The notes below the pieces were generated by a model. It had not been told where the DNA came from. It worked only from the letters and a program-made list of their open reading frames with translations, and made no database searches. From positions 9,006 to 73,005 of the forward strand of contig CAYLRA010000003.1 of the NCBI GenBank assembly GCA_964386045.1: DNA of 64,000 bases, written 5' to 3'. Positions 1-64,000 of the stretch are shown here, piece by piece; positions within the stretch are counted from its first letter, which is position 1, and the number at the start of each line of letters is the position of its first letter. Position numbers and translations under genes: made by a program. The stretch is from an uncultured Verrucomicrobiaceae bacterium (GTDB lineage: Bacteria; Pseudomonadota; Gammaproteobacteria; Pseudomonadales; CAMLJR01).

Positions 1-49
1 GCCTGTCGCAGTCGCTGCGGCAGGTCATCTAATAACAAGGTGAACGCAG

Positions 50-1264
50 ATGGCTGAGCGTGAATCCTCCTCGTGGGCCGGCCCGTTGCATGGCCTGCGT
101 GTACTCGATTTCACTCGCGTGCTGGCGGGGCCTTCGGCGTCGCTGGCGCTGGCCGATCTCGGCGCCGAGGTGATCAAGATCGAACCGCCGGGCAGCGGCG
201 ATGAAACGCGCTCGTTCCCGCCGTTTCGCGAGGGCGAGAGCCACTATTACATCGCGGTCAATCGCGGCAAGAAAAGCATCGTCGTCGACCTGAAGAGCGA
301 GGCCGGCGTGGCGTTGGTCAAGCAGCTGGCGGAGAAGTGCGACATCGTCGTTGAAAACTATCGCCCCGGCGTCATGGATCGTCTCGGGCTCGGTTACGAG
401 ACGCTGTCGGCGATCAACCCGCGATTGATCTACTGCGCCATCTCCGGCTTCGGCCAGAACGGCCCGCTGAGGGATCGCCCGTCGTTCGACATCGTGTTGC
501 AGGCGATGTCGGGTGCACTCAGTGTCAACGGCGAACCCGGTGCGCTGCCGACCAAACTCGGCATTCCGCTCGGCGACCTGATCGGCGGCATCAACGGCCC
601 GATCGCCATTCTGGCGGCGCTGCATGAGCGCCATGCGACGGGGCGTGGTCGCTACATCGACATCAGCCTGCTCGATGGCATGCTCGGCATGTTGGGGTAT
701 ATCGCGCAGCTGGCGTTTTTCACCGGCGAAGATCCGCAGCCGCAGGGGTCGCAGCATCCGAACCTGGTGCCGTACGGTGCGTTTCCGGCCAGCGATGGCT
801 CGATCATCGTCGCCTGCCTGACCAACAGCTTCTGGGCAAAGGTCTGCAGCGCGATCGAGCGCCCGGCGCTGGCGGTCGATACACGTTTCGACATGATCGA
901 GAAACGCCGCGATCGCCGTGCCGAGGTCAATGCCATCGTCGCCGAATTCACCCAGCGCAAAAGCGTGGCGGAGCTGGTCGAGATCTTCACCGCGCACCAG
1001 GTGCCGAACGCGCCGATTCTCGGTGTCACCGAAGCGCTGTCTCAGCCCCAGGCGCAGGCGCGCGAGATGGTGGTGGAGGCCGAACACAAGACGCTGGGCA
1101 AGATTCCGCTGGTCAATCGTTCGATCAAATATGGCGACGCACCACAGCCGGTGCCGACCGCGCCGCCGGTGCTGGGGCAGCACACCGAAGAGATACTGGC
1201 CAGCGTGCTCGGCATGGCGCCAGCACAGATCGAGGCGCTGCGCGTGGCCGGCGTAATAGAGTGA
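50..1264 (+). CDS. Class III (CaiB/BaiF-type) acyl-CoA transferase
   Basis: 404-aa ORF. The N-terminus GLRVLDFTRVLAGPSASLALADLGAEVIKIEPPGSGDETR is the characteristic opening of family III CoA-transferases, and the length is typical of the family. Confidence 0.85.
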   Translation: MAERESSSWAGPLHGLRVLDFTRVLAGPSASLALADLGAEVIKIEPPGSGDETRSFPPFREGESHYYIAVNRGKKSIVVDLKSEAGVALVKQLAEKCDIVVENYRPGVMDRLGLGYETLSAINPRLIYCAISGFGQNGPLRDRPSFDIVLQAMSGALSVNGEPGALPTKLGIPLGDLIGGINGPIAILAALHERHATGRGRYIDISLLDGMLGMLGYIAQLAFFTGEDPQPQGSQHPNLVPYGAFPASDGSIIVACLTNSFWAKVCSAIERPALAVDTRFDMIEKRRDRRAEVNAIVAEFTQRKSVAELVEIFTAHQVPNAPILGVTEALSQPQAQAREMVVEAEHKTLGKIPLVNRSIKYGDAPQPVPTAPPVLGQHTEEILASVLGMAPAQIEALRVAGVIE

Positions 1265-1282
1265 GTGGCGGCGTGACGCTGT

Positions 1283-1975
1283 TCAGCGGGCGCTGAACGG
1301 CGCTGCGCCTTGATCGAGCCGGCGCGCCAGTTCGGCGAAGGCGCGCCCCGGCTGGCCGATGGTCTCGGTGATCATCGTCGCCACCTCGATCGGATCGTGT
1401 GCTTGCGAGTCGATCACCCGGTCGAACAGGTCGTGCGCAAAAATCTCCCGGTAGAGGTACTCGGCCAGTCGCTTGGTGTTGGCGTTGGCGATTGCCGCCT
1501 GCGTGCGGTCGAGTGCGCTGACGATTTTGTCGAGCCGGTTGTCGAGCCGCTCCGGCGTGACCGACAGCGGCGGCTTCAGCGCGACGAAGTGAACCGGCAG
1601 GTCGCGAAAGTGCCGGATGCAGCTCTGCAGCAGCGGCGGGTCGAGCGTGGTGATGTGGTCCATGACGATATTGGCGCCGCTGCGCACACCGGCGGCGACC
1701 ATCGCGTGGAAGGCGTCGATCATGCGCGCGCCGTAAGGCCCCAGCTCAAGGTGGCGAGGCCCGTCGGGGTTGGCGGGGTCGTCGAGCACCTTGCGCAACC
1801 CTTCGTCGCAACGCGCGCCACCGTCGACGAACTTGCGCGGAATGACACCGCCGAGGAACTGGTCGGCGCCGAAGTGCAGCCACAGTTCGTCGGCGAGATC
1901 GACGAAGCTCTTGCAGGTGGTGGTTTTGCCGCTGCCGGTGGTGCCGGTGATGATCAGCAGTTGTCCTGTGCTCAT
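1283..1975 (-). CDS. P-loop kinase, chloramphenicol-phosphotransferase-like (CPT family)
   Basis: 230-aa ORF with an N-terminal Walker A motif (ITGTTGSGKTT). The WLHFGADQF and GANIVMDH segments resemble Streptomyces CPT as I remember it. Confidence 0.6.
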   Translation of the reverse strand: MSTGQLLIITGTTGSGKTTTCKSFVDLADELWLHFGADQFLGGVIPRKFVDGGARCDEGLRKVLDDPANPDGPRHLELGPYGARMIDAFHAMVAAGVRSGANIVMDHITTLDPPLLQSCIRHFRDLPVHFVALKPPLSVTPERLDNRLDKIVSALDRTQAAIANANTKRLAEYLYREIFAHDLFDRVIDSQAHDPIEVATMITETIGQPGRAFAELARRLDQGAAPFSAR

Positions 1976-2007
1976 GACGTCCGCGTTCCTGTTGTTATTG
2001 TTCAGTG

Positions 2008-2041
2008 CTCGTCATTCCGCGACTGCGCTCGGAATGACGAG
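2008..2041. repeat. 12-bp-stem palindromic hairpin (CTCGTCATTCCG-N10-CGGAATGACGAG), related to the GTCATTCTGCG repeat family
   Basis: Perfect inverted repeat read directly from the sequence, in the gap between two minus-strand genes. It shares the GTCATTC(C/T)GCG core with the elements at 7100 and 22263. Confidence 0.6.
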
Positions 2042-2048
2042 GAGTGTC

Positions 2049-3023
2049 TCAGCGGGTTTTCCACACATCGGGCCCGGCGCGCTGCCAGCGCCGGAACTCC
2101 TGGATGCCGTAGTACTCCTGATCCTCGCCGACGACGCCGGTGAAACCGTCGTAGTCCCACTGACAGAGCGACCACCACTGGCCGCGATCGGGAAACAGCA
2201 TGAATTCGGCCGGTGTCTGCACGCGGCCGATGGCGTGCAACTCGCGGCCCAGGGCATCGCGCGCACGAATTTCGGTGGCGATGGGGCGCGGTCCGTCGCG
2301 TTCCAGCACGCGCCGGCTCCCTTCGACGATGGTGGCCATCTCGCCGTCGCGCAGCAGGTAGCCGCCGATCGCCGGCGTGGTGTGTCCGTGGATCGCCTTC
2401 GGCGCGAGGATATGCCAGCCGTTGCGTTCGTCAGCGGTGGACCAGGCGTAGCCGCCGGGCGGCGATTTTTCGAGGAAGCGCGGGCCGTGGCCGCCGTCGC
2501 GAATCGAGAAGCAGTCGACCTCGAAGCACTGGCCGTCGAGTTCGACCCTGCCCCGGATGCGACCTGGCTGTTCGAAGTGGGTCTTGAATGCCCCTTTCAA
2601 TTGCTCCGGGCTCTTCGCGTTCATGATGTGCGGTGGCGCGATGGCGGTGAACAGCAGGTCGAGCCTGAACCCTTCGCGGTCGTAGCCGAGTTTGTAGCGC
2701 TGCAGCGGCTCGATCATCTCGATCGACATCGACCACGGCGTGGTGAAGTCGTATTTGTCGTAGTCGATGCCGTAACGACCGGCTGGCGGCAGACGCATCG
2801 CCTGCCAGTCGAAGAAGAGAAAGTGCCAGACGTGGCGACCGCTGTTGTCCCACATCGCCGGGCCGCCGAGCATGCAGTTCATGTTGGGGCGGAAATGGTT
2901 GTAGAAGAAGCCGTTGATGCCGCGTTCCGGGATCGCCCAGGAGAACCAGGAGCTCTCGGTCCAGTACGGGTCGTCGGACATCTCCATGAAGAAGTGGTCC
3001 AGGCTTTCCGAAAGGCTGGTCAT
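2049..3023 (-). CDS. Conserved hypothetical protein (no function assigned)
   Basis: The ORF track gives 2049..3275. I trimmed it to the ATG at 3023 (MTSLSESLDHFFMEMSDDPYW...) because the upstream extension is low-complexity and would overlap the divergent SDR start region. Trp/Phe-rich globular sequence with no motif I recognise. Confidence 0.55.
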   Translation of the reverse strand: MTSLSESLDHFFMEMSDDPYWTESSWFSWAIPERGINGFFYNHFRPNMNCMLGGPAMWDNSGRHVWHFLFFDWQAMRLPPAGRYGIDYDKYDFTTPWSMSIEMIEPLQRYKLGYDREGFRLDLLFTAIAPPHIMNAKSPEQLKGAFKTHFEQPGRIRGRVELDGQCFEVDCFSIRDGGHGPRFLEKSPPGGYAWSTADERNGWHILAPKAIHGHTTPAIGGYLLRDGEMATIVEGSRRVLERDGPRPIATEIRARDALGRELHAIGRVQTPAEFMLFPDRGQWWSLCQWDYDGFTGVVGEDQEYYGIQEFRRWQRAGPDVWKTR

Positions 3024-3234
3024 GGTGTGAATCCCCGGTGTTGTTCTGTTATTCGAAGGGGTTGGTGGCTGGACCAGTATATGAGTGGCGGGTGGCGACA
3101 CAACGATCGGCCGGCGCGCTGCGTCGTCTGTCCATGTCGCTGCGTCGATTGCCATGGTGGTGTCTGCCACTTGGGTGACATTTGGAGCAAATGGCCGATA
3201 ATGGCCGACCCTTTTACAAGCGAGGAGAGGTTCG

Positions 3235-4146
3235 ATGTCAGAGCTCAGGTTCGACGATCGCGTGGCGGTGATCACCGGTGGCGGCAGGGGACTCGGGCGC
3301 GCCTATGCCGAACTGCTGGCGGCGCGCGGTGCGAAGGTCGTCGTCAACGATCTCGGCGTCAGCCTCAAGGGTGACGGCATCGGCGAGGATCCCGCCGGTG
3401 AGACGGTGAACGCGATCAAGGCAGCCGGTGGCGAGGCGGTCGCCAATGCCGATTCGGTGGCGACGCCGGAAGGTGGCAGGGCGATCATTCAGTCGGCACT
3501 CGATCACTACGGTCGCATCGACATCCTGATCCACAACGCCGGCGTCGTGCGCCGCTCGCCGCTGGCCGAGATGTCGTATGAGGATTTCGAATTCGTACTC
3601 GACGTCCATCTGCGCGGCGCCTTCCACGTCGTGCGTCCGGCCTTTCCGCTGATGTGCAAGGCCGGCTATGGCCGCGTCGTGCTGACCGGTTCGATCAACG
3701 GTCTCTACGGCAACTACCAGAACGCCAACTACAGCACCGCCAAGGCCGGCACGCAGGGGTTGTCGAGCGTGGTCGCGCTGGAGGGTGCGGCGCACAACGT
3801 GAAAAGCAACGTCATCCTGCCGGCCGCTGTGACACGCATGTCCGAAGGGGTCGACACCTCCGCGTTCCCGCCGATGCCGCCGGAGATGGTGGCCGCCACC
3901 GTCGGCTGGCTCTGCCACGAATCGTGTTCGGTGACCGGCGAGATGCTGGTCTCCGCCGCCGGGCGCGTTGCCCGCGCCTATGTCGCCGAGACGCCGGGCG
4001 TCTACCTTCCACAGTGGAGCATCGAGGAGATGGCGGCGCAGATCGAGGCGATTCGCGATACAGCATCACCGCTGCTGTTCGATGCGGTGCCATCCGGTCA
4101 GCTCGACCATCTGAAGTACAGTTTCGCGATGGCATCCAAACGCTGA
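3235..4146 (+). CDS. Short-chain dehydrogenase/reductase (hydroxyacyl-CoA dehydrogenase-like SDR)
   Basis: 303 aa. Carries the glycine-rich TGGGRGLG cofactor motif, IHNAGV, and the catalytic YSTAK (Y-x3-K). Confidence 0.85.
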   Translation: MSELRFDDRVAVITGGGRGLGRAYAELLAARGAKVVVNDLGVSLKGDGIGEDPAGETVNAIKAAGGEAVANADSVATPEGGRAIIQSALDHYGRIDILIHNAGVVRRSPLAEMSYEDFEFVLDVHLRGAFHVVRPAFPLMCKAGYGRVVLTGSINGLYGNYQNANYSTAKAGTQGLSSVVALEGAAHNVKSNVILPAAVTRMSEGVDTSAFPPMPPEMVAATVGWLCHESCSVTGEMLVSAAGRVARAYVAETPGVYLPQWSIEEMAAQIEAIRDTASPLLFDAVPSGQLDHLKYSFAMASKR

Positions 4147-4200
4147 CACTGAAACTGACACGCTAGCCATCTCAAGAATAATTTCGCAGGAGGTTGTCGC

Positions 4201-5793
4201 ATGACGCAGCAGGCAGGTCGTTATATGTCGGCGGGCCCCGCCAGGGTCGCCGAGGATTGGGCGCTGGAGCGGCTGACGCCGCCGAGCCGCCTCTATGGCG
4301 CCAACGGTATGCGCGTTGGCGGCGACGGTCGCATCTATATCGCGCAGGTGGCGGGCAGCCAGGTCAGTGCCATCGATGTCGGCAGCGGTGCCATCGAAAC
4401 CATCAGCCCGATGGGTGGCGACATCGTTGCCCCCGACGATCTGGTGTTCGATCCGCAGGGCAATCTCTACGTCACCGAAATTTCCGAGGGGCGCGTCGGT
4501 GCCCTCGATGCGAAGGGCAACTACCGCGTCGTCTACGGCGACCTGCCCTGCGCGAATCCGATCACCTTCTACAACGGACGATTGATCGCCGGTGAGTGCC
4601 GGCCCGGTGGTCGCATCATGGAACTCGACCTGAACGGCGGGCCGCCGCGCATCATCGCCGATAACCTGATGATGCCGAACGCGATGGAAGTGGGGCCGGA
4701 CGGCAAACTCTATTTCCCGCTGATGGGCACCAACGAGATCTGTCGCGTCAGCCTCGACGGCGGTCCGGTGGAGAAGGTGGCCGGCGATCTCGGCGTGCCC
4801 GATGCGGTCAAGTTCGACAGCAAGGGTTTCATCGTCTCGACGCAGGTGGCGAGCGGCCAGGTGCTGCGCATCGATCCGCGCAGTGGCGACAAGACGGTGC
4901 TGGCCAACATCGCGCCCGGTCTCGACAACCTCGTCTTCGTCGGTGAGCGGCTGTTCGTGTCGAACATCGCCGGTCAGGTCGACGAAGTGCTGGCCGATGG
5001 CACGCTGCGTTCGGTGGTACCGGATGGCTTTACCTTCCCGCTCGGTCTCGCGGTCGATGCCGATGGTTCGCTGCTGATCGCCGACGGCGGCTTCACCTAT
5101 GCACTGCGCAATGGCAAACGCGAGTCGCTGGGCATGTTCTTCACGCCGGGTTATCCCGGTTATGTGCGCGGCGTGGCCACAGCGGCGCCCGGCGAATTCA
5201 TCGTCACCACCGCAGCGGGGCAGGTGTCGCGCTGGTGGCCGGCGCAGCAGCGGCACGAAGTGCTGGCCGACGGTTTCGAGCGCCTGTTCGGCATCGCGAT
5301 CGCGCGTGACGGCGCCGTGGCGTTTACCGATGCCGCAACCGGGCGTCTGCTGTCGCTGCAGTCGGGCAATGTCGTCGAGCTGGCCGCCGGCCTGCGCGAG
5401 CCGAGAGGGGTGGCGATTGCCGCCGATGGCAGCTGTCTGGTCGCCGAAGAGGCGGGTGGGCGCGTGGCGAAGGTGAATGGCTCCGCAGTCGAAACCGTGC
5501 TCGATGGCCTGCGCCAGCCGCAGGGGATTCTGGGGCGTGGCGACCTGCTCTACATCGTCGACGTTGGTACCCGCGAGCTGGTCGAGTACGACATGGTGCG
5601 CAAGCAGCGCCGCACACTGGCAGCCGGCCTGCCGATCGGCGCACCGCCCGGCGTCGTGCCCAAGCCGGTACGGCCATTCCCGCCGCTCTCTGGCGCGATT
5701 GCTCCCTTCGCCGGCATCGCCGCCGGTGCCAACGGCACGCTCTACCTGTCGGCCGATGCCGATGGCAGCGTGCTGGCGCTGCGTCCGGTCTGA
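4201..5793 (+). CDS. Beta-propeller repeat protein (SMP-30/gluconolactonase/NHL-like)
   Basis: 530 aa. AGGAGG lies 7 nt upstream of the ATG. Repeated short blade-like segments (GxxxDxxGxLYV/IAD, e.g. PDDLVFDPQGNLYVTE, PLGLAVDADGSLLIADGG, PRGVAIAADGSCLVAE). Fold assigned by pattern only. Confidence 0.5.
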   Translation: MTQQAGRYMSAGPARVAEDWALERLTPPSRLYGANGMRVGGDGRIYIAQVAGSQVSAIDVGSGAIETISPMGGDIVAPDDLVFDPQGNLYVTEISEGRVGALDAKGNYRVVYGDLPCANPITFYNGRLIAGECRPGGRIMELDLNGGPPRIIADNLMMPNAMEVGPDGKLYFPLMGTNEICRVSLDGGPVEKVAGDLGVPDAVKFDSKGFIVSTQVASGQVLRIDPRSGDKTVLANIAPGLDNLVFVGERLFVSNIAGQVDEVLADGTLRSVVPDGFTFPLGLAVDADGSLLIADGGFTYALRNGKRESLGMFFTPGYPGYVRGVATAAPGEFIVTTAAGQVSRWWPAQQRHEVLADGFERLFGIAIARDGAVAFTDAATGRLLSLQSGNVVELAAGLREPRGVAIAADGSCLVAEEAGGRVAKVNGSAVETVLDGLRQPQGILGRGDLLYIVDVGTRELVEYDMVRKQRRTLAAGLPIGAPPGVVPKPVRPFPPLSGAIAPFAGIAAGANGTLYLSADADGSVLALRPV

Positions 5794-5811
5794 GGTGGGG
5801 GAGTTAGCGGA

Positions 5812-6234
5812 GTGAGTGAAAGCAAGAACGTACCGGCAGCAAATGCCGACTGGACCCGGCGCGAAATGAAGGGAATCCCGGCCTCGCTCGGCGCATTGTG
5901 GACGCGCCGTGAGGCAGATGGTTTTCGTTATGCGATACAGCTGGATGAAACCCACGCCAACGCGCAGGGTTTCGTCCACGGCGGCGTGCTGATGACCTTC
6001 GTCGACCACGCGCTGTCGCTGATGATCTGGGAGGCGTCGGGCCGTGCGATGTGCACGACGGTGCATCTCGACAGCCACTTCCTGAAAGGCGTGCGGCCGC
6101 CAGCCTTCGTCGAACTCGATGGCGAAATTCGTCGGCAGGGGAAAAAGCTCGTCTTTGCGCGCGGCATTTTGCGGGTCGAGGGCGAGGAGGTGATGGAGGC
6201 GACGGGTGTTTGGAGTGTTACGCAGCCGCGGTGA
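5812..6234 (+). CDS. PaaI/hotdog-fold acyl-CoA thioesterase
   Basis: 140 aa. The NAQGFVHGGVLMTFVDHALS motif is typical of PaaI-type 4HBT thioesterases. Confidence 0.75.
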   Translation: MSESKNVPAANADWTRREMKGIPASLGALWTRREADGFRYAIQLDETHANAQGFVHGGVLMTFVDHALSLMIWEASGRAMCTTVHLDSHFLKGVRPPAFVELDGEIRRQGKKLVFARGILRVEGEEVMEATGVWSVTQPR

Positions 6235-6251
6235 TTGATCTTGTTTCAACG

Positions 6252-6281
6252 AAAAAGCCGGCGATCAACGCCGGCTTTTTT
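6252..6281. terminator. Bidirectional rho-independent terminator
   Basis: AAAAAGCCGGCG-ATCAA-CGCCGGCTTTTTT: an 8-bp GC stem flanked by an A-run and a T-run, lying between the convergent thioesterase and parE. Confidence 0.75.
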
Positions 6282-6375
6282 GTAACAGGACGCTCGTGTC
6301 AGGTCTTGCGTTTTGCGTTGCCTGACCAGTTGCAGTCAAGGCTCAAGTCTTTCTCCTTGCAAAGAATAGCCGGCA

Positions 6376-6672
6376 CTAATCCAGAAGCCTTTCGGGTGCA
6401 TCCATGTCCTCGTGCAGCACACGAACAATCAGCACCTCTGGTTCGAGCACTTGATAAAAAACAGCGTGATGCTCGACCTGTAATTTGCGATACCCAGGAA
6501 GAACGTGGGCGTAGTTCGTGCCGAGTGACGGATGATTGATCAGCTGTTTCATTCCTGTCTCCAGCTGATCCAGGTATTTATCCGCCTGATCAACACCCCA
6601 TGCTTCGCAGGTATAGACCCAGATTCCGACGAGATCCGACTCCGCCTTCGGCGTGATTTTCAGTTTGAGCAC
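6376..6672 (-). CDS. parE: ParE-family type II toxin
   Basis: 98 aa, GTG start overlapping the parD stop by 1 nt. MLKLKITPKAESDLVGIW...LPGYRKLQVEHHAVFYQV...IVRVLHEDMD matches the ParE/RelE fold pattern. Confidence 0.85.
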   Translation of the reverse strand: MLKLKITPKAESDLVGIWVYTCEAWGVDQADKYLDQLETGMKQLINHPSLGTNYAHVLPGYRKLQVEHHAVFYQVLEPEVLIVRVLHEDMDAPERLLD

Positions 6673-6926
6673 TAATTGGCCGCCTTCATTCGCTTACGGC
6701 CAGCCGCCTTGATGGCGGATATATCCAGCGGCTTGGGTTTTCCGCTTGATGCACCCTCAGCGAGGGCCTGTCTCAGCAGGGTGAGCCGTTCCTTGGCCTG
6801 CTGATCTCGTCGGATCAGATCGCGAATATATTCACTGTCATTGCCAAAATGACCGCTTTCAATCTGGTCTTTCACCCATTCATCTTGTTGCGCAGTCAGC
6901 GTGATGGTTTTCCGGTGCATGCTCAT
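6672..6926 (-). CDS. parD: ParD-family antitoxin (ribbon-helix-helix)
   Basis: Start moved to the ATG at 6926 (MSMHRKTITLT...), which has AGGAG 8 nt upstream. SEYIRDLIRRDQ is the typical ParD/CopG-like segment. Coupled to parE. Confidence 0.8.
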   Translation of the reverse strand: MSMHRKTITLTAQQDEWVKDQIESGHFGNDSEYIRDLIRRDQQAKERLTLLRQALAEGASSGKPKPLDISAIKAAGRKRMKAAN

Positions 6927-6951
6927 GGTGGGTGCTCCTGACAACACAGGG

Positions 6952-6989
6952 GTATGACAATATCATACTTCCCTCTTGTGTCGAATCAA
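6952..6989 (-). promoter_or_regulatory. Putative parDE promoter with overlapping operator palindrome
   Basis: On the minus strand, TTGATT (6989-6984) is followed 16 nt later by TATGAT (6967-6962). The perfect inverted repeat GTATGA-N5-TCATAC (6952-6968) overlaps the -10, as expected for ParD autoregulation. Confidence 0.4.
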
Positions 6990-7099
6990 GGGGCGCCATT
7001 GTCGGATTTTGCGGTCTGTTTTGGCTGGCCAGTTAAAAAGGGGTTGGTGTGAGGCAGGGCGAGACGAGGCAGGGCTTTGAGTGGACCGGGGGCGATGCG

Positions 7100-7183
7100 G
7101 TCATTCTGCGCGTAGCGAAGCGTAGTCGCAGAATCCATAGCACTTCATGTGGCGATGGATTCTGCGACTTCGCGCAGAATGAC
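7100..7183 (+). repeat. Nested-palindrome REP/MITE-like element, copy A
   Basis: Outer 13-bp arms GTCATTCTGCGCG / CGCGCAGAATGAC and inner 14-bp arms AGTCGCAGAATCCA / TGGATTCTGCGACT. Same architecture and orientation as 22263-22349. Ends 8 nt from the stop of the Rieske gene. Confidence 0.8.
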
Positions 7184-7191
7184 GAAGGGCG

Positions 7192-8607
7192 TCAGCTTTT
7201 CAGATAACGATCCTCTTCCTTGTGCATATTCAGAATCAGCTTCTCCTGATTATTGGCGAGCCACGTCTGCTTCATGCCGTGTGAGCACAAACCCTCCTGA
7301 ATACGCGGCAGGTTGCCGAGATCCTGACGTGGAATCAGGCCGACCTGTTCCGGGTCGGTGACATCGACCAGCGTGGCTCGCGGTGGCGTGACGGCAGCCG
7401 GGTAGGTTTTGATGGCGTGAATCTCGAAGGTGCATTGGTTGGGATCGGTCGGATGTGGCAGCGCGCGGTAGATGGCTGCGTTGCCGGCCTGGAACAGGAT
7501 CACGATGTTCGGAAACAGCACGGTGACGCCGCCCCAGCGCGCCAGCATCTCCGGTGACAGTTTCGACATCGGCCGTTTCACGGCGGCGGCATGTTCGTAT
7601 TGCAACCGCACATATTCGGCGCCGAGATTGGCGTTGGCCGGAAGCTGCTTGTTACGCAGCGTCAACAGCAGCTCGATGTCTTCCTTCAAAATCATCGCGC
7701 CGAGCCCTTCGGCGGTCAGGTTCATCCGCGCTGCCATCTCTTCCAGCCGATCTTCGATCGACTTCTGCTCGGTTTCCTGCACGTGGCCGGCGATCGGTGT
7801 CTTGTCGCCGCCGTAGAACTGGCCGTGGCCGTGGGTGAAGGCGTCGTAGGTCAGGTCCTTGTACATCATCGGGCCGTCGTCGCGGTCGCCGTAGATCACT
7901 TCGCGGCCGACCTTTTCCAGCTGCGGATGCGTGGCCGAGACGTGGTAGGCCTCGTAGAACGCCTCCTGCGCCACCTTCCAGTTGCAGGGGATGGTGGCGC
8001 GCTTCCACCAGATGTGGCGCATCTCGCCAATCGCCGTGTCGTCGAGGAACTGTTTCAGCGGCGCGATGAAATCGTCGAACGACTCCGGATCGGCAGCGAG
8101 GCTGACGAAGACGAAACCGGCGTAGACGCGGGTGTGGACCTTGCGCATCGCGACGTCGCCATCCTGCAGCTCGCCGTTGCGGAACTCCTGCCGTTCCAGT
8201 ACCAGCTTGACGTTGCCCTCCAGATCCCAGCGCCAGCCGTGGAACGGGCAGATGATCTTGCCGCCCTCGAAATGGCCGCAGCCATCGCCAAGCGTGGTGC
8301 CGCGGTGTGGGCAGAAGTTGTAGTAGGCCTGGATCGTCGAGGCGTCGGTGCGCACCACGAGAATCGACTGGTCGCCGATTTTGTAGGTGGTGTAGTCGCC
8401 CACCGCCGGCACCTCGTCGACGCGGGCGGCCACCTGCCAGACGCGGCTCCAGAGCCGGTCGAACTCCAGCTGCGCGAACGCCGGATCGGTGTAACGGCCG
8501 ACGCCGACGCCCTGCGCCAGCGTCTGCCAGCGTTTCGGCCACTCCACGGCGGGGGCTGTCGAGGGGTCGGAGTCCTTGGCAATGACGTTGCGGGAAATAG
8601 CGCTCAT
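7192..8607 (-). CDS. Rieske [2Fe-2S] non-heme iron oxygenase, alpha subunit (paralog 1)
   Basis: 471 aa. Rieske motif CPHRGTTLGDGCGHFEGGKIICPFHGW. Mononuclear-iron motif EAFYEAYHVSATHP. Confidence 0.85.
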   Translation of the reverse strand: MSAISRNVIAKDSDPSTAPAVEWPKRWQTLAQGVGVGRYTDPAFAQLEFDRLWSRVWQVAARVDEVPAVGDYTTYKIGDQSILVVRTDASTIQAYYNFCPHRGTTLGDGCGHFEGGKIICPFHGWRWDLEGNVKLVLERQEFRNGELQDGDVAMRKVHTRVYAGFVFVSLAADPESFDDFIAPLKQFLDDTAIGEMRHIWWKRATIPCNWKVAQEAFYEAYHVSATHPQLEKVGREVIYGDRDDGPMMYKDLTYDAFTHGHGQFYGGDKTPIAGHVQETEQKSIEDRLEEMAARMNLTAEGLGAMILKEDIELLLTLRNKQLPANANLGAEYVRLQYEHAAAVKRPMSKLSPEMLARWGGVTVLFPNIVILFQAGNAAIYRALPHPTDPNQCTFEIHAIKTYPAAVTPPRATLVDVTDPEQVGLIPRQDLGNLPRIQEGLCSHGMKQTWLANNQEKLILNMHKEEDRYLKS

Positions 8608-8784
8608 GAGGTGCTCCTCATCGACGGAAAGAGGGCGGCCACGGTGTGGGGCCGTCTGGTTATCGGTTGTGGCGCCATGCTAGGGGGTGGGTTGTTGCGC
8701 CGTCGTTGATTTCGGTCAAGGCCGCGGTTCATCGCCGCGGCCATCATTGGCCCATATCAACAAGCACGATGAGGAACGAAGACC

Positions 8785-9642
8785 ATGAGCAACGCCGCAA
8801 CGCTGGAATCCATCGCCTCGCTGGAAGAGCGCCTGAAAGCCACCGATCTCTCGCCGCTGATCGCGAGCAAGGTTCACCTGAGCAAGCAGGCGCTGCTGAG
8901 TGGTGAATTTGCCGCCGACCTGCGCGAGCTGCTCGAACGGCGCGGTGTGCTGGTCTTCCCGAAGATCAACTTCACCGATGCCGAGCAGATCGCCTTCACC
9001 AAGACCATGGGCAAGTTCCTGCCAGAGATGGAGGGGCAGGAGATCTACAACATCACGCTCGACCAGAAACTGAATGCGAAGTCCGATTACCTGAAGGGTT
9101 CGCTCTACTGGCACGCCGACGGCACGATGAACAAGATGCCGATCGGTGTCGCCATCCTGACCAGCCACGTGCTGCCCACCTGGGGCGGCAACACCGAATT
9201 CTGCAACACCTACGCGGCTTATGAACTGCTGCCCGAGCAGGACAAGCAGCTGATCGCCAATCTGAAGGCGATGCACTCGGCGTGGACGTCGCTGTTCTAT
9301 TACGAGCCGGAGCCGAGTTATGAAAAATTGCTGGAGATGATTCGCATCGGTGAGGTGGAGCTGCCGCTGGTCTGGAACCATCGCACCGGTCGCAAGTCGC
9401 TGGTGCTCGGCTGCACCGCGCACCATGTGCTCGGCATGGACCCGACCGAGAGCACCAAGCTGCTGGTGCGCCTGCGCGACTGGGCGACGCAGCCGCAGTT
9501 CGTCTACAGCCACGAGTGGTCGGTTGGCGACGCGGTGATGTGGGACAACACCGGCACCATGCACCGCGCGATGCCCTACGACCCGGACTGCGGTCGTCTG
9601 CTGCATCGCACCAAGACGGCAGGTGAAGAGCCGATCGTCTGA
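8785..9642 (+). CDS. TauD/TfdA-family Fe(II)/2-oxoglutarate dioxygenase
   Basis: 285 aa. Has the WHADGT (HxD) facial-triad segment, a distal TGTMHRA His, and family-typical length. Confidence 0.8.
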   Translation: MSNAATLESIASLEERLKATDLSPLIASKVHLSKQALLSGEFAADLRELLERRGVLVFPKINFTDAEQIAFTKTMGKFLPEMEGQEIYNITLDQKLNAKSDYLKGSLYWHADGTMNKMPIGVAILTSHVLPTWGGNTEFCNTYAAYELLPEQDKQLIANLKAMHSAWTSLFYYEPEPSYEKLLEMIRIGEVELPLVWNHRTGRKSLVLGCTAHHVLGMDPTESTKLLVRLRDWATQPQFVYSHEWSVGDAVMWDNTGTMHRAMPYDPDCGRLLHRTKTAGEEPIV

Positions 9643-9660
9643 TCGCTGCCGATCGCAGGC

Positions 9661-9702
9661 AGGCCGCGCGCGCCGGTTGTCCGGTGCGCGTGGCCTTTTT
9701 TG
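9661..9702 (+). terminator. Rho-independent terminator after the TauD-family gene
   Basis: AGGCCGCGCGCGCCGG-TTGT-CCGGTGCGCGTGGCCT forms a 16-bp stem (two G-U pairs) followed by TTTTTT. Confidence 0.8.
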
Positions 9703-9752
9703 TTTGTATGAAAAACCGTTTGTACGAAAAAACTGTTTGCACGAAAAAAATT
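9702..9752 (+). repeat. Three tandem 16-18-bp direct repeats GTTTG(T/C)A(T/C)GAAAAA...
   Basis: GTTTGTATGAAAAACC / GTTTGTACGAAAAAACT / GTTTGCACGAAAAAAATT, read directly, about 150 nt upstream of the first BVMO start. Candidate regulator-binding or DNA-bending array. Confidence 0.6.
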
Positions 9753-9904
9753 ATTTCGCATCGCCATCGACATGTTGATGCGGATCAATGAGGTGAAAAG
9801 CGGGCGTAGTAGCCTGCCGACATCAATCAACAGTGCTGTCTACAAAAATTCTTCGAAGAACTTCAGCAACACCGACGGCATCCGCACCTGCGAGGAAACC
9901 CGCC

Positions 9905-11746
9905 ATGACATGCGAAACGACGAATGTACCCCCGGTTTCGGAGATCGATATTCCGGCGATGCGCGAGAAGTACCTGCGCGAGCGCGACCGCCGCATCAAG
10001 AAGGATCACAACGATCAGTACATTCCGACCAGTGGCAAGTGGGCGAAGATCTACGAGGTCGATCCCTACCTGCCGGTGCAGCCGCGCGATCCGGTCAGCG
10101 GTGAAACCGACGTCGTCATTCTCGGCGCCGGCTACTGCGGCATGATGGTGGCAACGCAGCTGAAAAAGGCGGGGATCGACAGCTTCTACAACATCGATCA
10201 TGGCGGCGATTTCGGCGGCACCTGGTACTGGAACCGCTACCCCGGCATCCAGTGCGACAACGACGCCTACTGCTACATGCCGCTGCTGGAAGAGACCAAT
10301 TACATGCCGTCGAAGAAGTTCACCGACGGCTACGAGATCCAGCACCACTGCCGCATCATCGCCGAGACCTTCGGCTTGTATGAAAACGCGCTGTTCCACA
10401 CGCTGATCAAGACGCTGAAGTGGGATGCCTCGCTCAACCGCTGGCGTGTCGGTACCAACCGTGGCGACGACATCAAGGCGCGTTTCGTCGTGCTGGCGAT
10501 GGGACCATTGAACAAGCCGAAGCTGCCCGGTATTGCCGGCATCGACAGTTTCAAGGGGCATCTGTTTCACACCGCGCGCTGGGATTACGACTACACCGGC
10601 GGCGAGTGGCGCAATCCGGTGTTGTCGAAGCTGGCCGACAAACGCGTTGCCATCATCGGCACCGGTGCCACCGCCATTCAGGTGGTTCCCTATCTCGGCA
10701 AATACGCCAAGGAGCTCTATGTCATCCAGCGCACGCCGTCGAGTGTCGACGCGCGCAACAACAAGCCGACCGATGTCGAGTGGTACAAGTCGCTGCAGCC
10801 CGGCTGGCAGGAGGAGCGCATCAGGAACTTCCACCACGCCGCGATGGAAATGCTGGCGCCGGGTGAACCCGATCTGATCTGCGATATCTGGACCGAGATC
10901 AGCCGCAATCTGTCGGAAGAGTTCGGTCGTGACGGCTGGCCGCAGACACCGGCCGAGTTCGCCGCCAAACGCGAGGTGATGGACTATCGCGTGATGGCGC
11001 GTCTGCGCCGCCGCGTCGACGAGATCGTCAATGATCCGGCAACGGCCGAGGCGCTGAAACCCTACTACCGTTTCCTGTGCAAGCGCCCGTGCTCGAATGA
11101 CAACTACTATCCGACCTTCAACCAGCCCAACGTCAAGCTGATCGATGTCGCTGCCACGCAGGGTGTGGAGCGGATGACCGAGAAGGGTTTTGTCGCCAAT
11201 GGGGTGGAGTACGAGATCGACTGCATGATCTTCGCCTCGGGTTACGAGGTGACCAACGATCTCGATCGCCGCTGGGGTATCGACGTCATCGAAGGGCGCG
11301 AAGGTCTGTCGATCTACGACTACTGGCGCGAAGGGTTCCAGACCTTCCAGGGGATGATGGCGCACAACTTCCCCAACATGTTTTTCACCGGCTTCACCCA
11401 GGCCGGCGCCAGCGCCACCAACTCCAAGACCTTCATCGACCAGGGTTTCCACATCGGCCACATCGCCAGCGAGGCGTTGAAGCGTGGCGCTGTCACCGTC
11501 GAGCCGACCCAGGAGGCGCAGGAGGCCTACATCAGGCATCTGCGTTCGGTCGCGGTCGACAACTCGACCTTCACCACCGAGTGCACGCCGTCCTACTTCA
11601 ACAACGAAGGTGATACCACCAAGAAACGTTTCATCTTTGGCGAACCGTGGGGCGAGGGTTACTACGCGTTCGAGGAGATGCTGCAGCAGTGGCGCGACGG
11701 GGGCGATCTCGCCGGCCTGAAACTCACCACGGGCAGTGACAGATAA
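9905..11746 (+). CDS. Baeyer-Villiger-type flavin monooxygenase (type I BVMO), paralog 1
   Basis: Start set at the ATG at 9905 (MTCETTNVPPVSEIDIPAMREKY), which aligns with the start of paralog 2. FAD motif ILGAGYCG, GGTWYWNRYPGIQCD, BVMO fingerprint FKGHLFHTARWD (FxGxxxHxxxW[D/P]), NADP motif IIGTGATA. Confidence 0.85.
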   Translation: MTCETTNVPPVSEIDIPAMREKYLRERDRRIKKDHNDQYIPTSGKWAKIYEVDPYLPVQPRDPVSGETDVVILGAGYCGMMVATQLKKAGIDSFYNIDHGGDFGGTWYWNRYPGIQCDNDAYCYMPLLEETNYMPSKKFTDGYEIQHHCRIIAETFGLYENALFHTLIKTLKWDASLNRWRVGTNRGDDIKARFVVLAMGPLNKPKLPGIAGIDSFKGHLFHTARWDYDYTGGEWRNPVLSKLADKRVAIIGTGATAIQVVPYLGKYAKELYVIQRTPSSVDARNNKPTDVEWYKSLQPGWQEERIRNFHHAAMEMLAPGEPDLICDIWTEISRNLSEEFGRDGWPQTPAEFAAKREVMDYRVMARLRRRVDEIVNDPATAEALKPYYRFLCKRPCSNDNYYPTFNQPNVKLIDVAATQGVERMTEKGFVANGVEYEIDCMIFASGYEVTNDLDRRWGIDVIEGREGLSIYDYWREGFQTFQGMMAHNFPNMFFTGFTQAGASATNSKTFIDQGFHIGHIASEALKRGAVTVEPTQEAQEAYIRHLRSVAVDNSTFTTECTPSYFNNEGDTTKKRFIFGEPWGEGYYAFEEMLQQWRDGGDLAGLKLTTGSDR

Positions 11747-11757
11747 GGAGTGAAGCG

Positions 11758-13146
11758 ATGGACAAGCGCAGCAACATTACCGCAGAGCAACTTGCCGAGC
11801 CGCTGCTGATCCCGGTCGAGGCATTCATTTCGAAGGAGTACGCGCAGGCCGAAGGCGACCGGCTGTGGGCGAAGGTGTGGCAGCAGGCCGGTCGGGTCGA
11901 AGAGATTCCCGAAGTCGGCAACTACATCACCTACGAGATCTGCAACGATTCGATCCTGATCGTGCGCACCGCGCCGGACACCATCAAGGCGTACCACAAC
12001 GTCTGCACGCATCGCGGTCGTCGCCTCGTCAGCACGCCGGAAGGCGCACACAGTGCGAGTGGCCAGAAGACGAAGTTCGTCTGCGGTTATCACGCGTGGA
12101 ACTTCGATCTCGATGGCAAGGCGACCTACATCCTCGACAAGGATGACTGGAAGGGTGCACTGACCGAACGCTGTACCAGCCTGCGCGAAGTGAAGGTCGA
12201 TACCTGGGGTGGTTGGATCTTCATCAACATGGACCCGCAGTGCGAACCGCTACGTCAGTATCTTGAACCGGTCGCGACGCTGCTCGATCCGTTCGAATTT
12301 GATCGGATGCGTTACCGCTTCCGCGTCTGGGGCATCTTCGACTGCAACTGGAAAGTGGCGCTCGAAGCGTTCCTCGAACCCTATCACGTCGCCGGCACGC
12401 ATCCGCAGCTGACCAAATATGGCGATTTCTACGCGTGGAGCCGCGCGCTCGGTCGCCACGGTCACGACGGCTACGACACCCGCCAGCACAAGGTGGAAGG
12501 CGAGGGTGCATCGGTCGACACCAGCGTGCATCGCGCCGCGAAGGGCAACGATGCGCGTGTGTCGATCGCGCAGATGCAGATGGAGTTCTGGGAGACGATC
12601 GGCGCCGCGACCACGGAGACGCTGGTAAAGGCAGCGCAACGTCTGGTCGACGAGTTGCCGGAGGGTACGCCGGCGGCAGATGTGCATCATCACTGGCTCG
12701 AATCGGCCAAACGCGACGATGCGGCGCGCGGCGTGGTCTGGCCAGAGATATCCGATAAACAGATGACGGATGCCGGACTGGCGCAGAGTGTTTTCCCGAA
12801 CATGAACCTGCTGCCGGGGCCGACCTTCCTGCTCTATTACCGCGTGCGTCCCTACGGTGGCGACCCGGATAAATGTATCTACGAAGCCGTTGCGCTCGAT
12901 CGTTTCCCCGGGGGGCAGGCGCCGCAGACCGAGTGGACGTTTCTGCCGCAGGACCCGGAGCAGTGGCCCTATGTCATCGGTCAGGACATTTCGAACATGG
13001 TCGAGGTGCAGAAGGGGATGAAGTCGCGCGGCTTTCCCGGCTGCCTGCCCAATCCGTGGCAGGAGCGCAAGGTCAGCAACCTGCACCGCAATCTGGCCGA
13101 GTTCATGGGAGACGGTGCGCCGCAGCTGCTCGACGGAAGGCAGTAA
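11758..13146 (+). CDS. Rieske non-heme iron oxygenase alpha subunit (paralog 2)
   Basis: 462 aa, starting 11 nt after the BVMO stop. Motifs CTHRGRRL...CGYHAW and EAFLEPYHVAGTHP. Confidence 0.85.
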   Translation: MDKRSNITAEQLAEPLLIPVEAFISKEYAQAEGDRLWAKVWQQAGRVEEIPEVGNYITYEICNDSILIVRTAPDTIKAYHNVCTHRGRRLVSTPEGAHSASGQKTKFVCGYHAWNFDLDGKATYILDKDDWKGALTERCTSLREVKVDTWGGWIFINMDPQCEPLRQYLEPVATLLDPFEFDRMRYRFRVWGIFDCNWKVALEAFLEPYHVAGTHPQLTKYGDFYAWSRALGRHGHDGYDTRQHKVEGEGASVDTSVHRAAKGNDARVSIAQMQMEFWETIGAATTETLVKAAQRLVDELPEGTPAADVHHHWLESAKRDDAARGVVWPEISDKQMTDAGLAQSVFPNMNLLPGPTFLLYYRVRPYGGDPDKCIYEAVALDRFPGGQAPQTEWTFLPQDPEQWPYVIGQDISNMVEVQKGMKSRGFPGCLPNPWQERKVSNLHRNLAEFMGDGAPQLLDGRQ

Positions 13147-13241
13147 CAGCACTGCAGCGTGCGGGGCGGGTCGACGCAATGGTTGACCCGCCCCGGGCGG
13201 TGTTTAGAATCGGGCCTCTTTCACCAGCCCGAGTGCGCGCC

Positions 13242-13742
13242 ATGACCGATTTCGTTTCTGCCGAGTGCGGCATCCGCCAGCTGCATGCCCGCTTCGTCGA
13301 CGCGGTGTTTCGCAAGGATGCCGACGCCTTCGCCAATTGCTTCGCCGACAACGCCGAGTGGAAGATCGCCGGCCTGCACATTCGCGGTCGCGAAGAGATT
13401 CGCACCATGATCGGCAAGTTGCTTGGCACCTGTGCTCGCGTCCAGCTCATCGTCGGCCTGCCGCTGCTGGAGGTTGGCAATGGCGAGGCGCAGGGGCGCA
13501 TCCCCGTCACCGAGCTGGCCAAGATGAACGACGGCAGCACGGCGCTGACACTGGGTGTTTACCATGATCTCTACACCGAAGCGGATGGCCGCTGGCTGTT
13601 TCAGTGGCGCCACTTCAGCCTGCACTATCGCGGCCCCTCCGATCTCTCCGCCGCGCTGGTCGACTCGCCCGACTACGGCCCGTTCCCCGGCAGGCCGGCA
13701 GCGGACGAACCGACGCAGACGCGCAGAGCACCGGTCAATTGA
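13242..13742 (+). CDS. NTF2-fold / SnoaL-like small protein
   Basis: Start trimmed to the ATG at 13242 (MTDFVSAECGIRQLHARFVDAVFRKDADAFANCFADNAEWKI...). About 166 aa, with the pattern typical of SnoaL/DUF4440-type NTF2-like proteins. Confidence 0.55.
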   Translation: MTDFVSAECGIRQLHARFVDAVFRKDADAFANCFADNAEWKIAGLHIRGREEIRTMIGKLLGTCARVQLIVGLPLLEVGNGEAQGRIPVTELAKMNDGSTALTLGVYHDLYTEADGRWLFQWRHFSLHYRGPSDLSAALVDSPDYGPFPGRPAADEPTQTRRAPVN

Positions 13743-14494
13743 TAGCGAAAAACGGTGAGTCGGCGAAGCTGGTCAAGTCGGCCATTCGCACGATGCAGTT
13801 GTACACGGTGTTCGCCGAGAAGCGGCGCCCGCTGTCGCTGGGCGAGCTGGCGGAGGCGATGAAGGCGCCGAAGAGCAGTTGCCACGAGCTGGTGCAGACG
13901 CTGATCCACCTCGGCTACATCCTCGCCATCGACGGCGGCAGGAGCTATTACCCGTCGAAGCGGCTGCTCGACATGGCGCAGCGGATCGGCGAGTTCAACC
14001 CGGTCAAGGAGAAGATCCAGAACGAACTGCGCCGGCTGCGCGATGCCACCGGCGAGACCATCTTCATCGGCCGGCTGCAGGGGGCGCAGGTGGTCTACCT
14101 CGAAGTCTTCGATGGCACCCACACCGTCCGGTACAACGCACACCCCGGCGACCTGAAGTCGATCCACGCCAGCGCACTGGGCAAAGCGCTGCTGGCCAAT
14201 CTGGACGAGAGTGTGCGCGACCAGCTGATCGCCGAACTGAAATTGACCCGCTTCAACGAGCACACCATCACCCGCAAGAAGGATCTGAAAGAGAATCTTG
14301 CGCAGGGCGAGCGCGATGGCGTCCACATGACGCTGGGCGAGCACCTGGCCGAGGTGATGGGACTGGCCGTGCCGATCACGGTGCAGGGGCACCGCATGGC
14401 GATCGGCATGGCCGGCCCGATTCCCCGCATGCAGAAGAACCTCTCCTCCTGCACCCGGCTGCTGAAAGAGGCTGCCGCCGTCATCACCGCCTGA
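13739..14494 (+). CDS. IclR-family transcriptional regulator
   Basis: The wHTH region (VKSAIRTMQLYTVFAEKRRPLSLGELAEAMKAPKSSCHELVQTLIHLGYI) is followed by an IclR effector domain. There is no in-frame ATG upstream of the HTH, so I propose the TTG at 13739, which overlaps the preceding stop. The start is uncertain. Confidence 0.7.
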   Translation: MIAKNGESAKLVKSAIRTMQLYTVFAEKRRPLSLGELAEAMKAPKSSCHELVQTLIHLGYILAIDGGRSYYPSKRLLDMAQRIGEFNPVKEKIQNELRRLRDATGETIFIGRLQGAQVVYLEVFDGTHTVRYNAHPGDLKSIHASALGKALLANLDESVRDQLIAELKLTRFNEHTITRKKDLKENLAQGERDGVHMTLGEHLAEVMGLAVPITVQGHRMAIGMAGPIPRMQKNLSSCTRLLKEAAAVITA

Positions 14495-14558
14495 CCGCCT
14501 GGTTGAAAATCCGCCGGGTATCCGCAAGAATCCGATCGCGTTTGTGTTTGCGTAGATT

Positions 14559-14576
14559 TGTTCGCACATGCGAACA
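14559..14576. promoter_or_regulatory. Perfect 18-bp palindrome TGTTCGCA-CA-TGCGAACA (candidate operator)
   Basis: Read directly. Lies in the 116-bp gap between iclR and the SDR-BVMO2-Rieske3 genes, about 35 nt upstream of the SDR start. Confidence 0.45.
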
Positions 14577-14610
14577 GTAACTTTGATCGGACAGCGATGA
14601 CGGGGGTTTC

Positions 14611-15369
14611 ATGAGCGGGTTGACCAATAAAGTGGCCGTGGTGACGGGCGGGGCGGCGGGAATCGGGGCGGCGGTCTGCCGCTTTCTGGCGCGCGATGGT
14701 GCCGATATCGCCATCTGGGATCGCAATGTCGAGGCCGCGCAGGAGGTGGCGCGGGAGGTCGAGGCGCTGGGGCGGCGCGTGCTGGTCTGTGCCGTCGACG
14801 TCGCCAGCCGGCGCGATATCGAAGCCGCCGCGCAGCGGGTGCGGGCCGAACTGGGGCCGGTGGCGATCCTGGTCAACAACGCCGCCATCTCGCCCGAGAA
14901 GGATTTCGTCGAGATCAGCGACGACGATTGGGACCGGGTCTTCGACATCAACCTGAAGGGCACCTTCCTCTGCACCCAGGTGCTGATCGGCGACATGATC
15001 GCGGCGCGCTGGGGGCGCATCATCAACATCTCCTCGTCGAGTGCGCAGTCCGGTGCCCGTCGCATGGTCCACTACGCGGCCACCAAGGGCGGTGTCATCG
15101 CCTTCACCAAGTCACTGGCGCAGGAGATGGGGCCGCTGGGGATCACGGTGAACAACATCCCGCCGAGCACGGTCTACACCGACGGGTTGAAGTCGGTCGA
15201 GGCGCGTCTCGAAGGTGGCATTCAGGGCTACGTCAACAACACCATCCCGGTGAAACGGGTGGGCCAGCCCGAGGACATTGCCAACGCCGTCGCCTTCCTC
15301 GCCTCCGAGGCCTCGGGTTACATCACCGGCCTGACGCTCAGCGTCAACGGTGGCCGTTACATGCAGTGA
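14611..15369 (+). CDS. Short-chain dehydrogenase/reductase (FabG-like)
   Basis: 252 aa. Motifs TGGAAGIG, NNAAI and catalytic YAATK. Confidence 0.85.
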   Translation: MSGLTNKVAVVTGGAAGIGAAVCRFLARDGADIAIWDRNVEAAQEVAREVEALGRRVLVCAVDVASRRDIEAAAQRVRAELGPVAILVNNAAISPEKDFVEISDDDWDRVFDINLKGTFLCTQVLIGDMIAARWGRIINISSSSAQSGARRMVHYAATKGGVIAFTKSLAQEMGPLGITVNNIPPSTVYTDGLKSVEARLEGGIQGYVNNTIPVKRVGQPEDIANAVAFLASEASGYITGLTLSVNGGRYMQ

Positions 15370-15510
15370 CCCGGTCGGCTCAGCAGTAGACAACACTGTT
15401 GATTCACAATACCATCGGTTGCATCCGCCGACGGCCCTCTGTGCCGTCGGCAAGGGTTCCACGCTGAACCAGATCGGCCCCGGACAAGCGACGAGAGACC
15501 AGAGACCGCC

Positions 15511-17373
15511 ATGACCTGTAAAGCCACCAACATTCCGTCCCCCGCAGAGATCGACATTCCGGCGCTCAAGGAAAAATACGAACACGAGCGCGTCATTCGC
15601 ATTCGGCCCGATGGTCAGAAGCAGTACTCCAAGATCAAGCAGGAATTCAGCGAGGAGTACATCCACGATCCGCACATGCCGGTGGTGCCGCGCGATCCGA
15701 TCATCGAGGATCTCGACGTCGCCGTGCTCGGTACTGGTTTTTCCGGTGTGCTCGCCTCCTATCACCTGAAGAAGGCCGGCGTGACCAATTTCCGCAACAT
15801 CGACCACGGTGGTGACTGGGGCGGTGTCTGGTACTGGAACCGCTATCCCGGCATCCAGTGTGACAACGACGCCTACTGCTACCTGCCGCTGCTGGAAGAG
15901 ACCGGCTTCATGCCGTCGAAAAAGTACTCGGACGGCAGCGAGATCCACGATTACATCAAGCAGATCGCCAACCAGTTCGGTCTCGCCGACGGCGCGCTGT
16001 TCCACACGCTGGTCACCTCGCTGCGCTGGGATGAGGGCATCAAGCGCTGGCGCGTCGGCACCAACCGCGGCGACGAGATCCGCGCCCGCCACGTGATCAT
16101 GGCCAACGGCCTGCTCAACATCCCCAAGCTGCCGGGCATTCCGGGCATCCACGACTTCAAGGGCAAGATGTTCCACACCTCGCGCTGGGAGTACGACTAC
16201 ACCGGCGGCAGCTATCGCAACCCGGTGCTGGACAGGCTGGCCGACAAGCGTGTGGCGATCATCGGTACCGGCGCCACGGCGATCCAGGCGGTTCCCTACC
16301 TCGGCAAGTACGCCAGGCAGGTTTACGTATTGCAGCGCACGCCATCGGCGGTGGACCAGCGCCACAACGCCCCCACCGATCCCGAGTGGGTGAAGAGCCT
16401 CAAGCCGGGCTGGCAGAAAGAGCGCATCGCCAACTTCCACCACGCCGCGGTGGAGGGGCGCCTGCGTCCCGGTGAAGATGACCAGGTGTGCGACTTCTGG
16501 ACCGAGATCAGCCGCAACATGGCGGCCGAGCTGCGCGCCGCCGGTATCGAGGAGACCATCACCATCGAGGATTATTTCGCCCGTCGCGAGGTGATGGACT
16601 TCCAGGTGATGGAGCGCATGCGCCGTCGCGTCGATGCGCTGATCGAGGACAGGGAGACCGCCGAGAAGCTGAAGGTCTGGTATCGCTTCCTGTGCAAGCG
16701 TCCGCTCTCCAACGACGATTACTACAACGCCTTCAACCGTCCCAACGTCGAGCTGATCGATGTGTCGGCGACACAGGGCGTGGAGCGCATGACCGAGAAG
16801 GGCTTCATTGCCAATGGCCAGGAGTACGAAATCGACTGCATGATCTTCGCCAGCGGTTTCGAGGTGAGCAGCGACCTGGATCGCCGCTGGGGCATCGACA
16901 CCTTTGAAGGCCGCGATGGTGTCTCCATCTACGAACACTGGGCGCTCGGCTACAAAACCTTCCATGGTGTGATGACCACCGGGTTCCCGAACCAGTACTT
17001 CATCGGTTATTACCAGGGCGGCCTCAACGGCAGCACCACCGAGCAGTATGGCCAGCAGGGTTACCACATTGCCTACATCATCAAGGAAGCGCTGGCACGC
17101 GGTGCGGCGGCGGTGGAGCCGAGCGAGGAGGCGCAGGCTGCCTACGTGCAGAAAATTCGCGAGACGGCGATCGATATCTCCGACTTCCTCAACCAGTGTC
17201 CGCCCGGTTACTACAACAACGAAGGCAAGAAGGTCACCGACGACGAAGGCAAGGAGCGATTCCGCTACGCGCTGGGTGAAACCTATGGTCCCGGTTGGGA
17301 CGCCTTCGAACAGTGGATGCAGGAGTGGCGGGACCAGGGGGACCTCGAAGGTCTCGTATTGAAATCCGACTGA
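15511..17373 (+). CDS. Baeyer-Villiger-type flavin monooxygenase, paralog 2
   Basis: 620 aa, collinear with 9905-11746. Motifs VLGTGFSG, GGVWYWNRYPGIQCD, FKGKMFHTSRWE, IIGTGATA. Confidence 0.85.
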   Translation: MTCKATNIPSPAEIDIPALKEKYEHERVIRIRPDGQKQYSKIKQEFSEEYIHDPHMPVVPRDPIIEDLDVAVLGTGFSGVLASYHLKKAGVTNFRNIDHGGDWGGVWYWNRYPGIQCDNDAYCYLPLLEETGFMPSKKYSDGSEIHDYIKQIANQFGLADGALFHTLVTSLRWDEGIKRWRVGTNRGDEIRARHVIMANGLLNIPKLPGIPGIHDFKGKMFHTSRWEYDYTGGSYRNPVLDRLADKRVAIIGTGATAIQAVPYLGKYARQVYVLQRTPSAVDQRHNAPTDPEWVKSLKPGWQKERIANFHHAAVEGRLRPGEDDQVCDFWTEISRNMAAELRAAGIEETITIEDYFARREVMDFQVMERMRRRVDALIEDRETAEKLKVWYRFLCKRPLSNDDYYNAFNRPNVELIDVSATQGVERMTEKGFIANGQEYEIDCMIFASGFEVSSDLDRRWGIDTFEGRDGVSIYEHWALGYKTFHGVMTTGFPNQYFIGYYQGGLNGSTTEQYGQQGYHIAYIIKEALARGAAAVEPSEEAQAAYVQKIRETAIDISDFLNQCPPGYYNNEGKKVTDDEGKERFRYALGETYGPGWDAFEQWMQEWRDQGDLEGLVLKSD

Positions 17374-17385
17374 CAGGTGAGAGTC

Positions 17386-18786
17386 ATGAACAAGAAAACA
17401 GATATTCCGGTTCAGGACAGAATTGCACTCACGGATGCCGATCTGGCCGAGCCGCTGACCTATCCGGTCGATGCGTTCCTCTCGCAGGAGTACGCCGATG
17501 CGGAGATGGAGAAGCTCTGGTCGAAGGTGTGGCAGATGGCTGGCCGCGTCGAGGATATTCCGGAGGTCGGCAATTTCCTGACCTACAACATCCTCGACGA
17601 ATCGATCGTCATCGTGCGCACCGCGCCCGATACGCTGCGCGCCTATTACAACGTCTGCCCGCATCGCGGTCGCCAGCTGGTCAACACGCCGGATGAGGTC
17701 AACTGCGTCAAGGGCAAGAAAAAGAATTTCGTCTGCGGCTTCCACGGCTGGACCTTCAACCTCGACGGCCAGAACACGCACATCCTCGACAAGCAGGATT
17801 GGAAAGGGGCGCTGGAAGATGAGTCGCGCACCTGCCTCTCCGAGCTGAAGGTCGATACCTGGGGTGGCTGGATCTACGTCAACATGGATCCGGAGTGCGA
17901 GCCGCTGCTCGAATTCCTCGGCGAGGTCGATCGCATCCTCGGCCCGTTCCAGTTCGACAAGATGCGTTACAAGTGGCGGCAGTGGGCGATCTACCCCTGC
18001 AACTGGAAGACCGCCATCGAAGCGTTCATGGAGCCCTACCATGTCGCCGGCACCCACTCGCAATTGCTGAAGTACGGACAGTTCTACGCCTACAGCAAAC
18101 CGTACGGCCTGCACGGGGTCAGTGGTTTCGATGAGCGCGATTCCAGCCAGAAAACCAGTCAGAGTACGTCGGTGACCCGCGCCGGTCTCGGCGACCCGCG
18201 TATCTCCACCTATGAGCTGGCACGCGAAAACTACGAGACGGTCAACTACGCCGCCTCGACCGAAACGTTAGTGAATGCCGCCAAGCGTCTGAAAGATGAA
18301 CTGCCCGAGGGCACGCCGGTGCAGGAGGTGCTGTCGCACTGGCTGAAATCGGCGAAGGCCGACGATGCCAAGCGCGGTGTCATCTGGCCGGAGCTGACGC
18401 CGGCGCAGCAGTCTGAAGCGGGGCTGGCGTGGAGCCTGTTTCCGAACCAGACGATTCTGCAGGGCATCACGTTCGCACTCTGTTATCGCGTGCGGCCGTA
18501 CGGTCGCGATCCGAACAAATGTATTTTCGAATCCTATGCGCTGGAGCGTTTCCCGGAAGGCCAGGAACCAAAGGCCGAGTGGGTCTATGCCGAGCCGACC
18601 GCCGAGAAGTGGGGCGCGGTACTGGCGCAGGATTTCGCCAACATGGAGTGGGTACAGCGCGGGATGAAGTCGCGCGGTTTTCGCGGCACGCTGCCCAACC
18701 CGCACCAGGAGCAGAAGATCACCAACTTCCACCGCCATCTCGCCCGGTTCATGGGCACAGGCGCACCGCGCCTGATAAAAAAATAG
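17386..18786 (+). CDS. Rieske non-heme iron oxygenase alpha subunit (paralog 3)
   Basis: ATG at 17386 (MNKKTD...), 12 nt after the BVMO2 stop (the ORF track starts at GTG 17377). Motifs CPHRGRQL...CGFHGW and EAFMEPYHVAGTHS. Confidence 0.85.
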   Translation: MNKKTDIPVQDRIALTDADLAEPLTYPVDAFLSQEYADAEMEKLWSKVWQMAGRVEDIPEVGNFLTYNILDESIVIVRTAPDTLRAYYNVCPHRGRQLVNTPDEVNCVKGKKKNFVCGFHGWTFNLDGQNTHILDKQDWKGALEDESRTCLSELKVDTWGGWIYVNMDPECEPLLEFLGEVDRILGPFQFDKMRYKWRQWAIYPCNWKTAIEAFMEPYHVAGTHSQLLKYGQFYAYSKPYGLHGVSGFDERDSSQKTSQSTSVTRAGLGDPRISTYELARENYETVNYAASTETLVNAAKRLKDELPEGTPVQEVLSHWLKSAKADDAKRGVIWPELTPAQQSEAGLAWSLFPNQTILQGITFALCYRVRPYGRDPNKCIFESYALERFPEGQEPKAEWVYAEPTAEKWGAVLAQDFANMEWVQRGMKSRGFRGTLPNPHQEQKITNFHRHLARFMGTGAPRLIKK

Positions 18787-18846
18787 GAGGCGCGCCGCGA
18801 CTGCTGAAGAAGTAAGACGATTTTTTCGTCTGTCATCGACTCGATG

Positions 18847-18892
18847 AGCGCGACGCCGGAGTGGAGATCGTTCTCCGCTCCGGCGTCGCGCT
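18847..18892. other. 21-bp-stem hairpin with a 4-nt loop in the Rieske3/ThDP-enzyme intergenic gap
   Basis: AGCGCGACGCCGGAGTGGAGA-TCGT-TCTCCGCTCCGGCGTCGCGCT. Perfectly complementary apart from one T/G (G-U) position, with no T-run after it. Confidence 0.6.
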
Positions 18893-18922
18893 GCCGGATT
18901 CAATCCACTGGAGGCTCGATCC

Positions 18923-20671
18923 ATGTCCGTACCTGTCTATGAGCGCATCATCCATCTGCTCGAAGCCGAAGGCATCAACACGCTGTTCGGCATTCCCGAT
19001 CCGGGTTTCATCCATATGTCCATGGTGTGCGAAAAGCGCGGCTGGAAAGTGACCGCCCCACACCACGAACAGAACGGCGCGTTCATGGCCGATGCGTGGT
19101 CGCGCATGACCGGCAAGCCGGGTGTCTGTTTCGGCACCCAGGGCCCCGGTGTTTCCAACCTCGCCACCGCGATGATCGTGGCGAAGAAAGAGGGTTCGCC
19201 GACCATTTTCTTCGGCGGCAACCGTTCGCGCACGGCCAACCAGCGCGCTCGTGTCGGTCGCATCCAGTACATGAACCAGCTCGACCACTTCAAGCCGCTG
19301 GTGAAATACGCCGCGATCATTGAAGAGCCGGATCAGACCGACGAGATCATTCGCGAGGCGATCCGTCAGTGCACCACCGGCAAACCCGGCCCGGTCTACA
19401 TCGAGCTGCCGCTCTCCGTCATTCACGAAACCTGGAAGTGGCCGCCGGTGCAACCGCCGGAGAAGTACCGCATGGTCGAACAGGCCGCCAGCGGCAACAT
19501 GATCAAGAAGGCGGTCGAGCTGATCAAAGCGGCCAAGAACCCGGTCATGCTGGTGGGACAGGGCATGTTCACCTCGCGTTCGCATGCGCTGGTCGCGCAG
19601 CTGGCCGAGAAGCTGGATTGCCCGATCCTGCAGACCTCCGGTTGCTCGATGACCATCAAGGGTCAGGAAGAGCGCACGTTTGCCTACGGCTTCTCTCCCG
19701 CCGGTCGCGCGGCTGCCAGCGAATCCGATCTCTGCATCGCCATCGGTACCGAACTGGGTGAGCCGGTGCACATGGGCATCGGCCGTCACTGGGAAAAAGG
19801 CGACGCCAATCGCAAGTGGATCTATGTCGAGCGCGATGCCGCCGCGATCGGCGTGAACCGTCCCATCGATGCGCCGCTGGTCGGCTGCATGCGCGACATC
19901 ATTCCGCAGCTGCTCGAAGCGCTGGGTGATCTCCAGCGCACCGGCAGTGCTGAATTCGCAAGCTGGAAAGTGATGCAGAAGGAGTGGCGCGCCAAGCTGC
20001 TCGCGGAAGTGCCGACCGGCGGTGCCAAGGTTCACCCGGCGCGCCTGATCGTCGAGGCGACCAAGGTGATTCCGGGCGACGCGATCTACGCGGCGGACGG
20101 CGGCTCCACCACCATCTACGGCTGGACCTATTCGCAGTACAAACCGGAGGATCTGGTCTGGAACCAGAACACCGGCCATCTGGGTACCGGCCTGCCCTAC
20201 GCCATCGGCGCGGCGCTGGCGACCGACGGCAAGCGTCCTGTGGTCTTCGTCACCGGCGACTCCTCGTTCATGTTCTCGCTGAACGAACTGGAGACCGCCG
20301 TGCGCAAGAAGCTGCCGATCGTGACGGTGGTGGCGTGCGACTACGCCTGGGGTCTGGAAGTCGGTTGCTGGAAGAAGCAGGTCGGCCCGGATTCGCCGGA
20401 GACCGAAGCGCACTGGGGCAACTGGGTGCGTTTCGACAAGATCGCCGAAGGTTTCGGTGCGGAAGGTCACTACATCGAGCGCGAAGAAGATATCGCGCCG
20501 ACGGTCGCCGCAGCCATCGAGCGCGCCCGCGCCACGGGCAGGCCGGTGGTGATCCAGGTGCCGGTCGATCCCTACGCCAACGCCATGGACGCGCCGAACT
20601 ACGAGGAGTTCAAATCCTGGTACACCGACTTCAAGGCCGGTTACGGCGCTGAAGCGGAAGATGCTTACTGA
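18923..20671 (+). CDS. Thiamine-diphosphate-dependent enzyme (acetolactate-synthase-like fold), paralog 1
   Basis: 582 aa. The N-terminal Pyr domain (YERIIHLLEAEGINTLFGIPDPGF...HEQNGAFMADAW...GPGVSNL) and the C-terminal PP domain with GDSSFMF...VVACDYAWG give a three-domain ThDP-enzyme layout. Confidence 0.8.
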   Translation: MSVPVYERIIHLLEAEGINTLFGIPDPGFIHMSMVCEKRGWKVTAPHHEQNGAFMADAWSRMTGKPGVCFGTQGPGVSNLATAMIVAKKEGSPTIFFGGNRSRTANQRARVGRIQYMNQLDHFKPLVKYAAIIEEPDQTDEIIREAIRQCTTGKPGPVYIELPLSVIHETWKWPPVQPPEKYRMVEQAASGNMIKKAVELIKAAKNPVMLVGQGMFTSRSHALVAQLAEKLDCPILQTSGCSMTIKGQEERTFAYGFSPAGRAAASESDLCIAIGTELGEPVHMGIGRHWEKGDANRKWIYVERDAAAIGVNRPIDAPLVGCMRDIIPQLLEALGDLQRTGSAEFASWKVMQKEWRAKLLAEVPTGGAKVHPARLIVEATKVIPGDAIYAADGGSTTIYGWTYSQYKPEDLVWNQNTGHLGTGLPYAIGAALATDGKRPVVFVTGDSSFMFSLNELETAVRKKLPIVTVVACDYAWGLEVGCWKKQVGPDSPETEAHWGNWVRFDKIAEGFGAEGHYIEREEDIAPTVAAAIERARATGRPVVIQVPVDPYANAMDAPNYEEFKSWYTDFKAGYGAEAEDAY

Positions 20672-20824
20672 AGCGTTGTACGGACTGATCGGTTGCAATA
20701 ATCGCGTCGCTGCTTAAGATCACCGCTCGGCTATAGATCATCGACACGGTTATTTCAGACATCTGTCACTTATAGCCGGCGCATCGTCGCCGGCTATCTG
20801 CTTATAAAGAGGATGGTTCTGCTC

Positions 20825-22249
20825 ATGCGCGAATACCTGAAGTTCTACATCGACGGCCAGTGGGTCGATCCGATCGAATTCAAGACGGTCAACCCGATCA
20901 ACCCGGCGACCGAAGAGCCGTCGGGCACCATCGCCCTCGGTGGCGTTGCCGATGTCGATCGCGCTGCCAAGGCGGCTCGCAAGGCTTTCGCCAGCTGGTC
21001 GCGCACCACGCGTGAAGAGCGCGTCGCGGTACTGGAGCGCATTCTCGCCGAGTACCAGAAGCGTTCGGCCGATCTGGCGAGCGCGGTAACCGAAGAGATG
21101 GGAGCACCGAAGGGGCTGGCCGGCGGTTTCCATATCGGCCTCGGCGCCGGTCACCTGACCACCGCCATCGAAGTGCTGAAAGCCTTCAAGTTCGAAGAGC
21201 TGCGCGGCCAGACCATGATCGTCAAGGATCCGATCGGCGTGGTCGGCATGATCACGCCGTGGAACTGGCCGATCAACCAGGTCACGGTCAAGGTGTTCCC
21301 GGCGCTGGCCGCCGGCTGCACCGTGGTGCTGAAGCCGTCGCAGGAGTCGCACTACTCGGCGCAGATTCTCGCCGAGATCTTTGATGCGGCGAAGGTGCCG
21401 GCCGGTGTCTTCAACATGATCCAGGGTCGCGGCTCGGTGGTGGGCGATGCGATTGCGCGCCATCCGGATATCGATATGGTGTCGATTACCGGTTCCGAAG
21501 GCGCCGGTATCGAAGTTGCGAAAGCGGCAGCAGACACGGTCAAGCGCGTTTGTCAGGAACTCGGTGGCAAAAGCGCCAACATCATTCTGGATGACGGTGA
21601 TTTCGCGCAGAACGTCGCCAAGGGCGTGGTCGGCATGATGGTCAACTCCGGCCAGACCTGCAGCGCCACGTCGCGCATGCTGGTGCCGAAGGCGCGCATG
21701 GAAGAGGCGATGCGCGTGGCGAAAGAAGCTGTTGCTACGGTGACGGTCGGCGATCCCAATACCGACGTGGCGATGGGCCCGGTGGTGTCGAAGTCGCAGT
21801 ACAACTCGATCCAGGATTACATCCGCAAAGGGATTGAAGAGGGCGCCACGCTGGTTGCAGGCGGTCCTGACCGTCCGGAAGGTCTGAACAAAGGCTGGTA
21901 TGTGAAGCCGACGGTGTTTGGCAATGTCACTAATCAGATGATCATTGCGCGCGAAGAGATCTTCGGGCCAGTGCTGGTCATCATTGGTTATGACAATGTC
22001 GATCAGGCCATCGAAATCGCCAACGATTCGCCGTTTGGTCTGGCAGGTAATGTCGCCGGTGCCGATTTGGAGAAGGTGCGCGCGGTTGGTCGCCAGATTC
22101 GTTCGGGCTGGGTTTCGCTCAATGACGGCTTCGACTTCCACGCGTCGTTCGGTGGCTACAAGAAGAGCGGTAACGGGCGCGAGTGGGGCGAGTTTGGTTT
22201 CCACGAATATCTGGAGATCAAGTCGCTGCTGGGTTATCAGCCTCAGTAA
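20825..22249 (+). CDS. NAD(P)-dependent aldehyde dehydrogenase
   Basis: Start at the ATG at 20825 (MREYLKFYIDGQWV), with AAGAGGA about 11 nt upstream. Motifs ELGGKSA and catalytic-Cys GQTCSATSR, with FGPVL near the C-terminus. Confidence 0.85.
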   Translation: MREYLKFYIDGQWVDPIEFKTVNPINPATEEPSGTIALGGVADVDRAAKAARKAFASWSRTTREERVAVLERILAEYQKRSADLASAVTEEMGAPKGLAGGFHIGLGAGHLTTAIEVLKAFKFEELRGQTMIVKDPIGVVGMITPWNWPINQVTVKVFPALAAGCTVVLKPSQESHYSAQILAEIFDAAKVPAGVFNMIQGRGSVVGDAIARHPDIDMVSITGSEGAGIEVAKAAADTVKRVCQELGGKSANIILDDGDFAQNVAKGVVGMMVNSGQTCSATSRMLVPKARMEEAMRVAKEAVATVTVGDPNTDVAMGPVVSKSQYNSIQDYIRKGIEEGATLVAGGPDRPEGLNKGWYVKPTVFGNVTNQMIIAREEIFGPVLVIIGYDNVDQAIEIANDSPFGLAGNVAGADLEKVRAVGRQIRSGWVSLNDGFDFHASFGGYKKSGNGREWGEFGFHEYLEIKSLLGYQPQ

Positions 22250-22262
22250 TTTGCGGCACTCC

Positions 22263-22349
22263 GTCATTCTGCGCGGAGCAAAGCGAAGTCGCAGAATCCA
22301 GACTGTTACTGCGCTGATCAATGGATTCTGCGACTACGCGCAGAATGAC
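22263..22349 (+). repeat. Nested-palindrome REP/MITE-like element, copy B
   Basis: Same outer (GTCATTCTGCGCG/CGCGCAGAATGAC) and inner (AGTCGCAGAATCCA/TGGATTCTGCGACT) arms as copy A, with a different central loop. Starts 13 nt after the ALDH stop. Confidence 0.8.
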
Positions 22350-22408
22350 GCGGGAAGGCTGTCGATATCGACGGCCTTTTTCATTTTCGGTAGCCGATTT
22401 TCAGGCAA

Positions 22409-22438
22409 TAAAAAACCGCGCCGAAGCGCGGTTTTTTA
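22409..22438. terminator. Bidirectional rho-independent terminator
   Basis: AAAAAACCGCGC-CGAA-GCGCGGTTTTTT between the convergent ALDH and ThDP-enzyme paralog 2. Confidence 0.75.
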
Positions 22439-22456
22439 TTGAAGAGCAAACAGTGA

Positions 22457-24184
22457 TTACTGTTGGCCTTCGGCGTACCAGGTGCGGAAACGATCGTAGT
22501 TCGGCGTATCCAGGTTCTTGTTGCCACCGTGGTTGATGACCGGATCGATCGGTACGTGGATGACGGTCGGTTTGCCGCTCTCGAACGCCGCGGTAACGGC
22601 TGCGCCCAGATCTTCGCCCTTGTCGACGTAGACGCCTTCACAGCCGAGGCCCTTGGCGATCTGGTCGAAGCGCACGTTCTTGCTCCAGTGCACGCCCGGC
22701 TCGGTGGTGTTGCCGTGGCCGAAGGTGCGCTTGTAGACGCCCACTTCCAGACCCCACGCGTTATCCACGCCGACGACGATGACCATCGGCAGGTTGAAGC
22801 GCTGCACCACTTCCAGATCGCCGATGTGATACAGGAACGACGAGTCGCTGGTGGTCAGCAGTACCGGGCGCTTGCCGCCGTCGGCGATCGATGCGCCGAT
22901 GGCATAGCCCAGACCGGTGCCGAGGCAGCCGAAGTTCTGGTTCCAGACCACGTCGTGCGGTTTCGACTGCAGGTAGGTCCAGGTGAAGATGACGGTGCAA
23001 CCGCCGTCGCGCGCGTGGATCGCGTTCTTCGGCATGGCCTTGGTGGCTTCGATGACCCACTGGCCGGTGTGCACGCGGCCGCTTTCGGTCTTGAAGTCCT
23101 GCTGGGTCAGCGCGTGCAGGCGCTCCTTGTCTTCCTTGATCCAGCGCTGCAGATCCGGGTGTTCCTTGCGCGGGCTGCCCTTCAGTGCGGCAGAGAGTTG
23201 CGGCACGACGGTGCGCAGGTCGCCGACCAGCGGCACGTCGATCGGTCGGTTCTGGCCGATCGCTTCCGGGTCGAGTTCGACGTAGACCCATTTGCGATCG
23301 GTTTTGCCGTTGGCCCACAGGTAGCCGCGGCCGTAGTGCACCGGCTCACCGATTTCGGTACCGATGGCGACGACGACGTCCGACTTGGCGACGATTTCGT
23401 CAGCCACGGTGGCAAACAGGTAGGGAAAGGTGCGGTCTTCGATGCCTTCGATGAAGGCGCTGCCGCCCGAGGTCTGCAGCACCGGGCAGCCCATCAGCTC
23501 GGCCAGCTCTTTCACCTTCTGACCGGCGCGGGTGCACTGCACCGCATGGCCCACCAGCAGCACCGGGCACTCGGCGTTTTTGATCAGCTCGGCGGCCTTC
23601 GCCACCATGTCGCCATCGGCACCCGGCTCGACCAGGCGGTAGCTTGACGGCGGCAGAGCCGGCGGTACGTCCAGCTCCTGCTGGATGATGTGCGACGGAT
23701 ATTCGATGTAGACCGGGCCCGGAGTACCGGACTGGCAGACGCGCAGGGCGTGACGAATGATTTCGTCGGTCTGGTCGGCGTACTCGATGCTGGCGCTCCA
23801 CTTCACCGAGTTCTCGAACAGCGCTTCCTGCTGGATGAACTGGATGCGACCGCGACGCACGCGCTGTTCGGTGATGCGGGCGCGCTGACCGCCGATATAG
23901 ATGACCGGCGTGTTCTCGACCAGCGAGGTCATCATCGAACCGGAGGTCAGGGCGATGCCCGGGCCCAGTGTGGCGATGCAGAGTGCCGGTTTGCCGGTCA
24001 TGCGGGCATAACCTTCGGCCATGAAACCTGCCGACAGCTCGTGGTGCGGGGTGACGACGTTCCAGCCGCGCTTCTCAGCCGCCACGAACAGGTGAACGAA
24101 GTTGGGATCCGGAATACCGAAGACGGTGTTGATGCCTTCGGCTTCGAAGAGCTCAAGGATACGTTCGTAGACTTTCACTGCCAT
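22457..24184 (-). CDS. Thiamine-diphosphate-dependent enzyme, paralog 2
   Basis: 575 aa, collinear with 18923-20671 (MAVKVYERILELFEAEGINTVFGIPDPNF...). The PP-domain segment is SDSSFLY...VVGVDNAWG. Confidence 0.8.
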   Translation of the reverse strand: MAVKVYERILELFEAEGINTVFGIPDPNFVHLFVAAEKRGWNVVTPHHELSAGFMAEGYARMTGKPALCIATLGPGIALTSGSMMTSLVENTPVIYIGGQRARITEQRVRRGRIQFIQQEALFENSVKWSASIEYADQTDEIIRHALRVCQSGTPGPVYIEYPSHIIQQELDVPPALPPSSYRLVEPGADGDMVAKAAELIKNAECPVLLVGHAVQCTRAGQKVKELAELMGCPVLQTSGGSAFIEGIEDRTFPYLFATVADEIVAKSDVVVAIGTEIGEPVHYGRGYLWANGKTDRKWVYVELDPEAIGQNRPIDVPLVGDLRTVVPQLSAALKGSPRKEHPDLQRWIKEDKERLHALTQQDFKTESGRVHTGQWVIEATKAMPKNAIHARDGGCTVIFTWTYLQSKPHDVVWNQNFGCLGTGLGYAIGASIADGGKRPVLLTTSDSSFLYHIGDLEVVQRFNLPMVIVVGVDNAWGLEVGVYKRTFGHGNTTEPGVHWSKNVRFDQIAKGLGCEGVYVDKGEDLGAAVTAAFESGKPTVIHVPIDPVINHGGNKNLDTPNYDRFRTWYAEGQQ

Positions 24185-24542
24185 GGCTTGGGAATCCTCA
24201 TCGTTGCGAACGGGTGGGCGATGCTGCAGATGTCTCTCGCGGACCGGCCCGGAAAAAAGGTTGGCTGTTGGCTCTGCTGCTTATGGGGCTTCGGTGCTTC
24301 TGGAGGGCAGGCAGCATAGCGCCGGCGGTTGTCGCGGTGCAACTGGATCGCATTCATTGATCCGGACAAGTTTCGACATTCAACCCCGTTTTTGAGCAAT
24401 AGGCGGCGCCATGGGTTGGAATATATCTGGACATGTCGGCCTGCGATGCCCCGTTCACGCCACATCGGCCAGCAGCTGCGGCCATTCTGGCCAGCCGCTT
24501 TCGCGCCGCTATACTGGCGCCCCCTCGTTGGAAGCCGCCGGC

Positions 24543-25172
24543 ATGTCGGATCTGCAGCACATCGAAGCCTTTCTTCCCTGTCCCACCCCGGATGCCTGGC
24601 TGGTCGCTGCCTGCGCCGATCTGCCGACGCTGCTGATCGACCACGCCAACTGCGAAAAGAAGGCGGCGGCGACCGCCGTCAACCTGCTTTACCGCTACGT
24701 CGAGCGGCCGCAGCTGATCTGGCGCATGTCGCGACTGGCGCGCGAGGAGCTGCGCCACTTCGAGCAGGTGACGGCGCTGATGGCGGCGCGTGGAGTTGCC
24801 TATCGACAGCTCAGCTCGGCCCGTTATGCCGGCGGCCTGCACAGGCAGATTCGTTCGCACGAGCCGGCCAAGCTGGTCGATACCCTCATCGTGGGTGCGT
24901 TTATCGAGGCGCGTTCCTGCGAGCGTTTTGCCCGGCTGGCACCGCTGCTGGAGCCGATCGATGCCGAGCTGGCGAAGTTCTATCGCGGGTTGCTCGCTTC
25001 GGAGGGGCGGCACTTCCAGTCATACCTGAAGCTGGCCCGACATTACGCCGCCGAGAGTGGGCTGGGGCCGATCGACGGGCGCATCGCCGACGTTGCGGCG
25101 GTCGAGCGCGAGCTGATCGAGTCGGCTGACGGCGAGCTGCGCTTTCACAGCGGCCCGCCGGTCGCGGCCTGA
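24543..25172 (+). CDS. miaE: tRNA-(ms2io6A37) hydroxylase MiaE
   Basis: Start trimmed to the ATG at 24543. MSDLQHIEAFLPCPTPDAWL...LLIDHANCEKKAAATA...EELRHFEQV and a later SCERF...SEGRHF segment match the MiaE diiron four-helix pattern. Confidence 0.8.
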   Translation: MSDLQHIEAFLPCPTPDAWLVAACADLPTLLIDHANCEKKAAATAVNLLYRYVERPQLIWRMSRLAREELRHFEQVTALMAARGVAYRQLSSARYAGGLHRQIRSHEPAKLVDTLIVGAFIEARSCERFARLAPLLEPIDAELAKFYRGLLASEGRHFQSYLKLARHYAAESGLGPIDGRIADVAAVERELIESADGELRFHSGPPVAA

Positions 25173-25185
25173 GCGAACCTCGCGT

Positions 25186-25914
25186 TCAGCCGACGATCGG
25201 GAACTGCTGCAGGGCCAGCGCGCTGTCGCGTTCGGCGCGCAGCTTCCAGCCGGTGGTGCCCCAGTCGCCGAGCACGATGCGCTCCGCCGGCCTGCCATCC
25301 AGCACCAGCGGGTGGCGGGCGGGGCGGTGGGTGTGACCGTGGATCAGCAGGTCGACGCCGGCATCGAGCATTACCCGCTCCACTTCGGTTGGCGTCACGT
25401 CCATGATCTCGCCGCTTTTTTCCGCGCCGGCCATGCGGCTTTCGTTGCGCAGCATCGCCGCGAGCTGGCGCCGCTCCGCCAGCGGTTTCGACAGCACCGC
25501 CTGCTGCCAGGCCGGGTTGCGCACCTGGTTGCGAAAGGCGAGGTAGTCGCGATCCTCGGTACAGAGCGTGTCGCCGTGCAGCAGCAGTGTGGGGCGACCG
25601 TACAGATCAATGACGGTCGATTCAGGCAGCAAGGTCATGCCGCAATGGCTGGCGAAGGTATCGCCCAGCAGGAAGTCGCGGTTGCCGTGCTGGAAATGGA
25701 GGGCGCAGCCGCTGGCGGCGAGTCGCCCCAGCGCGGCGGCGAGGTCGGCCAGCCAGGGGGCGTCATCATCGTCGCCGATCCAGGCTTCGAACAGGTCGCC
25801 GAGGATATAGAGGGCGTCGCAGCCGTGCAGCTGGTCGAGCAGGCCGATGCAGGCGCGCGTCAGCTCGGGACGCGACGCCTGCAGGTGCAGGTCGGAGATG
25901 AACCAGGTGGTCAT
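25186..25914 (-). CDS. lpxH: UDP-2,3-diacylglucosamine diphosphatase LpxH
   Basis: 242 aa. Calcineurin-like metallophosphoesterase motifs (ISDLHL, GDLFEAWIGDDD, GNRDF, HGHTHRP) in LpxH order. Confidence 0.85.
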   Translation of the reverse strand: MTTWFISDLHLQASRPELTRACIGLLDQLHGCDALYILGDLFEAWIGDDDDAPWLADLAAALGRLAASGCALHFQHGNRDFLLGDTFASHCGMTLLPESTVIDLYGRPTLLLHGDTLCTEDRDYLAFRNQVRNPAWQQAVLSKPLAERRQLAAMLRNESRMAGAEKSGEIMDVTPTEVERVMLDAGVDLLIHGHTHRPARHPLVLDGRPAERIVLGDWGTTGWKLRAERDSALALQQFPIVG

Positions 25915-25927
25915 CGGGGGAGGGGGG

Positions 25928-26425
25928 TCAGGCCTGCTCGACCGTCGCCTTCTCGATCACCACATCTTCGGCCGGCACATCCTGGTGGCCCGCCTTGCGG
26001 GTGGTGGCGACGCCCTTGATGCGGTTGATCACGTCCATGCCTTCGACGACACGACCGAACACGGCGTAGCCCCAGCCCTGCTGGGTCTTGCCGCTGTGGT
26101 TCAGGAAGTGGTTGTCGGCGACGTTGATGAAGAACTGCGCCGAGGCGGAGTGCGGGTCCATCGTGCGCGCCATGGCGACGGTGCCGGTGTCGTTCTTCAG
26201 GCCGTTGTCAGCCTCGTTCTCGATCGGGTCGCGGCCCTGCTTCTGGTTCATGCCCGGCTCGAAACCGCCGCCCTGGATCATGAAACCATCGATAACGCGG
26301 TGAAACACGGTGCCGTCGTAGAAACCTTCCTCGACATACTGCTGGAAGTTGGCGGCGCTCTTCGGAGCCTTGTCGAAGTCGAGTTCCAGTTTGATGTCGC
26401 CGAAGTTGGTATGCAGGGTAATCAT
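25928..26425 (-). CDS. ppiB: Cyclophilin-type peptidyl-prolyl cis-trans isomerase B
   Basis: 165 aa with no signal peptide. [15 protein letters not shown] and the rest are collinear with cytoplasmic PpiB. Confidence 0.9.
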
Positions 26426-26532
26426 GCGAGGGCCGTCTTTATCATCGGGTGGGAGGGGCGGCTATAATACGCGCCCCGCGCCTGTCGCGGAACCGCTGTC
26501 CCCCGCCGAACCCTCCCATCGCCGAGAGCCGC

Positions 26533-28242
26533 ATGAGCGAAAGCCCCGAGAGCGAAAACCCCAAGCGCGAAAATCGAGCGCCAAACAATTTCCTGCGCCA
26601 GATCGTCGAGGATGACCTCGCTGCCGGCCGCAACGGCGGGCGGGTGGCGACCCGCTTCCCGCCGGAGCCGAACGGCTACCTGCACGTCGGCCACGCCAAA
26701 TCGATCTGCCTCAATTTCGGGCTGGCCGAACAGTTCGGCGGTACCTGCAACCTGCGCTTCGACGATACCAACCCGGAGAAGGAGAACCAGGAGTTCATCG
26801 ACGCCATCAAGGCCGACGTGCAGTGGCTCGGTTTCAGCTGGCAGGAGCCGGTGCACTACGCATCGGACTATTTCGATCAGCTGCACGACTGGGCGCTGCA
26901 TTTGATTCGCGCCGGCAAGGCCTATGTCTGCCAGCTGACGCCGGAGCAGGCGCGCGAATATCGCGGCTCGCTGACCGAGCCGGGCCGGGACAGCCCTTAT
27001 CGCGAGCGCAGCGTCGATGAGAATCTTGAGCTGTTCGCACGCATGCGCACCGGAGAGTTTGACGAAGGGGAGTGTGTGCTGCGCGCCAGGATCGACATGG
27101 CGGCGCCGAACATCAACCTGCGCGACCCGATCCTCTATCGCATTCGCAAGGCGCACCACCACCAGACCGGCGACAAGTGGTGCATCTACCCGAGTTACGA
27201 CTACGCGCACGGACAGTCCGACGCGATCGAAGGGATTACCCACTCGATCTGCACGCTCGAATTCGAGGATCACCGCCCACTCTACGAGTGGCTGATCGAC
27301 AACCTGCCGGTGCCGGTCAAGCCACGCCAGTATGAATTCGCGCGCCTCAACCTCAACTACACCGTCACCAGCAAGCGCAAGTTGAAGCAGCTGGTCGACG
27401 AGAAGATTGTCGATGGTTGGGATGACCCGCGCATGCCGACGCTGGCCGGCATGCGCCGCCGTGGCTTCACGCCGAGTGCGATTCGCAACTTCTGCGACAT
27501 GATCGGAGTGACACGCAGCGAAGGTGTTGTCGACGTGGCGATGCTGGAGTTCGCCATTCGCGACGATCTCGACAAGAACGCACCGCGTGCGCTCTGCGTG
27601 CTCGATCCGTTGAAGGTGGTCATTACCAACTTCCCCGACGGTCAGGTTGAGCAGCTGCACGCGCCGAACCATCCGTCGCGTCCCGACCTCGGCGAGCGCG
27701 CCCTGCCGTTCACCCGCGAGCTCTACATCGATCGCGCCGATTTCCGCATCGATGCCAACAAGAAATACAAGCGGCTGGTACTCGGCAAGAAAGTGCGGCT
27801 GCGCCATGCCTACGTCATCACCGCCGACGAGGTGATCAAGGATGAGGCGGGCAATATCATCGAGGTGCGCGCCACCTATGATTCGGCAACCCACGGCGCC
27901 GATCCGGCCGATGGGGTCAAACCGAAGGGCGTGATCCAGTGGGTGTCGGCGACACGCGGTGTCAAGGCGGAAGTGCGCCTGTACGAGCGCCTGTTCAATG
28001 ATCCGGCACCCGATCGCGGCGAAGGCAACTTCCTTGACCATGTCAATCCGCAGGCACTGGTAGTGCGCGAGGCGTGGATCGAGCCGGCGCTGGCCGAAGT
28101 GAAACCGGAGAGCCACTTCCAGTTCGAGCGCGAGGGCTATTTCGTATCGGATCGGTACGACCACAGCGAGGCGCGCCCGGTGTTCAACAGGACCATCGGC
28201 CTGCGCGATACCTTCAATGAAACCGCTGCTGGCGGCGAATGA
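26533..28242 (+). CDS. glnS: Glutaminyl-tRNA synthetase
   Basis: Start at the ATG at 26533 ([10 protein letters not shown]...). [17 protein letters not shown] (HIGH motif), the VTSKRKL (KMSKS-equivalent) segment and the C-terminal anticodon-binding region are typical of GlnRS. Confidence 0.9.
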
Positions 28243-28261
28243 TTTCCACTGAGACCTGTCG

Positions 28262-29656
28262 ATGTCGCTGAAGATCTACAACACGCTGAGCCGGGGCAAG
28301 GAGCCCTTTACGCCGATCGAGCCGGGCAAGGTGCGCATGTACGTCTGCGGCATGACCGTCTACGACTACTGCCACCTCGGCCATGCGCGCGTGCTGGTCG
28401 CCTTCGATGTCGTCGTGCGCTATTTGCGCTCGCGTGGTTTCGAGGTCACCTACGTGCGCAACATCACCGACGTCGACGACAAGATCCTGAAGCGCGCCAG
28501 CGAGAACGGCGAAGCCTACGAGGCGCTGACCGGCCGCTTCATCGATGCGATGCACGAAGACGAAAAGCGCCTCGGCATCCTGCCGCCGACCATCGAGCCG
28601 CGCGCGACGCAACACATCGACCAGATGATCGCGCTGATCGAGAAGCTGGTTGAAAAGGACTATGCCTATCGCGCCAACAATGGCGACGTCTACTACGCCG
28701 TGGCCAGGTTCGAGGGGTACGGCAAACTTTCCGGCAAGAATCCTGAAGAGCTGCTGGCCGGTGCGCGGATCGAAGTTGGCGAGGCCAAGCGCGACCCGCG
28801 CGACTTCGCGCTGTGGAAAGCGGCCAAACCGAGCGAGGAGGCGGTGTGGGAGTCGCCGTGGGGTCCGGGTCGCCCTGGCTGGCATATCGAGTGCTCGGCG
28901 ATGTCGACCTGCTGCCTCGGCGACACCTTCGATATCCACGGTGGCGGCCCCGACCTGCGTTTCCCGCACCACGAAAACGAGATCGCGCAGAGCGAGGCAG
29001 CCACCGGCAAGCACTACGCCAATGTCTGGATGCACGCCGGCGCGGTGCGCGTCGACGGCGAGAAGATGTCGAAGTCGCTCGGCAACTTCTTCACCATTCG
29101 CGACATCCTCGCCCAGTACGATCCGGAGGTGGTGCGCTACCTGCTGATCAGCAGCCACTACCGCAGTGCGATCGACTACTCGCAGGAGAGCCTGCAGGAG
29201 GCGCGCTCGGGTCTCGATCGCCTTTACACCGCGCTGCGCGACCATGCCGATGTTGCGCCGGCGGCACCGGCTCAGCTGGAGTCCAGTGCCTTCCACGATC
29301 GCTTCAATGCAGCCATGGACGACGACTTCAACACCCGTGAAGCACTGGCAGTGCTGTTCGAGCTGGTGCGAATGATCAATACGGCCGCTGACGATACCTC
29401 GGCTCAGCGTCACGCTGCTGAACTGAAAGCGTTGGCGGCAGTGCTCGGCATCCTGCAGAACAATCCGATTGCCTATCTGCAAGGCAAAGCTGTTGGTGGC
29501 CCTGACGCAGAAAGGATCGAGGCATTGATCGCCGAACGTCTGGCGGCGCGCCAGGCCAGGGATTTCGCCCGCTCGGATCAGATTCGCGATGAGTTGAAGG
29601 CGCAGGGTGTCGTTCTTGAGGATGGAGCGGGCGGAACCACCTGGCGTCGAGAGTGA
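28262..29656 (+). CDS. cysS: Cysteinyl-tRNA synthetase
   Basis: 464 aa. Motifs [18 protein letters not shown] (HIGH), WHIECS and [10 protein letters not shown] (KMSKS). Confidence 0.9.
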
Positions 29657-29744
29657 GGATCGGCTCCAGCGCCGGGATCTTGCGGGGAATTGCAGGCAGG
29701 AAAGCTCATCCCTGAGCTGTGGTCATCACCGTTCCCGGTGCCAC

Positions 29745-30380
29745 TCAAACCGCGTGCTGGCGGCGTGCCACGAGAAGCGCTGAAAGTGCGGAACCAAACA
29801 ACCAGAATGCGGCGGGAACGGGCACTTCAGCAACGTTCAGTACACCGCTGTAACTGCCGCCGAATTCACCAGTGATATTGCCGCGGATCTGCAGTGCATA
29901 GGTGCCCGCGTCAAGCAGGATCGCCTCCAGCACGGAGATGGAACCGCCGCCGGGGAGGCTGGTAAGAACTCCACTCCATACTGTGCCCAATGGATCGCCA
30001 AGCACCTGAGGTGTTTCGGTCTGCAGCGTCCGGTCATACAGTCGCACCTGCAGATCCCCGATGCTCCAGGCGCTTCCGAGATCGATGGTGGCGGTGATCG
30101 AACTGGCGAACGCGTTGCTCACCGTGAAAACATAATCGTCGTAAAACTGGTAGGACGTGCCGGAGATCGTATCGAAACCTTCACCGACAAAAGTGTTGCC
30201 ATAGGTGTAGCTGCTGGGTACGGGGACACCGACGGAGGTGCCTTGGCCCTCTGTGCCGTGGCTGGTCGTCGAGTAGCTGAGCACGAGTGGTTGCGCTGCG
30301 GCGCTGGCCGGCATTGCAGCCAGTACCGGCCCCAACATGATCGTGCCGGCTGCAATCAGGGTATTGAGTCTGCTGGGCAT
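29745..30380 (-). CDS. Secreted PEP-CTERM-anchored protein (exosortase substrate 1)
   Basis: Start at the ATG at 30380 with GGAGGA 6 nt upstream. Signal peptide MPSRLNTLIAAGTIMLGPVLAAMPASAAA. The C-terminus VPVPAAFWLFGSALSALLVARRQHAV has the PEP-CTERM layout (Pro-rich motif, TM helix, basic cluster). Confidence 0.75.
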   Translation of the reverse strand: MPSRLNTLIAAGTIMLGPVLAAMPASAAAQPLVLSYSTTSHGTEGQGTSVGVPVPSSYTYGNTFVGEGFDTISGTSYQFYDDYVFTVSNAFASSITATIDLGSAWSIGDLQVRLYDRTLQTETPQVLGDPLGTVWSGVLTSLPGGGSISVLEAILLDAGTYALQIRGNITGEFGGSYSGVLNVAEVPVPAAFWLFGSALSALLVARRQHAV

Positions 30381-30529
30381 GGGATTTCCTCCGTCAATTT
30401 GTTGGCCAGTGCGGTGTCTGTAGCCATGTGGGCTACCGTTCACAACTCGGGGGAGTCGTCTGCCGGCAAACGTAACAGTGACGGAAATCCGCTTCTATCT
30501 CGTATTGGTTAAATTTTGCGCACACAAAG

Positions 30530-30558
30530 CGCTGACGTTTCGCGGAATAACGTCAGCG
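30530..30558 (-). terminator. Possible terminator hairpin after prsT
   Basis: CGCTGACGTT-N9-AACGTCAGCG (10-bp stem) just downstream of the prsT stop, followed by only a weak U-rich tract on the minus strand. Confidence 0.35.
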
Positions 30559-30615
30559 TTTCGTGTGACTGTTCGTGTGACCGTTGTCATGAGCTTGTCG
30601 GACTGAGCCAGTCGG

Positions 30616-33042
30616 TCAGTTGATCTGCTCGGTCTGACGCAGAGTTTGCTCAGCTTCGGCTCGCCAGGCATACGGTGTGTCGCCCTCGGTGGCGAGTTCG
30701 AGCTGCTCGCGCCCCTTGTCGACCATGTTGTTGCGCACGTAGGCAATGCCCAGGTGGTAACGCAACTCCGGAGCCGGCTGCCGGCGCACGGCATCTTCCA
30801 GAAGCGAAATGGCTTGCGGGTAGTTGCCGCTCTTGACGTGTATCCAGCCCAGCGTATCGAGAAAAACTGGATTGTTGCTGCGTTCGAAATGAGCGGTCAG
30901 TCGCATCGCGCGTCGCAGATTCTCCTCCGAAGGCGACACTTCGACCAGCAGCATCGCGAGGTTGTTGCGCACGATATCGGAGTTGGGCAGTGCCTTTTCC
31001 AGTCGTTCGTACATTGCCAGTGCTTCAGCGTTGTCACCATTTGACTGGTGAAGCTCGGCCAGCAGCAACATCAGGCCGGGATTGTCCGGGTTCTGTGAAA
31101 GTCCCTCGTTGAGCAGGGCATGTACCTTGTCTTTACGCTTTTCCGCGATGAAGACGGCGGAGAGCTCCCGATAGGCGGATACCCGCTTTGGATCCTTCTT
31201 GATGATCTCTGTCAGAAGGCGTTCCGCGTCCTGTCGGCGACCTTGCTGATGGTACAGCGCTGCCAGCAGCTCCTGCGCATGGAGCTGGTCGGGATACTGC
31301 TTGACGTGGTTTTCAGCATACGCAAGGGCTTTGGCGCTCTGATTACTGCGGATATACATGCTCAGCAGCGCTTTCAGGGGCTCGATTGCGCGCGGCTCCT
31401 TGTTGAGTGAATTCTGCAGCGCTTCGATGGCTCCTTCGGTATCGCCCCGACGTTCGAGCACCATGCCGCGCAGGTAGTGGCCGGCCGATGCGCTTTCCTG
31501 GCGAAGAATCAGGTTCTGTGCAATCTCCAGTGCCTGATCCCACTTTTTCTGGCGCGAGAATATATCGACCAGCTGCTTGGCCACGTCGTAGTTGCCGGGA
31601 GCAAGTTTATAGGCCTGTTCCAGTAACCTGGCGGCATCATCGAGCTTGCCCTCGGCCAGCAAAAGGCGGGCAGCACCCGTCAAGCCCGTCAGATTGGAAG
31701 CGTTGATCTGTAGCAACTGCTGATAGCTATCGAGTGCGAGGTTACTGGCACCGATGCGCTCCTGCGCAGGGCCAAGCAGCTCAAGTGCAGGAATGGAGCT
31801 GGGTGAGTTCTTGAGTACGGTTCTCAAGTCGGCGATGGCGCTTTCCGCCTTGTTCTCATGCAGCAGTATCTTTGCGCGAATCAGCAGTGCGTCGCCGTTT
31901 TCCGGCTCGATGTCGAGGTTTTCTGCAAGAAGTTTATCTGCAGCGGCGCGCTCTCCCTTGCCCAGCGAGAGTTCGATGAGCTTGTTCCTTGCATCGATCG
32001 CCTCGGCAGAACGCGGATCCTTGCCGATGATGCCGTGGTAAATGGCTTCGGCCTTGTCGATCTCATTGAGCGCGATATGCAGCCTGGCCAGTGCCACGCG
32101 AAGCAGGTGATTGTCGGGAGAGCCGTCGACAAATCCTTGCAGCGTCTCAAGGGCCTCCGGCGCACGTTCGGTCCTGGCAAGGAAATCAACCAGGATCAGC
32201 TTGGCTTGATCGGCGTCCGGATTTCGCTTCAGCATCTCGCGAATCGCCGACTCCGCTTCGTCATTGCGGTGCAGGACGTTCAGATATGCCGCGAGCTGCA
32301 CCGGGTAGATCAGCGCCTCCGGATTCTGTGTAATCAGCTTCTGATAAGCATCAATGACATCCTCGGTGTTTCCCATTCGGGTCAGCAACTGAATCCGCAG
32401 GAGTTGCAGCGTGATATTCGAAGGGTTGCTGTCGATGCCTTTTTCGACGGTGGCCAAGGCCTTGACGGGATCGCTGTTCCCATAGATGGCAGCCAGCAAG
32501 CCGGTGGCGGTGATGTGTCCCGGAGTTTTTTCCAGAATCTTCTGGCAGAGAAGCTCCGCCTCGGCCAGCTTCTGCTCCCGGAACAGAACACCGGCTCTCG
32601 CCGCCAGCGCTTCGGGGTGATCCGGATCATGGGCGAGGACGGCATCGATCTGTTCGTTTGCCTTTTCGATCTGGCTACTGGCGATCAGTAGCTCAGCCAG
32701 CTTGATGCGCGCCTCCCATAACGTGGGGTCGGATTCCACGGCGGCACTGAGGTTGGCGTACATCTGCGGCCAGTTCTGCTGCCGCTCTTCGAGGCGAGCG
32801 AAGAGAAAGCGGGCCTGAGCATTACTGGTGTTGATCTGCAGGACGTTCCGGAGGTCTACGCGCGCCTTTTCGTAGTCCTCTGCTTCGAAAGCGGCCTGAG
32901 CCCGCTCCAGATACTTCGCCTCTCTCTCCTCGCCGCTGGAGCATCCAGAGAGATATAGCGTTGATGCAACCAGGACGATCGAAATCGGCGTGCTGGCCAA
33001 AGCACGAAAATTGAAGGCGCGAAGCGTGAAGCTGGTATTCAT
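30616..33042 (-). CDS. prsT: PEP-CTERM system TPR-repeat lipoprotein (PrsT-like)
   Basis: Start at the ATG at 33042 (GGAG 6 nt upstream). Lipobox signal MNTSFTLRAFNFRALASTPISIVLVASTLYLSGC, then about 800 aa of back-to-back TPR repeats. Adjacent to xrtA. Confidence 0.8.
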   Translation of the reverse strand: MNTSFTLRAFNFRALASTPISIVLVASTLYLSGCSSGEEREAKYLERAQAAFEAEDYEKARVDLRNVLQINTSNAQARFLFARLEERQQNWPQMYANLSAAVESDPTLWEARIKLAELLIASSQIEKANEQIDAVLAHDPDHPEALAARAGVLFREQKLAEAELLCQKILEKTPGHITATGLLAAIYGNSDPVKALATVEKGIDSNPSNITLQLLRIQLLTRMGNTEDVIDAYQKLITQNPEALIYPVQLAAYLNVLHRNDEAESAIREMLKRNPDADQAKLILVDFLARTERAPEALETLQGFVDGSPDNHLLRVALARLHIALNEIDKAEAIYHGIIGKDPRSAEAIDARNKLIELSLGKGERAAADKLLAENLDIEPENGDALLIRAKILLHENKAESAIADLRTVLKNSPSSIPALELLGPAQERIGASNLALDSYQQLLQINASNLTGLTGAARLLLAEGKLDDAARLLEQAYKLAPGNYDVAKQLVDIFSRQKKWDQALEIAQNLILRQESASAGHYLRGMVLERRGDTEGAIEALQNSLNKEPRAIEPLKALLSMYIRSNQSAKALAYAENHVKQYPDQLHAQELLAALYHQQGRRQDAERLLTEIIKKDPKRVSAYRELSAVFIAEKRKDKVHALLNEGLSQNPDNPGLMLLLAELHQSNGDNAEALAMYERLEKALPNSDIVRNNLAMLLVEVSPSEENLRRAMRLTAHFERSNNPVFLDTLGWIHVKSGNYPQAISLLEDAVRRQPAPELRYHLGIAYVRNNMVDKGREQLELATEGDTPYAWRAEAEQTLRQTEQIN

Positions 33043-33064
33043 GATGAACTCCGGAGCGATTTCA

Positions 33065-34708
33065 TTAGACCGGTAAAAGGGTGTAAAAAAGTACAAATCC
33101 CGCCATACATCCCAGCGGAGCCAAATGGCGACCCTGGGTTCGACCAAGAACAAATTCGCAGCTATACATCAGGACGCAGAGGCGCAGGACAATCTCTCCC
33201 ACAGCATGTCGACTGACTGACTCAATGGGGAGCAGCGGCACGGTGACGACGATAAGTAAAATCAGGAGATCCTGAGTGTCCAGCCTGAACTGCTCTCGCC
33301 GGGTCATACGGATGGCAAGGGCAAGAAGACAGGCCAATGCGACAAACAGTGCGTTGATCATCGACCCACTGCCCGAAAACTCTGTCGATGTGGACAGCAG
33401 GTAGGCGCTGAAGGCGCTGGCCGGGTAGACAAAAAGTCGGGTTATCCAGGGGGTCAGTCCGCGCGCCAGGAGGAAAATGACGAAAGATGCCGTCAATGCG
33501 ATTGACGCGTTGATAAAAGAGTGTGGGGAATCACGAGAAACCAGAGGAAGAGTCAGTGCGGCAGCGATTGCGACCTGGATGATGTAAGCGGAGTTGAGAT
33601 AGAACCACTTCATTTTTCTGAGAAGAAAGTTTCGTCTGTCTATGTGGTCACGTTGCGCCTCCTGCGTGTGAAATCTCCATTGGGATAGACGTGCCAGCTT
33701 GAGGGACCCAAGTAGAATTGCGCAGAACAGTGCGTAAATTGTCAGGAGGATCCAGTCTTCCGCATAACGAAAGAAAAATGCCAGTGACAGAAGGAGTATC
33801 TGGAGCAGATAAATGATTGCTACGGCCTCGTTGTGGCGGAAGCCCAGTGCGATGATCTGGTGATGAAGATGGTTCCTGTCCGGTGAAAATGGTGATCTTC
33901 CCTCCCGCAGACGAATGGTCATGACGGTCAGGGTATCGAGAACAGGCAGGCCAAGCAGGAGCAGAGGAAGTGCCGGGCTTACCGGGGCGGTATCGTGCTG
34001 GGATACCAGTATCGCCAGGCAGGCTGATAAAAAGCCGAGCAGCTGGCTGCCGGTATCACCCATGAAAATTTGCGCTGGATAGGTGTTGAATCGAAGAAAG
34101 CCGAGAACCCCGCCAATGGCTGTCAGGGCGATCAGCGTACTGAGCATGTCTTCCGCCAATAGTCCAATCAGGGCGATGGCGGATAGTGTCAGAAGCGAAG
34201 AGCCACCCGCCAATCCATCCAGCCCGTCCGTGAGATTGACGGCGTTGGTAACGCCGAGAATGAAAAAGAAGCTGACCACGCAACTGAGTACGGTGGGTGC
34301 TGCCTCAAAATCGAACAGTGGGAGGCGCTGCATGGTCACGCCGCCGATCAGAACAATCAGGCTTGCAACAATCTGGCCGATGAATTTCCAGCGGTAGTCC
34401 AGGTTGTATCTGTCGTCGAGAACGCCAAAGATGATGATTATCGCCGCACCGATAAACAGGGAAGCAAGCAGTCTGGTGTGGTCACCGAAGTAAAGTGATG
34501 AAAAGTAGACAAGCGGAATGGCGATGCCAATCGCCATGGCAATGCCACCGCTGCGCGGGATCGAATGCGCGTGCTGCTTGCGATTGGCATCCGGTTTGTC
34601 AAGCAATCCCAGCCTCGGTGCCAGGCGCATCGCGACTGGCATCAACGCAATCGTGAGAAATAGCGCAACGGTCAGGCTGTATGCGAGTTCCATGGCGTCA
34701 GGGGGCAT
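33065..34708 (-). CDS. Polyprenyl-phosphate hexosamine-1-phosphate transferase (GT4, WecA/MraY family) with an extra C-terminal membrane domain
   Basis: Motifs DKPDANRKQHAHSIPRSGG, VLDDRYNL, NAVNLTDGLDGLAGG, FMGDTGSQLLGF and PDRNHLHH all lie in the first ~300 aa. A further ~250 aa of hydrophobic segments follows. The start is ambiguous (34708 or 34693). Confidence 0.8.
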   Translation of the reverse strand: MPPDAMELAYSLTVALFLTIALMPVAMRLAPRLGLLDKPDANRKQHAHSIPRSGGIAMAIGIAIPLVYFSSLYFGDHTRLLASLFIGAAIIIIFGVLDDRYNLDYRWKFIGQIVASLIVLIGGVTMQRLPLFDFEAAPTVLSCVVSFFFILGVTNAVNLTDGLDGLAGGSSLLTLSAIALIGLLAEDMLSTLIALTAIGGVLGFLRFNTYPAQIFMGDTGSQLLGFLSACLAILVSQHDTAPVSPALPLLLLGLPVLDTLTVMTIRLREGRSPFSPDRNHLHHQIIALGFRHNEAVAIIYLLQILLLSLAFFFRYAEDWILLTIYALFCAILLGSLKLARLSQWRFHTQEAQRDHIDRRNFLLRKMKWFYLNSAYIIQVAIAAALTLPLVSRDSPHSFINASIALTASFVIFLLARGLTPWITRLFVYPASAFSAYLLSTSTEFSGSGSMINALFVALACLLALAIRMTRREQFRLDTQDLLILLIVVTVPLLPIESVSRHAVGEIVLRLCVLMYSCEFVLGRTQGRHLAPLGCMAGFVLFYTLLPV

Positions 34709-36305
34709 ACTTTGTCAGTGTGGGATAGAAGTCGCGCAGGAACTTCTGCAGGCGCTGGTCCGACGCCTCGATCGATGCTCCTTCGGGAACCATCGTCGTG
34801 ACACGTACCAGAGCGCCATCAGAGCGTGACTCCAGCAACGAGTCGACGAAGATGTACCACTTGGCCAGATACTCGTTGGTGATGTTCCTGCCGCGTCCTT
34901 CGAACCAGTAGTAGACGATCTGGGCGTGATGATCCTTGCGGATGATTGCCCTGTTGACGCGCAGGTTATTGCCACTGACATGCCTGACATCATCGATCGA
35001 GATCTGATCCAGTTCGTCCATTCGCCAGCCACCGCCGGGGATGCAGGATCGCGGTGAGTGTATCGATGCGCCTTTCTTCTGTGATGAGTACCAGGCGACA
35101 TACAGGTTGACTGGGGGATCAACGAGCGAAGTACTTGTGCTCCGGTAATCGGCAATGAGGTAGTCGGTCAGCTTGAGTGTGTCCAGGACATCGCGATCCA
35201 GGGCGCCCTCGCGACCGCTCCAGTCGGAGTACTGCAGCGGGAATAGTGAAAGCTTTTCCCGATTCTCGGGTGGCAGCTCTTCTCGGCCACCCAGCGTCAG
35301 AAGCCACGGGGTCATCAGCAACAGCAGGACGGTTCCGCCGAGCAGGGGCATCTGCCGAGAAGGGGATATCGGAAGATCACGCCACTTGAAATCGATTTTC
35401 GGGACATCCAGTTGAAGCTTGTCGAGTATCCGGCCCGGCGTACGAGAAATCTTGTGAAGCAGCATGGCCTCCAGCAGAAGGATGGCCAGACAGCTCATGA
35501 AGATGATCCATCCCTCGAAGTCGTGAAGGAATCCCTCCGCCATCTTGGCGCCCCAGCGATCGACGGTGATGCCGATCAGGCCGATACGGAAGCTATTCAT
35601 CAGCACGGTGATGGGAACGGTGGAAAGGAAAAGAACAGCGCGCTGCCAGAGGGGGGCTTTATAGATGCAGGCGATCAGGAAGCCGAAGCTCATCAAGGGA
35701 AAAAGATACCTGAGGCCGGAACATGCCTCGACCACCTGCAGCTTCATCGCACCGAGATCGATGACGTTGCCTTCCAGATACACAGAGATATCGAAGAGGC
35801 GAATCATCATCACGCCGATCTCTGACGAGATCAGCTGGAGCTGGCTCGACAGATTGAAGTAGATGAAGTTCGGCAGCGGAATCATGAAGATGAGATAGGC
35901 GAGCGGCGCCAGAAGCAGCCGGAATCCCGCTGTACCGAGAAAGCTCAGCACGAATGAAAAAAGTGCGACGAGGAATCCGTACTGGATGACGGTATAGATC
36001 GCGCTCATTTCGCCAAGCACGAAGAGAAATATCGCGAATGCCAGCAGGATGGGTCCCCACCAGGAACCTCGTATCTCCAGGCGTGCGAGATCGTTGATCT
36101 TCTGGTAGATCAGGAATGCGGATACAAACGGAATCATGTATCCATGGTTGTACTCTTCCCGGTCCCACCAGGAGACCATCAGCGCGAGGGAGTCGTAGCA
36201 GACCCACACGAGAACTGCCAGGAAGATGGCGCAGGCCGTCCAGACAAGCGGGGCGTATCTGGAATCTGTCGTCGATATTTTCAAGCTGGATTTATTGGTT
36301 TTCAT
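34698..36305 (-). CDS. xrtA: Exosortase A fused to an EpsI-family domain (XrtA-EpsI)
   Basis: 535 aa. Polytopic N-terminal half with the catalytic Cys motif VVEACSGLRYLFP, the Arg motif NSFRIGLIG and the His motif HDFEGW. The C-terminal half has the EpsI-type SIHSPRSCIPGGGW motif. Confidence 0.85.
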   Translation of the reverse strand: MKTNKSSLKISTTDSRYAPLVWTACAIFLAVLVWVCYDSLALMVSWWDREEYNHGYMIPFVSAFLIYQKINDLARLEIRGSWWGPILLAFAIFLFVLGEMSAIYTVIQYGFLVALFSFVLSFLGTAGFRLLLAPLAYLIFMIPLPNFIYFNLSSQLQLISSEIGVMMIRLFDISVYLEGNVIDLGAMKLQVVEACSGLRYLFPLMSFGFLIACIYKAPLWQRAVLFLSTVPITVLMNSFRIGLIGITVDRWGAKMAEGFLHDFEGWIIFMSCLAILLLEAMLLHKISRTPGRILDKLQLDVPKIDFKWRDLPISPSRQMPLLGGTVLLLLMTPWLLTLGGREELPPENREKLSLFPLQYSDWSGREGALDRDVLDTLKLTDYLIADYRSTSTSLVDPPVNLYVAWYSSQKKGASIHSPRSCIPGGGWRMDELDQISIDDVRHVSGNNLRVNRAIIRKDHHAQIVYYWFEGRGRNITNEYLAKWYIFVDSLLESRSDGALVRVTTMVPEGASIEASDQRLQKFLRDFYPTLTKYAP

Positions 36306-36396
36306 CTTGGCTGCATATGTCGTTCGTTAAAGTTTGGATTTCCTGCCGGCGAGCAGGTACGAAGGCCAGCGCTTTTGTTGATGACGGTCGACACCT

Positions 36397-37638
36397 TCAT
36401 CGCGAAATTCTCGACAAGCGCACGTGGGCGCTGGTAACGGCAAATCCGTAGGCGAGCAGCATGGGTATAGAAAGCCTTACGTAAAACCAGGCGTCTGCCG
36501 CAAGGTCGAATATGGCAAAGCTGATCAGCGCCGACAGTGTGATCGTGATCATGAAGGGCTGATGCTTTTTGAGACGTCTGTGCAGGTGCCACAGGCGGCT
36601 CAGAAGGGTGAACCACAAGTACAGGTATGCCAAAAGGGCTGGAAAACCAAAATCGCGGAGGATGAGGAGATACATGTTGTCAGCCCAGCCAACATCGACG
36701 CTCTTTGATGGGCCACGGCCTATCAGGATTTGATAGGGGCTTTCCAGAAGTTTCGACAGGAAGGCGCTCCACCAGGCGAAGCGAAGCTCCAGCGTGTGGG
36801 TGTTATCAAGGGAAAAGCGATCTGTGTTCGCGTAATAGTCGCTTATGAATATTCGGTATCCATAGTAGAGAGCAACGCCGACGACGAAAAATGCTGCGAT
36901 GACAATAGTGCGTTGACCGAGATTTGCACTCTTTCCGGTGTCTGTCAGAAGGTATCCCATCGCGGCCAGGCCGGAGACGCTCGCAATCATCGCTCCACGC
37001 GAGCCTGCCATTATGATTGCCACGAAAAGCAGCAATAGAATCACCAGCGCTGGGAGGCTGCGTCGAGCCACGGTTCGGTGGCAGCTGATGATCATGCCGA
37101 AGCCGAGCAAAAGCCCCCAGTAGTTTGGGTTTCCAAGTGTTCCAATGACTCTGCGCCAGCTGAAACCTTCTATCAGTTGCTCGTAATTGGCCGTGTAAAT
37201 GGGAACAGTGACTGCGTTGAGATTCATCCAGTTGAAATACTGAATGAAGCTTATTGCGATGGCGACAATGATGATTGCCCAGGTCAGAATTCTAAGAGTA
37301 AATCCTCCCCGGTAACTCAAGGCAAGCATGGCGCCGGAGATGATTGCACACGAATAGATGACGTACCGCAGCAGAATCAGGAAGTCTCGACCGGCAAAGT
37401 TTCCGCGCAGTAATATCTGGAATGCCAGTGTGACCGCGGCGAGCGTGATCAGAATAGCAATGATCGAGAGCTCTCGGCGAAACAGTTTGAATATCAGCCC
37501 GCCTTGACGTGACATCGCCCATACAGAGAAAAGCGATACGAGAAAATACTCAGGTCTGGCCAGCAGCGATGCCGGTACCAGGAAGCAGGAGAGAATGATG
37601 AGCAGCACTAAAGTCGTCGTCATGACTTTGCCTGGCAA
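36397..37638 (-). CDS. O-antigen-ligase/Wzy-like polytopic membrane protein (exosortase-locus type)
   Basis: 413 aa with about 10 or more hydrophobic segments, including a Wzy_C-like loop (GSRGAMIASVSGLAAMG). Its position between the ATPase and xrtA matches PEP-CTERM loci. The start is 37638 or 37623. Confidence 0.65.
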   Translation of the reverse strand: MPGKVMTTTLVLLIILSCFLVPASLLARPEYFLVSLFSVWAMSRQGGLIFKLFRRELSIIAILITLAAVTLAFQILLRGNFAGRDFLILLRYVIYSCAIISGAMLALSYRGGFTLRILTWAIIIVAIAISFIQYFNWMNLNAVTVPIYTANYEQLIEGFSWRRVIGTLGNPNYWGLLLGFGMIISCHRTVARRSLPALVILLLLFVAIIMAGSRGAMIASVSGLAAMGYLLTDTGKSANLGQRTIVIAAFFVVGVALYYGYRIFISDYYANTDRFSLDNTHTLELRFAWWSAFLSKLLESPYQILIGRGPSKSVDVGWADNMYLLILRDFGFPALLAYLYLWFTLLSRLWHLHRRLKKHQPFMITITLSALISFAIFDLAADAWFYVRLSIPMLLAYGFAVTSAHVRLSRISR

Positions 37639-37750
37639 TGGTGCCAGACCTCCCTGATCCGCCCGGCCAGGTACTCGGCCAGGTGGGTCAGCAACCGGGC
37701 GGTCGCCGAGTGAGCGGGGCGGCAGTGGCGACCGCAGAAGATGATTCGCG

Positions 37751-38659
37751 TCACGGCAGTAGACCGACCCTGATCAAATCGCGGTCGATGTCACCGAGCC
37801 GCTGCTCGTGCCTTGGATCGACGGCCGGTCGCGCCGCTGCCCTGGCGCTGGCCAGGAGCTGGCGACCTTTTGCCACTGCCTCGACGATCGACCGATCGAT
37901 TGCCTCACGCCCGTCGGCGAAGGCATATACCAATGCCTGATCACTCAAGGTGTTGATGAGACGCGGGACGCCGGCGCTGCATTCATACAGGGCATCCATT
38001 GCATCGGCATCGAACAGCGGTTGGGTGCGACCAGAGACCGCGAGCCGATGAAGGACGTAATCTTCGAGCTCGTTGCGTGTCAGCGGTTCGAGGTGGTACT
38101 CGACCGAGACCCGTTGTGCAATCTGGGAGAGTTTCGGTTGTGCAAGCTGTTCCCGAAGTTCGGGTTGACCGATCAGTACGATCTTCAACAGCTGGTCTTC
38201 ATCCGCATTGATGTTGCTCAGCAAGCGAATCTCTTCCAGTGCTTTGTCGGAGAGATTCTGCGCCTCGTCGACAATCAACAGAACCTGCCGGCCTTCAGCG
38301 TATTCAGTGATGACATACCGCTGAAAGTCGCGAAACAGCGAAATGCTTTCGCGCCCTTCAAACGGCAGGTCGAATGCCGAAGCGACCCAGCGGATGAGAT
38401 GCTGGTCGAAGTCGAGAGTGTTGTTCAGCAAGCCAACGCGGAACTGCTTGTCGTCGAGCTCACGCAGCAGTTGTCGAAGCAGGGTGGTCTTGCCGGCCCC
38501 GACATGGCCGGTCATCACCGTGATGCCGCCGCCGGCATCACCCAGGCCGTAGCGCAGCAGGTTGAGCGCCAGCTGGTGGCGTGGCGAGAGGTAGAGATAG
38601 CTCGGGTCTGGCGCCAGCTTGAAGGGCGGTCGCAGGAGACCAAAGTGCTCCAGATACAT
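37751..38659 (-). CDS. ExeA-like AAA ATPase (XrtA/PEP-CTERM system-associated ATPase)
   Basis: 302 aa. MYLEHFGLLRPPFKLAPDP opening, Walker A GHVGAGKTT and Walker B LLIVDEAQ. Confidence 0.8.
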   Translation of the reverse strand: MYLEHFGLLRPPFKLAPDPSYLYLSPRHQLALNLLRYGLGDAGGGITVMTGHVGAGKTTLLRQLLRELDDKQFRVGLLNNTLDFDQHLIRWVASAFDLPFEGRESISLFRDFQRYVITEYAEGRQVLLIVDEAQNLSDKALEEIRLLSNINADEDQLLKIVLIGQPELREQLAQPKLSQIAQRVSVEYHLEPLTRNELEDYVLHRLAVSGRTQPLFDADAMDALYECSAGVPRLINTLSDQALVYAFADGREAIDRSIVEAVAKGRQLLASARAAARPAVDPRHEQRLGDIDRDLIRVGLLP

Positions 38660-38663
38660 ACTG

Positions 38664-39488
38664 TCACCGCGCCTTGTTGAGGATGGTGCCGAGCAGAGGC
38701 GTGCCCTGCATCAGCTTGAGTGCGCGTTCGACATCGCTGCGACGGCTGACGCCATCTTCGACCACCATCAGCAGTGCGTCCGCGTAGGGTGCAAAGGTCA
38801 TGGCGTCGTCATCGTCGAGCACGGCTGGAAGATCGAAGATGATCAGCCGGGATTCGTAACGGTTGACGATGTCCTGCAGCAACATATTCATGCGCGGCGA
38901 GGAGAGCATCTCCGAGCGATGGCGGGAGCGACGGGCATTCGGCAGCACGACGAGCCGCTCGAAGCCCGGATTGACCAGTGCATCCTTCAGCTCGGCGCGC
39001 CCTTCGAGACAGTCGATCAGATCGCTTTCGACGTCGAGGCCCAGCTTTTCCGCGACGGTCGGGTTGCGCAGGTCGAGATCGACAAGAAGCACCGTCTGGT
39101 TGACCTCCTTCGACATCGAGATCGCGAGGTTGAGAGCGGTCAGGCTTTTGCCGGCGTGGCTGTTCGGGCTGGTGACCGCGAGTGTGCGCCAGCGGTTTTC
39201 GCGCATTTTCTGCAGCACCTGGGTGCGCAGCTGGCGGTAGACCTCGGCGCGCTGGTCGTTGTCGAAACCGGCGACCACCAGCTGGTTGAGCAGGTGCTGT
39301 GGATTTGGGCGCACGGTGCGGGTCTGGGTGTACTCGATTTTATTATTCGATGTCGACGGGCTGGGTCGCTGGCGTTGCGGCTCGGCGACCGCGGTGGTCT
39401 CTGCGCGATCACGCTGCTCTCTGGCCTTGTCGATGGCGCGTTGGATGAAGTCCATGGCAGGTTGCTCCAAAAGGTCTGTTCGACTCAA
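38664..39488 (-). CDS. Chain-length-determinant tyrosine-kinase-like ATPase (BY-kinase catalytic-domain type)
   Basis: 274 aa. P-loop TSPNSHAGKSLTALNLA and LLVDLDLRNP with MinD/ParA-like topology. Its start overlaps the upstream stop by 4 nt. Confidence 0.8.
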   Translation of the reverse strand: MSRTDLLEQPAMDFIQRAIDKAREQRDRAETTAVAEPQRQRPSPSTSNNKIEYTQTRTVRPNPQHLLNQLVVAGFDNDQRAEVYRQLRTQVLQKMRENRWRTLAVTSPNSHAGKSLTALNLAISMSKEVNQTVLLVDLDLRNPTVAEKLGLDVESDLIDCLEGRAELKDALVNPGFERLVVLPNARRSRHRSEMLSSPRMNMLLQDIVNRYESRLIIFDLPAVLDDDDAMTFAPYADALLMVVEDGVSRRSDVERALKLMQGTPLLGTILNKAR

Positions 39489-41233
39489 AGGCCAAGTTTG
39501 CGCAGCGCGACGAACCAGAGGACGTCGAGCGGCTTGTAGGCGATGTGGATCAGTGACAGCGTGATGATGACCAGCACCACGCTCGCGCCCAGCACGATCG
39601 CCCAGCGATACGAGGTTGCCGGGCGATCATCGCCGGCAGTGAACAACGGGATCGTGGCAAGTGGCGGGGCGGTGATGAGATCCGTCAGATCGCGCTCGCC
39701 ACGAATACTTTCGTCCATGATCTCGGCTGCCGCCACCATGCCGGCGCCGCAGAGCCCGGCAAGCAGCAGGCCAACCAGAATGATGGCTACACGGTTCGGA
39801 CTGACCGGCTCTTCGGGCCGGATCGGTGGTTCGATCAGCGTGAAACGCTCGCCCTTGCGTTCGGTTTCCAGGTTGCGTGCCAGCTCGGCCTGCAGCAGCT
39901 TGAAGCTGATCTCCTGGTATTTGGCCGTGGTCGTCGAGAGGTCGCGCATCAACTCCTGGTAACGTTTCTCGACATCCGGTGCCCTGGCGAGGTGGCTTTC
40001 GAAGCGGGTGATTTTCTCTTTCAGGTCAGCGGCTCGCTGCTCCAGCACGGCACTCTCTGCTTCGATGCTGCGGATCTGTGTGTGAAGCAATACGTAGGCC
40101 GGATTGTCTGCGCGTGGTGCGGTAATGCTGTCGGGGGCGGTGGGATTGGCCGCAAGCGAACTGACCAGACGCTGCTGCTGCAGAACCTCGGGATGGTCGG
40201 GTTGATAGCTGCGCTGCAGCTGCGCCAGTTTGTCCCGCTCGGCCTGCAATATTTTGAGCTGGGTATCGTCACTGCTGTCGCCGAGTTCGCGGCGCAGCGT
40301 CTCCACTTCGCGCTGCAGGCGACGTATGTCGGGATGGTTGTCGTTGTAGACCGAACTTTTACTGCGCAGCTCGGATTCCAGTGCGCGAAGGCGATCCTGA
40401 TCGCCGAGTACCATCTCGCCAGTCGGTAGCGTGGTGGGTGCATAGGGGCTGAGCTGGGCTATGTTGGCCTGCAACTCCAGCCGGCGCTTGGCCAGCTCGG
40501 AGAGGCGCATACGGGTGTCGCGCAGCTCGGCGTCGGTGCGCTCGACGACATTGATGTTGTACTGATAGAGCTCGGGCAGTGCCCCTTCGTTGGCTTGCTT
40601 GAAATTCGAAAGCTCCTGTTCAAGATCGAGAATTCGCTGATTCAGTGCTCCCGACTCGCTTTTCAGGAACTGCGAGGTGGTGGCAGTTTTTTCGGAGCGG
40701 GTCTTCAGGTTTTCGTTCAGGTAGAGACTGACCAGCTCATTGGCGACTCGGCGGGCGATATCGGGGTTGCGATGGTCAAAGGCGAGCTTGAAGGCGATGG
40801 TGGCCTCCATCGGGCGACCAATGCGCGGATCGATTACTTCGGCGCTGACCAGCTCCAGCCCCATGTCGCGCTGGAAGTCCTTCATGATTTCGGTGCGGGG
40901 CGTGCGCTTGAGTTCTACCTCATCCAGCAGGCCATATTTCTCGACAATGCCGATGACGTTGGCAAGGGTCATCGTGCGCTGGGTGATGACGTTGATCTGC
41001 TGGTTCGCGTAACCGGTGATGGTGGAGCGCACCAGATCCTGCGGGATCTCCTGCTCCTCGATCAGTATCGTGGCGCTGGAGCGGTATTTGGCGGGCCACA
41101 GCAGTGCCGTGAGCAGAGCCAGCACCATAACGATCGCAGCCGGAATGAAAAACAGCTTGCGTCGGCGGAGGAATATCCGACGCAGATCATTTGCCGAGAG
41201 TTGTTTCTCGTCGAAATCCATGGCCATGTTCAT
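39485..41233 (-). CDS. Polysaccharide chain-length determinant (Wzz/GumC-like, PEP-CTERM locus type)
   Basis: 582 aa. N-terminal TM plus the PAKYRSSATILIE Wzz motif, a long coiled-coil periplasmic region and a C-terminal TM (VAIILVGLLLAGLCGAG). Confidence 0.8.
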   Translation of the reverse strand: MNMAMDFDEKQLSANDLRRIFLRRRKLFFIPAAIVMVLALLTALLWPAKYRSSATILIEEQEIPQDLVRSTITGYANQQINVITQRTMTLANVIGIVEKYGLLDEVELKRTPRTEIMKDFQRDMGLELVSAEVIDPRIGRPMEATIAFKLAFDHRNPDIARRVANELVSLYLNENLKTRSEKTATTSQFLKSESGALNQRILDLEQELSNFKQANEGALPELYQYNINVVERTDAELRDTRMRLSELAKRRLELQANIAQLSPYAPTTLPTGEMVLGDQDRLRALESELRSKSSVYNDNHPDIRRLQREVETLRRELGDSSDDTQLKILQAERDKLAQLQRSYQPDHPEVLQQQRLVSSLAANPTAPDSITAPRADNPAYVLLHTQIRSIEAESAVLEQRAADLKEKITRFESHLARAPDVEKRYQELMRDLSTTTAKYQEISFKLLQAELARNLETERKGERFTLIEPPIRPEEPVSPNRVAIILVGLLLAGLCGAGMVAAAEIMDESIRGERDLTDLITAPPLATIPLFTAGDDRPATSYRWAIVLGASVVLVIITLSLIHIAYKPLDVLWFVALRKLGL

Positions 41234-41262
41234 CGGTTGGGGGCTTCCATATTTGCTTGAGT

Positions 41263-42513
41263 TCAGCGTGACCAGCGTTTTTCGGTCGGCTTCCAGATGA
41301 CGCCGAGCCTGGCGACATGCGAGTCGATAGGGTCGCCATTCTCATACTGCTGTGAGCGGTACTGATAACTGCACTGCAGCGACCAGTGCTCATCGAGCTG
41401 GTGGCCGTAGGTCAGCGTGCCGTAGTGATAGTCGCGCGAAGGGTTGAAGCGGTTGCTGGGGTAGTTGCCGGAGACTTCATTGTTGCCGACGGTAACCTTG
41501 GCCGACAGCGTGCCCTGTTCGAACAGGCGGTGGCTCCATTCGAGATCGAGCTGCTCGGAGACCTGCACATAACCAACGGACGAGGGCTGGGTGCGCCGGG
41601 AGATGCGCGTGCTCAGTGTGTTGCGGGTTGTGCGCCAGCTCAGCGATCCGTCAATCGTCGTTAGTTTCGAGGTCGACTCTTCGAGTGTACAGAGCGGGAA
41701 CAGGGGGAGCAGCTCGAACTCCTCGGCGAAGGAGCAGACGTCGGCAGGGTCCTGCACGCTGGGTGTCGATTCATTGCGCGAGCGACCAGCCATGAGGGAA
41801 AGGGTCAACGTTTCGGAAATCTGGTATTCACCACCCAGCAGCAGCCCCCACTCCGTGGAGCGGGTATCGTAGCTCTGGCCGGCTGCCGCGACGATGGTGT
41901 CGGACTGATAGTCCGAGTAGACCAGTTGCGCGAAGGTGCTCAAGCGTTCGTTGAGGGCGTGGCTCCAGAGCAGGCTGCTGTTCCAGTATTGGTAGTCGAC
42001 ATAACCGTCGTCGAGGTAGCGGCTGTCGATGAAGCTGGCGCGCAGTATCAGCAGATCGTGCTCGCTGATCTGGTACTCCGCATAGGGTGTGATGGTGTAC
42101 TGCTCATGCCTGCCGGCACTGCCGACACGACCGCTGTCGAGAAGCTCGCTGGTCAGTGTCGAATTGCGCACGCCGCTCAGGTCCAGCCCGATCGCGCTGC
42201 GTTGCCATTGGTGGCGGGTACGCACATTGAGCGTCTGGTCGTCGCTGTCCAGACCTTCCATGCCGTATCGGCGCGACAGCAGGGTCAGGTCGACGTTTGC
42301 ATTGGTGGTTTCGCTGTTCATGCCGGCGTCAAGTCTCGCGGCTGCCAGATGCCCCGCGCTCGACTGGGCCGGTTCGCTCATCAGCAGGTTGCTGTCGTGA
42401 TTGGCCTCCAGTCGCAAATGTCCCCCGACGCGATATTCGGTGGCGCCGCTCGCATTTGCCATGAGCAGTAGAGCCATCGACAGAAGATGGGGGCGTATCC
42501 CTCGGCCTTTCAT
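41263..42513 (-). CDS. Predicted outer-membrane beta-barrel protein of the PEP-CTERM locus
   Basis: 416 aa. Signal peptide (LLSMALLLMANASGA), then alternating-polarity strands rich in Y/W/S/T. ATGA overlap with the export gene. Its position matches the uncharacterised beta-barrel of exosortase loci. Confidence 0.55.
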   Translation of the reverse strand: MKGRGIRPHLLSMALLLMANASGATEYRVGGHLRLEANHDSNLLMSEPAQSSAGHLAAARLDAGMNSETTNANVDLTLLSRRYGMEGLDSDDQTLNVRTRHQWQRSAIGLDLSGVRNSTLTSELLDSGRVGSAGRHEQYTITPYAEYQISEHDLLILRASFIDSRYLDDGYVDYQYWNSSLLWSHALNERLSTFAQLVYSDYQSDTIVAAAGQSYDTRSTEWGLLLGGEYQISETLTLSLMAGRSRNESTPSVQDPADVCSFAEEFELLPLFPLCTLEESTSKLTTIDGSLSWRTTRNTLSTRISRRTQPSSVGYVQVSEQLDLEWSHRLFEQGTLSAKVTVGNNEVSGNYPSNRFNPSRDYHYGTLTYGHQLDEHWSLQCSYQYRSQQYENGDPIDSHVARLGVIWKPTEKRWSR

Positions 42514-43094
42514 GGCACGACCACAATGTCGCCGCTGTGGAGAAGGGAGTTGTTGCTGAGGCCTTCGCCCTGCTTGACGTCGCCATAGCGGAATCGGCGT
42601 GAGTGCTGCGTGCCGTTGGCGTCGCGGTGCAGAACGTTGATGGAATTCTCGGCGGCAAAAGCATTGAGACCGCCCGCGAGGGCCAGTGCCTGCATTACGT
42701 CGATCGGCTGGGTGATCGGGTATTCGCCGGGGCGATTGACCTTGCCCAGTACATAGATCTTGTAGCCGGAGGTCTGGCGCAGCGAGACGGTGACGGTCGG
42801 TTCGTCGCGCAGGTAGCGGGTGAGTGCCTGGGAGATATCTGCCTCGATATCGGCGATGTTCCGGCCGCGTGCATGAACATGGCCGGCGAGGGGGACGGAG
42901 ATCCCGCCGTCGGGCCTGACCAGCACTTCCCGGCTGAGCGTCTCTTCGTTCCAGATGAATACCTCCAGAATGTCACCGGCGTTTACAGCGTAGCCATCAG
43001 GCGCGGATGGTCGCTGGTCATCGGCAGCAGCGCCGGCGCAGGCCAGGACGGAGATGGCGAGAAGGAATGCGCGTACAAACAGGTTCTTGAACAT
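42510..43094 (-). CDS. Periplasmic polysaccharide export protein (Wza-N/Poly_export + SLBB, EpsE-like)
   Basis: 194 aa with a signal peptide. GYAVNAGDILEVFIWNEE...VRPDGGISVPLAGHVHARGRNIADIEADI is the Poly_export signature. Confidence 0.8.
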   Translation of the reverse strand: MFKNLFVRAFLLAISVLACAGAAADDQRPSAPDGYAVNAGDILEVFIWNEETLSREVLVRPDGGISVPLAGHVHARGRNIADIEADISQALTRYLRDEPTVTVSLRQTSGYKIYVLGKVNRPGEYPITQPIDVMQALALAGGLNAFAAENSINVLHRDANGTQHSRRFRYGDVKQGEGLSNNSLLHSGDIVVVP

Positions 43095-43228
43095 GGGAAA
43101 TAAGCGCCCTACAGCAGTGGCATCCGGCCATGATGCAGAGAGATTGCTGCATCTATATGAACAGACTGCCGGCCAGATTGGATTTTTTGCTTGTGAACAG
43201 TGCCAATTTTCTTATTGGAGTAAACAGC

Positions 43229-43264
43229 GCGGTGGCTCGACAGGGGCGGAGCCACCGCGTTTTT
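43229..43264. terminator. Stem-loop terminator between PEP-CTERM gene 2 and the export operon start
   Basis: GCGGTGGCTC-N10-GAGCCACCGC followed by GTTTTT on the plus strand, with an A-run on the other side. Lies immediately downstream (minus sense) of the stop at 43275. Confidence 0.5.
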
Positions 43265-43274
43265 CCAGCACCGG

Positions 43275-43940
43275 TCAGCTCTTGGCGTCGCTGTTTTCCA
43301 GCGCCAGCTTGGCGCGGCGACGACGTACCAGGGTCAACGCGACCAAAGCGGAACCAAACAGCGGTAGCGTATCGCCCAGCGGAACCGGGGTGACGTCGGC
43401 CGAACCGTAGTAGAGCCCGCCGACCAGGCCGGCCGCCTTGCCGGAGACAGTCAGTGTGTACCAGCTGTCCGCCTGCAGGCCGCTGAGGGTGAGCAGGCCG
43501 TTTTCGCCGATCGTGCCCAGCAGGTTGCCGCCTTCATCGAACAGCGATGCGGTCAGGAACTTGTTGTCGAACAGCGAGGTAACAATCGCGTCGTTGAGCT
43601 TCTGGTGTTTCTTGTCGTGCTGATAACCCTTGCCATGGCTGTCCGGAACGAGGAAGGGCAGGGAGAGATTGAAGTCGGAGAGGGAGAGTGTCACGTTGCT
43701 GGTTTCGGCGAGCGAGAAACTCCAGCTGTCGAAGAACCCCTTGCCTGAATGGTTGAAGTTTCCGAACAGGTAGCTGCCGGTTTCGAGATCCTGATTCAGG
43801 TATTTTTTCAGCGACAGCGCCTGTAACGCCGACTCGTTCTCCCACGGCATGCCACTTTCGGCGTTGATGGCATGGGCCGAGAAGGGGAGGGTGAGTGCGA
43901 GTGAGACGGTTGCGTAGGTTGCCAGTTTTTTCAAAAACAT
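43275..43940 (-). CDS. Secreted PEP-CTERM-type protein (substrate 2) with a C-terminal tail
   Basis: Start at the ATG at 43940 (GGAGA 6 nt upstream). Signal peptide MFLKKLATYATVSLALTLPFSAHA. The C-terminus TPVPLGDTLPLFGSALVALTLVRRRRAK is followed by 10 more residues (LALENSDAKS). Confidence 0.7.
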   Translation of the reverse strand: MFLKKLATYATVSLALTLPFSAHAINAESGMPWENESALQALSLKKYLNQDLETGSYLFGNFNHSGKGFFDSWSFSLAETSNVTLSLSDFNLSLPFLVPDSHGKGYQHDKKHQKLNDAIVTSLFDNKFLTASLFDEGGNLLGTIGENGLLTLSGLQADSWYTLTVSGKAAGLVGGLYYGSADVTPVPLGDTLPLFGSALVALTLVRRRRAKLALENSDAKS

Positions 43941-44749
43941 GGTCGTTCTCCAGAAATGGTTGGGGGTTCCGTGTGGTTCCGTTTGGTTGAACGGAATATG
44001 TATAAGCATCCTTGGTAGATGAACCTCTGGACAGGTTGGCGGAGCCTCACGCTTCTCGCACTTCGAATGCTCAGGGAATGAATTTCGCGTAAATATAAAG
44101 TGCACGCTTCTATTCCATTGGGTTGTTATTTTCTTTGTGTATCTGCGCCGTTATACGTTGACACTCTATCAATCCAAACACACTCAATATAAGTGCCACC
44201 GGCGAAGATAGTTTTGTTATTCAATGGAATACATCTCATCCCGATCGCTTTGTTTTCTTCCGTGTAAAGAATCGTGACGGCGCAAATGGCGAATCCATGC
44301 AGGCTGTCGCGTCGCCGGAATATACATCAAATGCCGCTCCGTAAATAAACCGTCCATCGTTTGGTTTTGCGATCGACGTGTCACCAATTTGCTGGCTTTA
44401 CGTCACCAGCTTGCATAACGCTACCTCACCCATGCGGGCAATTGTGTGATTGAAACCAAAAATTCATAGATAGATTGCATGACAAACGTCATCCATTTGG
44501 ATGGCGATATTTTCATGGGTGTGTCACCTGTCCTGCGTAGATTCCGGAAGGTCCGATGGCGGTGTCCTGGCATCGGCGGCTCCGGGAGTCGCGCCTACTG
44601 GCTCAGCAGCATGCGTTCGTAACACGGTTTGTCGGTCGCTTGCATTGCCAGATATTCAATAAAGATTCACCGGAACCGCCTGTACCTGACATCTGCCTCC
44701 GCGATAACTGCTGCGGACTGCAGCCGGGATATTTTTTCCGGATGTGGTC

Positions 44750-44845
44750 GGACAACGGAACTGCCACCCCCGTCGCGAGGCGGGCTCGGAAAGCCACGGG
44801 TCTCTTGTTGGACAGTTGGGGAGAGACGGCCGGGTTGCCACCGTG
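44750..44845 (+). promoter_or_regulatory. c-di-GMP-I (GEMM-I, type 2)-like riboswitch aptamer, copy 1
   Basis: UGCCACC-CCCGUC-GCGA-GGCGGG-CUCGG-AAAGCC-A-CGGGUCUC-loop-GAGAC-GG-CCGGGUUGCC. Contains a GNRA-capped helix, a second long helix and the AAAGCC / GGGUUGCC junction strands in GEMM-I order. Sits 135 nt upstream of a PEP-CTERM CDS, and a second copy is at 47690. Confidence 0.6.
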
Positions 44846-44979
44846 AAAGCGAAGGAGCGGGTCGCGTGGCAGTTCAGTTCGTGCAGGACCGCTGCGTACC
44901 AGCCTCCTTCGAAAAGCGTCGCTTCTTGTTGCATTGATGCACAACGCACTTTTCACAGGCACCTTTGGAGGATTTGGTA

Positions 44980-45777
44980 ATGAAGAAAGCAGTTTTGGCA
45001 CTGACGGCATCGCTGGCGGTCGTCTCCGGCGCGAATGCGGCCTGGGATCCGGGCACCGAGGGAAGCTATTCGATCGGCAATGGTGAGCTGCTGCTCTCCA
45101 TCTACGATCCGGTCAACCAGCACTCCTACAGCCATGACCTGGGCATCCGTTTCGACGATATCCGCGCCGGTACCGTCAATACGACGATCGCGCTCGACCC
45201 GGCCCATCTGGCCGTATTCGGTGGCGACTTCAGCAACGTGCGGTTCGATGTTTTCGCGGCGAGCAACAGGGTCGAGGCCGACGGGGGTAATACGTTTATT
45301 GCCACCAACGCGGGCATCATGTACTCCCTGCAGGCTGGCCAGACTCCGTTCGGGACTGACGCGAACACCAACGTGGCGGTCGTCAGCAACTACTGGGGTC
45401 TGTTCCAGCAGAATGCGGTTGGCATCGGCTTCAATATTTCTCCCGACGAAAACCCCGTCACCAGCCGGGCCAATGGCGCGCCCGGCTATGCCTACGCAGA
45501 GGGCGAGTGGTCGCACTTTTGGGAGTTCAACTTCAATCGCCGTACCAGCGGTACCGACGGCGAAACCATCGAGCTGTGGCTTAAGGGCTTCACTCAGGAT
45601 GACGGTTACGGCGATCCGCTCGATCTGCTGGTGGGTCACATCACGCTGAACCTGACTGGCGAAGGCGGTCCTTCGGTGCACGTCGCCGCCGTGCCGATTC
45701 CGGCCGCCGGCTGGCTGCTGGGCTCCGCGCTGCTCGGTCTGGGGGGCATCGCCCGCCGCCGTCGCTCGCAGGCCTGA
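44980..45777 (+). CDS. Secreted PEP-CTERM-anchored protein (substrate 3)
   Basis: ATG at 44980 with GGAGGA 7 nt upstream. Signal peptide MKKAVLALTASLAVVSGANA. Textbook C-terminus VPIPAAGWLLGSALLGLGGIARRRRSQA. Confidence 0.8.
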   Translation: MKKAVLALTASLAVVSGANAAWDPGTEGSYSIGNGELLLSIYDPVNQHSYSHDLGIRFDDIRAGTVNTTIALDPAHLAVFGGDFSNVRFDVFAASNRVEADGGNTFIATNAGIMYSLQAGQTPFGTDANTNVAVVSNYWGLFQQNAVGIGFNISPDENPVTSRANGAPGYAYAEGEWSHFWEFNFNRRTSGTDGETIELWLKGFTQDDGYGDPLDLLVGHITLNLTGEGGPSVHVAAVPIPAAGWLLGSALLGLGGIARRRRSQA

Positions 45778-45805
45778 TCCACTCGATTCACTTTCTGGGA
45801 TAACA

Positions 45806-45826
45806 CCCCCCGGCTTCGCCGGGGGG
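45806..45826 (+). other. GC-rich intercistronic hairpin
   Basis: CCCCCCGGC-TTC-GCCGGGGGG, with no T-run. Lies between PEP-CTERM gene 3 and the next CDS (GGAGGA at 45843). Confidence 0.4.
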
Positions 45827-45853
45827 GCAATCACGACTTGTGGAGGAAACACC

Positions 45854-47410
45854 ATGAAACTGAAAGCGCTCTCGATCGCCGTCGCCGCCAGCTCGCTGCT
45901 GGCCGGCGCGGCCCACGCCATCGTGCCGAACGCCGCCAGCGGCTTCGAGGCACTCGCTGTCTCCGCCAACGCCAAGCTCTACGCGGCCGGCGCATCGGCC
46001 CAGGATGGCGCGGTCATCGGCCATGTGCTGAGCAACCTGTGCGTCAGCGACCGCGACCTCTATACCGACCGCACTCCCGCCCAGATCACCGCGGGCACCT
46101 TTGTCGGCAGCAACGATACCTCCGTCGCCTGCGTCGTCTCCGAATCCGCGCTCGGCGCTGATCTCAACGGCAACGGCAATACGGCCGACAGCGCCCCCTT
46201 CCTGTTTCGCAAACTGACCGCCGGCGGCTCTGCCAACGGTGTCATTCCGGTGGCCAATGGCACGCCGGCCACCGCCGCCTCTCGCGCGATCAACACCAGC
46301 AACTGCCAGCAGGTGGGCGCCACCCACACCGTTCTGGGCACCCCGGGCGTCCGCGTCTGGAGCTGCGGCACCGCCGGCCAGCAGGCCGTCATTCCGACCG
46401 TCGGCCTGGCCGATGTCGAGCCCGAGCTGTTCGCCGAGGGTGGTCCGAACGCCATCGGCTCGTTCAATCTGGCCAACATCGACACGCTGCCGACGCTGTC
46501 GCTGACCTTCGGCGTGCCGGTCACGCTGAACCTGCGCAATGCGCTGCAGCAGGCACAGGGGCTGACCTCCGGCTCCGATGCGTTGGCCGACATGCCGTCG
46601 CTGACCAGCGCCCAGCTCACCAGCCTGTACAGCGGCAAGATCGGCAGCTGGAATAGCTTCGAGAACGCCGCTGGTGCCAAGCTGCCGGCGCTGGCCACAG
46701 TCGGGCCGGTGAACGACCGCGTCCATGTCTGCCGCCGCACCGTTGGCTCTGGCACCCAGGCCACCGTCAACGCACTGTTCCTGTCTAACCCGTGCGGTCC
46801 GGGCCGGATTGCACCGGCAGTGGACAACACCGCGCAGACAGCGACCGATGGTACGGGCAACTACGCCACTCTGCCGTTCGGTGGTGCCGCCGCCATTCAC
46901 GAGCTTGCGAGCTCCGGCGGTGTGAATACCTGCCTCGATACGCTGCAAACCCAGAACCGCTGGGGTATCGGTATCCAGACGCTGGAGCAGGGCAACAACA
47001 ACTGGCGTTTCATCAAGGTCGATGGCTACGCGCCGACGCTGGAGAACGTCGCCGCCAACAAGTACTCCTTCTGGGCTGAAAACGTCATCACGGTGCGGTC
47101 GAACCAGGCTGCCAACAGCGTCTCCAGGGCGTTCTTCACCGGCTTCCGCCCGGCACAGGATCTGGCCGAGCTGAACGCGACGTTCAACCCGCGCATCACC
47201 GAGGTCTCCGCGTCGATTGCCAACGGTCGCTGCGACAATGGTGAAACCTGCGTTGGCTACCTCTATCCGTTCAATTACACGGGTGGCGCGGTGCCAGCTC
47301 CGTTCCAGAACAGCGTGCCGACGATGTCGGCCACCCGCGCCGGTCTTTCCGGCCAGGGCGCTCCCAGCATGTGCCGTCCCTCGATCATCCAGACCGATTC
47401 GGTGCTGTGA
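45854..47410 (+). CDS. Secreted periplasmic-binding-protein-like (PstS-type fold) protein with no transporter partner in the window
   Basis: 518 aa. Signal peptide MKLKALSIAVAASSLLAGAAHA. PstS-like segments include LTSAQLTSLYSGKIGSWNS, RRTVGSGTQATV and IKVDGYAPTLENVAANKYSFW. Family assignment is by pattern only. Confidence 0.5.
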   Translation: MKLKALSIAVAASSLLAGAAHAIVPNAASGFEALAVSANAKLYAAGASAQDGAVIGHVLSNLCVSDRDLYTDRTPAQITAGTFVGSNDTSVACVVSESALGADLNGNGNTADSAPFLFRKLTAGGSANGVIPVANGTPATAASRAINTSNCQQVGATHTVLGTPGVRVWSCGTAGQQAVIPTVGLADVEPELFAEGGPNAIGSFNLANIDTLPTLSLTFGVPVTLNLRNALQQAQGLTSGSDALADMPSLTSAQLTSLYSGKIGSWNSFENAAGAKLPALATVGPVNDRVHVCRRTVGSGTQATVNALFLSNPCGPGRIAPAVDNTAQTATDGTGNYATLPFGGAAAIHELASSGGVNTCLDTLQTQNRWGIGIQTLEQGNNNWRFIKVDGYAPTLENVAANKYSFWAENVITVRSNQAANSVSRAFFTGFRPAQDLAELNATFNPRITEVSASIANGRCDNGETCVGYLYPFNYTGGAVPAPFQNSVPTMSATRAGLSGQGAPSMCRPSIIQTDSVL

Positions 47411-47514
47411 TCGCGGCAGTCTGATATCGGTACCGTGTGATATCGGTGACAGCGTGTTGTGATATCGGCAACAGAAAGTCGCCAAAGGCCCGGTGCAATG
47501 CCGGGCCGCGTTTG

Positions 47515-47544
47515 GAAGCCGGGATATTTCCCGGCTTCTTTTTT
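47515..47544 (+). terminator. Rho-independent terminator
   Basis: GAAGCCGGGA-TATT-TCCCGGCTTC followed by TTTTTT. It separates the PEP-CTERM/PBP-like transcription unit from the TPS leader. Confidence 0.85.
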
Positions 47545-47689
47545 CAACGTATGAAAAATGTATGTCGTTTTGTCATCGGTTCGTATTTCGATGCGACGAC
47601 AGGATGCGTGAAATAAAGTTCAGGAAATTTCTGCGTTTTCACAAAAGGTTCAACGCAACGTCATCTGCGCCGGCTACCTTGGCGCAGCG

Positions 47690-47775
47690 TTTTCGAGTGC
47701 CACCCCCGTCGCGAGGCGGGTCCGGAAAGCCGCGGGTCTCGTCCCCTGATGAGACAGCCGGGCTGCAATGTGTCT
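47690..47775 (+). promoter_or_regulatory. c-di-GMP-I (GEMM-I, type 2)-like riboswitch aptamer, copy 2
   Basis: Shares an identical 23-nt core (TGCCACCCCCGTCGCGAGGCGGG) and the CGGAAAGCC, CGGGTCTC, GAGAC and GCCGGG blocks with copy 1. The second-helix loop differs in length (10 vs 18 nt) and one pair changes G-U to G-C. Sits about 115 nt upstream of tpsB. Confidence 0.6.
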
Positions 47776-47890
47776 GCATGAACAACGGGCCTGTCGTCGC
47801 ACTTCGCAGTGCCTGATTCCATATCGAGATTCCATTGCCCGTCGCGCTGGTTAAAAAGGGGCGGCAAGGAGCTCGTTTATTGTCCGGGAA

Positions 47891-49531
47891 ATGGAATCGA
47901 TGAGTTTCGGTAATGCTGGGGGTGCGACGGATTCATCGCGCGGTGCGTCGGGATTTTTTCTCGCCCGGTTGCTCGTTGCGATCGCGTTTTCAATCGCGTT
48001 TTTGATCGTCCTCACCTCCCGATCCGTCGCCGATGAGGTGGAGAGCCGCTTCGATATCTGGGAGTACCGCATCGAGGGAAACTCGCTGCTCGATACCGAC
48101 AGGATCGAACTGGCGGTGACGCCGTATCTGGGACCGCAGCGACTGATCGAGGATGTCAACGAGGCGGCGGCCAATCTCGAGCGCACCTATCGCGACGGTG
48201 GCTACCCGACCATCTACGTCGACATTCCGGAGCAGGATGTGGTCGGCGGCGTCGTCACGCTGCGCGTCGTCGAGGGCAGGCTCGACCGCGTGCGGATCGA
48301 GGGGTCGCGTTACTTCACCCTTTCCGGCATCCGCCACAGGATGCAGTCGCTGGAGTCGGGCAAGCCGCTGCATGTGCCGACCATGCAGCGGGAGCTGCAC
48401 GCACTCAATGCGCTGTCGCCCGACCTGAAGGTGGTGCCGGTATTGAAGCAGGGCCGCACGCTGGGCGCCGTCGATCTCGATCTGAAGGTCAACGACCAGC
48501 TGCCGCTGCACGGTTCGGTCGAGCTGAACAACTACAACTCGGCCAACACCAGCGATACGCGCCTTGGCGTCTCGCTCAGCTACGACAACCTGTGGCAGAA
48601 GCAGCACAGCTTCGGCATGCAGTGGCAGACCTCGCCGGAGGATATGGATGAGGTCGACGTGCTGGTCGGCACCTATATCGCGCCGTGGTTCGACAGCGGC
48701 AATCGCATCGCCGCCTATATCGTCGATTCCAGCTCCAATGTCGCTTCCGTCGGCGATATCAACGTGATCGGCGACGGCACCATCTACGGCGTGCGGTTCG
48801 TCATGCCGCTGCCCTCCGGGCGCGACTTTTTCCACTCGCTGAACCTGGGCGCGGATTACAAGGACTACAACGAGATCATCCGCCTCGACGTCGAGAGCGC
48901 GATCCAGACACCGATCGACTATCTGGTCTGGTCGCTCCAGTACAACGCCACGCAGATGCGCGAGAAGAGTCGGGTGCAGTGGAATGTCGGTGCCAATTTC
49001 GGCGTTCGCGGCATCGGCAACTCCGACGAGGAGTTCTTCGACAAGCGCAGTTCGGCCCACAGCAATTTCGTCTACCTGCGCGCGTCGATGCAGCGCACCG
49101 ATCTGCTGCCGCGGGACTGGCAGCTGCGCTCTACCGTCCGAGCCCAGCTCAGTGATTCGCCGCTGATCAACAACGAACAGTTCAGCCAGGGCGGCGTGAG
49201 CAGCGTGCGTGGCTACTACGAGTCACAGGCGCTCGGGGACGACGGCATCGGCATCGGTTTCGAAGTGCGTACACCGCATCTGCTGACGAGGTTCGACGCG
49301 ATCGACGAGCTGCGCCTGCTCGCCTTCCTGGAAGGGGCGCATCTGCGGGTGCAGGAGCCGCTGCCCGATCAACTGGACGAAGTGAATCTGGCCAGCGTCG
49401 GCGTCGGCCTCGCCGTATCGGCGCGCAGGCAGCTGCATCTCTCGCTGAACTGGGGTTTCGCGCTGCGCGACAACGGCGGGATCGACGCTGGCGATGACCG
49501 TCTCAACGCCGGACTGGAATGGAAATTCTGA
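47891..49531 (+). CDS. TpsB transporter (ShlB/FhaC/HecB family, POTRA + 16-strand Omp85-type barrel)
   Basis: 546 aa. Signal/TM FFLARLLVAIAFSIAFLIVLTSRSVA. POTRA-like FDIWEYRIEGNSLL...VTLRVVEGRLDRVRIEGSRYF. C-terminal barrel ending ...GLEWKF (aromatic terminus). The exact start is uncertain. Confidence 0.85.
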   Translation: MESMSFGNAGGATDSSRGASGFFLARLLVAIAFSIAFLIVLTSRSVADEVESRFDIWEYRIEGNSLLDTDRIELAVTPYLGPQRLIEDVNEAAANLERTYRDGGYPTIYVDIPEQDVVGGVVTLRVVEGRLDRVRIEGSRYFTLSGIRHRMQSLESGKPLHVPTMQRELHALNALSPDLKVVPVLKQGRTLGAVDLDLKVNDQLPLHGSVELNNYNSANTSDTRLGVSLSYDNLWQKQHSFGMQWQTSPEDMDEVDVLVGTYIAPWFDSGNRIAAYIVDSSSNVASVGDINVIGDGTIYGVRFVMPLPSGRDFFHSLNLGADYKDYNEIIRLDVESAIQTPIDYLVWSLQYNATQMREKSRVQWNVGANFGVRGIGNSDEEFFDKRSSAHSNFVYLRASMQRTDLLPRDWQLRSTVRAQLSDSPLINNEQFSQGGVSSVRGYYESQALGDDGIGIGFEVRTPHLLTRFDAIDELRLLAFLEGAHLRVQEPLPDQLDEVNLASVGVGLAVSARRQLHLSLNWGFALRDNGGIDAGDDRLNAGLEWKF

Positions 49532-52500
49532 CGATGAAAGTTCGCCGCCTCGATCGCCACTCTGATCGCCGCCTCGATCTCCACCCCGGGAGCACCATGA
49601 CTGAGAGCAGCATGGATTCGCGCGACTGGCGGCAGCGGCCGCTGCCGCGCCTGCTGGTGGCCGTCACCTGCTCGGCACTGCTGTTCAGCAGCAGCGCGCC
49701 GCTGTATGCCGCGCCGCCGGTCAATGCGCTGCCGGTGGCGGCGGGCAACTGGCTGCAGGCGGGCAGTGCGGCCAGCGCCACCGTCGGCAACGCGATGACG
49801 GTTACCCAGAGCAGCAACCGGGCGATCCTGAACTGGGAGAGTTTCAACATCGGTCGCGACGCGTCGGTGCGTTTCGACCAGCCGTCGGCGTCGGCGTCGG
49901 CGCTGAATCGCATCGGCGGCAACGCGCCGAGCGAAATCTTCGGCCAGCTCAGTGCCAACGGCCAGATCTACCTGATCAACAACAACGGCATCCTGTTTGG
50001 TGAGGGCGCGCAGGTGAACGTGCGCGGCCTGGTCGCGTCGACGCTGAATATCGACAGCGACCAGTTCCTGAACGGCACGCTCGGCAGCGCCATTGCCAGC
50101 GGCGATGCCATCTTCGCCGGCGGCTCCGCCGTCGATGCCGCGATCATCGTCGACAGCGGTGCGCGTCTGGTCGCCGAGAGCGGAGGCCAGATCCTGATGT
50201 TTGCGCCGACGGTCGAGAACCGCGGCGAGATCGTCACGCCGGACGGGCAGACGCTGCTGGCCGCCAGCAGCGATCGCGTCTATCTGGTCAACTCCGATCG
50301 CGACTCCGACCTGCGCGGCCTGCTGGTCGAGGTCGGCACCGGCGGCGACGTGCGCAATGTCGGCCGCATCATCGCCGAGCGCGGCAACATCACGCTGGCG
50401 GGCCTCGCCGTCAACCAGGGTGGCACGCTGCGCGCGACCACGTCGGTCGACGTCAACGGTTCGATCCGGCTGGTGGCGCGCGATGGCGCGACGGCGGTGA
50501 ACCGCTCCACGTCGACGGACAACCGTTTCATCGCCAACCAGTTTCTGGATGGCGCCGACGAACTGACCGGGACCAGCGGCGACTACCTGCCGCAGGCGAC
50601 CCGCACCGGCACGGTGACGCTGGCGCAGGGTTCGCTCACCGAAGTGGTCGCCGACGACAGCGGCAAGAGCGCCACCGACGCGGCGCTGCAGCCGCAGTCG
50701 CGTATCCAGATGCTCGGCGCCACGATCGCGCTGGAGCGCGATGCCCGCGTGCGGGCGCCGGCCGGGCGGGTCGATCTGGTCGCCACCACCGATCCCGCAA
50801 CCGTCCCCCGACCGGGCGAGGCGAGAATCGGCGACGGGCGCATCCATCTCGCCGAGGGCAGCAGCATCGATGTCTCCGGCGAGCATGTGCTGTTGCCGGT
50901 GGAGCGGCGCACGATCGAAGTGGAGCTGCGCGGCGACGAGCTGAAGGATGCGCCGCTGCAGCGCGACGGCGTGCTGCGCGGCAAGACGGTGCGCGTCGAC
51001 ATCCATCAGGGCAGCCCGCTGATTTCCGATCTGTCGCCGTGGCTGGCGACGGTGCGCAAGGGGGTGCGCGAGCGGATGACGGACGGCGGCACCGTCAATC
51101 TGCTCAGCGCCGGCGAGGTGGTGGTGGCCGGTGGGGTCATCGATGTTTCCGGTGGCAGCATCAGCTACGAGGCCGGTCCGGTGAGCACCACCAAACTGTT
51201 GTCGCTCGGCGGGATCGTCGACATCGGTGTCGCCAATCCCAACCAGCGCTACGACGGCATCCTCGGCCAGGGCGAGTCGATCCATCCGAAGTGGGGCAAG
51301 ACGATCTTCGGCAGCAACTCGCTGTTCGAGCGCGGCACCTGGCACGACGGTTACACCGACGGCGCCGGCGGCGGCCTGCTCAATATCGAGACGCCGCTGC
51401 TGTATGGATTCGATCGGCTCGATCTGCGGGCGCACACGGTGCAGGGGCAGCGCCAGCGCATCGCCGCCATCGAGCCGTCGGCGTCGCGGCTCAACGTCAA
51501 TCTCGCCGTCGGCAACAGCATCGTCGAGCGCATCCTGCGGTTGTCACAGCAGGCGTCGAGCCAGTCACTGGCGGTCGGCGACGCGATTCCCGGCGACGCG
51601 GCCGACACGCCGATGATGATCTCTGCAGAGGCACTCAACCGCAGCGGCATCGGCAGTATCGCGCTGAAGACGCATGGCGATGCCGAGGTGACCGCCGATG
51701 CCGACCTGCAACTGCGCCCCGGTGCAGCCATCGCCATCGACGCGGCGACCATCACCGTCGACGGCAGGCTGCGCAGCGCCGGTGGTTCGATCGCGCTGAC
51801 CACCGGGCAGCAGCCGGTCGCCGTCACCGACGCCAATGCGCAGTTCCCGCTGCGGCTCGGCGCCGGCGCGCTGCTCGATGTCAGCGGCAACTGGAGCAAC
51901 GATCTGTTCGAGACGGCGCGCGGTGCTGTGCCGACGGGTCGCGTCGCGCGCGATGGTGGTTCGATCGAACTGTTCGCCGATGGCGATCTGCTGATCGCCG
52001 ACGGCGCGCGGCTGCTGGCCGATGCCGGCGCGCAGTTGACCAGCGGCAACCAGCTGATCGGCGGCGACGGCGGCCGCATCGCGCTGACCACTGACGCGAC
52101 CGTCAACGACGATGCCGGTTCGCGGCTGCAACTGCCGGCCGATGCGCTCTCCGCGTATGGCTTCGGCCGCGGCGGCACGCTGTCGATCGAGGCCAATGCC
52201 ATCGCGGTCGGCGAGGCGTCCGCCGATCCGCTGACGCTGCTGCTGGACGAGGCGTTTTTCGCACGCGGCGGTTTCGGCAGCTTCGAGCTGAATGCCAACC
52301 GGCATGGCATCCGCATCGCCGATGGCGCGTCGATCGCGCTGCGCCAGCGCAACTACGAGATCAACGATATCCAGGCCGCCTCGCGGCAGCGCTCCGGCGA
52401 CAGCGTTTCGCCGCTGGCACGCATCGTGACGCTGCGCGACGAACTGCGCGGCGCGGTCGACCTCTCGCTGACCGCGGTGCGGGGCGCGTTCGGCGCGCTC

Positions 52501-55500
52501 GGCCAGGGGCGTATCCATATCGGCAGCGGCAGCCGCATCGACGGCGATGCCGGTGCTCGCATCGCCATCGCCGGCGATGACTCTATCTACATCGACGGTG
52601 CGCTGAACGCGCCCGGCGGTTCGATCAGCATCGATCTGAAACTGCCGCCGAACGCGGATACCAAGGAGAACTACCGCGCCGACCTGGCGGTCTGGTTCGG
52701 CAGCGGCGCGGCGCTGAACGTGGCGGCGACCCGGGAGCTGCGCCAGAACAGCGCGGGCCTGCTGCTGGCCGATATCTTCGATGCCGGCACCATCGCGGTG
52801 AACGCGCAGCGCGGCGCGATCGTCGCCGAGCCGGGGTCGCTGTTCGACGTCAGCGGCGCGCGCTTCGCGATCGACCGGCAGCGCTTCAGCGGTACGCCGC
52901 TACTCGGCCACTACCGCGACAACGTCGCCGCCGCCGCCGGTTCGATCGAATTCTCCGCGGCCGAAGCGCTGCTGATCCATGGCGACCTGCGCGGTGCCGG
53001 CGTCACCGGTGGCCAGTCCGGTTCGCTGGCGTTTCGCCTCGACCGCAACCTGCGATCGATTCCGATCGCCGGCAGCAGCTTCCCGGTGGGCGACCTGCAG
53101 ATCGAGCTGCAGCAGGCTCTGCCGGCCTGGGCCGGACTCGATTTTGGCGCGGCGCTGCCGACGGCGTTGCGCGGCCGCGGCCTGGTCGGCGCCGATGCGG
53201 TCATGGCCGGCGGCTTCGGCAGCCTGACGCTGGGCGCGGCCAATACCGACAACGATCTCTCGCCCGGCGCCATCAGCGGCTACGGTGTCGTCGCTTTCGC
53301 TTCGGACATCGACGCCGGCGCGCTGTCGCTGGTCGACACGTTGTGGCTCGACGCGACACAGATCGACCTGCGCGGCCATCGCGTCGCGATCGGCGCCGGC
53401 CAGGTCCGGCTCGGGCAGGACGACAACGGCATCACCGATACGCAGAACGCGACGGCGCAATACCTGCGAACCGCCACCGCCGGCAGCGGCGAGCTGCAAC
53501 TCGACGGCCGTTTCATCGAGCTGCTCGGCAATGTCGGGATCAGCGGCGCCGAGCGGGTGACACTGAACAGCAGCGGCGATATCCGCCTGCGCGCCTTGAC
53601 CGGCATCGATCCGGCCACCGGCATTGCCGGTCGCGTGCTGGCGCCGGCGCAGCTGCAGACACCGGCCAACCTGCATCTGCGCGCGGCGCAGATCTATCCG
53701 TCGACGCTGACCGACTACACGATCCGGCTGACCGGCGCCGATTCGCTGTTCTCGACCAGCGCCAGCGGCGGCGCGCGCACGCCGATTCTTGCCGCCGGCG
53801 GTTCGCTGAAGGTCGATGCGCCGCGCATCGAACACGGCGGCGTGCTGGCGTCGCCACTCGGCGAAATCCTGCTGGGAACGGCCGCCACCCGCGAGATCAC
53901 GCTGCTGGCTGGTTCCAATCTCGACGTGTCGGCCAGCCAGCCGGTGCCATTCGGTCGGCTGCGCGCCGACATCGACTGGATCTATCCGATCCTCGCCAGT
54001 GCCCCGCTGGTGATCGCCGCGCCGCCGGAAAAGCGGGTGGAGCTGACGGCCGACGCGATCGACATGCGCGATGGCGCGCGCATCGATGTCAGCGGCGGTG
54101 GTGACATCACCGCGTTCGAATTCATCGCCGGCCCCGGCGGCTCGCGCGATTTCCTCGACGCGGAACATGCCGGGGGCGGTTTTGCCGTGGTGCCGTGGCT
54201 CGGCAGCGAGATCGCGCCGCACGACACCGTGGAGATGGCCGGCAGCGGCATCGCATCGGGGCAGGTCGTCTGGCTCGAAGGTGGCAACGGTCTGCCGGCC
54301 GGCAACTACGCCGTGCTGCCGGCGCACTACGCGCTGCTGCCAGGTGCTTATCTCGTGACACCAGTCGGCGGTGGCTGGAGTCCGGGGCAGCGCGTCACCA
54401 CCACGGCCGGCACGCAGATCGTCGCCGGCCGTCTCGGCCGCGCCTTCGGCGCCGGGCAGGCGAGCGCCTGGAGCGGGTTCAGCATCGAGACCGGCGAGGT
54501 GGTTCGTGCGCGCAGCCAGTACATCGAGCGCAGCGGCAACGACTACTTCGCCGATACCGGTGTCGATCTGGCGCGCGATGCTGGTCGCGTCGTCATCGAC
54601 GCCGACAGCGCGCTGCAGCTCAACGGCGTGATCGGCTCGCAGAGCCAGCAGGGGCGCGGCGCCCAGCTCGACATCGTCGCCAATGCCATCGAGGTGGTGG
54701 AGAGCACCGGCTCCGGTGGCGCGGCGATCCAGCTCGCGGCCGATGCGCTGAACGGGCTCGGCGTCGACAGCCTGCTGCTCGGCGGGCGCCGCTCGCGCGA
54801 GGGTGGCGATACCCGCATCGAAGTCAGCGCCGACAGCGTCGTGATCCGCGGCGGCGCCGAGCTGTCGGTGCCGGACCTGCTGCTGGCGGCGCGCGATGAG
54901 GTGACGCTGGAGAGCGGCGCGTCGATCCGCGGCAGCGGCGCGTCGAGCGTCGAGACCGAGCGCTTCCTGCTCGATGGTGACGGCGCCTTCCTGCGCGCCT
55001 CGACTGCCTCGCAGGCCGATGTGGTGCGCGGCAACGTCGATGGCGATCGCGGCATGCTGACGCTGGCGGAGGGATCGTCGATCAGCGGCGTCCGCTCGGT
55101 GCTGCTCGATGCCACCGCCGACATGGAGCTGCAGGGCGCGCTGGCGCTGGAGCAGGGGTCGCTGAACCTGACCGCCAACCGCATCAGCCTCGGCGATGCA
55201 CCGGCCGGCGGCGGCGTCAGCTTCACCCCGGCACAGCTGGCGGCGCTCAACGCGCGCGAACTGCGGCTCAGCAGCCGCAGCAGCATCGACTTCCACGGCA
55301 GCATCGATTTCGCCAGCGACGACGTTCAGTTCAACGCCGGCGCGCTGCGCAGCATGGTGGCCGGAGACGTCGACGTGACCGCCGCGCGCAGCCTGCAGCT
55401 GAGCAATACCGGCGACGTCGTGGCACCAGCGTCGAACAGCGGCGGCGGCACGCTGCGGCTGGCGGCGGCGCGGGTCGAACTCGGCAACGAGCGCGACGAC

Positions 55501-58500
55501 GACACCCGCATGACGCTGGACGGTTTCGACCGGGTCGAGCTCGGCGCGGCGCAGCTGACGCAGCAGATCATCGGCCAGGGGCTGTTCGAGCTGGCGGTCG
55601 GCGGCGATCTGGCGATGACCGCCGATCGAGTCACGGTGGCCGGCGGTGACGACACGCGGATCGAGGCCGGTGGGGCGGTGACTCTCGCGCGCGCCGGCGC
55701 GGACCCGCTCGGTGCCGCGACGCCGATGGGCGGCACGCTGGCGGTGAATGCGCAGCGCATCGTGCAGGGCGGCGTCATCGATCTGATCGGCGGCGCGCTG
55801 GCATTGACCGCCAACGGCGCCGGCGCCGATGACGGCATCGTGCTGCTGGCCGGATCGGAGACCCGCGTCGCCGGGCACTCGATCGCCGCGCCGCAGGGAT
55901 GGGTCAGCGGCGACGCCGGTGCCATCCGTCTGCACAGCACTAACGGTTCGATCGAGGCGCAGGCGGGCGCGGTGGTCGATCTCGCTGGCGGCGAGCACGG
56001 CGGTGATGCCGGCCTGCTGTCGATCGGTGCCGCCAACGGCGACGTCGACTGGCAGGCGACCACCCACGCCAACGCGGTCGCCGGCGCCAGTGGCGGCAGC
56101 CTGGTCGTGGACAAGCGGACGCTGGCCGACGCCGGGCAGTGGGCGGCGCTGGCCGGCAGCGCCGGTTTCGACCGGCGTGTCCATCTGCGCGCGCGCAGCG
56201 GCGACGTGGCCATCGACAGCGATATTCGCGCCGCCGATATCGAGATCGCCGCGGACGGCGGTTCGCTGTTGCTGGCGGCCACGCTGGATGCCTCGGGCGG
56301 CAAGGGCGGCCGGGTCGGCCTCCATGCCGGTGCCGACCTGACACTGACGGAGAGTGCCCGCATCGATGCTTCCGCCAGCGCGGCCGACGGGCGCGGTGGC
56401 CGCGTGGAGCTGGGCACGCAGGGCGCCTTGAACAGTGGCGGCGAGTCCGGTCGCCTGCTGCTGGCGGCGGGCAGCCGTATCGATGTCGCCGGTGGCGGCG
56501 GCGACGGGCGCGGCGGCAGCGTGCACCTGCGCGCGCCGCGGGTGGCGGCCAACAGCGACGTCGCCGTCGATATCGAGGCGGGTGCCGTCATCGCCGGTGC
56601 CGAGACGGTGGTGGTGGAGGGTGTGCAGCGCTACGACAGCGACACGCTGGGCAGCGCGCTGCTGGCCATGGCGCTGGGCGAGGCCGACAGCTTCATGGCC
56701 GGCGAGGCGGCGATCGCGCAGCGGCTGGCGGCAGTGCAGGGAATCAGCGTGCGGCCGGGTATCGAGGTGCGCAGCGATGCCGACCTGACGGTCAGCGGCG
56801 GCGACATCGATCTCTCCGGCTGGCGCTTCGGCGGCGACGACCGGCCCGGGGTCCTGACGCTGCGCGCGCGGGGCGATATCGTGCTGCGCGCGTCGCTGCT
56901 CGACGGCCTGGTCGACGATGTCAGCGAGCTGGCGTTCCTCACTCCGCTGCCGAACCGGGTGCTGTTGCCGGGCGAGTCGTGGTCGTACCGGCTGGTGGCC
57001 GGCGCGGATGGCGACGCCGCCGCGCCGAATGCGGTGAACGGCGGGGCGGGCGACCTGATCATCGCCGACGGCGCCGACATCATCACCGGCGCCGGCTCGA
57101 TCGATCTTGCCGCCGGCGGCAACATCGAGGCCGAACGGGTCGACAGCGTCATCGCCAGTCTCGGCCTGAGCGCCTATTCGACCTACGGGGCCGACCCATT
57201 CACCGGCTTTGATCTGCCGCTGCCGGTGCCGGATACCGGCACGCTGCACCCCGCTCTGCTCTTCTTCACCGGCGCCCAGTACCTGATGTACCCCGAGCGC
57301 GGCGGCGATGTGTCGATCAGCGCCGGCGGCGATATCCGCTTCGCCAGGGCACAGGGGGCGGAGCGCGAACATTTCTTCTCCGACTGGCTGGTACGGATCG
57401 CCGGCGACTACGGCACTCTGACCGGGCTGACACCGCCGTTCACCGCGACCACCTGGGGGGTGTGGGCCAGCTACTTCAGCTATGGCGACCAGTGGGGCGG
57501 CGGAGCCGCCAACGCGCAGGGGGTAGCGGTGCTCGGCGGCGGCGACCTGCGTCTCGATGCCGGTCGCGACATCGTCAACCTGAACGCGGCGCTGCCGGTT
57601 ACCGGCAAACAGACCGGGCGGCTGGAGGGCGGCCTGCCGGTGGAGAACCGGGTACAGCTGCTCGGTGGCGGCGACCTCTTTGCCACGGCGGGTCGCGATA
57701 TCGTGTCGCCGCGCGTTCTGGTGGACAGGGGAGAGGCTGCGTTTCGGGCCGGAGGCGGAATCGGTGCCGCGAGCGGTGGCGGGCTGGACGCGCTGTTCGC
57801 GATTGCCGATACCCGACTCGACGTGCGTGCGATCGGCGATATCGCGATCGGTGCGGTGACCAACAGCACGCTGATACCACAGTCCCGCTTCCAGGCGCTG
57901 TTTACCAACCCCAATGTCAATCTGCTGCCGGAGAGCTACTTCTTCACCTACACCGATGTGGCGCGCGTGAACCTCGCCAGCGCTGGCGGCGACATCAGCC
58001 TGAACCACGATTCGCGCGCGCTGCTGGAGACGTTCCAGTCGAGATGGCAGATCAGCCGGTTCCTGCCGGGCGTGGGCGGTGTGATCAATCTGAACGCGGT
58101 CGGCAAGGACATGTTCTCGCTCTATCCGGGCAGCCTCGACGCGAGCGCGCTGAGCGGCGATATCGCGCTGCACGGGGAGACGACGCTGTTTCCGTCGAGC
58201 CACGGCACGCTGCGCCTGTTCTCTGGCAACGATATCCGGGTGCATGAGAGCGGGACGGTGCGGATGACGGACGTGCCGCTCGACCAGCTGGCCTTCGCGC
58301 ACAATCCGACCGACACCTTCTTCACCGCGCCGAACACGCTGGGGGGCTTCGACGTCGGCGCCGCCGCCCGCCTGCTGGGCAACAGGCCGGCGCCGCTCGA
58401 CTACACGCCGATCCACACCGGCGACACCGCGCCGAACTGGATCACCGCGCTGCACGGCGACATCGACGGGCTCAACGTGGTGCTGCCGAAGCAGACACGC

Positions 58501-64000: not shown

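Follow-up and report, generated by a model that had tools for sequence, protein, structure and literature searches.

Paired Baeyer-Villiger monooxygenase and Rieske oxygenase genes in a proposed bacterial degradation gene island

In the cycloalkanone degradation clusters chn, cpn and cdd/cpd, an alcohol dehydrogenase, a Baeyer-Villiger monooxygenase (BVMO), a lactone hydrolase and an aldehyde dehydrogenase (ALDH) are brought together. In pentalenolactone biosynthesis a hydroxylase, an SDR, a BVMO and a TauD-family dioxygenase (PtlH-PtlF-PtlE-PtlD) act on an alicyclic terpenoid acid, and peroxisomal or bacterial alpha-oxidation relies on PhyH, 2-hydroxyacyl-CoA lyase and ALDH. The 24-kb degradation gene island described here (approximately positions 50-24184 of the window, the whole 64,000-nucleotide stretch of DNA analyzed) resembles each of these systems in part. 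Like the cycloalkanone clusters, it groups SDR, BVMO, candidate lactonase and ALDH genes under one regulator. In contrast to them, the fixed partner of the BVMO is a Rieske oxygenase, two BVMO steps are predicted, the lactonase role would fall to an SMP-30-type propeller rather than to an alpha/beta hydrolase, and the gene set is enlarged by ThDP enzymes, a TfdA-like dioxygenase, a SnoaL protein and CoA-transferase/thioesterase genes. Among named families, island proteins match PtlE and PtlD best or nearly so (all scores being under the cut-offs), but the hydroxylase of the island is a Rieske enzyme, that of the PtlH-PtlD series is a 2OG enzyme, and no terpene synthase is found in the island. 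As in alpha-oxidation and the Oxc-Frc system, a 2OG dioxygenase, a ThDP enzyme, an ALDH and a family III CoA-transferase belong to the recurring genes of the island; the dioxygenase, however, is of the TauD/TfdA rather than the PhyH family, and the ThDP enzymes, although related to HACL/OXC (E 1e-43 to 1e-49), score at least equally on acetolactate synthases. The preliminary description of this DNA did not recognize the BVMO-Rieske pair as a described pathway module, and the searchable literature likewise gave no published description of it.

The open reading frames and a nucleotide alignment spanning both genes bear out the earlier report of two collinear BVMO-Rieske pairs with internal spacings of 11-12 nt. 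In the first, a type I BVMO (BVMO1, 9905..11746, plus strand; 613 aa from ATG, with a longer GTG ORF from 9833) is followed after 11 nt (TAA..ggagtgaagcg..ATG, with AAGGAG overlapping the stop) by Rieske1 (11758..13146, plus; 462 aa), a Rieske non-haem iron oxygenase alpha subunit by Pfam. In the second, BVMO2 (15511..17373, plus; 620 aa) precedes Rieske2 (17386..18786, plus; 466 aa, same Pfam assignment, alternative GTG at 17377) by 12 nt (TGA..caggtgagagtc..ATG). All four ATG-start proteins match exactly the genes called in a public NCBI assembly. The BVMOs share 60% identity (619 columns) and the Rieske proteins 59% (457 columns), and a single blastn alignment of 68.7% identity (positions 156-3205 in the first pair, 156-3245 in the second) crosses the gene junction. 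The identity at third codon positions is only 52-59%, which marks the duplication of the pair as ancient. The shared N-terminus that had been pointed out (MTCxxTNxP...EIDIPA) is indeed present in both BVMOs, but it is a trait of the whole BVMO clade and not of these paralogues alone.

In each pair the catalytic motifs of both proteins are intact. BVMO1 contains GAGYCG, GGTWYWNRYPGIQCD, FKGHLFHTARWD, GTGATA and CKRP, the same set being found in BVMO2; these motifs are 100% conserved among the 62 BVMOs compared, including the fingerprint with its W-D, the catalytic Arg (CKRP) and the Asp (QCD). The best family match of both is PtlE (620.7 bits for BVMO1 and 605.4 for BVMO2, below the equivalog cut-off of 1100), aligned end to end, and PockeMO (5mq6) matches residues 8-608 of BVMO1 with E 1e-116. 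With the PockeMO/CPDMO/PtlE clade, which takes bulky polycyclic ketones, the window BVMOs share a length of ~610-650 aa, an N-terminal extension of ~65 residues and all BVMO motifs. They differ from it in their catabolic rather than biosynthetic setting and form a subclade of their own, marked by the Rieske partner and a specific operator. Neighboring BVMO clades (43-52% identity) have neither; in a reverse test, 0 of ~67 such BVMOs had a Rieske neighbor, whereas closer BVMOs do have one.

In Rieske1 the residues C83-x-H85, C109-xx-H112, H210 and H215 are invariant, and the catalytic motifs are 100% conserved among the 98 Rieske proteins compared. The iron-site motif LEPYH has a Glu in bridging position ahead of the first iron His, as is also the case in the CntA group. 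An AF2 model of Rieske1 (pLDDT 86.8) is closest in fold to CntA (E 1e-23, target TM 0.8) and also matches Stc2, while GbcA is the best NCBIfam match of Rieske1, Rieske2 and a third Rieske protein of the island (122-132 bits, N-terminal half only, far under the family cut-off of 670). Like these alpha3 (beta-less) monooxygenases, the window Rieske proteins come without a classical beta-subunit gene. On the other hand, identity to the group is 17-20% only, sequence matches are confined to the Rieske half (residues ~20-220), the window proteins exceed its members by ~100 residues and carry a helical insertion at ~240-330, and their gene context, unlike that of the group, is free of amine or one-carbon genes.

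The pairing was traced through 80 genome loci picked by Rieske similarity alone and holding 83 members of the Rieske1/2 family. In 58 of the 83 the gene immediately upstream, on the same strand, encodes a BVMO; ~30% of the family members are without an adjacent BVMO. Each BVMO subtype is found only with its own Rieske subtype (16/16 and 26/26), the pairwise identities of the two proteins correlate (r=0.75, co-divergence), and no BVMO-Rieske fusion occurs among the best 150 representatives. Inheritance of the pair as one unit, subtype for subtype, extends over Alpha- and Gammaproteobacteria and, with the gene order reversed, to Actinomycetota. Non-adjacency of orthologues elsewhere, which the preliminary description had put forward as evidence against a functional unit, was looked for, and adjacency held at the above frequency; together with the operator described below, these data uphold conservation of the pairing. 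The conserved translational coupling also proposed there does not extend to the family, as the median ORF-based gap is 38 nt (90th percentile ~119 nt), and in Rhodococcus, as in some metagenome contigs, the order is Rieske-BVMO.

Pairs of either type carry, 31-115 nt ahead of the BVMO gene, a palindromic operator-like site, AATCAACA-N4-TGTTGATT; this holds for Alpha- and Gammaproteobacteria, both window pairs included. The window has two such sites against 0.01 expected: AATCAACAGTGCTGTCTAC (9825..9843, plus), 72 nt ahead of the start of BVMO1, and AATCAACAGTGTTGTCTAC (15386..15404, minus), 115 nt ahead of that of BVMO2. Among the exact core matches in 2.28 Mb, 23/26 sit 31-115 nt upstream of a BVMO start; with up to 2 mismatches allowed, 55/80 in-clade BVMOs have a site upstream, as against 0/68 out-clade BVMOs and 10/2000 random windows. 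The operator common to both pairs is probably bound by the IclR-type regulator encoded between them (13739..14494, plus; Pfam HTH_IclR and IclR_C). The start of this gene is uncertain within ORF 13604-14494; a TTG at 13739, overlapping the stop of the preceding gene, is likely, giving 251 aa against 250 aa in the closest related locus (L082). That preceding gene encodes an NTF2-like SnoaL_4 protein (13242..13742, plus; 166 aa, 84% identical to its L082 counterpart and found in 19 related loci), and an SDR (14611..15369, plus; 252 aa, Pfam adh_short_C2 E 1e-61), whose homologues of 71-81% identity adjoin type-2 pairs, completes the interval in accordance with the gene content originally given for it.

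To the left of the pairs the island begins with a family III CoA-transferase (50..1264, plus; Pfam CoA_transf_3 E 8e-128, with 68-84% homologues in 10 related loci), an SDR of 303 aa (3235..4146, plus; Pfam adh_short, with homologues of at least 64% in 22 related loci including a Rhodococcus plasmid), an SMP-30/gluconolactonase-like beta-propeller of 530 aa, a candidate lactonase (4201..5793, plus; Pfam SGL and Vgb_lyase), and a 4HBT-type thioesterase (5812..6234, plus; Pfam 4HBT, in 6 related loci). Propeller homologues of 53-77% identity are found in 13 related loci, mostly adjoining BVMO-Rieske-ThDP-ALDH genes. The third Rieske alpha subunit (Rieske3, 7192..8607, minus; Pfam Rieske and Ring_hydroxyl_A, 29% identical to Rieske1) is divergent from a gene for a TauD/TfdA-family Fe(II)/2-oxoglutarate dioxygenase (8785..9642, plus; Pfam TauD E 1e-52), an arrangement kept in gammaproteobacterial loci. 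The closest solved relatives of the dioxygenase are the 2,4-D dioxygenases 5j92 and 5bke; its gene is linked with the type-1 pair in many loci and is followed by a terminator-like hairpin (9661..9696, plus; 16-bp stem with 13 GC pairs, T tail). To the right of the pairs lie ThDP-dependent enzyme 1 of the acetolactate-synthase-like superfamily (18923..20671, plus; three TPP_enzyme Pfam domains; best PDB matches catabolic ALS and HACL/OXC), an ALDH (20813..22249, plus; Pfam Aldedh E 6e-146), which comes after the ThDP gene in most type-2 loci, and, at the right edge, a second ThDP-dependent enzyme identified by Pfam (22457..24184, minus), homologues of which (60-93%) directly follow type-2 pairs elsewhere.

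Each pair type has fixed partners: the TfdA-like dioxygenase and the third Rieske protein for type 1; the SDR, ThDP enzyme, ALDH and often the lactonase-like propeller for type 2, with CoA-transferase, thioesterase, CoA-ligase and hydratase as further genes. We find the earlier suggestion, that the duplication gave variants for two substrates, less probable than a division into two steps of a single pathway, because the pair types are ancient, have their own fixed partners, co-occur in many genomes and share one operator.

Our preferred reading, to which we give about even weight on the sequence evidence, is that the pairs supply the central oxygenases of a single catabolic island under coordinated transcription, which serves a Spongiibacteraceae/Zhongshania-like marine gammaproteobacterium in the breakdown of an alicyclic or methyl-branched, terpenoid-like compound, the BVMO and Rieske protein of one pair presumably acting on the same scaffold. 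The recurrence of the lactonase-like propeller, SDRs, ALDH, CoA-transferase, thioesterase, CoA ligase, MaoC hydratase and acyl-CoA dehydrogenase argues for it, and the alicyclic or terpenoid-like substrate envisaged from the start fits both these neighbors and a BVMO clade nearest PtlE and PockeMO. In such a pathway the Rieske monooxygenase, served by a reductase/ferredoxin encoded elsewhere, would hydroxylate an unactivated C-H, an SDR would convert the alcohol to a ketone, and the partner BVMO would insert oxygen to give a lactone or ester, to be opened by the propeller lactonase or cleaved oxidatively by the next oxygenase; ALDH would oxidize the resulting aldehyde. The TfdA-like dioxygenase, SDR, ThDP enzyme and ALDH may carry out a one-carbon, alpha-oxidation-like shortening of branched acids, before completion by CoA-dependent enzymes. 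For the ThDP enzymes this role is a guess, since no characterized equivalog matched (none in NCBIfam at its cut-off). The two pairs would act at different positions or rings within the same pathway. As to the order of steps, a Rieske reaction following that of the BVMO would be just as compatible with the usual BVMO-Rieske gene order and with the nearest folds, CntA and Stc2, which hydroxylate a carbon beside a heteroatom.

It is unlikely that the pair performs a hydrolase-independent oxidative ester cleavage, in which the BVMO acts first to give an ester or lactone and the Rieske enzyme then hydroxylates the alkoxy carbon beside the inserted oxygen. The acyloxy-hemiacetal so formed would collapse to a carboxylate and an aldehyde or ketone, the latter to be oxidized by the conserved ALDH. 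If true, this would mean irreversible opening of 5- or 6-membered lactones that otherwise re-close. The common and frequently close-spaced BVMO-Rieske order, the ALDH following type-2 pairs, the LEPYH Glu (a likeness to the CntA group) and the nearest folds, CntA and stachydrine demethylase, which cut C-N bonds through hydroxylation of the neighboring carbon, with release of an aldehyde, are consistent with it, as is the adjacent TauD protein, closest to TfdA, which also cleaves by hydroxylation beside a heteroatom. However, identity to CntA is 17-18% only and the reaction type therefore cannot be carried over, the recurrent lactonase-like protein implies that a hydrolytic route exists, the Rieske gene comes first in actinobacterial loci, and we know of no precedent for ester cleavage by a Rieske oxygenase.

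An acyloin route is distinctly unlikely: the Rieske enzyme would hydroxylate alpha to an existing ketone, and the BVMO would turn the 2-hydroxyketone into a hydroxy-lactone opening spontaneously to an aldehyde-acid, or else a 1,2-dione made by an SDR would be cut by the ThDP enzyme. ALDH would complete the dicarboxylate. The set of Rieske, BVMO, SDR, ThDP enzyme and ALDH covers all activities needed, and cyclohexane-1,2-diol metabolism via 2-hydroxycyclohexanone monooxygenase offers a precedent. Cyclohexane-1,2-dione hydrolase and benzaldehyde lyase are among the solved relatives of the ThDP enzymes, yet not as best matches, acetolactate synthases and HACL/OXC scoring higher than the dione hydrolase.

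The Rieske matches to GbcA, CntA and Stc2 given above, together with an ALDH score of 372 bits on the betaine-aldehyde dehydrogenase (BADH) model, could also point to degradation of quaternary ammonium or other heteroatom compounds by GbcA/CntA-like Rieske dealkylases, a butyrobetaine-hydroxylase-like TauD protein, N-/S-oxygenase flavoproteins and a betaine-aldehyde-type ALDH. We regard this as improbable: the scores are far under the cut-offs (670 for GbcA, 668.6 for BADH), the flavoproteins have the BVMO fingerprint, W-D and catalytic Arg 100% conserved, and the neighbors are not one-carbon or amine genes but lactonase-like, MaoC hydratase, acyl-CoA dehydrogenase, thiolase and CoA ligase genes. 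Very improbable is a function of the pairs in secondary-metabolite tailoring, as for PtlE in pentalenolactone biosynthesis, instead of catabolism. The hydroxylase/SDR/BVMO/2OG-dioxygenase logic mirrors PtlH-PtlF-PtlE-PtlD, PtlE is the best family match of the BVMOs, and the TauD protein weakly matches PtlD (79 bits); but the scores are under the equivalog cut-offs (1100 for PtlE, 550 for PtlD), no terpene synthase, PKS or NRPS was found in the island or related loci (nor any biosynthetic core enzyme in the island), the neighbors are beta-oxidation-type genes and TonB-type receptors, and the genes sit on large plasmids of Sphingobium and Rhodococcus. That the BVMO-like flavoprotein is merely the NADPH-dependent electron donor of its Rieske partner is barely credible: strict 1:1 co-inheritance and the finding of no reductase/ferredoxin gene in the window or among the recurrent neighbors would fit, but the BVMO residues invariant in 62 sequences argue for retained Baeyer-Villiger chemistry, fusions are absent from the representatives noted above, and sphingomonads commonly encode common electron-transfer partners elsewhere in the genome.

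Housekeeping genes (miaE, lpxH-like, ppiB, glnS, cysS) lie to the right of the island. The island as a whole is syntenic in L082 and Pseudomaricurvus; L082 has other genes upstream of Rieske3, and the left part is therefore not always linked. The same gene set is found in another order on the Rhodococcus and Sphingobium plasmids.

Two BVMO–Rieske gene pairs, located from the ORF list and the translations, lie collinearly on the forward strand of the window: BVMO1 (9905-11746) with Rieske1 (11758-13146), and BVMO2 (15511-17373) with Rieske2 (17386-18786). A GC3 of 78-84% in these four frames shows that they are coding, and all four proteins, with their ATG starts, are called genes in a public NCBI assembly; their 90% clusters include members from Spongiibacteraceae and Zhongshania, which assigns the window to a marine member of the Cellvibrionales. 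The paralogy proposed in the preliminary description was borne out by the identity of the two BVMOs (60%) and of the two Rieske proteins (59%), and by a single blastn alignment of pair 1 with pair 2 (68.7% identity) running through both genes and the junction between them. Since third codon positions are just 52-59% identical, the duplication must be ancient. Within pair 1 the two genes are 11 nt apart and within pair 2 12 nt, and both gaps contain a Shine-Dalgarno sequence. Genes for a SnoaL_4 (NTF2-like) protein (13242-13742), an IclR regulator and an SDR do sit between the pairs, as originally described. For the IclR gene, a TTG at 13739-13742 is a candidate start that overlaps the SnoaL TGA stop (caaTTGAtag); its use would tie the regulator to the transcription unit BVMO1-Rieske1-SnoaL. 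If read from 13604, as the longest ORF, the IclR gene would overlap the SnoaL gene by 139 nt.

Judged by their motifs, BVMO1 and BVMO2 are type I Baeyer-Villiger monooxygenases (class B flavoprotein monooxygenases), predicted to turn ketones into esters or lactones with NADPH and O2. BVMO1 contains the dinucleotide-binding motifs GAGYCG (GxGxxG, FAD) and GTGATA (GxGxxG/A, NADPH), and the glycines of both are 100% conserved among 62 BVMO homologues from the related loci. Both parts of the fingerprint, FxGxxxHxxxW[P/D] and [A/G]GxWxxxx[F/Y]P[G/M]xxxD, are matched (FKGHLFHTARWD and GGTWYWNRYPGIQCD), with GGxWYWNRYPGxxCD and FxGxxxHxxxWD present in either paralogue and the G, H, R, W and final D positions 79-100% conserved in the 62 homologues. 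The CKRP and QCD motifs are 100% conserved in this set; judging by these motifs, we take their catalytic Arg and Asp to be the equivalents of R337 and D66 of PAMO, the alignment with which covers residues 64-565. The best named relatives are PtlE and PockeMO (5mq6), an enzyme of bulky substrates (E 1e-116). The alignment with PockeMO begins at residue 8, so the N-terminus shared by the two BVMOs, to which the preliminary description had drawn attention, is a feature of the clade.

The Rieske [2Fe-2S] ligands C83, H85, C109 and H112 (CxH...CxxH) are invariant in the sets of 50 and of 98 sequences compared. At the mononuclear iron site H210 and H215 are invariant, as is D410, the candidate carboxylate. 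The Pfam search placed PF00355 (Rieske) above its cut-off and PF00848 (Ring_hydroxyl_A) at 74.7-82.5 bits against a cut-off of 24.9, while solved structures match by sequence through the Rieske half only. The nearest structures to the AlphaFold model (pLDDT 86.8) are carnitine monooxygenase (CntA) and stachydrine demethylase, at just 17-20% identity (17-18% for CntA in the fold alignment). Rieske1 and Rieske2 are assigned to a Rieske monooxygenase subfamily that is uncharacterised and probably beta-less. No Ring_hydroxyl_B (beta subunit) gene is present; the SnoaL_4 gene follows Rieske1 and recurs in 19 loci, and its NTF2-like product may have a beta-like role. In four related loci of sphingomonads and gammaproteobacteria (L021, L039, L006 and L029) the pair is joined by an additional Rieske paralogue (48-56% identity to Rieske1), giving BVMO-Rieske-Rieske or Rieske-BVMO-Rieske operons, and in L006 the operator described below lies upstream of the extra gene.

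The adjacency of the two genes in other genomes was assessed by a scan with the Rieske alignment alone as query, one genome per species. It returned at least 553 confirmed relatives, from soil sphingomonads, marine Cellvibrionales, Steroidobacter relatives and actinobacteria; the best 80 loci were kept, and the counts of adjacency, subtype matching and gap length below apply to these. A same-strand BVMO lies directly 5' of 58 of the 83 Rieske1/2-family genes with enough flank (tblastn), the carriers including Novosphingobium, Sphingobium, Sphingomonas, Caulobacter, Rhizomicrobium, Halieaceae, Cellvibrionaceae, Porticoccaceae, Steroidobacter relatives and Solimonas. The subtypes never mix: type-2 BVMOs occur exclusively with type-2 Rieske proteins (16/16) and type-1-like BVMOs exclusively with type-1 Rieske proteins (26/26), and pairwise identities of the two proteins are correlated (r=0.75). 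In the reverse test, a scan of metagenome contigs with the BVMO alignment, a Rieske neighbour was found for none of ∼67 BVMOs at 43-52% identity and for several of the 13 at ≥55% identity. No BVMO-Rieske fusion appeared among the 150 best representatives (longest 605 aa). The tight translational coupling that the preliminary description regarded as conserved did not hold up: the ORF-based gap in the best 80 loci has a median of 38 nt and a 90th percentile of ∼119 nt, and the order is reversed (Rieske before BVMO) on a Rhodococcus plasmid and on some metagenome contigs. The partnership is read as functional; translational coupling is not obligatory in it. The original interpretation is supported in part, the co-inherited unit being among what stands.

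A palindromic element upstream of the pairs points to their common regulation. The sequence AATCAACAGTG(C/T)TGTCTAC occurs twice in the window (9825-9843, forward strand; 15386-15404, reverse strand; chance expectation 0.01), placing operator-like sites 72 nt 5' of BVMO1 and 115 nt 5' of BVMO2. The full site reads AATCAACA-N4-TGTTGATT. Across the window and the loci (2.28 Mb) its core, TCAACAGYGYTGT, is matched exactly 26 times, and in 23 cases the match lies 31-115 nt upstream of a BVMO start. With up to two mismatches the site was found upstream of 55/80 in-clade BVMOs, as compared with 0/68 out-clade BVMOs and 10/2000 random windows; these counts place both pair types, in both proteobacterial classes, in one kind of regulon. 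The IclR-family regulator is the obvious candidate to bind this predicted operator. In the complete genome of Halioxenophilus aromaticivorans KU68F (L053, 13566-13578) an exact core precedes the ThDP1-ALDH genes by ∼150 nt, and not a BVMO gene, which suggests that the regulon extends to the partner operon. A tandem repeat at 9702-9748 (three copies of a 16-17-nt unit with a GTTTGYAYGAAAAA core), 3' of the TauD terminator and 5' of the BVMO1 operator, was considered as a conserved operator and rejected: L082, the closest relative from metagenomes, has a single degenerate copy and all other loci have none, so the repeat has expanded locally. It is the palindrome further downstream that is conserved.

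The pairs belong to a larger, probably catabolic gene set, which is syntenic in L082 and in Pseudomaricurvus sp. HS19: Rieske3 (7192-8607, reverse strand), TauD (8785-9642, forward strand), BVMO1, Rieske1, [SnoaL, IclR, SDR], BVMO2, Rieske2, ThDP1 (18923-20671), ALDH (20813-22249) and ThDP2 (22457-24184, reverse strand). Type-1 pairs are accompanied by the TfdA-like dioxygenase and the third Rieske protein, type-2 pairs by a ThDP enzyme and ALDH and, in Alphaproteobacteria, also by SnoaL, an SMP-30-type propeller, IclR, a CoA ligase and a MaoC hydratase. The Rhodococcus plasmid has another order (propeller, SDR, Rieske, BVMO, SDR, ThDP, ALDH, TauD, NTF2), with a CoA-transferase, an acyl-CoA dehydrogenase and an adenylating enzyme in the set; the plasmid annotations hold generic product names only. 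Four left-hand genes of the window recur in 6-22 related loci: a CoA-transferase (50-1264), an SDR (3235-4146), an SMP-30/SGL propeller (4201-5793, in 13 loci) and a thioesterase (5812-6234). The island therefore spans ∼50-24184; to its right are the housekeeping genes miaE, lpxH-like, ppiB, glnS and cysS. TauD scores 180 bits with PF02668 (cut-off 27) and misses the taurine dioxygenase equivalog (94 against 313); its nearest solved relatives are 2,4-D dioxygenases. Both ThDP enzymes have the N-terminal, middle and C-terminal TPP_enzyme domains; their best equivalog score among the models listed is 283 against a cut-off of 509, their PDB relatives are ALS, BbmA, OXC and HACL, and a search for BbmA/CsmA as a clue to them found no usable literature.

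Between the thioesterase gene and Rieske3, where L082 has different upstream genes, ∼950 bp (6235-7191) of lower G+C (∼57%) contain no convincing ORF, with promoter-like sites and a hairpin at ∼6938-6989; this segment is a possible recombination junction of the island. The same island occurs, at 85-89% protein identity to the Spongiibacteraceae-like window, on two MAG contigs that carry the label 'uncultured Verrucomicrobiaceae' (L001 and L002), and L002 also shares the window's upstream gene order; probably either these bins have been wrongly assigned or transfer of the island is very recent.

For the pairs we thus observe intact catalytic sites, co-inheritance, co-regulation signals and fixed partner genes. 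The clade to which the BVMOs belong, the oxygenase count and the presence of accessory genes of lipid type indicate that the substrate is probably alicyclic or methyl-branched and terpenoid-like. Set against the classical cycloalkanone cluster (alcohol dehydrogenase, BVMO, lactone hydrolase and aldehyde dehydrogenase), the island has an SDR, a BVMO and ALDH; its sole hydrolase candidate is the propeller protein, a putative lactonase. Each cleavage unit would comprise Rieske hydroxylation, SDR oxidation and Baeyer-Villiger insertion; the propeller would then open the lactone, ALDH would oxidize the resulting aldehydes, TauD, SDR, ThDP enzyme and ALDH could trim branched acids by one carbon in an alpha-oxidation-like manner, and CoA enzymes would finish the degradation.

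A reversed sequence, with the Rieske step after the BVMO (oxidative ester cleavage), is doubtful. More doubtful is a wider proposal, that the pair is a so far unrecognised two-enzyme C-C cleavage device working without a hydrolase and the regulon a missing terpenoid pathway. Here the BVMO would put oxygen next to the ketone, the co-evolving Rieske partner would hydroxylate the alkoxy carbon, and the ester or lactone would collapse irreversibly to acid and aldehyde, the latter passing to ALDH; the nearest structural relatives of the Rieske partner do cleave C-N bonds via hydroxylation of the adjacent carbon. If true, the regulon marked by this operator, shared by sphingomonads and marine Cellvibrionales alike, would supply the missing route for a widespread class of saturated polycyclic or branched terpenoids. 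An acyloin route, with two ThDP enzymes at hand in the island, is less probable again. Three further readings are unlikely: a heteroatom-compound pathway (glycine betaine monooxygenase GbcA, NF058607, gives 122-132 bits over the N-terminal half only and its cut-off of 670 is missed), a biosynthetic role (the best named BVMO relative is PtlE, PtlE/PntE, NCBIfam NF045818, with 620.7 bits for BVMO1 and 605.4 for BVMO2, both missing the 1100-bit cut-off of this neopentalenolactone/pentalenolactone D synthase equivalog) and the flavoprotein as reductase of its Rieske partner (it would account for the lack of a reductase or ferredoxin gene in the 64-kb window and among the recurrent neighbours; the invariant CKRP and QCD motifs speak against it, and the electron-transfer partners are presumably encoded elsewhere).

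Several known pathways were considered and set aside. In Novosphingobium sp. Chol11, a possible link to steroids and bile salts, the Rieske enzymes studied are KshA homologues (10.1101/2021.06.24.449856); the solved relatives of Rieske1 do not include KshA, and the window has no steroid core genes. Strains of Rhodococcus and Novosphingobium degrade abscisic acid, but abscisic acid/apocarotenoid catabolism offers no known gene cluster to compare and is a substrate guess only. Ambrox/labdanoid degradation in Sphingomonas uses P450s whose genes are reported as unclustered (PMC13599519), with no link to the island, and the enzymes of the riboflavin/lumichrome cluster (PMC12752717) differ.

The component families are all known already, and none of the proteins reaches a curated equivalog cut-off among the models listed. 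The literature searched, with most subscription journals outside its coverage, yielded no description of a BVMO-Rieske module, and a survey of BVMO evolution makes no mention of Rieske. What appears to be new is the combination: in a probably catabolic cluster of oxygenase genes, two enzymes that co-evolve as a hitherto unrecognised pair have an operator of their own. The BVMO subclade and the Rieske subfamily are defined by three independent marks, namely the strictness of the pairing, the constancy of the partner genes and the common operator, which turns vague 'oxidoreductase' annotations into a testable, well-delimited and widespread regulon. For most BVMOs and Rieske oxygenases the physiological substrate is not known, and the ways in which saturated polycyclic terpenoids are degraded have hardly been mapped (PMC4498894, PMC13599519). 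The inducer, and from it the substrate, could be sought directly by way of the operator and the IclR regulator; the pairs themselves are candidate sources of new chemistry for the cleavage of rings or chains, and of biocatalysts for bulky ketones.

Elsewhere in the window, an exosortase/PEP-CTERM-type exopolysaccharide locus (30616-43094; G+C 55-58%, lower than the island) comprises a TPR protein of 845 aa (30616-33153), an EpsH exosortase fused to DUF3485 (34698-36305), a ParA-like ATPase (38664-39488), a Poly_export/SLBB protein (42510-43094) and several ORFs without a Pfam match. The Rfam gathering threshold is exceeded by two aptamers of the c-di-GMP-I riboswitch class: one (44753-44842, 47.3 bits) upstream of ORFs 44965-45777 and 45854-47410, both without a Pfam match, the other (47689-47770, 43.5 bits) just 5' of a two-partner secretion system with a ShlB/FhaC-type transporter (47891-49531) and a TPS-domain exoprotein of 3576 aa (49519-60249), whose gene has a G+C of ∼70% compared with ∼62% for the rest of the window. 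After the exoprotein gene comes the segment 60246-62497, with a gene for an ExbB-like protein that carries Laminin_G_3 and DUF2341 domains as fusions, and a gene for an ExbD.

Follow-up and report, generated by a model that had tools for sequence, protein, structure and literature searches.

The leader at 44750-44982 raises two questions: whether it holds a riboswitch for c-di-GMP, and how such a switch would act on the PEP-CTERM-type gene that follows it. The window, by which we mean the whole stretch of 64,000 nucleotides that was analysed, had been read in a first-pass annotation as carrying a GEMM-I-type riboswitch candidate here, with a platform that sequesters the Shine-Dalgarno sequence (SD). 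The best explanation, which we hold to be rather probable when all its parts are taken jointly, is that 44753-44842 serves as the functional aptamer of a c-di-GMP-I riboswitch, which leads a two-gene operon and turns it ON by a translational relay.

The aptamer and its subtype

44753-44842, + strand: c-di-GMP-I (GEMM-I) aptamer, RF01051 (cmscan 47.3 bits, model 1-87 matched in full)
44755-44758, + strand: 5′ strand of P1, ACGG, with four standard pairs to CCGU at 44841-44844
44763, + strand: G44763, the G20 equivalent, aligned to the unpaired G directly before the first hairpin in RF01051
44764-44789, + strand: first hairpin (Rfam P1a; P2 in the first-pass annotation), with CC...GG outer pairs and a CCCGUC/GGCGGG stem
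44790, + strand: A44790, the A47 equivalent, first A of the AAA linker
44792-44836, + strand: second hairpin, with a bulged A44796, a GG bulge at 44828-29 and an 18-nt apical loop
44838, + strand: C44838, the C92 equivalent by the cmscan alignment to RF01051

A cmscan of the whole 64-kb window against Rfam matched RF01051 at 44753-44842 with 47.3 bits (E 4e-06) against a gathering score of 35. The element had been called GEMM-I-type with a search by RF01051 proposed as the check, and that search bears the call out. Exactly two matches in the window reach the gathering threshold, both to RF01051 (128 kb of strand searched), and a custom model (CM R1) scores the aptamer at 111.3 bits. These matches establish class membership, and we conclude that the element is, by its sequence, a genuine but ordinary member of the c-di-GMP-I riboswitch class. 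Its 3′ end lies 135-138 nt upstream of the ATG at 44980 on the same (+) strand, an arrangement shared by 10 other loci.

P1 had been drawn between ACGG and CCGU. The pairing is present, with CCGU placed at 44841-44844 and not at 44842-45, which reads CGUG. A P1 5′ strand of (A/G)CGG is retained in 7 of the 8 complete orthologous leaders, and in remoter aptamers the site is occupied by other sequences (GCUG:CAGC in L168, ACAGCG:CGCUGU in L073). The first hairpin ends in a GCGA tetraloop (GYRA, 44775-78), the two hairpins are joined by an AAA linker (GG-AAA-GCC, 44788-44795), and the 11-nt tetraloop receptor is absent from the second hairpin, its columns being deleted in the cmscan alignment. 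In GEMM RNAs the linker is virtually always AAA, and a subtype that lacks the receptor and carries a GYRA loop has been described (PMC1950547). A receptor is expected in the class only together with a GAAA loop, and the aptamer fits the receptor-less subtype by its GCGA loop and its deleted receptor columns.

Vc2 (the V. cholerae tfoY leader) and Vc1 (the gbpA leader), the type examples of RF01051, share the two-hairpin aptamer, the short P1 and the AAA linker, and they likewise have G20/A47/C92 equivalents, a GNRA-type tetraloop on the first hairpin and a 5′ leader position. In contrast to both, the window aptamer pairs its GCGA loop with no 11-nt receptor, has CC/GG and not GC/GC at the base of the first hairpin, a P1 of just 4 bp and a 3′ junction 2 nt longer, and its expression platform is a 135-nt multi-helix domain instead of a terminator.

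The second match lies about 3 kb downstream, and the comparison that had been drawn between the two copies holds in its details. The two copies share the 23-nt block TGCCACCCCCGTCGCGAGGCGGG letter for letter (44762-84 and 47698-47720; script check), the bases G44763, A44790, C44838, G44793, U44835, A44796 and G47732 are all as claimed, and the 44793/44835 pair is G-U where the other copy has G-C. The apical loop measures 18 nt if GUCUC (44800-04) pairs with GAGAC (44823-27). Related aptamers from other genomes carry the 23-nt block too, exactly or with one or two bases exchanged, so it marks no special tie between the two copies.

Predicted ligand contacts

G44763, A44790 and C44838 had been named as the key-base equivalents, and all three stand at the G20, A47 and C92 columns of the Rfam alignment, which we take to be the positions so numbered in the Vc2 crystal structures. 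The three are invariant across 20 complete aligned related aptamers, which establishes that the bases taken to contact the ligand are retained. In the Vc2 structures, G20 contacts one guanine of c-di-GMP, and an A in its place indicates 3′,3′-cGAMP. A47 intercalates between the two guanines, and C92 forms a Watson-Crick pair with the other guanine.

It is very improbable that the aptamer binds a different ligand, be it 3′,3′-cGAMP as bound by GEMM-Ib or whatever ligand the c-di-GMP-I-GGC variant (RF03167) recognises. RF03167 shares the receptor-less architecture, and at permissive thresholds it is the top member of the clan, with 50.9 bits against 47.3 for RF01051. This score is nevertheless below that family's gathering score of 59, and the defining position 47 holds A44790 instead of the G of RF03167, which rules out membership of the variant. 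RF03167 also scores the remote aptamer L168 above gathering, yet L168 has A at the defining position; the model thus tracks the receptor-less architecture of the lineage and not the variant base. Position 20 is G44763 and not the A that is understood to be typical of cGAMP-selective members, which speaks against GEMM-Ib membership as well.

Conservation and covariation

Orthologues of the downstream gene were recovered via the ~520-aa partner protein encoded behind it. By CysRS, the closest named relatives among the loci examined are Spongiibacteraceae MAGs, with 79-80% identity. In 10 further metagenomic/MAG loci, with nine distinct leaders among them, the orthologous gene also has this aptamer in front of it: L002, L005/L006, L007, L004 (3′ end only), L171, L172, L174, L176/L177 and L178. 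Every aptamer scanned among them reaches the RF01051 gathering score (L004 and L176 lie outside that scan), and the aptamer also precedes the remote full-length homologues L093 and L147. Its core is nearly invariant, yet the proteins are only 38-56% identical and the flanks have diverged as well. Conservation of the aptamer before the orthologous gene is thereby established, in keeping with the expectation that orthologous leaders would carry it.

Covariation had been proposed as a test of the fold. Among the nine closest orthologues the core does not vary, and the support comes from a wider set of 21 related aptamers that adjoin VPLPA-CTERM genes, in an alignment fitted to the model. In this set 96.3% of cells are paired (25-48% in slid controls), and double, compensatory changes occur at 12 of 18 pairs, a count matched by none of 500 shuffles. 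They affect all six inner pairs of the first hairpin and 6 of the 10 pairs of the second. That the aptamer is a chance match or a decayed, functionless relic has next to no probability. The search of 128 kb of strand yielded only two matches, each of which exceeds the gathering score, the core is kept while flanks and proteins diverge, and the helices covary across the wider set. Rfam score, covariation and orthologous conservation effectively refute this reading, and nothing was found in its favour.

Protein-alignment scans were driven by the sorting-signal peptide and returned mostly unrelated VPLPA-CTERM proteins, which were used as a class sample only. A GEMM-I aptamer is present at 15 of these 160 loci and stands directly upstream of the VPLPA-CTERM gene at about 10 of them (about 1/16 of the sample), which suggests that the association of riboswitch and VPLPA-CTERM gene recurs.

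The regulated genes

44980-45777, + strand: CDS, 265 aa, with a signal-peptide-like N terminus, a beta-rich body and a VPLPA-CTERM signal at residues 238-262
45854-47410, + strand: second gene of the probable operon, 518 aa, with weak PBP_like_2 similarity
34698-36305, − strand: xrtD, VPLPA-CTERM-specific exosortase (TIGR04152), the predicted cognate sorting enzyme for the 265-aa protein

The product of the downstream gene had been described as a PEP-CTERM protein, which is accurate and can be narrowed to the VPLPA-CTERM variant: the 265-aa protein scores 30.2 bits with TIGR03370 against a cut-off of 25.35. It has an identical database entry (P0001) and no Pfam match, and its body belongs to no known family. 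The AlphaFold model has a pLDDT of 63.6, and a PDB search with it gave no match at E <= 0.001. The switch had also been proposed to tie the XrtA sorting system to c-di-GMP. This part fails, as the gene 9 kb away encodes a different exosortase, XrtD (TIGR04152, 573.8 bits, cut-off 400). With TIGR03370 above its cut-off and XrtD encoded in the window, the protein qualifies as a predicted VPLPA-CTERM/XrtD substrate. The ~520-aa gene always follows the 265-aa gene across related loci, and a terminator-like hairpin with a T run (47514-47549) lies 3′ of the 518-aa gene.

To our knowledge, little is known of how and when exosortase cargo is made. The leader would provide a direct RNA-level link from c-di-GMP to a predicted substrate of the VPLPA-CTERM/XrtD sorting system, and the cell's biofilm signal probably controls this surface protein directly at the RNA level. 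The link is no one-off, given ten other environmental loci and the roughly 1/16 of sampled VPLPA-CTERM genes with GEMM-I directly upstream. Nor is it unprecedented, since the c-di-GMP riboswitches Ribo4-7 of Methylophaga nitratireducenticrescens GP59 have already been listed as adjoining VPLPA-CTERM/PEP-CTERM genes (PMC12530212). Riboswitch class and downstream gene class are the same there, and the GP59 sorting-signal genes likewise lie near genes for exopolysaccharide biosynthesis and export (PMC12530212). The GP59 proteins, however, are of other families than the 265-aa protein, and that report gives the riboswitches with transcript levels only, without structure, platform or direction (PMC12530212).

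The expression platform

44836-44849, + strand: proximal strand of the universal long-range helix, UGCCACCGUGAAAG, overlapping the last P3 pair, C92 and the 3′ strand of P1
44850-44911, + strand: hairpin H1 (minimum free energy (MFE) helices), with a 5′ arm and a 3′ arm at 44886-44911
44895-44913, + strand: anti-RBS strand (CGU, ACCAG, UCCUUCGAA), complementary to AUG, UUGGU and UUUGGAGGA at 44964-44982
44916-44947, + strand: small hairpin H2, variable between orthologues
44950-44961, + strand: distal strand of the universal helix, UUUUCAC-A-GGCA, pairing with 44843-49 and 44836-39
44967-44972, + strand: Shine-Dalgarno GGAGGA, 8 nt upstream of the ATG at 44980

A consensus scan and a scan for hairpins with U runs found no intrinsic terminator between 44842 and 44980. 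Because the leader lacks one, we infer that the switch acts on translation initiation. Upstream of the aptamer, a consensus scan found no sigma-70 promoter or transcription start; all that emerged there is a conserved palindrome.

The SD-sequestering platform had been built from two alternatives: pairing of UGGCAGUU (44867-74) with AACUGCCA (44759-66) of the aptamer, and pairing of CCUCCUU (44903-09) with either AAGGAG (44852-57) or the SD GGAGGA (44967-72). All five strands are where they were placed, and in the window leader they are stronger than described. The 5′ arm of H1 contains an SD mimic, CGAAGGAG (44850-57), and an anti-aptamer strand, GUGGCAGUUC (44866-75), that is perfectly complementary over 10 bp to GAACUGCCAC (44758-67); the eight nucleotides reported before fall inside it. 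The 5′ half of the aptamer and the spacer can form a duplex of -26.4 kcal/mol at best, against -17.1 +/- 3.1 for shuffled spacers (z = -3.0; 0/300 as good). The 3′ arm of H1 contains the anti-RBS strand, whose complementarity to SD and AUG in the window leader extends to 19 nt (-16.5 kcal/mol; shuffles -11.5 +/- 2.0, 2% as good). In folds of the growing transcript, the anti-aptamer helix is the MFE structure once 44876 is reached. When it is forced, the ensemble lies at -95.5, compared with -97.7 unconstrained, and the unpaired probability of the SD is 0.00.

Across orthologues the same elements appear only in about half of the leaders, and as a conserved device the proposed switching helices do not stand. 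The anti-aptamer is significant against shuffles in 3 of 8 leaders, including L002 and L172 with sequences that differ from the window's; it is insignificant in L005, L007, L171, L177 and L178, and in the closest relative, L005, it is degraded by two non-compensated mismatches. CCUCC is found in 5 of 10 leaders. The flank of the anti-SD differs from leader to leader and fits the flank of its own SD, with ACCA:UGGU in the window, GCC:GGC in L172 and CGUU:AAUG in L174.

The one platform helix kept in all ten leaders had been left out of that account. This universal helix pairs UGCC/GUGAAAG (44836-49) with UUUUCAC/GGCA (44950-61). Eight of 10 orthologous leaders have this proximal strand unaltered; L177 has A for the final G, and L171 has C for the initial U. 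In the distal strand, UUUCAC and GGC are invariant in 10 of 10. The helix forms 6-7 of 7 plus 3-4 of 4 pairs per leader, with a duplex energy of -11.4 to -14.4 kcal/mol. The end of its distal strand stays 17-20 nt upstream of the AUG over spacer lengths of 67 to 101 nt. Both strands are almost invariant, so there is near-zero covariation to prove that the helix forms; L177 has one compensatory change, from G-C to A-U. The helix cannot coexist with P1 or with the ligand pocket (C44838). We read it as a lock of the apo state that would also cover the U-rich bases immediately 5′ of the SD. An extension of it into the SD via the 3′ strand of P3, possible by eye in the window, is not conserved in L172, L007 and L004.

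That the aptamer is real and its output lies elsewhere, with Rho-dependent termination, RNase access or transcript stability acting in the 135-nt leader and the helices near the RBS secondary, is quite improbable. Other riboswitches do act through Rho or RNase E. The ten orthologous leaders have no consistent SD-sequestering logic, and the universal helix stops ~6 nt before the SD and leaves it uncovered, both of which favour this reading. The constant 17-20 nt between distal strand and AUG, however, points to the RBS, and so does the 19-nt complementarity of the H1 3′ arm to SD and AUG in the window.

Proposed mechanism and direction

The translational relay that we favour would involve four strands. 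Binding of c-di-GMP would lock P1, the junction and G20; GUGGCAGUUC (44866-75) would then be kept in H1, H1 would retain the anti-RBS strand (44895-44913), and SD and AUG would be free for translation. Without ligand, GUGGCAGUUC would pair with GAACUGCCAC (44758-67) and open H1, and the released 3′ arm would pair with 44964-44982 and turn translation off. The second anti-aptamer helix, 44836-49:44950-61, kept in all orthologues, would lock this apo state. The adenine add riboswitch of Vibrio vulnificus is a translational ON switch with an anti-aptamer/anti-SD relay. The logic proposed here is the same, in that a strand pairs with either part of the aptamer or the anti-SD strand and the ligand frees the SD. 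The window leader differs from add in ligand and aptamer, in a relay ~230 nt long, and in the second, more conserved anti-aptamer helix with which the relay coexists.

Activation of translation by c-di-GMP is the direction that we favour, and it is the least certain step of the scheme. In the leaders of L147 and L168, two remote homologues, the 3′ side of the aptamer doubles as the 5′ arm of a strong terminator, which is an ON arrangement; such terminators occur in 78 of 322 GEMM instances (PMC1950547). In the ligand-bound model, SD accessibility rises for L002, L172 and, at two longer constructs, the window, and falls for L007 and L177; accessibility of the AUG mostly falls. Nested-structure models of the window give an unliganded ensemble of mainly the universal helix and an intact H1 with the SD free, which speaks against the relay. 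The outcome varies with leader and construct length, so these equilibrium models do not decide the sign.

The accessibility of the AUG bears on the converse reading, rather unlikely in our view, in which the same aptamer represses translation when it binds c-di-GMP. Without ligand, UGCC/GUGAAAG (44836-49) would act as a decoy, similar in sequence to the start region AUGAAG/AAA, that holds the distal strand (44950-61) and leaves the RBS open; with ligand, the decoy would be locked, and the freed UUUUCA would pair with UGAAGA (44981-86) in a hairpin that closes SD and AUG. This would agree with the finding that all ten leaders have the universal helix and keep its spacing to the AUG constant. 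It would also agree with the unconstrained ensembles of the window, L005 and L007, which that helix dominates (G_alt within 0-1.2 kcal/mol of G_free). From free to bound, the unpaired probability of the AUG drops from 0.81 to 0.39 in the window, 0.88 to 0.09 in L005, 0.49 to 0.34 in L002 and 0.63 to 0.35 in L007, and UUUUCA:UGAAGA or equivalents appear in the bound-state MFE structures of 3 of 4 leaders. In L007 and L171, moreover, a local SD hairpin (GCUUCU:AGGAGU) has two pairs fewer once the universal helix forms. Yet the hairpin between distal strand and start is weak (-4 to -7 kcal/mol, with means of -4.4 to -7.9 for shuffled distal blocks), and AUGAAAAAA simply codes for the MKK start common in signal peptides. 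The distal strand as an anti-start-codon element was rejected for this reason, the local hairpin being no better than shuffled controls, and is kept as a rival only. Repression would also have the opposite sign to the terminator-type leaders of L147 and L168, and it opposes the strong anti-aptamer/anti-RBS relay of the window itself.

A cluster with two riboswitches

47689-47770, + strand: second c-di-GMP-I aptamer (RF01051, 43.5 bits), upstream of tpsB
47891-49531, + strand: tpsB, with ShlB and POTRA_2 domains
49519-60249, + strand: tpsA, after tpsB

The 265-aa gene stands at the head of a cluster with the conserved order VPLPA-CTERM protein, ~520-aa protein, TpsB, TpsA. The tie to exopolysaccharide and exosortase is only part of the picture, because the conserved partners are the ~520-aa protein and a two-partner secretion (TPS) pair. 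GEMM elements upstream of fhaC-type (TpsB) genes are on record (Table 2 of Weinberg et al. 2007, PMC1950547), and the aptamer at 47689-47770 before the ShlB/FhaC-family gene matches them. Here, in contrast, the TPS pair makes up the 3′ half of a conserved four-gene cluster whose first half has a riboswitch of its own. With the class, the receptor-less subtype and adjacency to fhaC- and PEP-CTERM-type genes already documented, the locus offers the specialist a useful annotation and a hint at a regulon, not a surprise.

That this cluster is conserved, and that it mostly has two riboswitches, suggests that the 265-aa and ~520-aa proteins work with the filamentous-haemagglutinin-type adhesin in a biofilm programme. 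Possible, though doubtful, is a more elaborate reading in which the leader is a three-state switch that combines a lineage-variable relay with the invariant 11-bp helix joining the ligand-pocket strand to a U-rich standby site at -30 to -19. Such a leader would at the same time be half of a conserved dual-riboswitch module, in which c-di-GMP has separate control of the XrtD-sorted protein plus ~520-aa partner on one side and of the neighbouring TPS adhesin on the other. If true, exosortase sorting and TPS secretion would be tied into one surface programme controlled by a second messenger. The second riboswitch is usually found before tpsB: the site is empty in L171, L007 and L004 and filled in L172, L173/L174, L176/L177 and L178.

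Two c-di-GMP-I aptamers in the window

Across the whole window and both strands, a gathering-threshold Rfam scan matched a single family, c-di-GMP-I (RF01051), in exactly two places. The upstream match is the candidate of the first-pass annotation, which had called for this search, and it precedes a gene encoding a VPLPA-CTERM protein.

Riboswitches and genes of the region (window coordinates)
44753-44842, + strand: first c-di-GMP-I aptamer (RF01051, 47.3 bits; gathering score 35)
44980-45777, + strand: VPLPA-CTERM CDS, 265 aa (TIGR03370 at the C terminus, 30.2 bits; cut-off 25.35)
45854-47410, + strand: 518-aa protein with weak PBP_like_2 similarity
47514-47549: terminator-like hairpin and T run, 3' of the 518-aa gene
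47689-47770, + strand: second c-di-GMP-I aptamer (RF01051, 43.5 bits; gathering score 35)
47891-49531, + strand: TpsB, ShlB/FhaC-type, downstream of the second aptamer
49519-60249, + strand: TpsA, 3576 aa, 3' of tpsB
43275-44105, - strand (divergent): FxDxF-like PEP-CTERM protein (NF038126, 35.3 bits, below the cut-off of 50; C terminus VPLGDTLPLFGSALVALTLVRRRR)
34698-36305, - strand: XrtD, VPLPA-CTERM-specific exosortase (TIGR04152, 573.8 bits; cut-off 400)
34698-36305, 30616-33153, 37751-38659, 38664-39488, 39485-41233 and 42510-43094, all - strand: exosortase locus

In the Rfam alignment of the first aptamer, G44763 is the unpaired G preceding the first hairpin, A44790 the first A of the AAA linker and C44838 the C following the second hairpin, columns that we take to be the ligand-contacting G20, A47 and C92 of the Vc2 crystal structures. 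All three bases are unchanged in 20 of 20 complete aligned aptamers. A GCGA (GYRA) tetraloop caps the first hairpin, and the second lacks the 11-nt receptor, the exact combination described by Weinberg et al. 2007 (PMC1950547). By every testable feature the first aptamer is a member of RF01051, and c-di-GMP binding is predicted.

At permissive thresholds the top clan score for this aptamer comes from the c-di-GMP-I-GGC model (RF03167, 50.9 bits), but we rejected membership of the GGC variant because the score is below the gathering score of 59 and the variant-defining position is A, not G. The aptamer of the remote homologue L168 (2934-3016) exceeds that threshold at 62.6 bits despite an A at the same position. 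The receptor-less architecture of this lineage, and not variant chemistry, therefore accounts for the higher RF03167 score, and the model can mislabel canonical receptor-less c-di-GMP-I aptamers of the L168/window lineage. By the features tested, the first aptamer does not belong to the cGAMP-selective subgroup either.

We read window positions 44500-45300 and verified each previously cited string and base by script. All lie where they had been placed except CCGU, the 3' strand of P1, which occupies 44841-44844 where 44842-45 had been given, a shift of one base to the left. The ACGG:CCGU pairing itself holds, its 5' strand being kept as (A/G)CGG in seven of eight complete orthologous leaders; in L168 and L073 its place is taken by GCUG:CAGC and ACAGCG:CGCUGU, respectively, which are likewise complementary. 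The differences noted between the two aptamer copies (G-U versus G-C pair, A versus G bulge) are real, as is the identical 23-nt block TGCCACCCCCGTCGCGAGGCGGG (44762-84 and 47698-47720). This block is the lineage consensus of the first hairpin and recurs with 0-2 substitutions at both riboswitch positions in other genomes, so from sequence comparison its identity is nothing specific to the window's two copies.

The aptamer core is near-invariant in the nine closest orthologous leaders, whose proteins are 38-56% identical; such conservation is strong sequence evidence of selection and gives no covariation. The covariation that the first-pass annotation proposed to test for appears in a wider set of 21 aptamers, with changes on both sides in 12 of 18 pairs. 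Standard pairs fill 96.3% of cells in this set, compared with 25-48% in controls that shift the partners by 1-3 columns. Fitting the alignment to the model favours structure, and these slid controls still leave the result clear. None of 500 shuffles reached the observed pairing values.

A conserved four-gene cluster

The 265-aa protein has no Pfam domain, and its predicted structure is beta-rich with medium confidence (pLDDT 63.6) and without a PDB match at E <= 0.001. Only seven homologues were found among 5.8 billion sequences; its 518-aa partner has about forty. We retrieved contigs for homologues of both. Every long-enough contig (L004, L007, L008-L010, L171, L172, L174, L176/L177, L178) has the same gene order: a VPLPA-CTERM protein of about 265 aa, a protein of about 500-520 aa, TpsB, and TpsA of about 3500 aa. 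The conserved partners of the regulated gene are therefore the ~520-aa protein and the two-partner secretion system, and the polysaccharide-export neighbours recur in some loci only (L171, L178). In the window, tpsB and tpsA overlap by 13 nt (49519-49531), and the end of tpsA overlaps by 4 nt a gene (60246-62090) for a 614-aa protein whose C-terminal part is TolQ/ExbB-like (TIGR02796, 131.6 bits, below cut-off).

Alongside gathering-threshold Rfam scans, we searched these contigs with R1, a covariance model built from the first five aptamers. An aptamer precedes the ~265-aa gene in L002, L005/L006, L007, L171, L172, L174 (cut at the contig end), L176/L177 and L178, and L004 retains its final 22 nt at the contig end. 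A second aptamer lies 5' of tpsB in the window, L172, L173/L174, L176/L177 and L178; both scans found none there in L171, L007 or L004. Among more distant homologues, those of 25-27% identity in L093 and L147 have an aptamer, and neither scan detected one for those of 28-29% identity in L008-L010 and L011.

These last four loci carry the same four-gene cluster with a c-di-GMP aptamer at neither position. L008 has a gene for a HAMP-GGDEF-EAL protein immediately upstream, and c-di-GMP control may be exerted differently in L008-L011. In the gap between the ~520-aa gene and tpsB, where other genomes have the second riboswitch, the - strand of L008 (5479-5536), L009 (5393-5450) and L010 (3451-3508) resembles the Caulobacter sRNA CC0196 (RF01519), with a score of 30.6 bits that falls short of the gathering score of 35. 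This resemblance is probably chance or a terminator hairpin.

The exosortase of the window had been named XrtA; TIGR04152 identifies it as XrtD. In its locus, XrtD and a PrsT-like TPR lipoprotein (TIGR02917) score above cut-off. The ATPase, tyrosine autokinase, chain-length determinant and exopolysaccharide export protein, encoded divergently upstream of the riboswitch, resemble XrtA-system models below the equivalog cut-offs. The complete locus may be an XrtD-type counterpart of the XrtA EPS locus. The whole-window Rfam scan gave the FxDxF-like PEP-CTERM gene no riboswitch of its own. The window's CysRS is 79-80% identical to those of Spongiibacteraceae MAGs, a similarity that points to an uncultured, Cellvibrionales-like gammaproteobacterium as the source.

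A universal long-range helix in the first leader

Ten aligned orthologous leaders have a variable spacer of 67-101 nt between two near-invariant blocks. The first, UGCCACCGUGAAAG, lies directly 3' of the aptamer (window 44836-49); the second, UUUCAC-N1-2-GGC(A/U), has its 3' end 17-20 nt upstream of the AUG (window 44950-61). In every leader 6-7 of 7 positions pair between GUGAAAG and (C/U)UUUCAC and 3-4 of 4 between UGCC and GGCA, with duplex energies of -11.4 to -14.4 kcal/mol and one compensatory G-C to A-U change in L177. This helix, absent from the first-pass annotation, is the minimum free energy (MFE) pairing and takes up nearly the whole unconstrained ensemble in the window, in the closest relative, L005, and in L007. 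Because it draws on C44838 (C92), two bases of the P1 3' strand and the last pair of the second hairpin, it is incompatible with the ligand-bound aptamer.

The heptamer UGCCACC flanks the aptamer on both sides, at 44762-44768 (from the base before G20) and 44836-44842 (from the base before C92), so that either copy could pair with the conserved distal GGCA; the MFE structure of L005 uses the 5' one.

Anti-aptamer and anti-RBS pairings

The mutually exclusive switching helices proposed earlier prove stronger in the window than described, and only partly conserved among orthologous leaders. The anti-aptamer helix is a perfect 10-bp complement (GAACUGCCAC, 44758-67, with GUGGCAGUUC, 44866-75); the most stable duplex that the aptamer 5' half can form with the spacer reaches -26.4 kcal/mol, against -17.1 +/- 3.1 for shuffled sequences (0 of 300 as good). 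The 3' arm of H1, a leader hairpin at 44850-44911, is complementary to the Shine-Dalgarno (SD) sequence, its downstream flank and the AUG (UCCUUCGAA:UUUGGAGGA, ACCAG:UUGGU, CGU:AUG), a duplex of -16.5 kcal/mol equalled by 2% of shuffles. With the anti-aptamer helix imposed, the ensemble energy is only about 2 kcal/mol less favourable (-95.5 versus -97.7 unconstrained) and the SD is fully paired. In folds of the growing transcript this helix is the MFE structure from 44876 until H1 is complete, after which the MFE flips between two conformers on small length changes. The modelled window leader is thus bistable.

Significant anti-aptamer complementarity recurs, with differing sequences, in L002 and L172; it is not significant in L005 (two uncompensated changes), L007, L171, L177 or L178. 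A CCUCC-type anti-SD occurs in five of ten leaders, with a flank that varies and fits each leader's own SD flank. Codons 4-6 of the CDS (GCAGUUUUG, 44989-44997) are complementary to CGGAACUGC (44756-44764), in the P1 5' strand, junction and G20. This 9-bp pairing enters the full-length MFE and is probably chance, since it is not conserved in L005.

Direction of regulation

We propose a translational ON switch operated by a four-strand relay: a locked aptamer would free the SD and an unlocked one would bury it. The universal helix would be a second anti-aptamer lock, also burying the U-rich run immediately 5' of the SD. When the aptamer is modelled as bound, SD accessibility rises in L002, L172 and the window (two longer constructs) and falls in L007 and L177, and the equilibrium models do not settle the regulatory sign. 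Modelling the bound state usually lowers AUG accessibility, as expected if the riboswitch were instead an OFF (decoy) device; this drop comes from pairing of the distal strand with UGAA(G/A)A, which is no stabler than with a shuffled distal block.

Strong intrinsic terminators occur in the leaders of the remote homologues L147 (-28.0 kcal/mol) and L168 (-20.7 kcal/mol); the aptamer 3' side forms their 5' arm, the classical ON arrangement, described for 78 of 322 GEMM instances (PMC1950547). This arrangement and the window relay together favour activation by c-di-GMP, to which we give only moderate weight. The output could alternatively be non-translational.

Wider association with VPLPA-CTERM genes

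In two collection scans with the protein alignment, the sorting-signal peptide dominated the matching, and the 160 loci obtained encode assorted VPLPA-CTERM proteins. In 15 of these loci R1 detects a GEMM-I aptamer, about ten on the same strand and no more than 250 nt upstream of the VPLPA-CTERM gene start. The one report of such an association that we found lists, without analysis, c-di-GMP riboswitches adjoining one VPLPA-CTERM and three PEP-CTERM genes in Methylophaga nitratireducenticrescens GP59 (PMC12530212, 2025); GEMM adjoining fhaC was tabulated already in 2007 (PMC1950547). The riboswitch class, the receptor-less subtype and the associations with fhaC-type and VPLPA-CTERM/PEP-CTERM genes are thus on record, and the regulon context is modestly interesting. 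The four-gene cluster, usually with two riboswitches, and the invariant long-range helix of the first leader have apparently not been described before.

Upstream region

A consensus scan of the upstream region found no sigma-70-like promoter. About 90 nt 5' of the aptamer, several orthologous leaders (window 44651-44667; L005, L172, L178) share the palindrome AATCTT-N5-AAGATT and, after it, CAC(C/T)G; the window copy is imperfect (GATATTCAATAAAGATT). The palindrome may serve as an operator or belong to a promoter, which would place transcriptional control atop the riboswitch.

Follow-up and report, generated by a model that had tools for sequence, protein, structure and literature searches.

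The described systems closest to the present locus are the Vibrio cholerae Vc2 and Vc1 riboswitches (RF01051), the c-di-GMP-I-GGC variant family (RF03167), the Bacillus thuringiensis Bc1 riboswitch and, for the cargo, the FhaC/FhaB and ShlB/ShlA secretion systems. The AAA linker between the two hairpins of GEMM aptamers is virtually invariant, and GYRA loops without a receptor are a documented layout, the receptor being expected only with GAAA loops (PMC1950547). A recent survey (PMC12505986) explicitly names the N-terminal DUF2341 extension of MotA/ExbB-family proteins as a feature that lacks an explanation. The window analysed here, which is the whole stretch of 64,000 nucleotides, carries a leader element upstream of a TpsB gene that is a new member of a known riboswitch family and of the ordinary type. 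The features of the window are summarized in Table 1.

Aptamer family, pocket and conservation

The leader was matched by the Rfam model RF01051 (c-di-GMP-I) over the full length of the model (positions 1-87) with a score of 43.5 bits, the gathering score being 35. The E value was 3.4e-05 for a search space of 64 kb on both strands and 4227 families, and the match is beyond chance expectation. The initial annotation had proposed a GEMM-I aptamer at this site, with RF01051 as the test and RF01786 (c-di-GMP-II) as the contrast. Both outcomes agreed with the proposal: RF01051 passed its threshold, and RF01786 had no match at its gathering threshold across the window and none even at E <= 10 within 47600-47900.

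The order of elements that had been read from the letters, G47699-CC-ACC-CCCGUC-GCGA-GGCGGG-UCC-GG-AAAGCC-G-CGGGUCUC-10-nt GUCCCCUGAU-GAGAC-AG-CCGGGCU-GC(47766), was exact, and all 22 pairs of the Rfam-derived structure were standard pairs. CC at 47700-01 was paired with GG at 47724-25, and the first hairpin, CCCGUC-GCGA-GGCGGG (47705-47720), had a GNRA-class tetraloop and was flanked by the CC/GG pairs and an ACC/UCC internal loop. The AAA linker was located at 47726-28 and was conserved in 28/28, 28/28 and 27/28 sequences of the homologue alignment at its three positions. The second hairpin extended from 47728 to 47764, with an AG bulge (47756-57) near its base. The tetraloop receptor positions were deleted in this hairpin in the RF01051 alignment, and the combination of a GYRA tetraloop and no receptor, which had also been pointed out before, is the layout in the original GEMM description (PMC1950547). 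The missing receptor is no argument against membership, because the receptor-less layout is documented for GYRA loops.

The three bases that had been named as ligand contacts (G47699, A47726 and C47766) were placed by the covariance model at the consensus positions of the pocket. They presumably correspond to G20, A47 and C92 of the Vc2 structure. The pair next to the pocket was C-G, whereas the consensus is G-C. No convincing closing P1 helix had been reported; directly beside the core, only UU 47692-93/AA 47767-68 adjoined, and a displaced closing helix of 8 bp is possible (CGUU 47688-91 with AACG 47784-87 and UUCG 47692-95 with UGAA 47779-82). Its strands would be 47688-47695 and, within the linker region, 47779-47787.

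The alignment of 28 homologues was consistent with the structure: 95.7% of it was paired, and 12 of the 22 base pairs were changed on both sides. For the second helix (47728-47764), 8 of 14 pairs were changed on both sides and 93.9% of cells were paired in the same 28 homologues, in an alignment that was fitted to the model. Pairing and covariation as high as observed occurred in none of 500 shuffles, and the covariation signal collapsed when the 3' partners were slid by 1-3 columns. Moreover, six related loci besides the window had the same aptamer directly before TpsB, and their TpsB proteins were 61-79% identical to that of the window. In five of these loci (L001, L083, L097, L098 and L104) RF01051 was above the Rfam threshold at this position; the truncated copy in L100 was found only with our own model. 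The downstream hairpin and the terminator were conserved in five of the six (not L104). Hence, judged from sequence and alignment, 47689-47770 is very probably a canonical class-I c-di-GMP riboswitch aptamer, and ligand binding is predicted for it.

Two other readings of the aptamer were considered, and each of them appears highly improbable. A specificity variant of GEMM-I, either c-di-GMP-I-GGC or 3'3'-cGAMP-sensing, would bind a ligand other than c-di-GMP. The raw score of RF03167 (51.1 bits) was higher than that of RF01051, the pocket-adjacent pair departs from the consensus, and the C92 position is U in some relatives. The RF03167 score was nevertheless below that family's own gathering score of 59, and the base that separates the two consensus sequences is A47726 in the window and G in the variant model (consensus GACGC-G-AA); on these two grounds c-di-GMP-I-GGC membership was rejected. 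The raw RF03167 score is not diagnostic, because two homologues (L069 and L042) exceed the threshold yet carry A at the equivalent, variant-defining position. An A replacing G20 characterises the 3'3'-cGAMP-sensing members of GEMM-I; the window has G47699 instead, as G is found in 27 of 28 homologues, and C47766 is canonical. In the other reading, the leader aptamer would be a decayed or non-regulatory duplicate of the aptamer further upstream, a model match without control. The very similar cores of the two copies in the window, the lack of a convincing closing helix directly beside the core, and four close relatives without an aptamer directly upstream of TpsB (L099, L102, L084 and L101) are in line with this, and it is contradicted by the intact state of all conserved core positions and all pairs and by the retention of the position, with hairpin and terminator, in the related loci described above.

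Leader architecture and gene cluster

The aptamer was encoded on the coding strand in the 5' leader, 130 nt before the TpsB start, and it followed the strong terminator (47514-47545) with which the preceding unit ends. A common order of parts was seen in six leaders of this type: aptamer, variable hairpin, a CGGGCCUGA...UCAG(C)GCC hairpin, a stem with a U tract, and the ribosome-binding site. Plain minimum-energy folding of 47685-47900 gave a z-score of -0.02 and was therefore uninformative on the leader structure.

The central aptamer strand and the anti-aptamer strand form a duplex of 10 bp (-19.4 kcal/mol) that was matched by only 0.6% of shuffled partner strands, and the pairing exceeded shuffles in five of six leaders (p = 0.002-0.04). 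Two complements of GCACUU (47799-47804) had been described, GAGUGC (47695-47700) and AGUGC (47808-47812), and the sequence itself confirms both; the competing-helix idea stands, with the 10-bp duplex as the larger competitor. The sequestering hairpin consists of GCACU 47799-803 with AGUGC 47808-12 and CAG-U-GCCU 47807-14 with GGGCCUG 47787-93, and it was stronger than shuffles in five of six leaders.

The leader also contains an intrinsic terminator, and equivalent hairpins with U tracts were found at the same place in L001, L083, L097, L098 and L100. This terminator was absent from the initial annotation. It was also missed by a consensus scan, whose rule of a 3-8 nt loop would exclude the larger loop of the stem. 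The pairing of all upstream 16-mers with the terminator arms in the window reached peaks of -18.9 kcal/mol, the 5th percentile of GC-rich shuffles being -17.7, and was discarded as a signal that was not clearly beyond the shuffle background. The ribosome-binding region is part of the conserved motif UUGUCCGGGAA (window, L001 and L097), and the database gene call for TpsB begins at ATG 47900.

Upstream of the aptamer, the promoter-like block contained three direct repeats 11 bp apart (TTCAC 47638, TTCAA 49 and GTCAT 60), followed after 10 nt by the -10-like TACCTT (47675-47680), and a transcription start is predicted near 47687 from the sequence. A sigma-70 consensus scan of 44300-48100 returned no sites. 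A sigma-54 reading of the conserved upstream block was judged a poor match; a sigma-28-like reading, TCAA-N15-GCCGGCTA, would be possible, but it leaves the conserved CGTCA in the spacer unexplained.

Table 1. Positions of the features in the window.
Feature	Position	Strand	Basis or remark
Sister c-di-GMP-I aptamer, copy 1	44753..44842	+	RF01051, 47.3 bits
Promoter-like conserved block	47638..47680	+	Alignment of six leaders; function putative
c-di-GMP-I (GEMM-I) aptamer	47689..47770	+	RF01051 score, model alignment, standard pairs, covariation in 28 homologues
Central aptamer strand GGCGGGUCCG	47715..47724	+	Can pair either within the aptamer or with 47786-47795
Linker	47767..47785	+	Occupies the site of the variable hairpin that directly follows the aptamer in relatives
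Anti-aptamer strand CGGGCCUGUC	47786..47795	+	Core CGGGCCUG conserved in five of six leaders
Second half of sequestering hairpin	47799..47814	+	Read directly; duplex -13.0 kcal/mol, p = 0.04
Intrinsic terminator	47825..47883	+	Stem 47825-47843 with 47858-47875, -20.3 kcal/mol, then UUUAUUGU at 47876-47883
Ribosome-binding region	47886..47902	+	GGGAA 47886-90, ATG 47891, ATG 47900
TpsB outer-membrane transporter	47900..49531	+	POTRA_2 and ShlB domains
TpsA, 3576 aa	49519..60249	+	N-terminal TPS domain, C-terminal DUF3739; start overlaps TpsB end
DUF2341-Laminin_G_3-MotA/ExbB fusion protein	60246..62090	+	Start overlaps TpsA stop
ExbD/TolR family protein	62093..62497	+	
Weak TonB/TolA-like protein	62557..63207	+	TonB_2 E = 0.004 (below Pfam cut-off); TolA E = 3e-4

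The genes downstream of the leader were those given by the initial annotation (TpsB, TpsA, the ExbB fusion and ExbD). Together with the TonB/TolA-like gene they form the giant secreted-protein operon, and the aptamer would lie at the 5' end of its mRNA. The adjacency of TpsA and the DUF2341/LamG/ExbB fusion was also found in Oceanicoccus, and the association of the aptamer with the TPS cluster is conserved in other bacteria. The TPS locus adjoins a PEP-CTERM/exosortase polysaccharide cluster. Copy 1 of the aptamer precedes a VPLPA/PEP-CTERM-sorted protein (ATG 44980 to 45777), and its unit, which is the one closed by the terminator at 47514-47545, also contains a 518-aa PstS-like binding-protein homologue (45854-47410). 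For copy 1, a 10-bp GAACUGCCAC/GUGGCAGUUC switch driving an anti-SD cascade was explored and set aside as unsupported, because the accessibility of the ribosome-binding site did not differ between folds with the aptamer enforced and not enforced (0.60 vs 0.52).

Direction of the switch

Control by transcription attenuation as an OFF switch is the best overall explanation of the leader and is considered somewhat probable from the folding models. In the ligand-free RNA, CGGGCCUGUC (47786-95) would pair with GGCGGGUCCG (47715-24) and so invade the aptamer, and GCACUU (47799-804) would pair with GAGUGC (47695-700); the freed aptamer strands may then compete with the terminator arms and allow RNA polymerase to read through. 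Binding of c-di-GMP would lock the aptamer, so that the invading strand is captured by the local hairpin 47787-47814, the terminator 47825-47875 with UUUAUUGU forms, and transcription stops before TpsB. The polarity, in which the ligand favours the terminator, is the weakest step, and the models tilt toward it only slightly from an even balance.

The polarity was explored by comparing the terminator probability in free folding with that in folding with the aptamer and pocket enforced, and dinucleotide-shuffled linkers served as the control. The folds were equilibrium folds of RNAs of about 190 nt with an assumed 5' end. The terminator probability increased from 0.03 to 0.83 in the window (3% of shuffled linkers rose as much), from 0.68 to 0.96 in L083 (1%), from 0.35 to 0.88 in L097 (17%) and from 0.27 to 0.96 in L098 (15%), and it stayed at 0.98 in L001 (34%). 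None of the five leaders had a lowered terminator probability when the aptamer and pocket were enforced. In the window, when the pocket constraint was omitted, the terminator probability was low in both states. In L083, the freed hairpin strand GCGCCUG matched CAGGCGC of the terminator's 3' arm with perfect complementarity (p = 0.007); in the window, the freed hairpin strand and the terminator were not significantly complementary (p = 0.78). The folding analysis, which leans to OFF, does not support the switching-on of an adhesin that the initial annotation had implied.

Two other approaches were abandoned. Equilibrium folds in which the anti-aptamer strand was forced to pair upstream or downstream showed no difference in the window or in L001; this comparison is biased because enforcing the aptamer removes the competitors of the terminator, and it was replaced by the shuffled-linker control. 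Furthermore, two in-house barrier-limited simulations of co-transcriptional folding never formed the terminator, and they are unreliable because their outcome depended on the choice of 5' end and of barrier height.

The same c-di-GMP-I riboswitch may instead act with the opposite polarity, as an ON switch in which the ligand favours read-through or translation of TpsB/TpsA; this is a possible though doubtful reading. Its route would be the pairing of GCAAUG.. (47765-82) with the terminator 5' arm at ..CAUUGC (47833-38), the hairpin 47787-47814 being nested inside, a pairing that the ligand-free anti-aptamer fold would topologically exclude. When G47765 and C47766 were left free to pair, the minimum-energy fold with the aptamer enforced contained this antiterminator and the terminator probability was only 0.13. 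The antiterminator nevertheless uses C47766, which the ligand should occupy, and the terminator formed (0.83) once the pocket was constrained. A clear ON logic was seen in Methylococcaceae relatives with the aptamer between TpsB and TpsA; in the relatives with such an intergenic aptamer, the ribosome-binding region AAGGCAAC has its complement in the aptamer 3' strand GUUGCC, which in L043 is the 5' arm of a terminator. Overlap of a terminator with the second hairpin is a common GEMM ON design (PMC1950547), but the terminator of the window does not overlap the aptamer. The adjacent exosortase/PEP-CTERM polysaccharide cluster points to a role in biofilms, where activation by c-di-GMP would usually be expected. 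Against this, no comparable antiterminator specific to the bound state was found in L001, L083, L097 or L098, and the linker-shuffle test pointed in the opposite direction in every informative leader.

Significance and relation to known systems

The aptamer alone adds little to riboswitch biology, because it is a routine match to a curated family. Its value is a functional clue: an uncharacterised and widely conserved gene set, comprising the PEP-CTERM protein, the PstS-like protein, TpsB, the giant DUF3739 TpsA, the DUF2341-LamG-ExbB fusion and ExbD, would be placed under direct second-messenger control. The importance comes mainly from the relatives in other bacteria, where the same switch accompanies the same gene cluster. 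In the literature searched, no description was found of this association of riboswitch and gene cluster or of the combination of TPS, DUF2341-LamG-ExbB, ExbD and a TonB/TolA-like gene. Nothing relevant was returned for c-di-GMP riboswitches in connection with two-partner secretion, filamentous haemagglutinin, TonB or adhesin, an absence that is no proof of novelty. The aptamer varies in its placement within the cluster, possibly with opposite polarities, which provides a natural experiment in the evolution of expression platforms, and a leader of this length is accessible to direct termination assays in vitro.

A wider and speculative reading, which is unlikely as a whole, is that the riboswitch is one control point of a conserved, uncharacterised envelope machine, in which a giant DUF3739 TpsA fibre exported by TpsB is combined with a dedicated proton-motive-force motor. 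The motor would consist of the DUF2341-LamG-ExbB fusion, ExbD and the TonB/TolA-like protein, and the machine is encoded next to a PEP-CTERM/exosortase matrix locus. Across Gammaproteobacteria, c-di-GMP aptamers would occupy three alternative positions in the cluster, possibly with opposite polarities, and the operon of the window would be repressed by c-di-GMP and transcribed from an activator-dependent promoter resembling a Pho box. The fibre would then be expressed at low c-di-GMP and would not be a classical biofilm adhesin.

The leader resembles Vc2 and Vc1 in the two-hairpin core joined by AAA, the GNRA-class tetraloop, the three pocket bases, the 5'-UTR position and the association with envelope and adhesion genes. 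It differs from them in having a GYRA loop and no 11-nt receptor (a known sub-layout), in the C-G pair beside the pocket, in the lack of a strong closing helix directly beside the core, and in a long platform (about 115 nt) in which an additional inverter hairpin precedes the terminator. The compact receptor-less architecture is shared with c-di-GMP-I-GGC, to which the highest raw score belongs. The Bc1 riboswitch (PMC11218506) likewise combines a class-I aptamer with an unusually long platform and rho-independent terminators; its organism and regulated genes are unrelated, and it has two terminators, whereas the window has one terminator with an anti-aptamer strand and a sequestering hairpin. 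The cargo is like FhaC/FhaB and ShlB/ShlA in its TpsB with POTRA_2 and ShlB domains and its giant TpsA with an N-terminal TPS domain. Unlike in those systems, TpsA ends in DUF3739, and an overlapping stop and start lead into the DUF2341-LamG-ExbB fusion, followed by ExbD and the TonB/TolA-like gene.

Identity and conservation of the aptamer

The whole 64-kb window was searched with Rfam 15 at curated thresholds. Two matches were obtained, both for RF01051 (c-di-GMP-I) and both on the plus strand. The match in the leader of the TpsB operon, at 47689–47770, scored 43.5 bits against a gathering score of 35 (E = 3.4e-05), and all 22 pairs of its model-derived structure were standard. This element is a member of the c-di-GMP-I riboswitch family and no chance resemblance. 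The initial annotation had proposed such a riboswitch and had named RF01051 as the test; its transcription of 47699–47766 agreed exactly with the window sequence, and its reading is borne out by the match and the pocket bases. RF01786 (c-di-GMP-II), which it had set as a contrast, gave no match in the window at the gathering threshold or in a permissive search at the locus.

The three ligand-contacting bases that had been claimed, G47699, A47726 and C47766, were located at the pocket positions and are presumably G20, A47 and C92 of Vc2. RF01051 (GACGC-A-AA) and RF03167 (c-di-GMP-I-GGC; GACGC-G-AA) have different consensus bases just 3' of the GC pair, where the window has A47726; with G and C at the other two positions, the aptamer is therefore of the canonical G/A/C type. 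In a permissive search the raw score for RF03167 was higher (51.1 bits), yet it was below that family's own gathering score of 59, and this identity was rejected. The raw RF03167 bit score was not diagnostic within the Rfam clan, because aptamers in two related loci (L069 7676–7754 and L042 8011–8089) exceeded the gathering score though they had A at the distinguishing position.

The first-hairpin loop is GCGA, the 11-nt receptor is absent, and the second hairpin has an AG bulge close to its base. This is the GYRA-loop layout without a receptor that had been annotated, and it agrees with the description in the original GEMM paper (PMC1950547). A strong core-adjacent closing helix was unconfirmed, and the absence of the tetraloop receptor is expected for the GYRA sub-layout. 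Because all other testable defining features of RF01051 were present, 47689–47770 was assigned as a new member.

A covariance model built from the two window aptamers was searched in 104 loci encoding TpsB relatives (L001–L104), and the homologous calls, apart from the truncated L100 copy, were also above threshold with Rfam's own model. Among 28 aligned homologues, 95.7% of cells were paired and both sides had changed in 12 of the 22 pairs. These covariation values, from an alignment fitted to the model, were reached by none of 500 shuffles, and the signal was lost when the 3' partners were slid. Genes for a ~265-aa protein, a ~520-aa protein, TpsB and TpsA followed one another in this order widely in Gammaproteobacteria. 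Within this cluster the aptamers occupied three alternative places by lineage, with up to three copies per locus (three in L042): most commonly before the 265-aa (PEP-CTERM) gene; directly before TpsB, as in the window (L001, L083, L097, L098, L100 and L104); or downstream of TpsB, mostly directly before TpsA, in several Methylococcaceae. In 7 of the 28 homologous aptamers, U replaced C at the C92-equivalent position (UGU vs UGC) with G20 and A47 kept; these copies may have altered or relaxed ligand specificity.

Coordinates of the aptamers, leader elements and genes (window positions unless a related locus, L, is named)
Feature	Position	Strand	Remarks
Wzy-like, Wzz/GNVR, P-loop ATPases, Poly_export/SLBB exporter, family 4 glycosyltransferase, 845-aa TPR protein	30616–43094	-	
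EpsH-DUF3485 exosortase	34698–36305	-	within the exopolysaccharide locus
Copy 1 (sister) aptamer	44753–44842	+	RF01051, 47.3 bits; 2.9 kb upstream of the TpsB-leader aptamer
265-aa secreted protein	44980–45777	+	ATG 44980; signal peptide and VPLPA-CTERM/PEP-CTERM sorting signal; downstream of copy 1
518-aa PstS-like protein	45854–47410	+	downstream of copy 1
Strong terminator	47514–47545	+	closes copy 1 unit
Three direct repeats	TTCAC 47638, TTCAA 47649, GTCAT 47660		11 bp apart
TACCTT	47675–80		ten nt beyond third repeat
TpsB-leader aptamer	47689–47770	+	
Leader terminator stem	47825–47843 with 47858–47875	+	-20.3 kcal/mol, then UUUAUUGU
TpsB (POTRA_2 + ShlB)	47900–49531	+	database gene call, 543 aa from ATG 47900
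TpsA (TPS domain + C-terminal DUF3739)	49519–60249	+	3576 aa
DUF2341 + Laminin_G_3 + MotA/ExbB fusion	60246–62090	+	614 aa
ExbD	62093–62497	+	
Weak TonB/TolA-like protein	62557–63207	+	
Aptamers with U at C92	L001 5697–5779; L058 2942–3028; L072 2909–2996; L042 2986–3072 and 957–1037; L044 3277–3355; L038 7440–7517		

Leader architecture and proposed direction of control

A conserved block (window 47638–47680) was found upstream of all six aptamers at the before-TpsB position. We take it to resemble OmpR/PhoB-family activator-dependent promoters, with a Pho box in place of the -35 element, a reading that predicts a transcription start near 47687, at the aptamer edge. A sigma-28-like alternative, TCAA-N15-GCCGGCTA, is possible. 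The comparison of before-TpsB leaders covered six of them, L104 being left out. They shared the order of aptamer, variable-sequence hairpin (weak in the window), conserved CGGGCCUGA...UCAG(C)GCC hairpin, A/U-rich spacer, stem, U tract and ribosome-binding site. Instead of closing the conserved hairpin, its 5' arm (47786–47795) can pair at 10 positions with GGCGGGUCCG of the aptamer (47715–47724), giving a duplex of -19.4 kcal/mol that was equalled by only 0.6% of shuffles. The same test was significant in five of the six leaders; in L097 the register was shifted and eight pairs were kept. The competing helix GCACUU/GAGUGC of the initial annotation adjoins and lengthens this anti-aptamer helix, and a fold containing both pairings reached -78.6 against a free minimum of -79.3.

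AGUGCC at 47808–13 is a copy of the aptamer's AGUGCC (47696–701), so that GCACU has two possible partners. Moreover, the 9-mer CCCGUCGCG of the first aptamer hairpin (47705–47713) is repeated in the terminator 5' arm (47839–47847), the chance of one shared 9-mer being estimated at ~0.04–0.1. These repeats may be strand mimics for switching or may have arisen by chance in GC-rich sequence. A perfect AAGGAG lies inside the terminator 3' arm, 8 nt before TTG 47880 (window 47866–47903), which opens a 7-codon frame that ends at TGA 47901–03 and overlaps the TpsB ATG. This frame was not conserved in L001 or L097, where the motif UUGUCCGGGAA was conserved.

The direction of control was evaluated with real and dinucleotide-shuffled linkers, the aptamer and terminator being held fixed. 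The shuffled control was used because the comparison of free and enforced folding is biased towards terminator formation when the aptamer is locked.

Terminator probability in five leaders
Leader	Free	Aptamer and pocket enforced	Share of shuffled linkers whose rise was at least as large
Window	0.03	0.83	3%
L083	0.68	0.96	1%
L097	0.35	0.88	17%
L098	0.27	0.96	15%
L001	0.98	0.98	34%

The terminator probability decreased in none of the five leaders when the aptamer was enforced. In L083, the hairpin arm GCGCCUG was perfectly complementary to CAGGCGC in the terminator 3' arm (p = 0.007). The aptamer strand would pair with the anti-aptamer strand, the latter alternatively with GCGCCUG, and GCGCCUG with the terminator; this even number of alternations would make the leader an OFF switch, in which c-di-GMP binding favours the terminator. 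The folding models lean, by little beyond an even chance, towards an OFF switch in the window leader as well, and this is the least secure step. Some findings count against OFF. The rise in the window requires a 5' end at 47687 and unpaired G47699, A47726 and C47766; once the pocket bases were free to pair, the aptamer-enforced fold contained an antiterminator (GCAAUG../..CAUUGC). The freed hairpin arm of the window had no significant complementarity to the terminator (p = 0.78), and home-made co-transcriptional folding simulations proved unreliable. An ON switch, in which c-di-GMP favours read-through or translation of TpsB and TpsA, is the less probable assignment for this leader. It would accord with the clear ON logic of relatives' leaders with the aptamer between TpsB and TpsA, and the biofilm-type neighbourhood would fit activation by c-di-GMP better. 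The ON design is also common for GEMM (PMC1950547).

The copy 1 aptamer carries the 5' strand GAACUGCCAC, to which GUGGCAGUUC, ~110 nt downstream, is perfectly complementary over 10 bp. The complement is flanked by CGAAGGAG and CUCCUUCG, and CCUCC is in addition a match to the GGAGG ribosome-binding site. No ligand-dependent change in the accessibility of this site was obtained by equilibrium folding. The model of the Xanthomonas sRNA sX12 matched weakly at 47485–47545, with 33.6 bits (gathering score 106). This match falls on the hairpins at which the upstream operon ends, among them the strong terminator, here at 47514–47539, and is probably a terminator resemblance only.

The downstream operon and its neighbourhood

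TpsB, TpsA, the ExbB fusion and ExbD were found downstream of the aptamer, as had been annotated. The TpsB/TpsA and TpsA/ExbB junctions overlap, thus supporting a single operon. The contig is metagenome-derived (SRR16797988), and Spongiibacteraceae MAGs are the nearest named relatives. A sister metagenome contig (L082; SRR16798008) encodes an identical TpsB and a different TpsA of 3550 aa, which starts 66 nt after TpsB rather than overlapping it; the comparison suggests that the giant TpsA varies at strain level. The minus-strand genes at 30616–43094 are, on predicted content, a PEP-CTERM/exosortase polysaccharide locus.

At least 19 homologues each of TpsA and the ExbB fusion agreed in the length of their longest contig and were apparently on shared contigs, which suggests that their link is conserved. 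In the cultured Oceanicoccus sp. KOV_DT_Chl (L105 1–12256), a DUF3739 TpsA is followed directly by a DUF2341-LamG-ExbB fusion and ExbD, and this organism could be an experimental host for the TpsA/ExbB-fusion system. The aptamer would put this TPS/ExbBD system under direct c-di-GMP control. The gene association is the more interesting part, because the literature searched yielded no account of c-di-GMP riboswitches in connection with two-partner secretion or TonB-type motors, and a recent survey (PMC12505986) gives the DUF2341 extensions of MotA/ExbB-family proteins as unexplained. The RNA element itself adds another member to the known RF01051 family.
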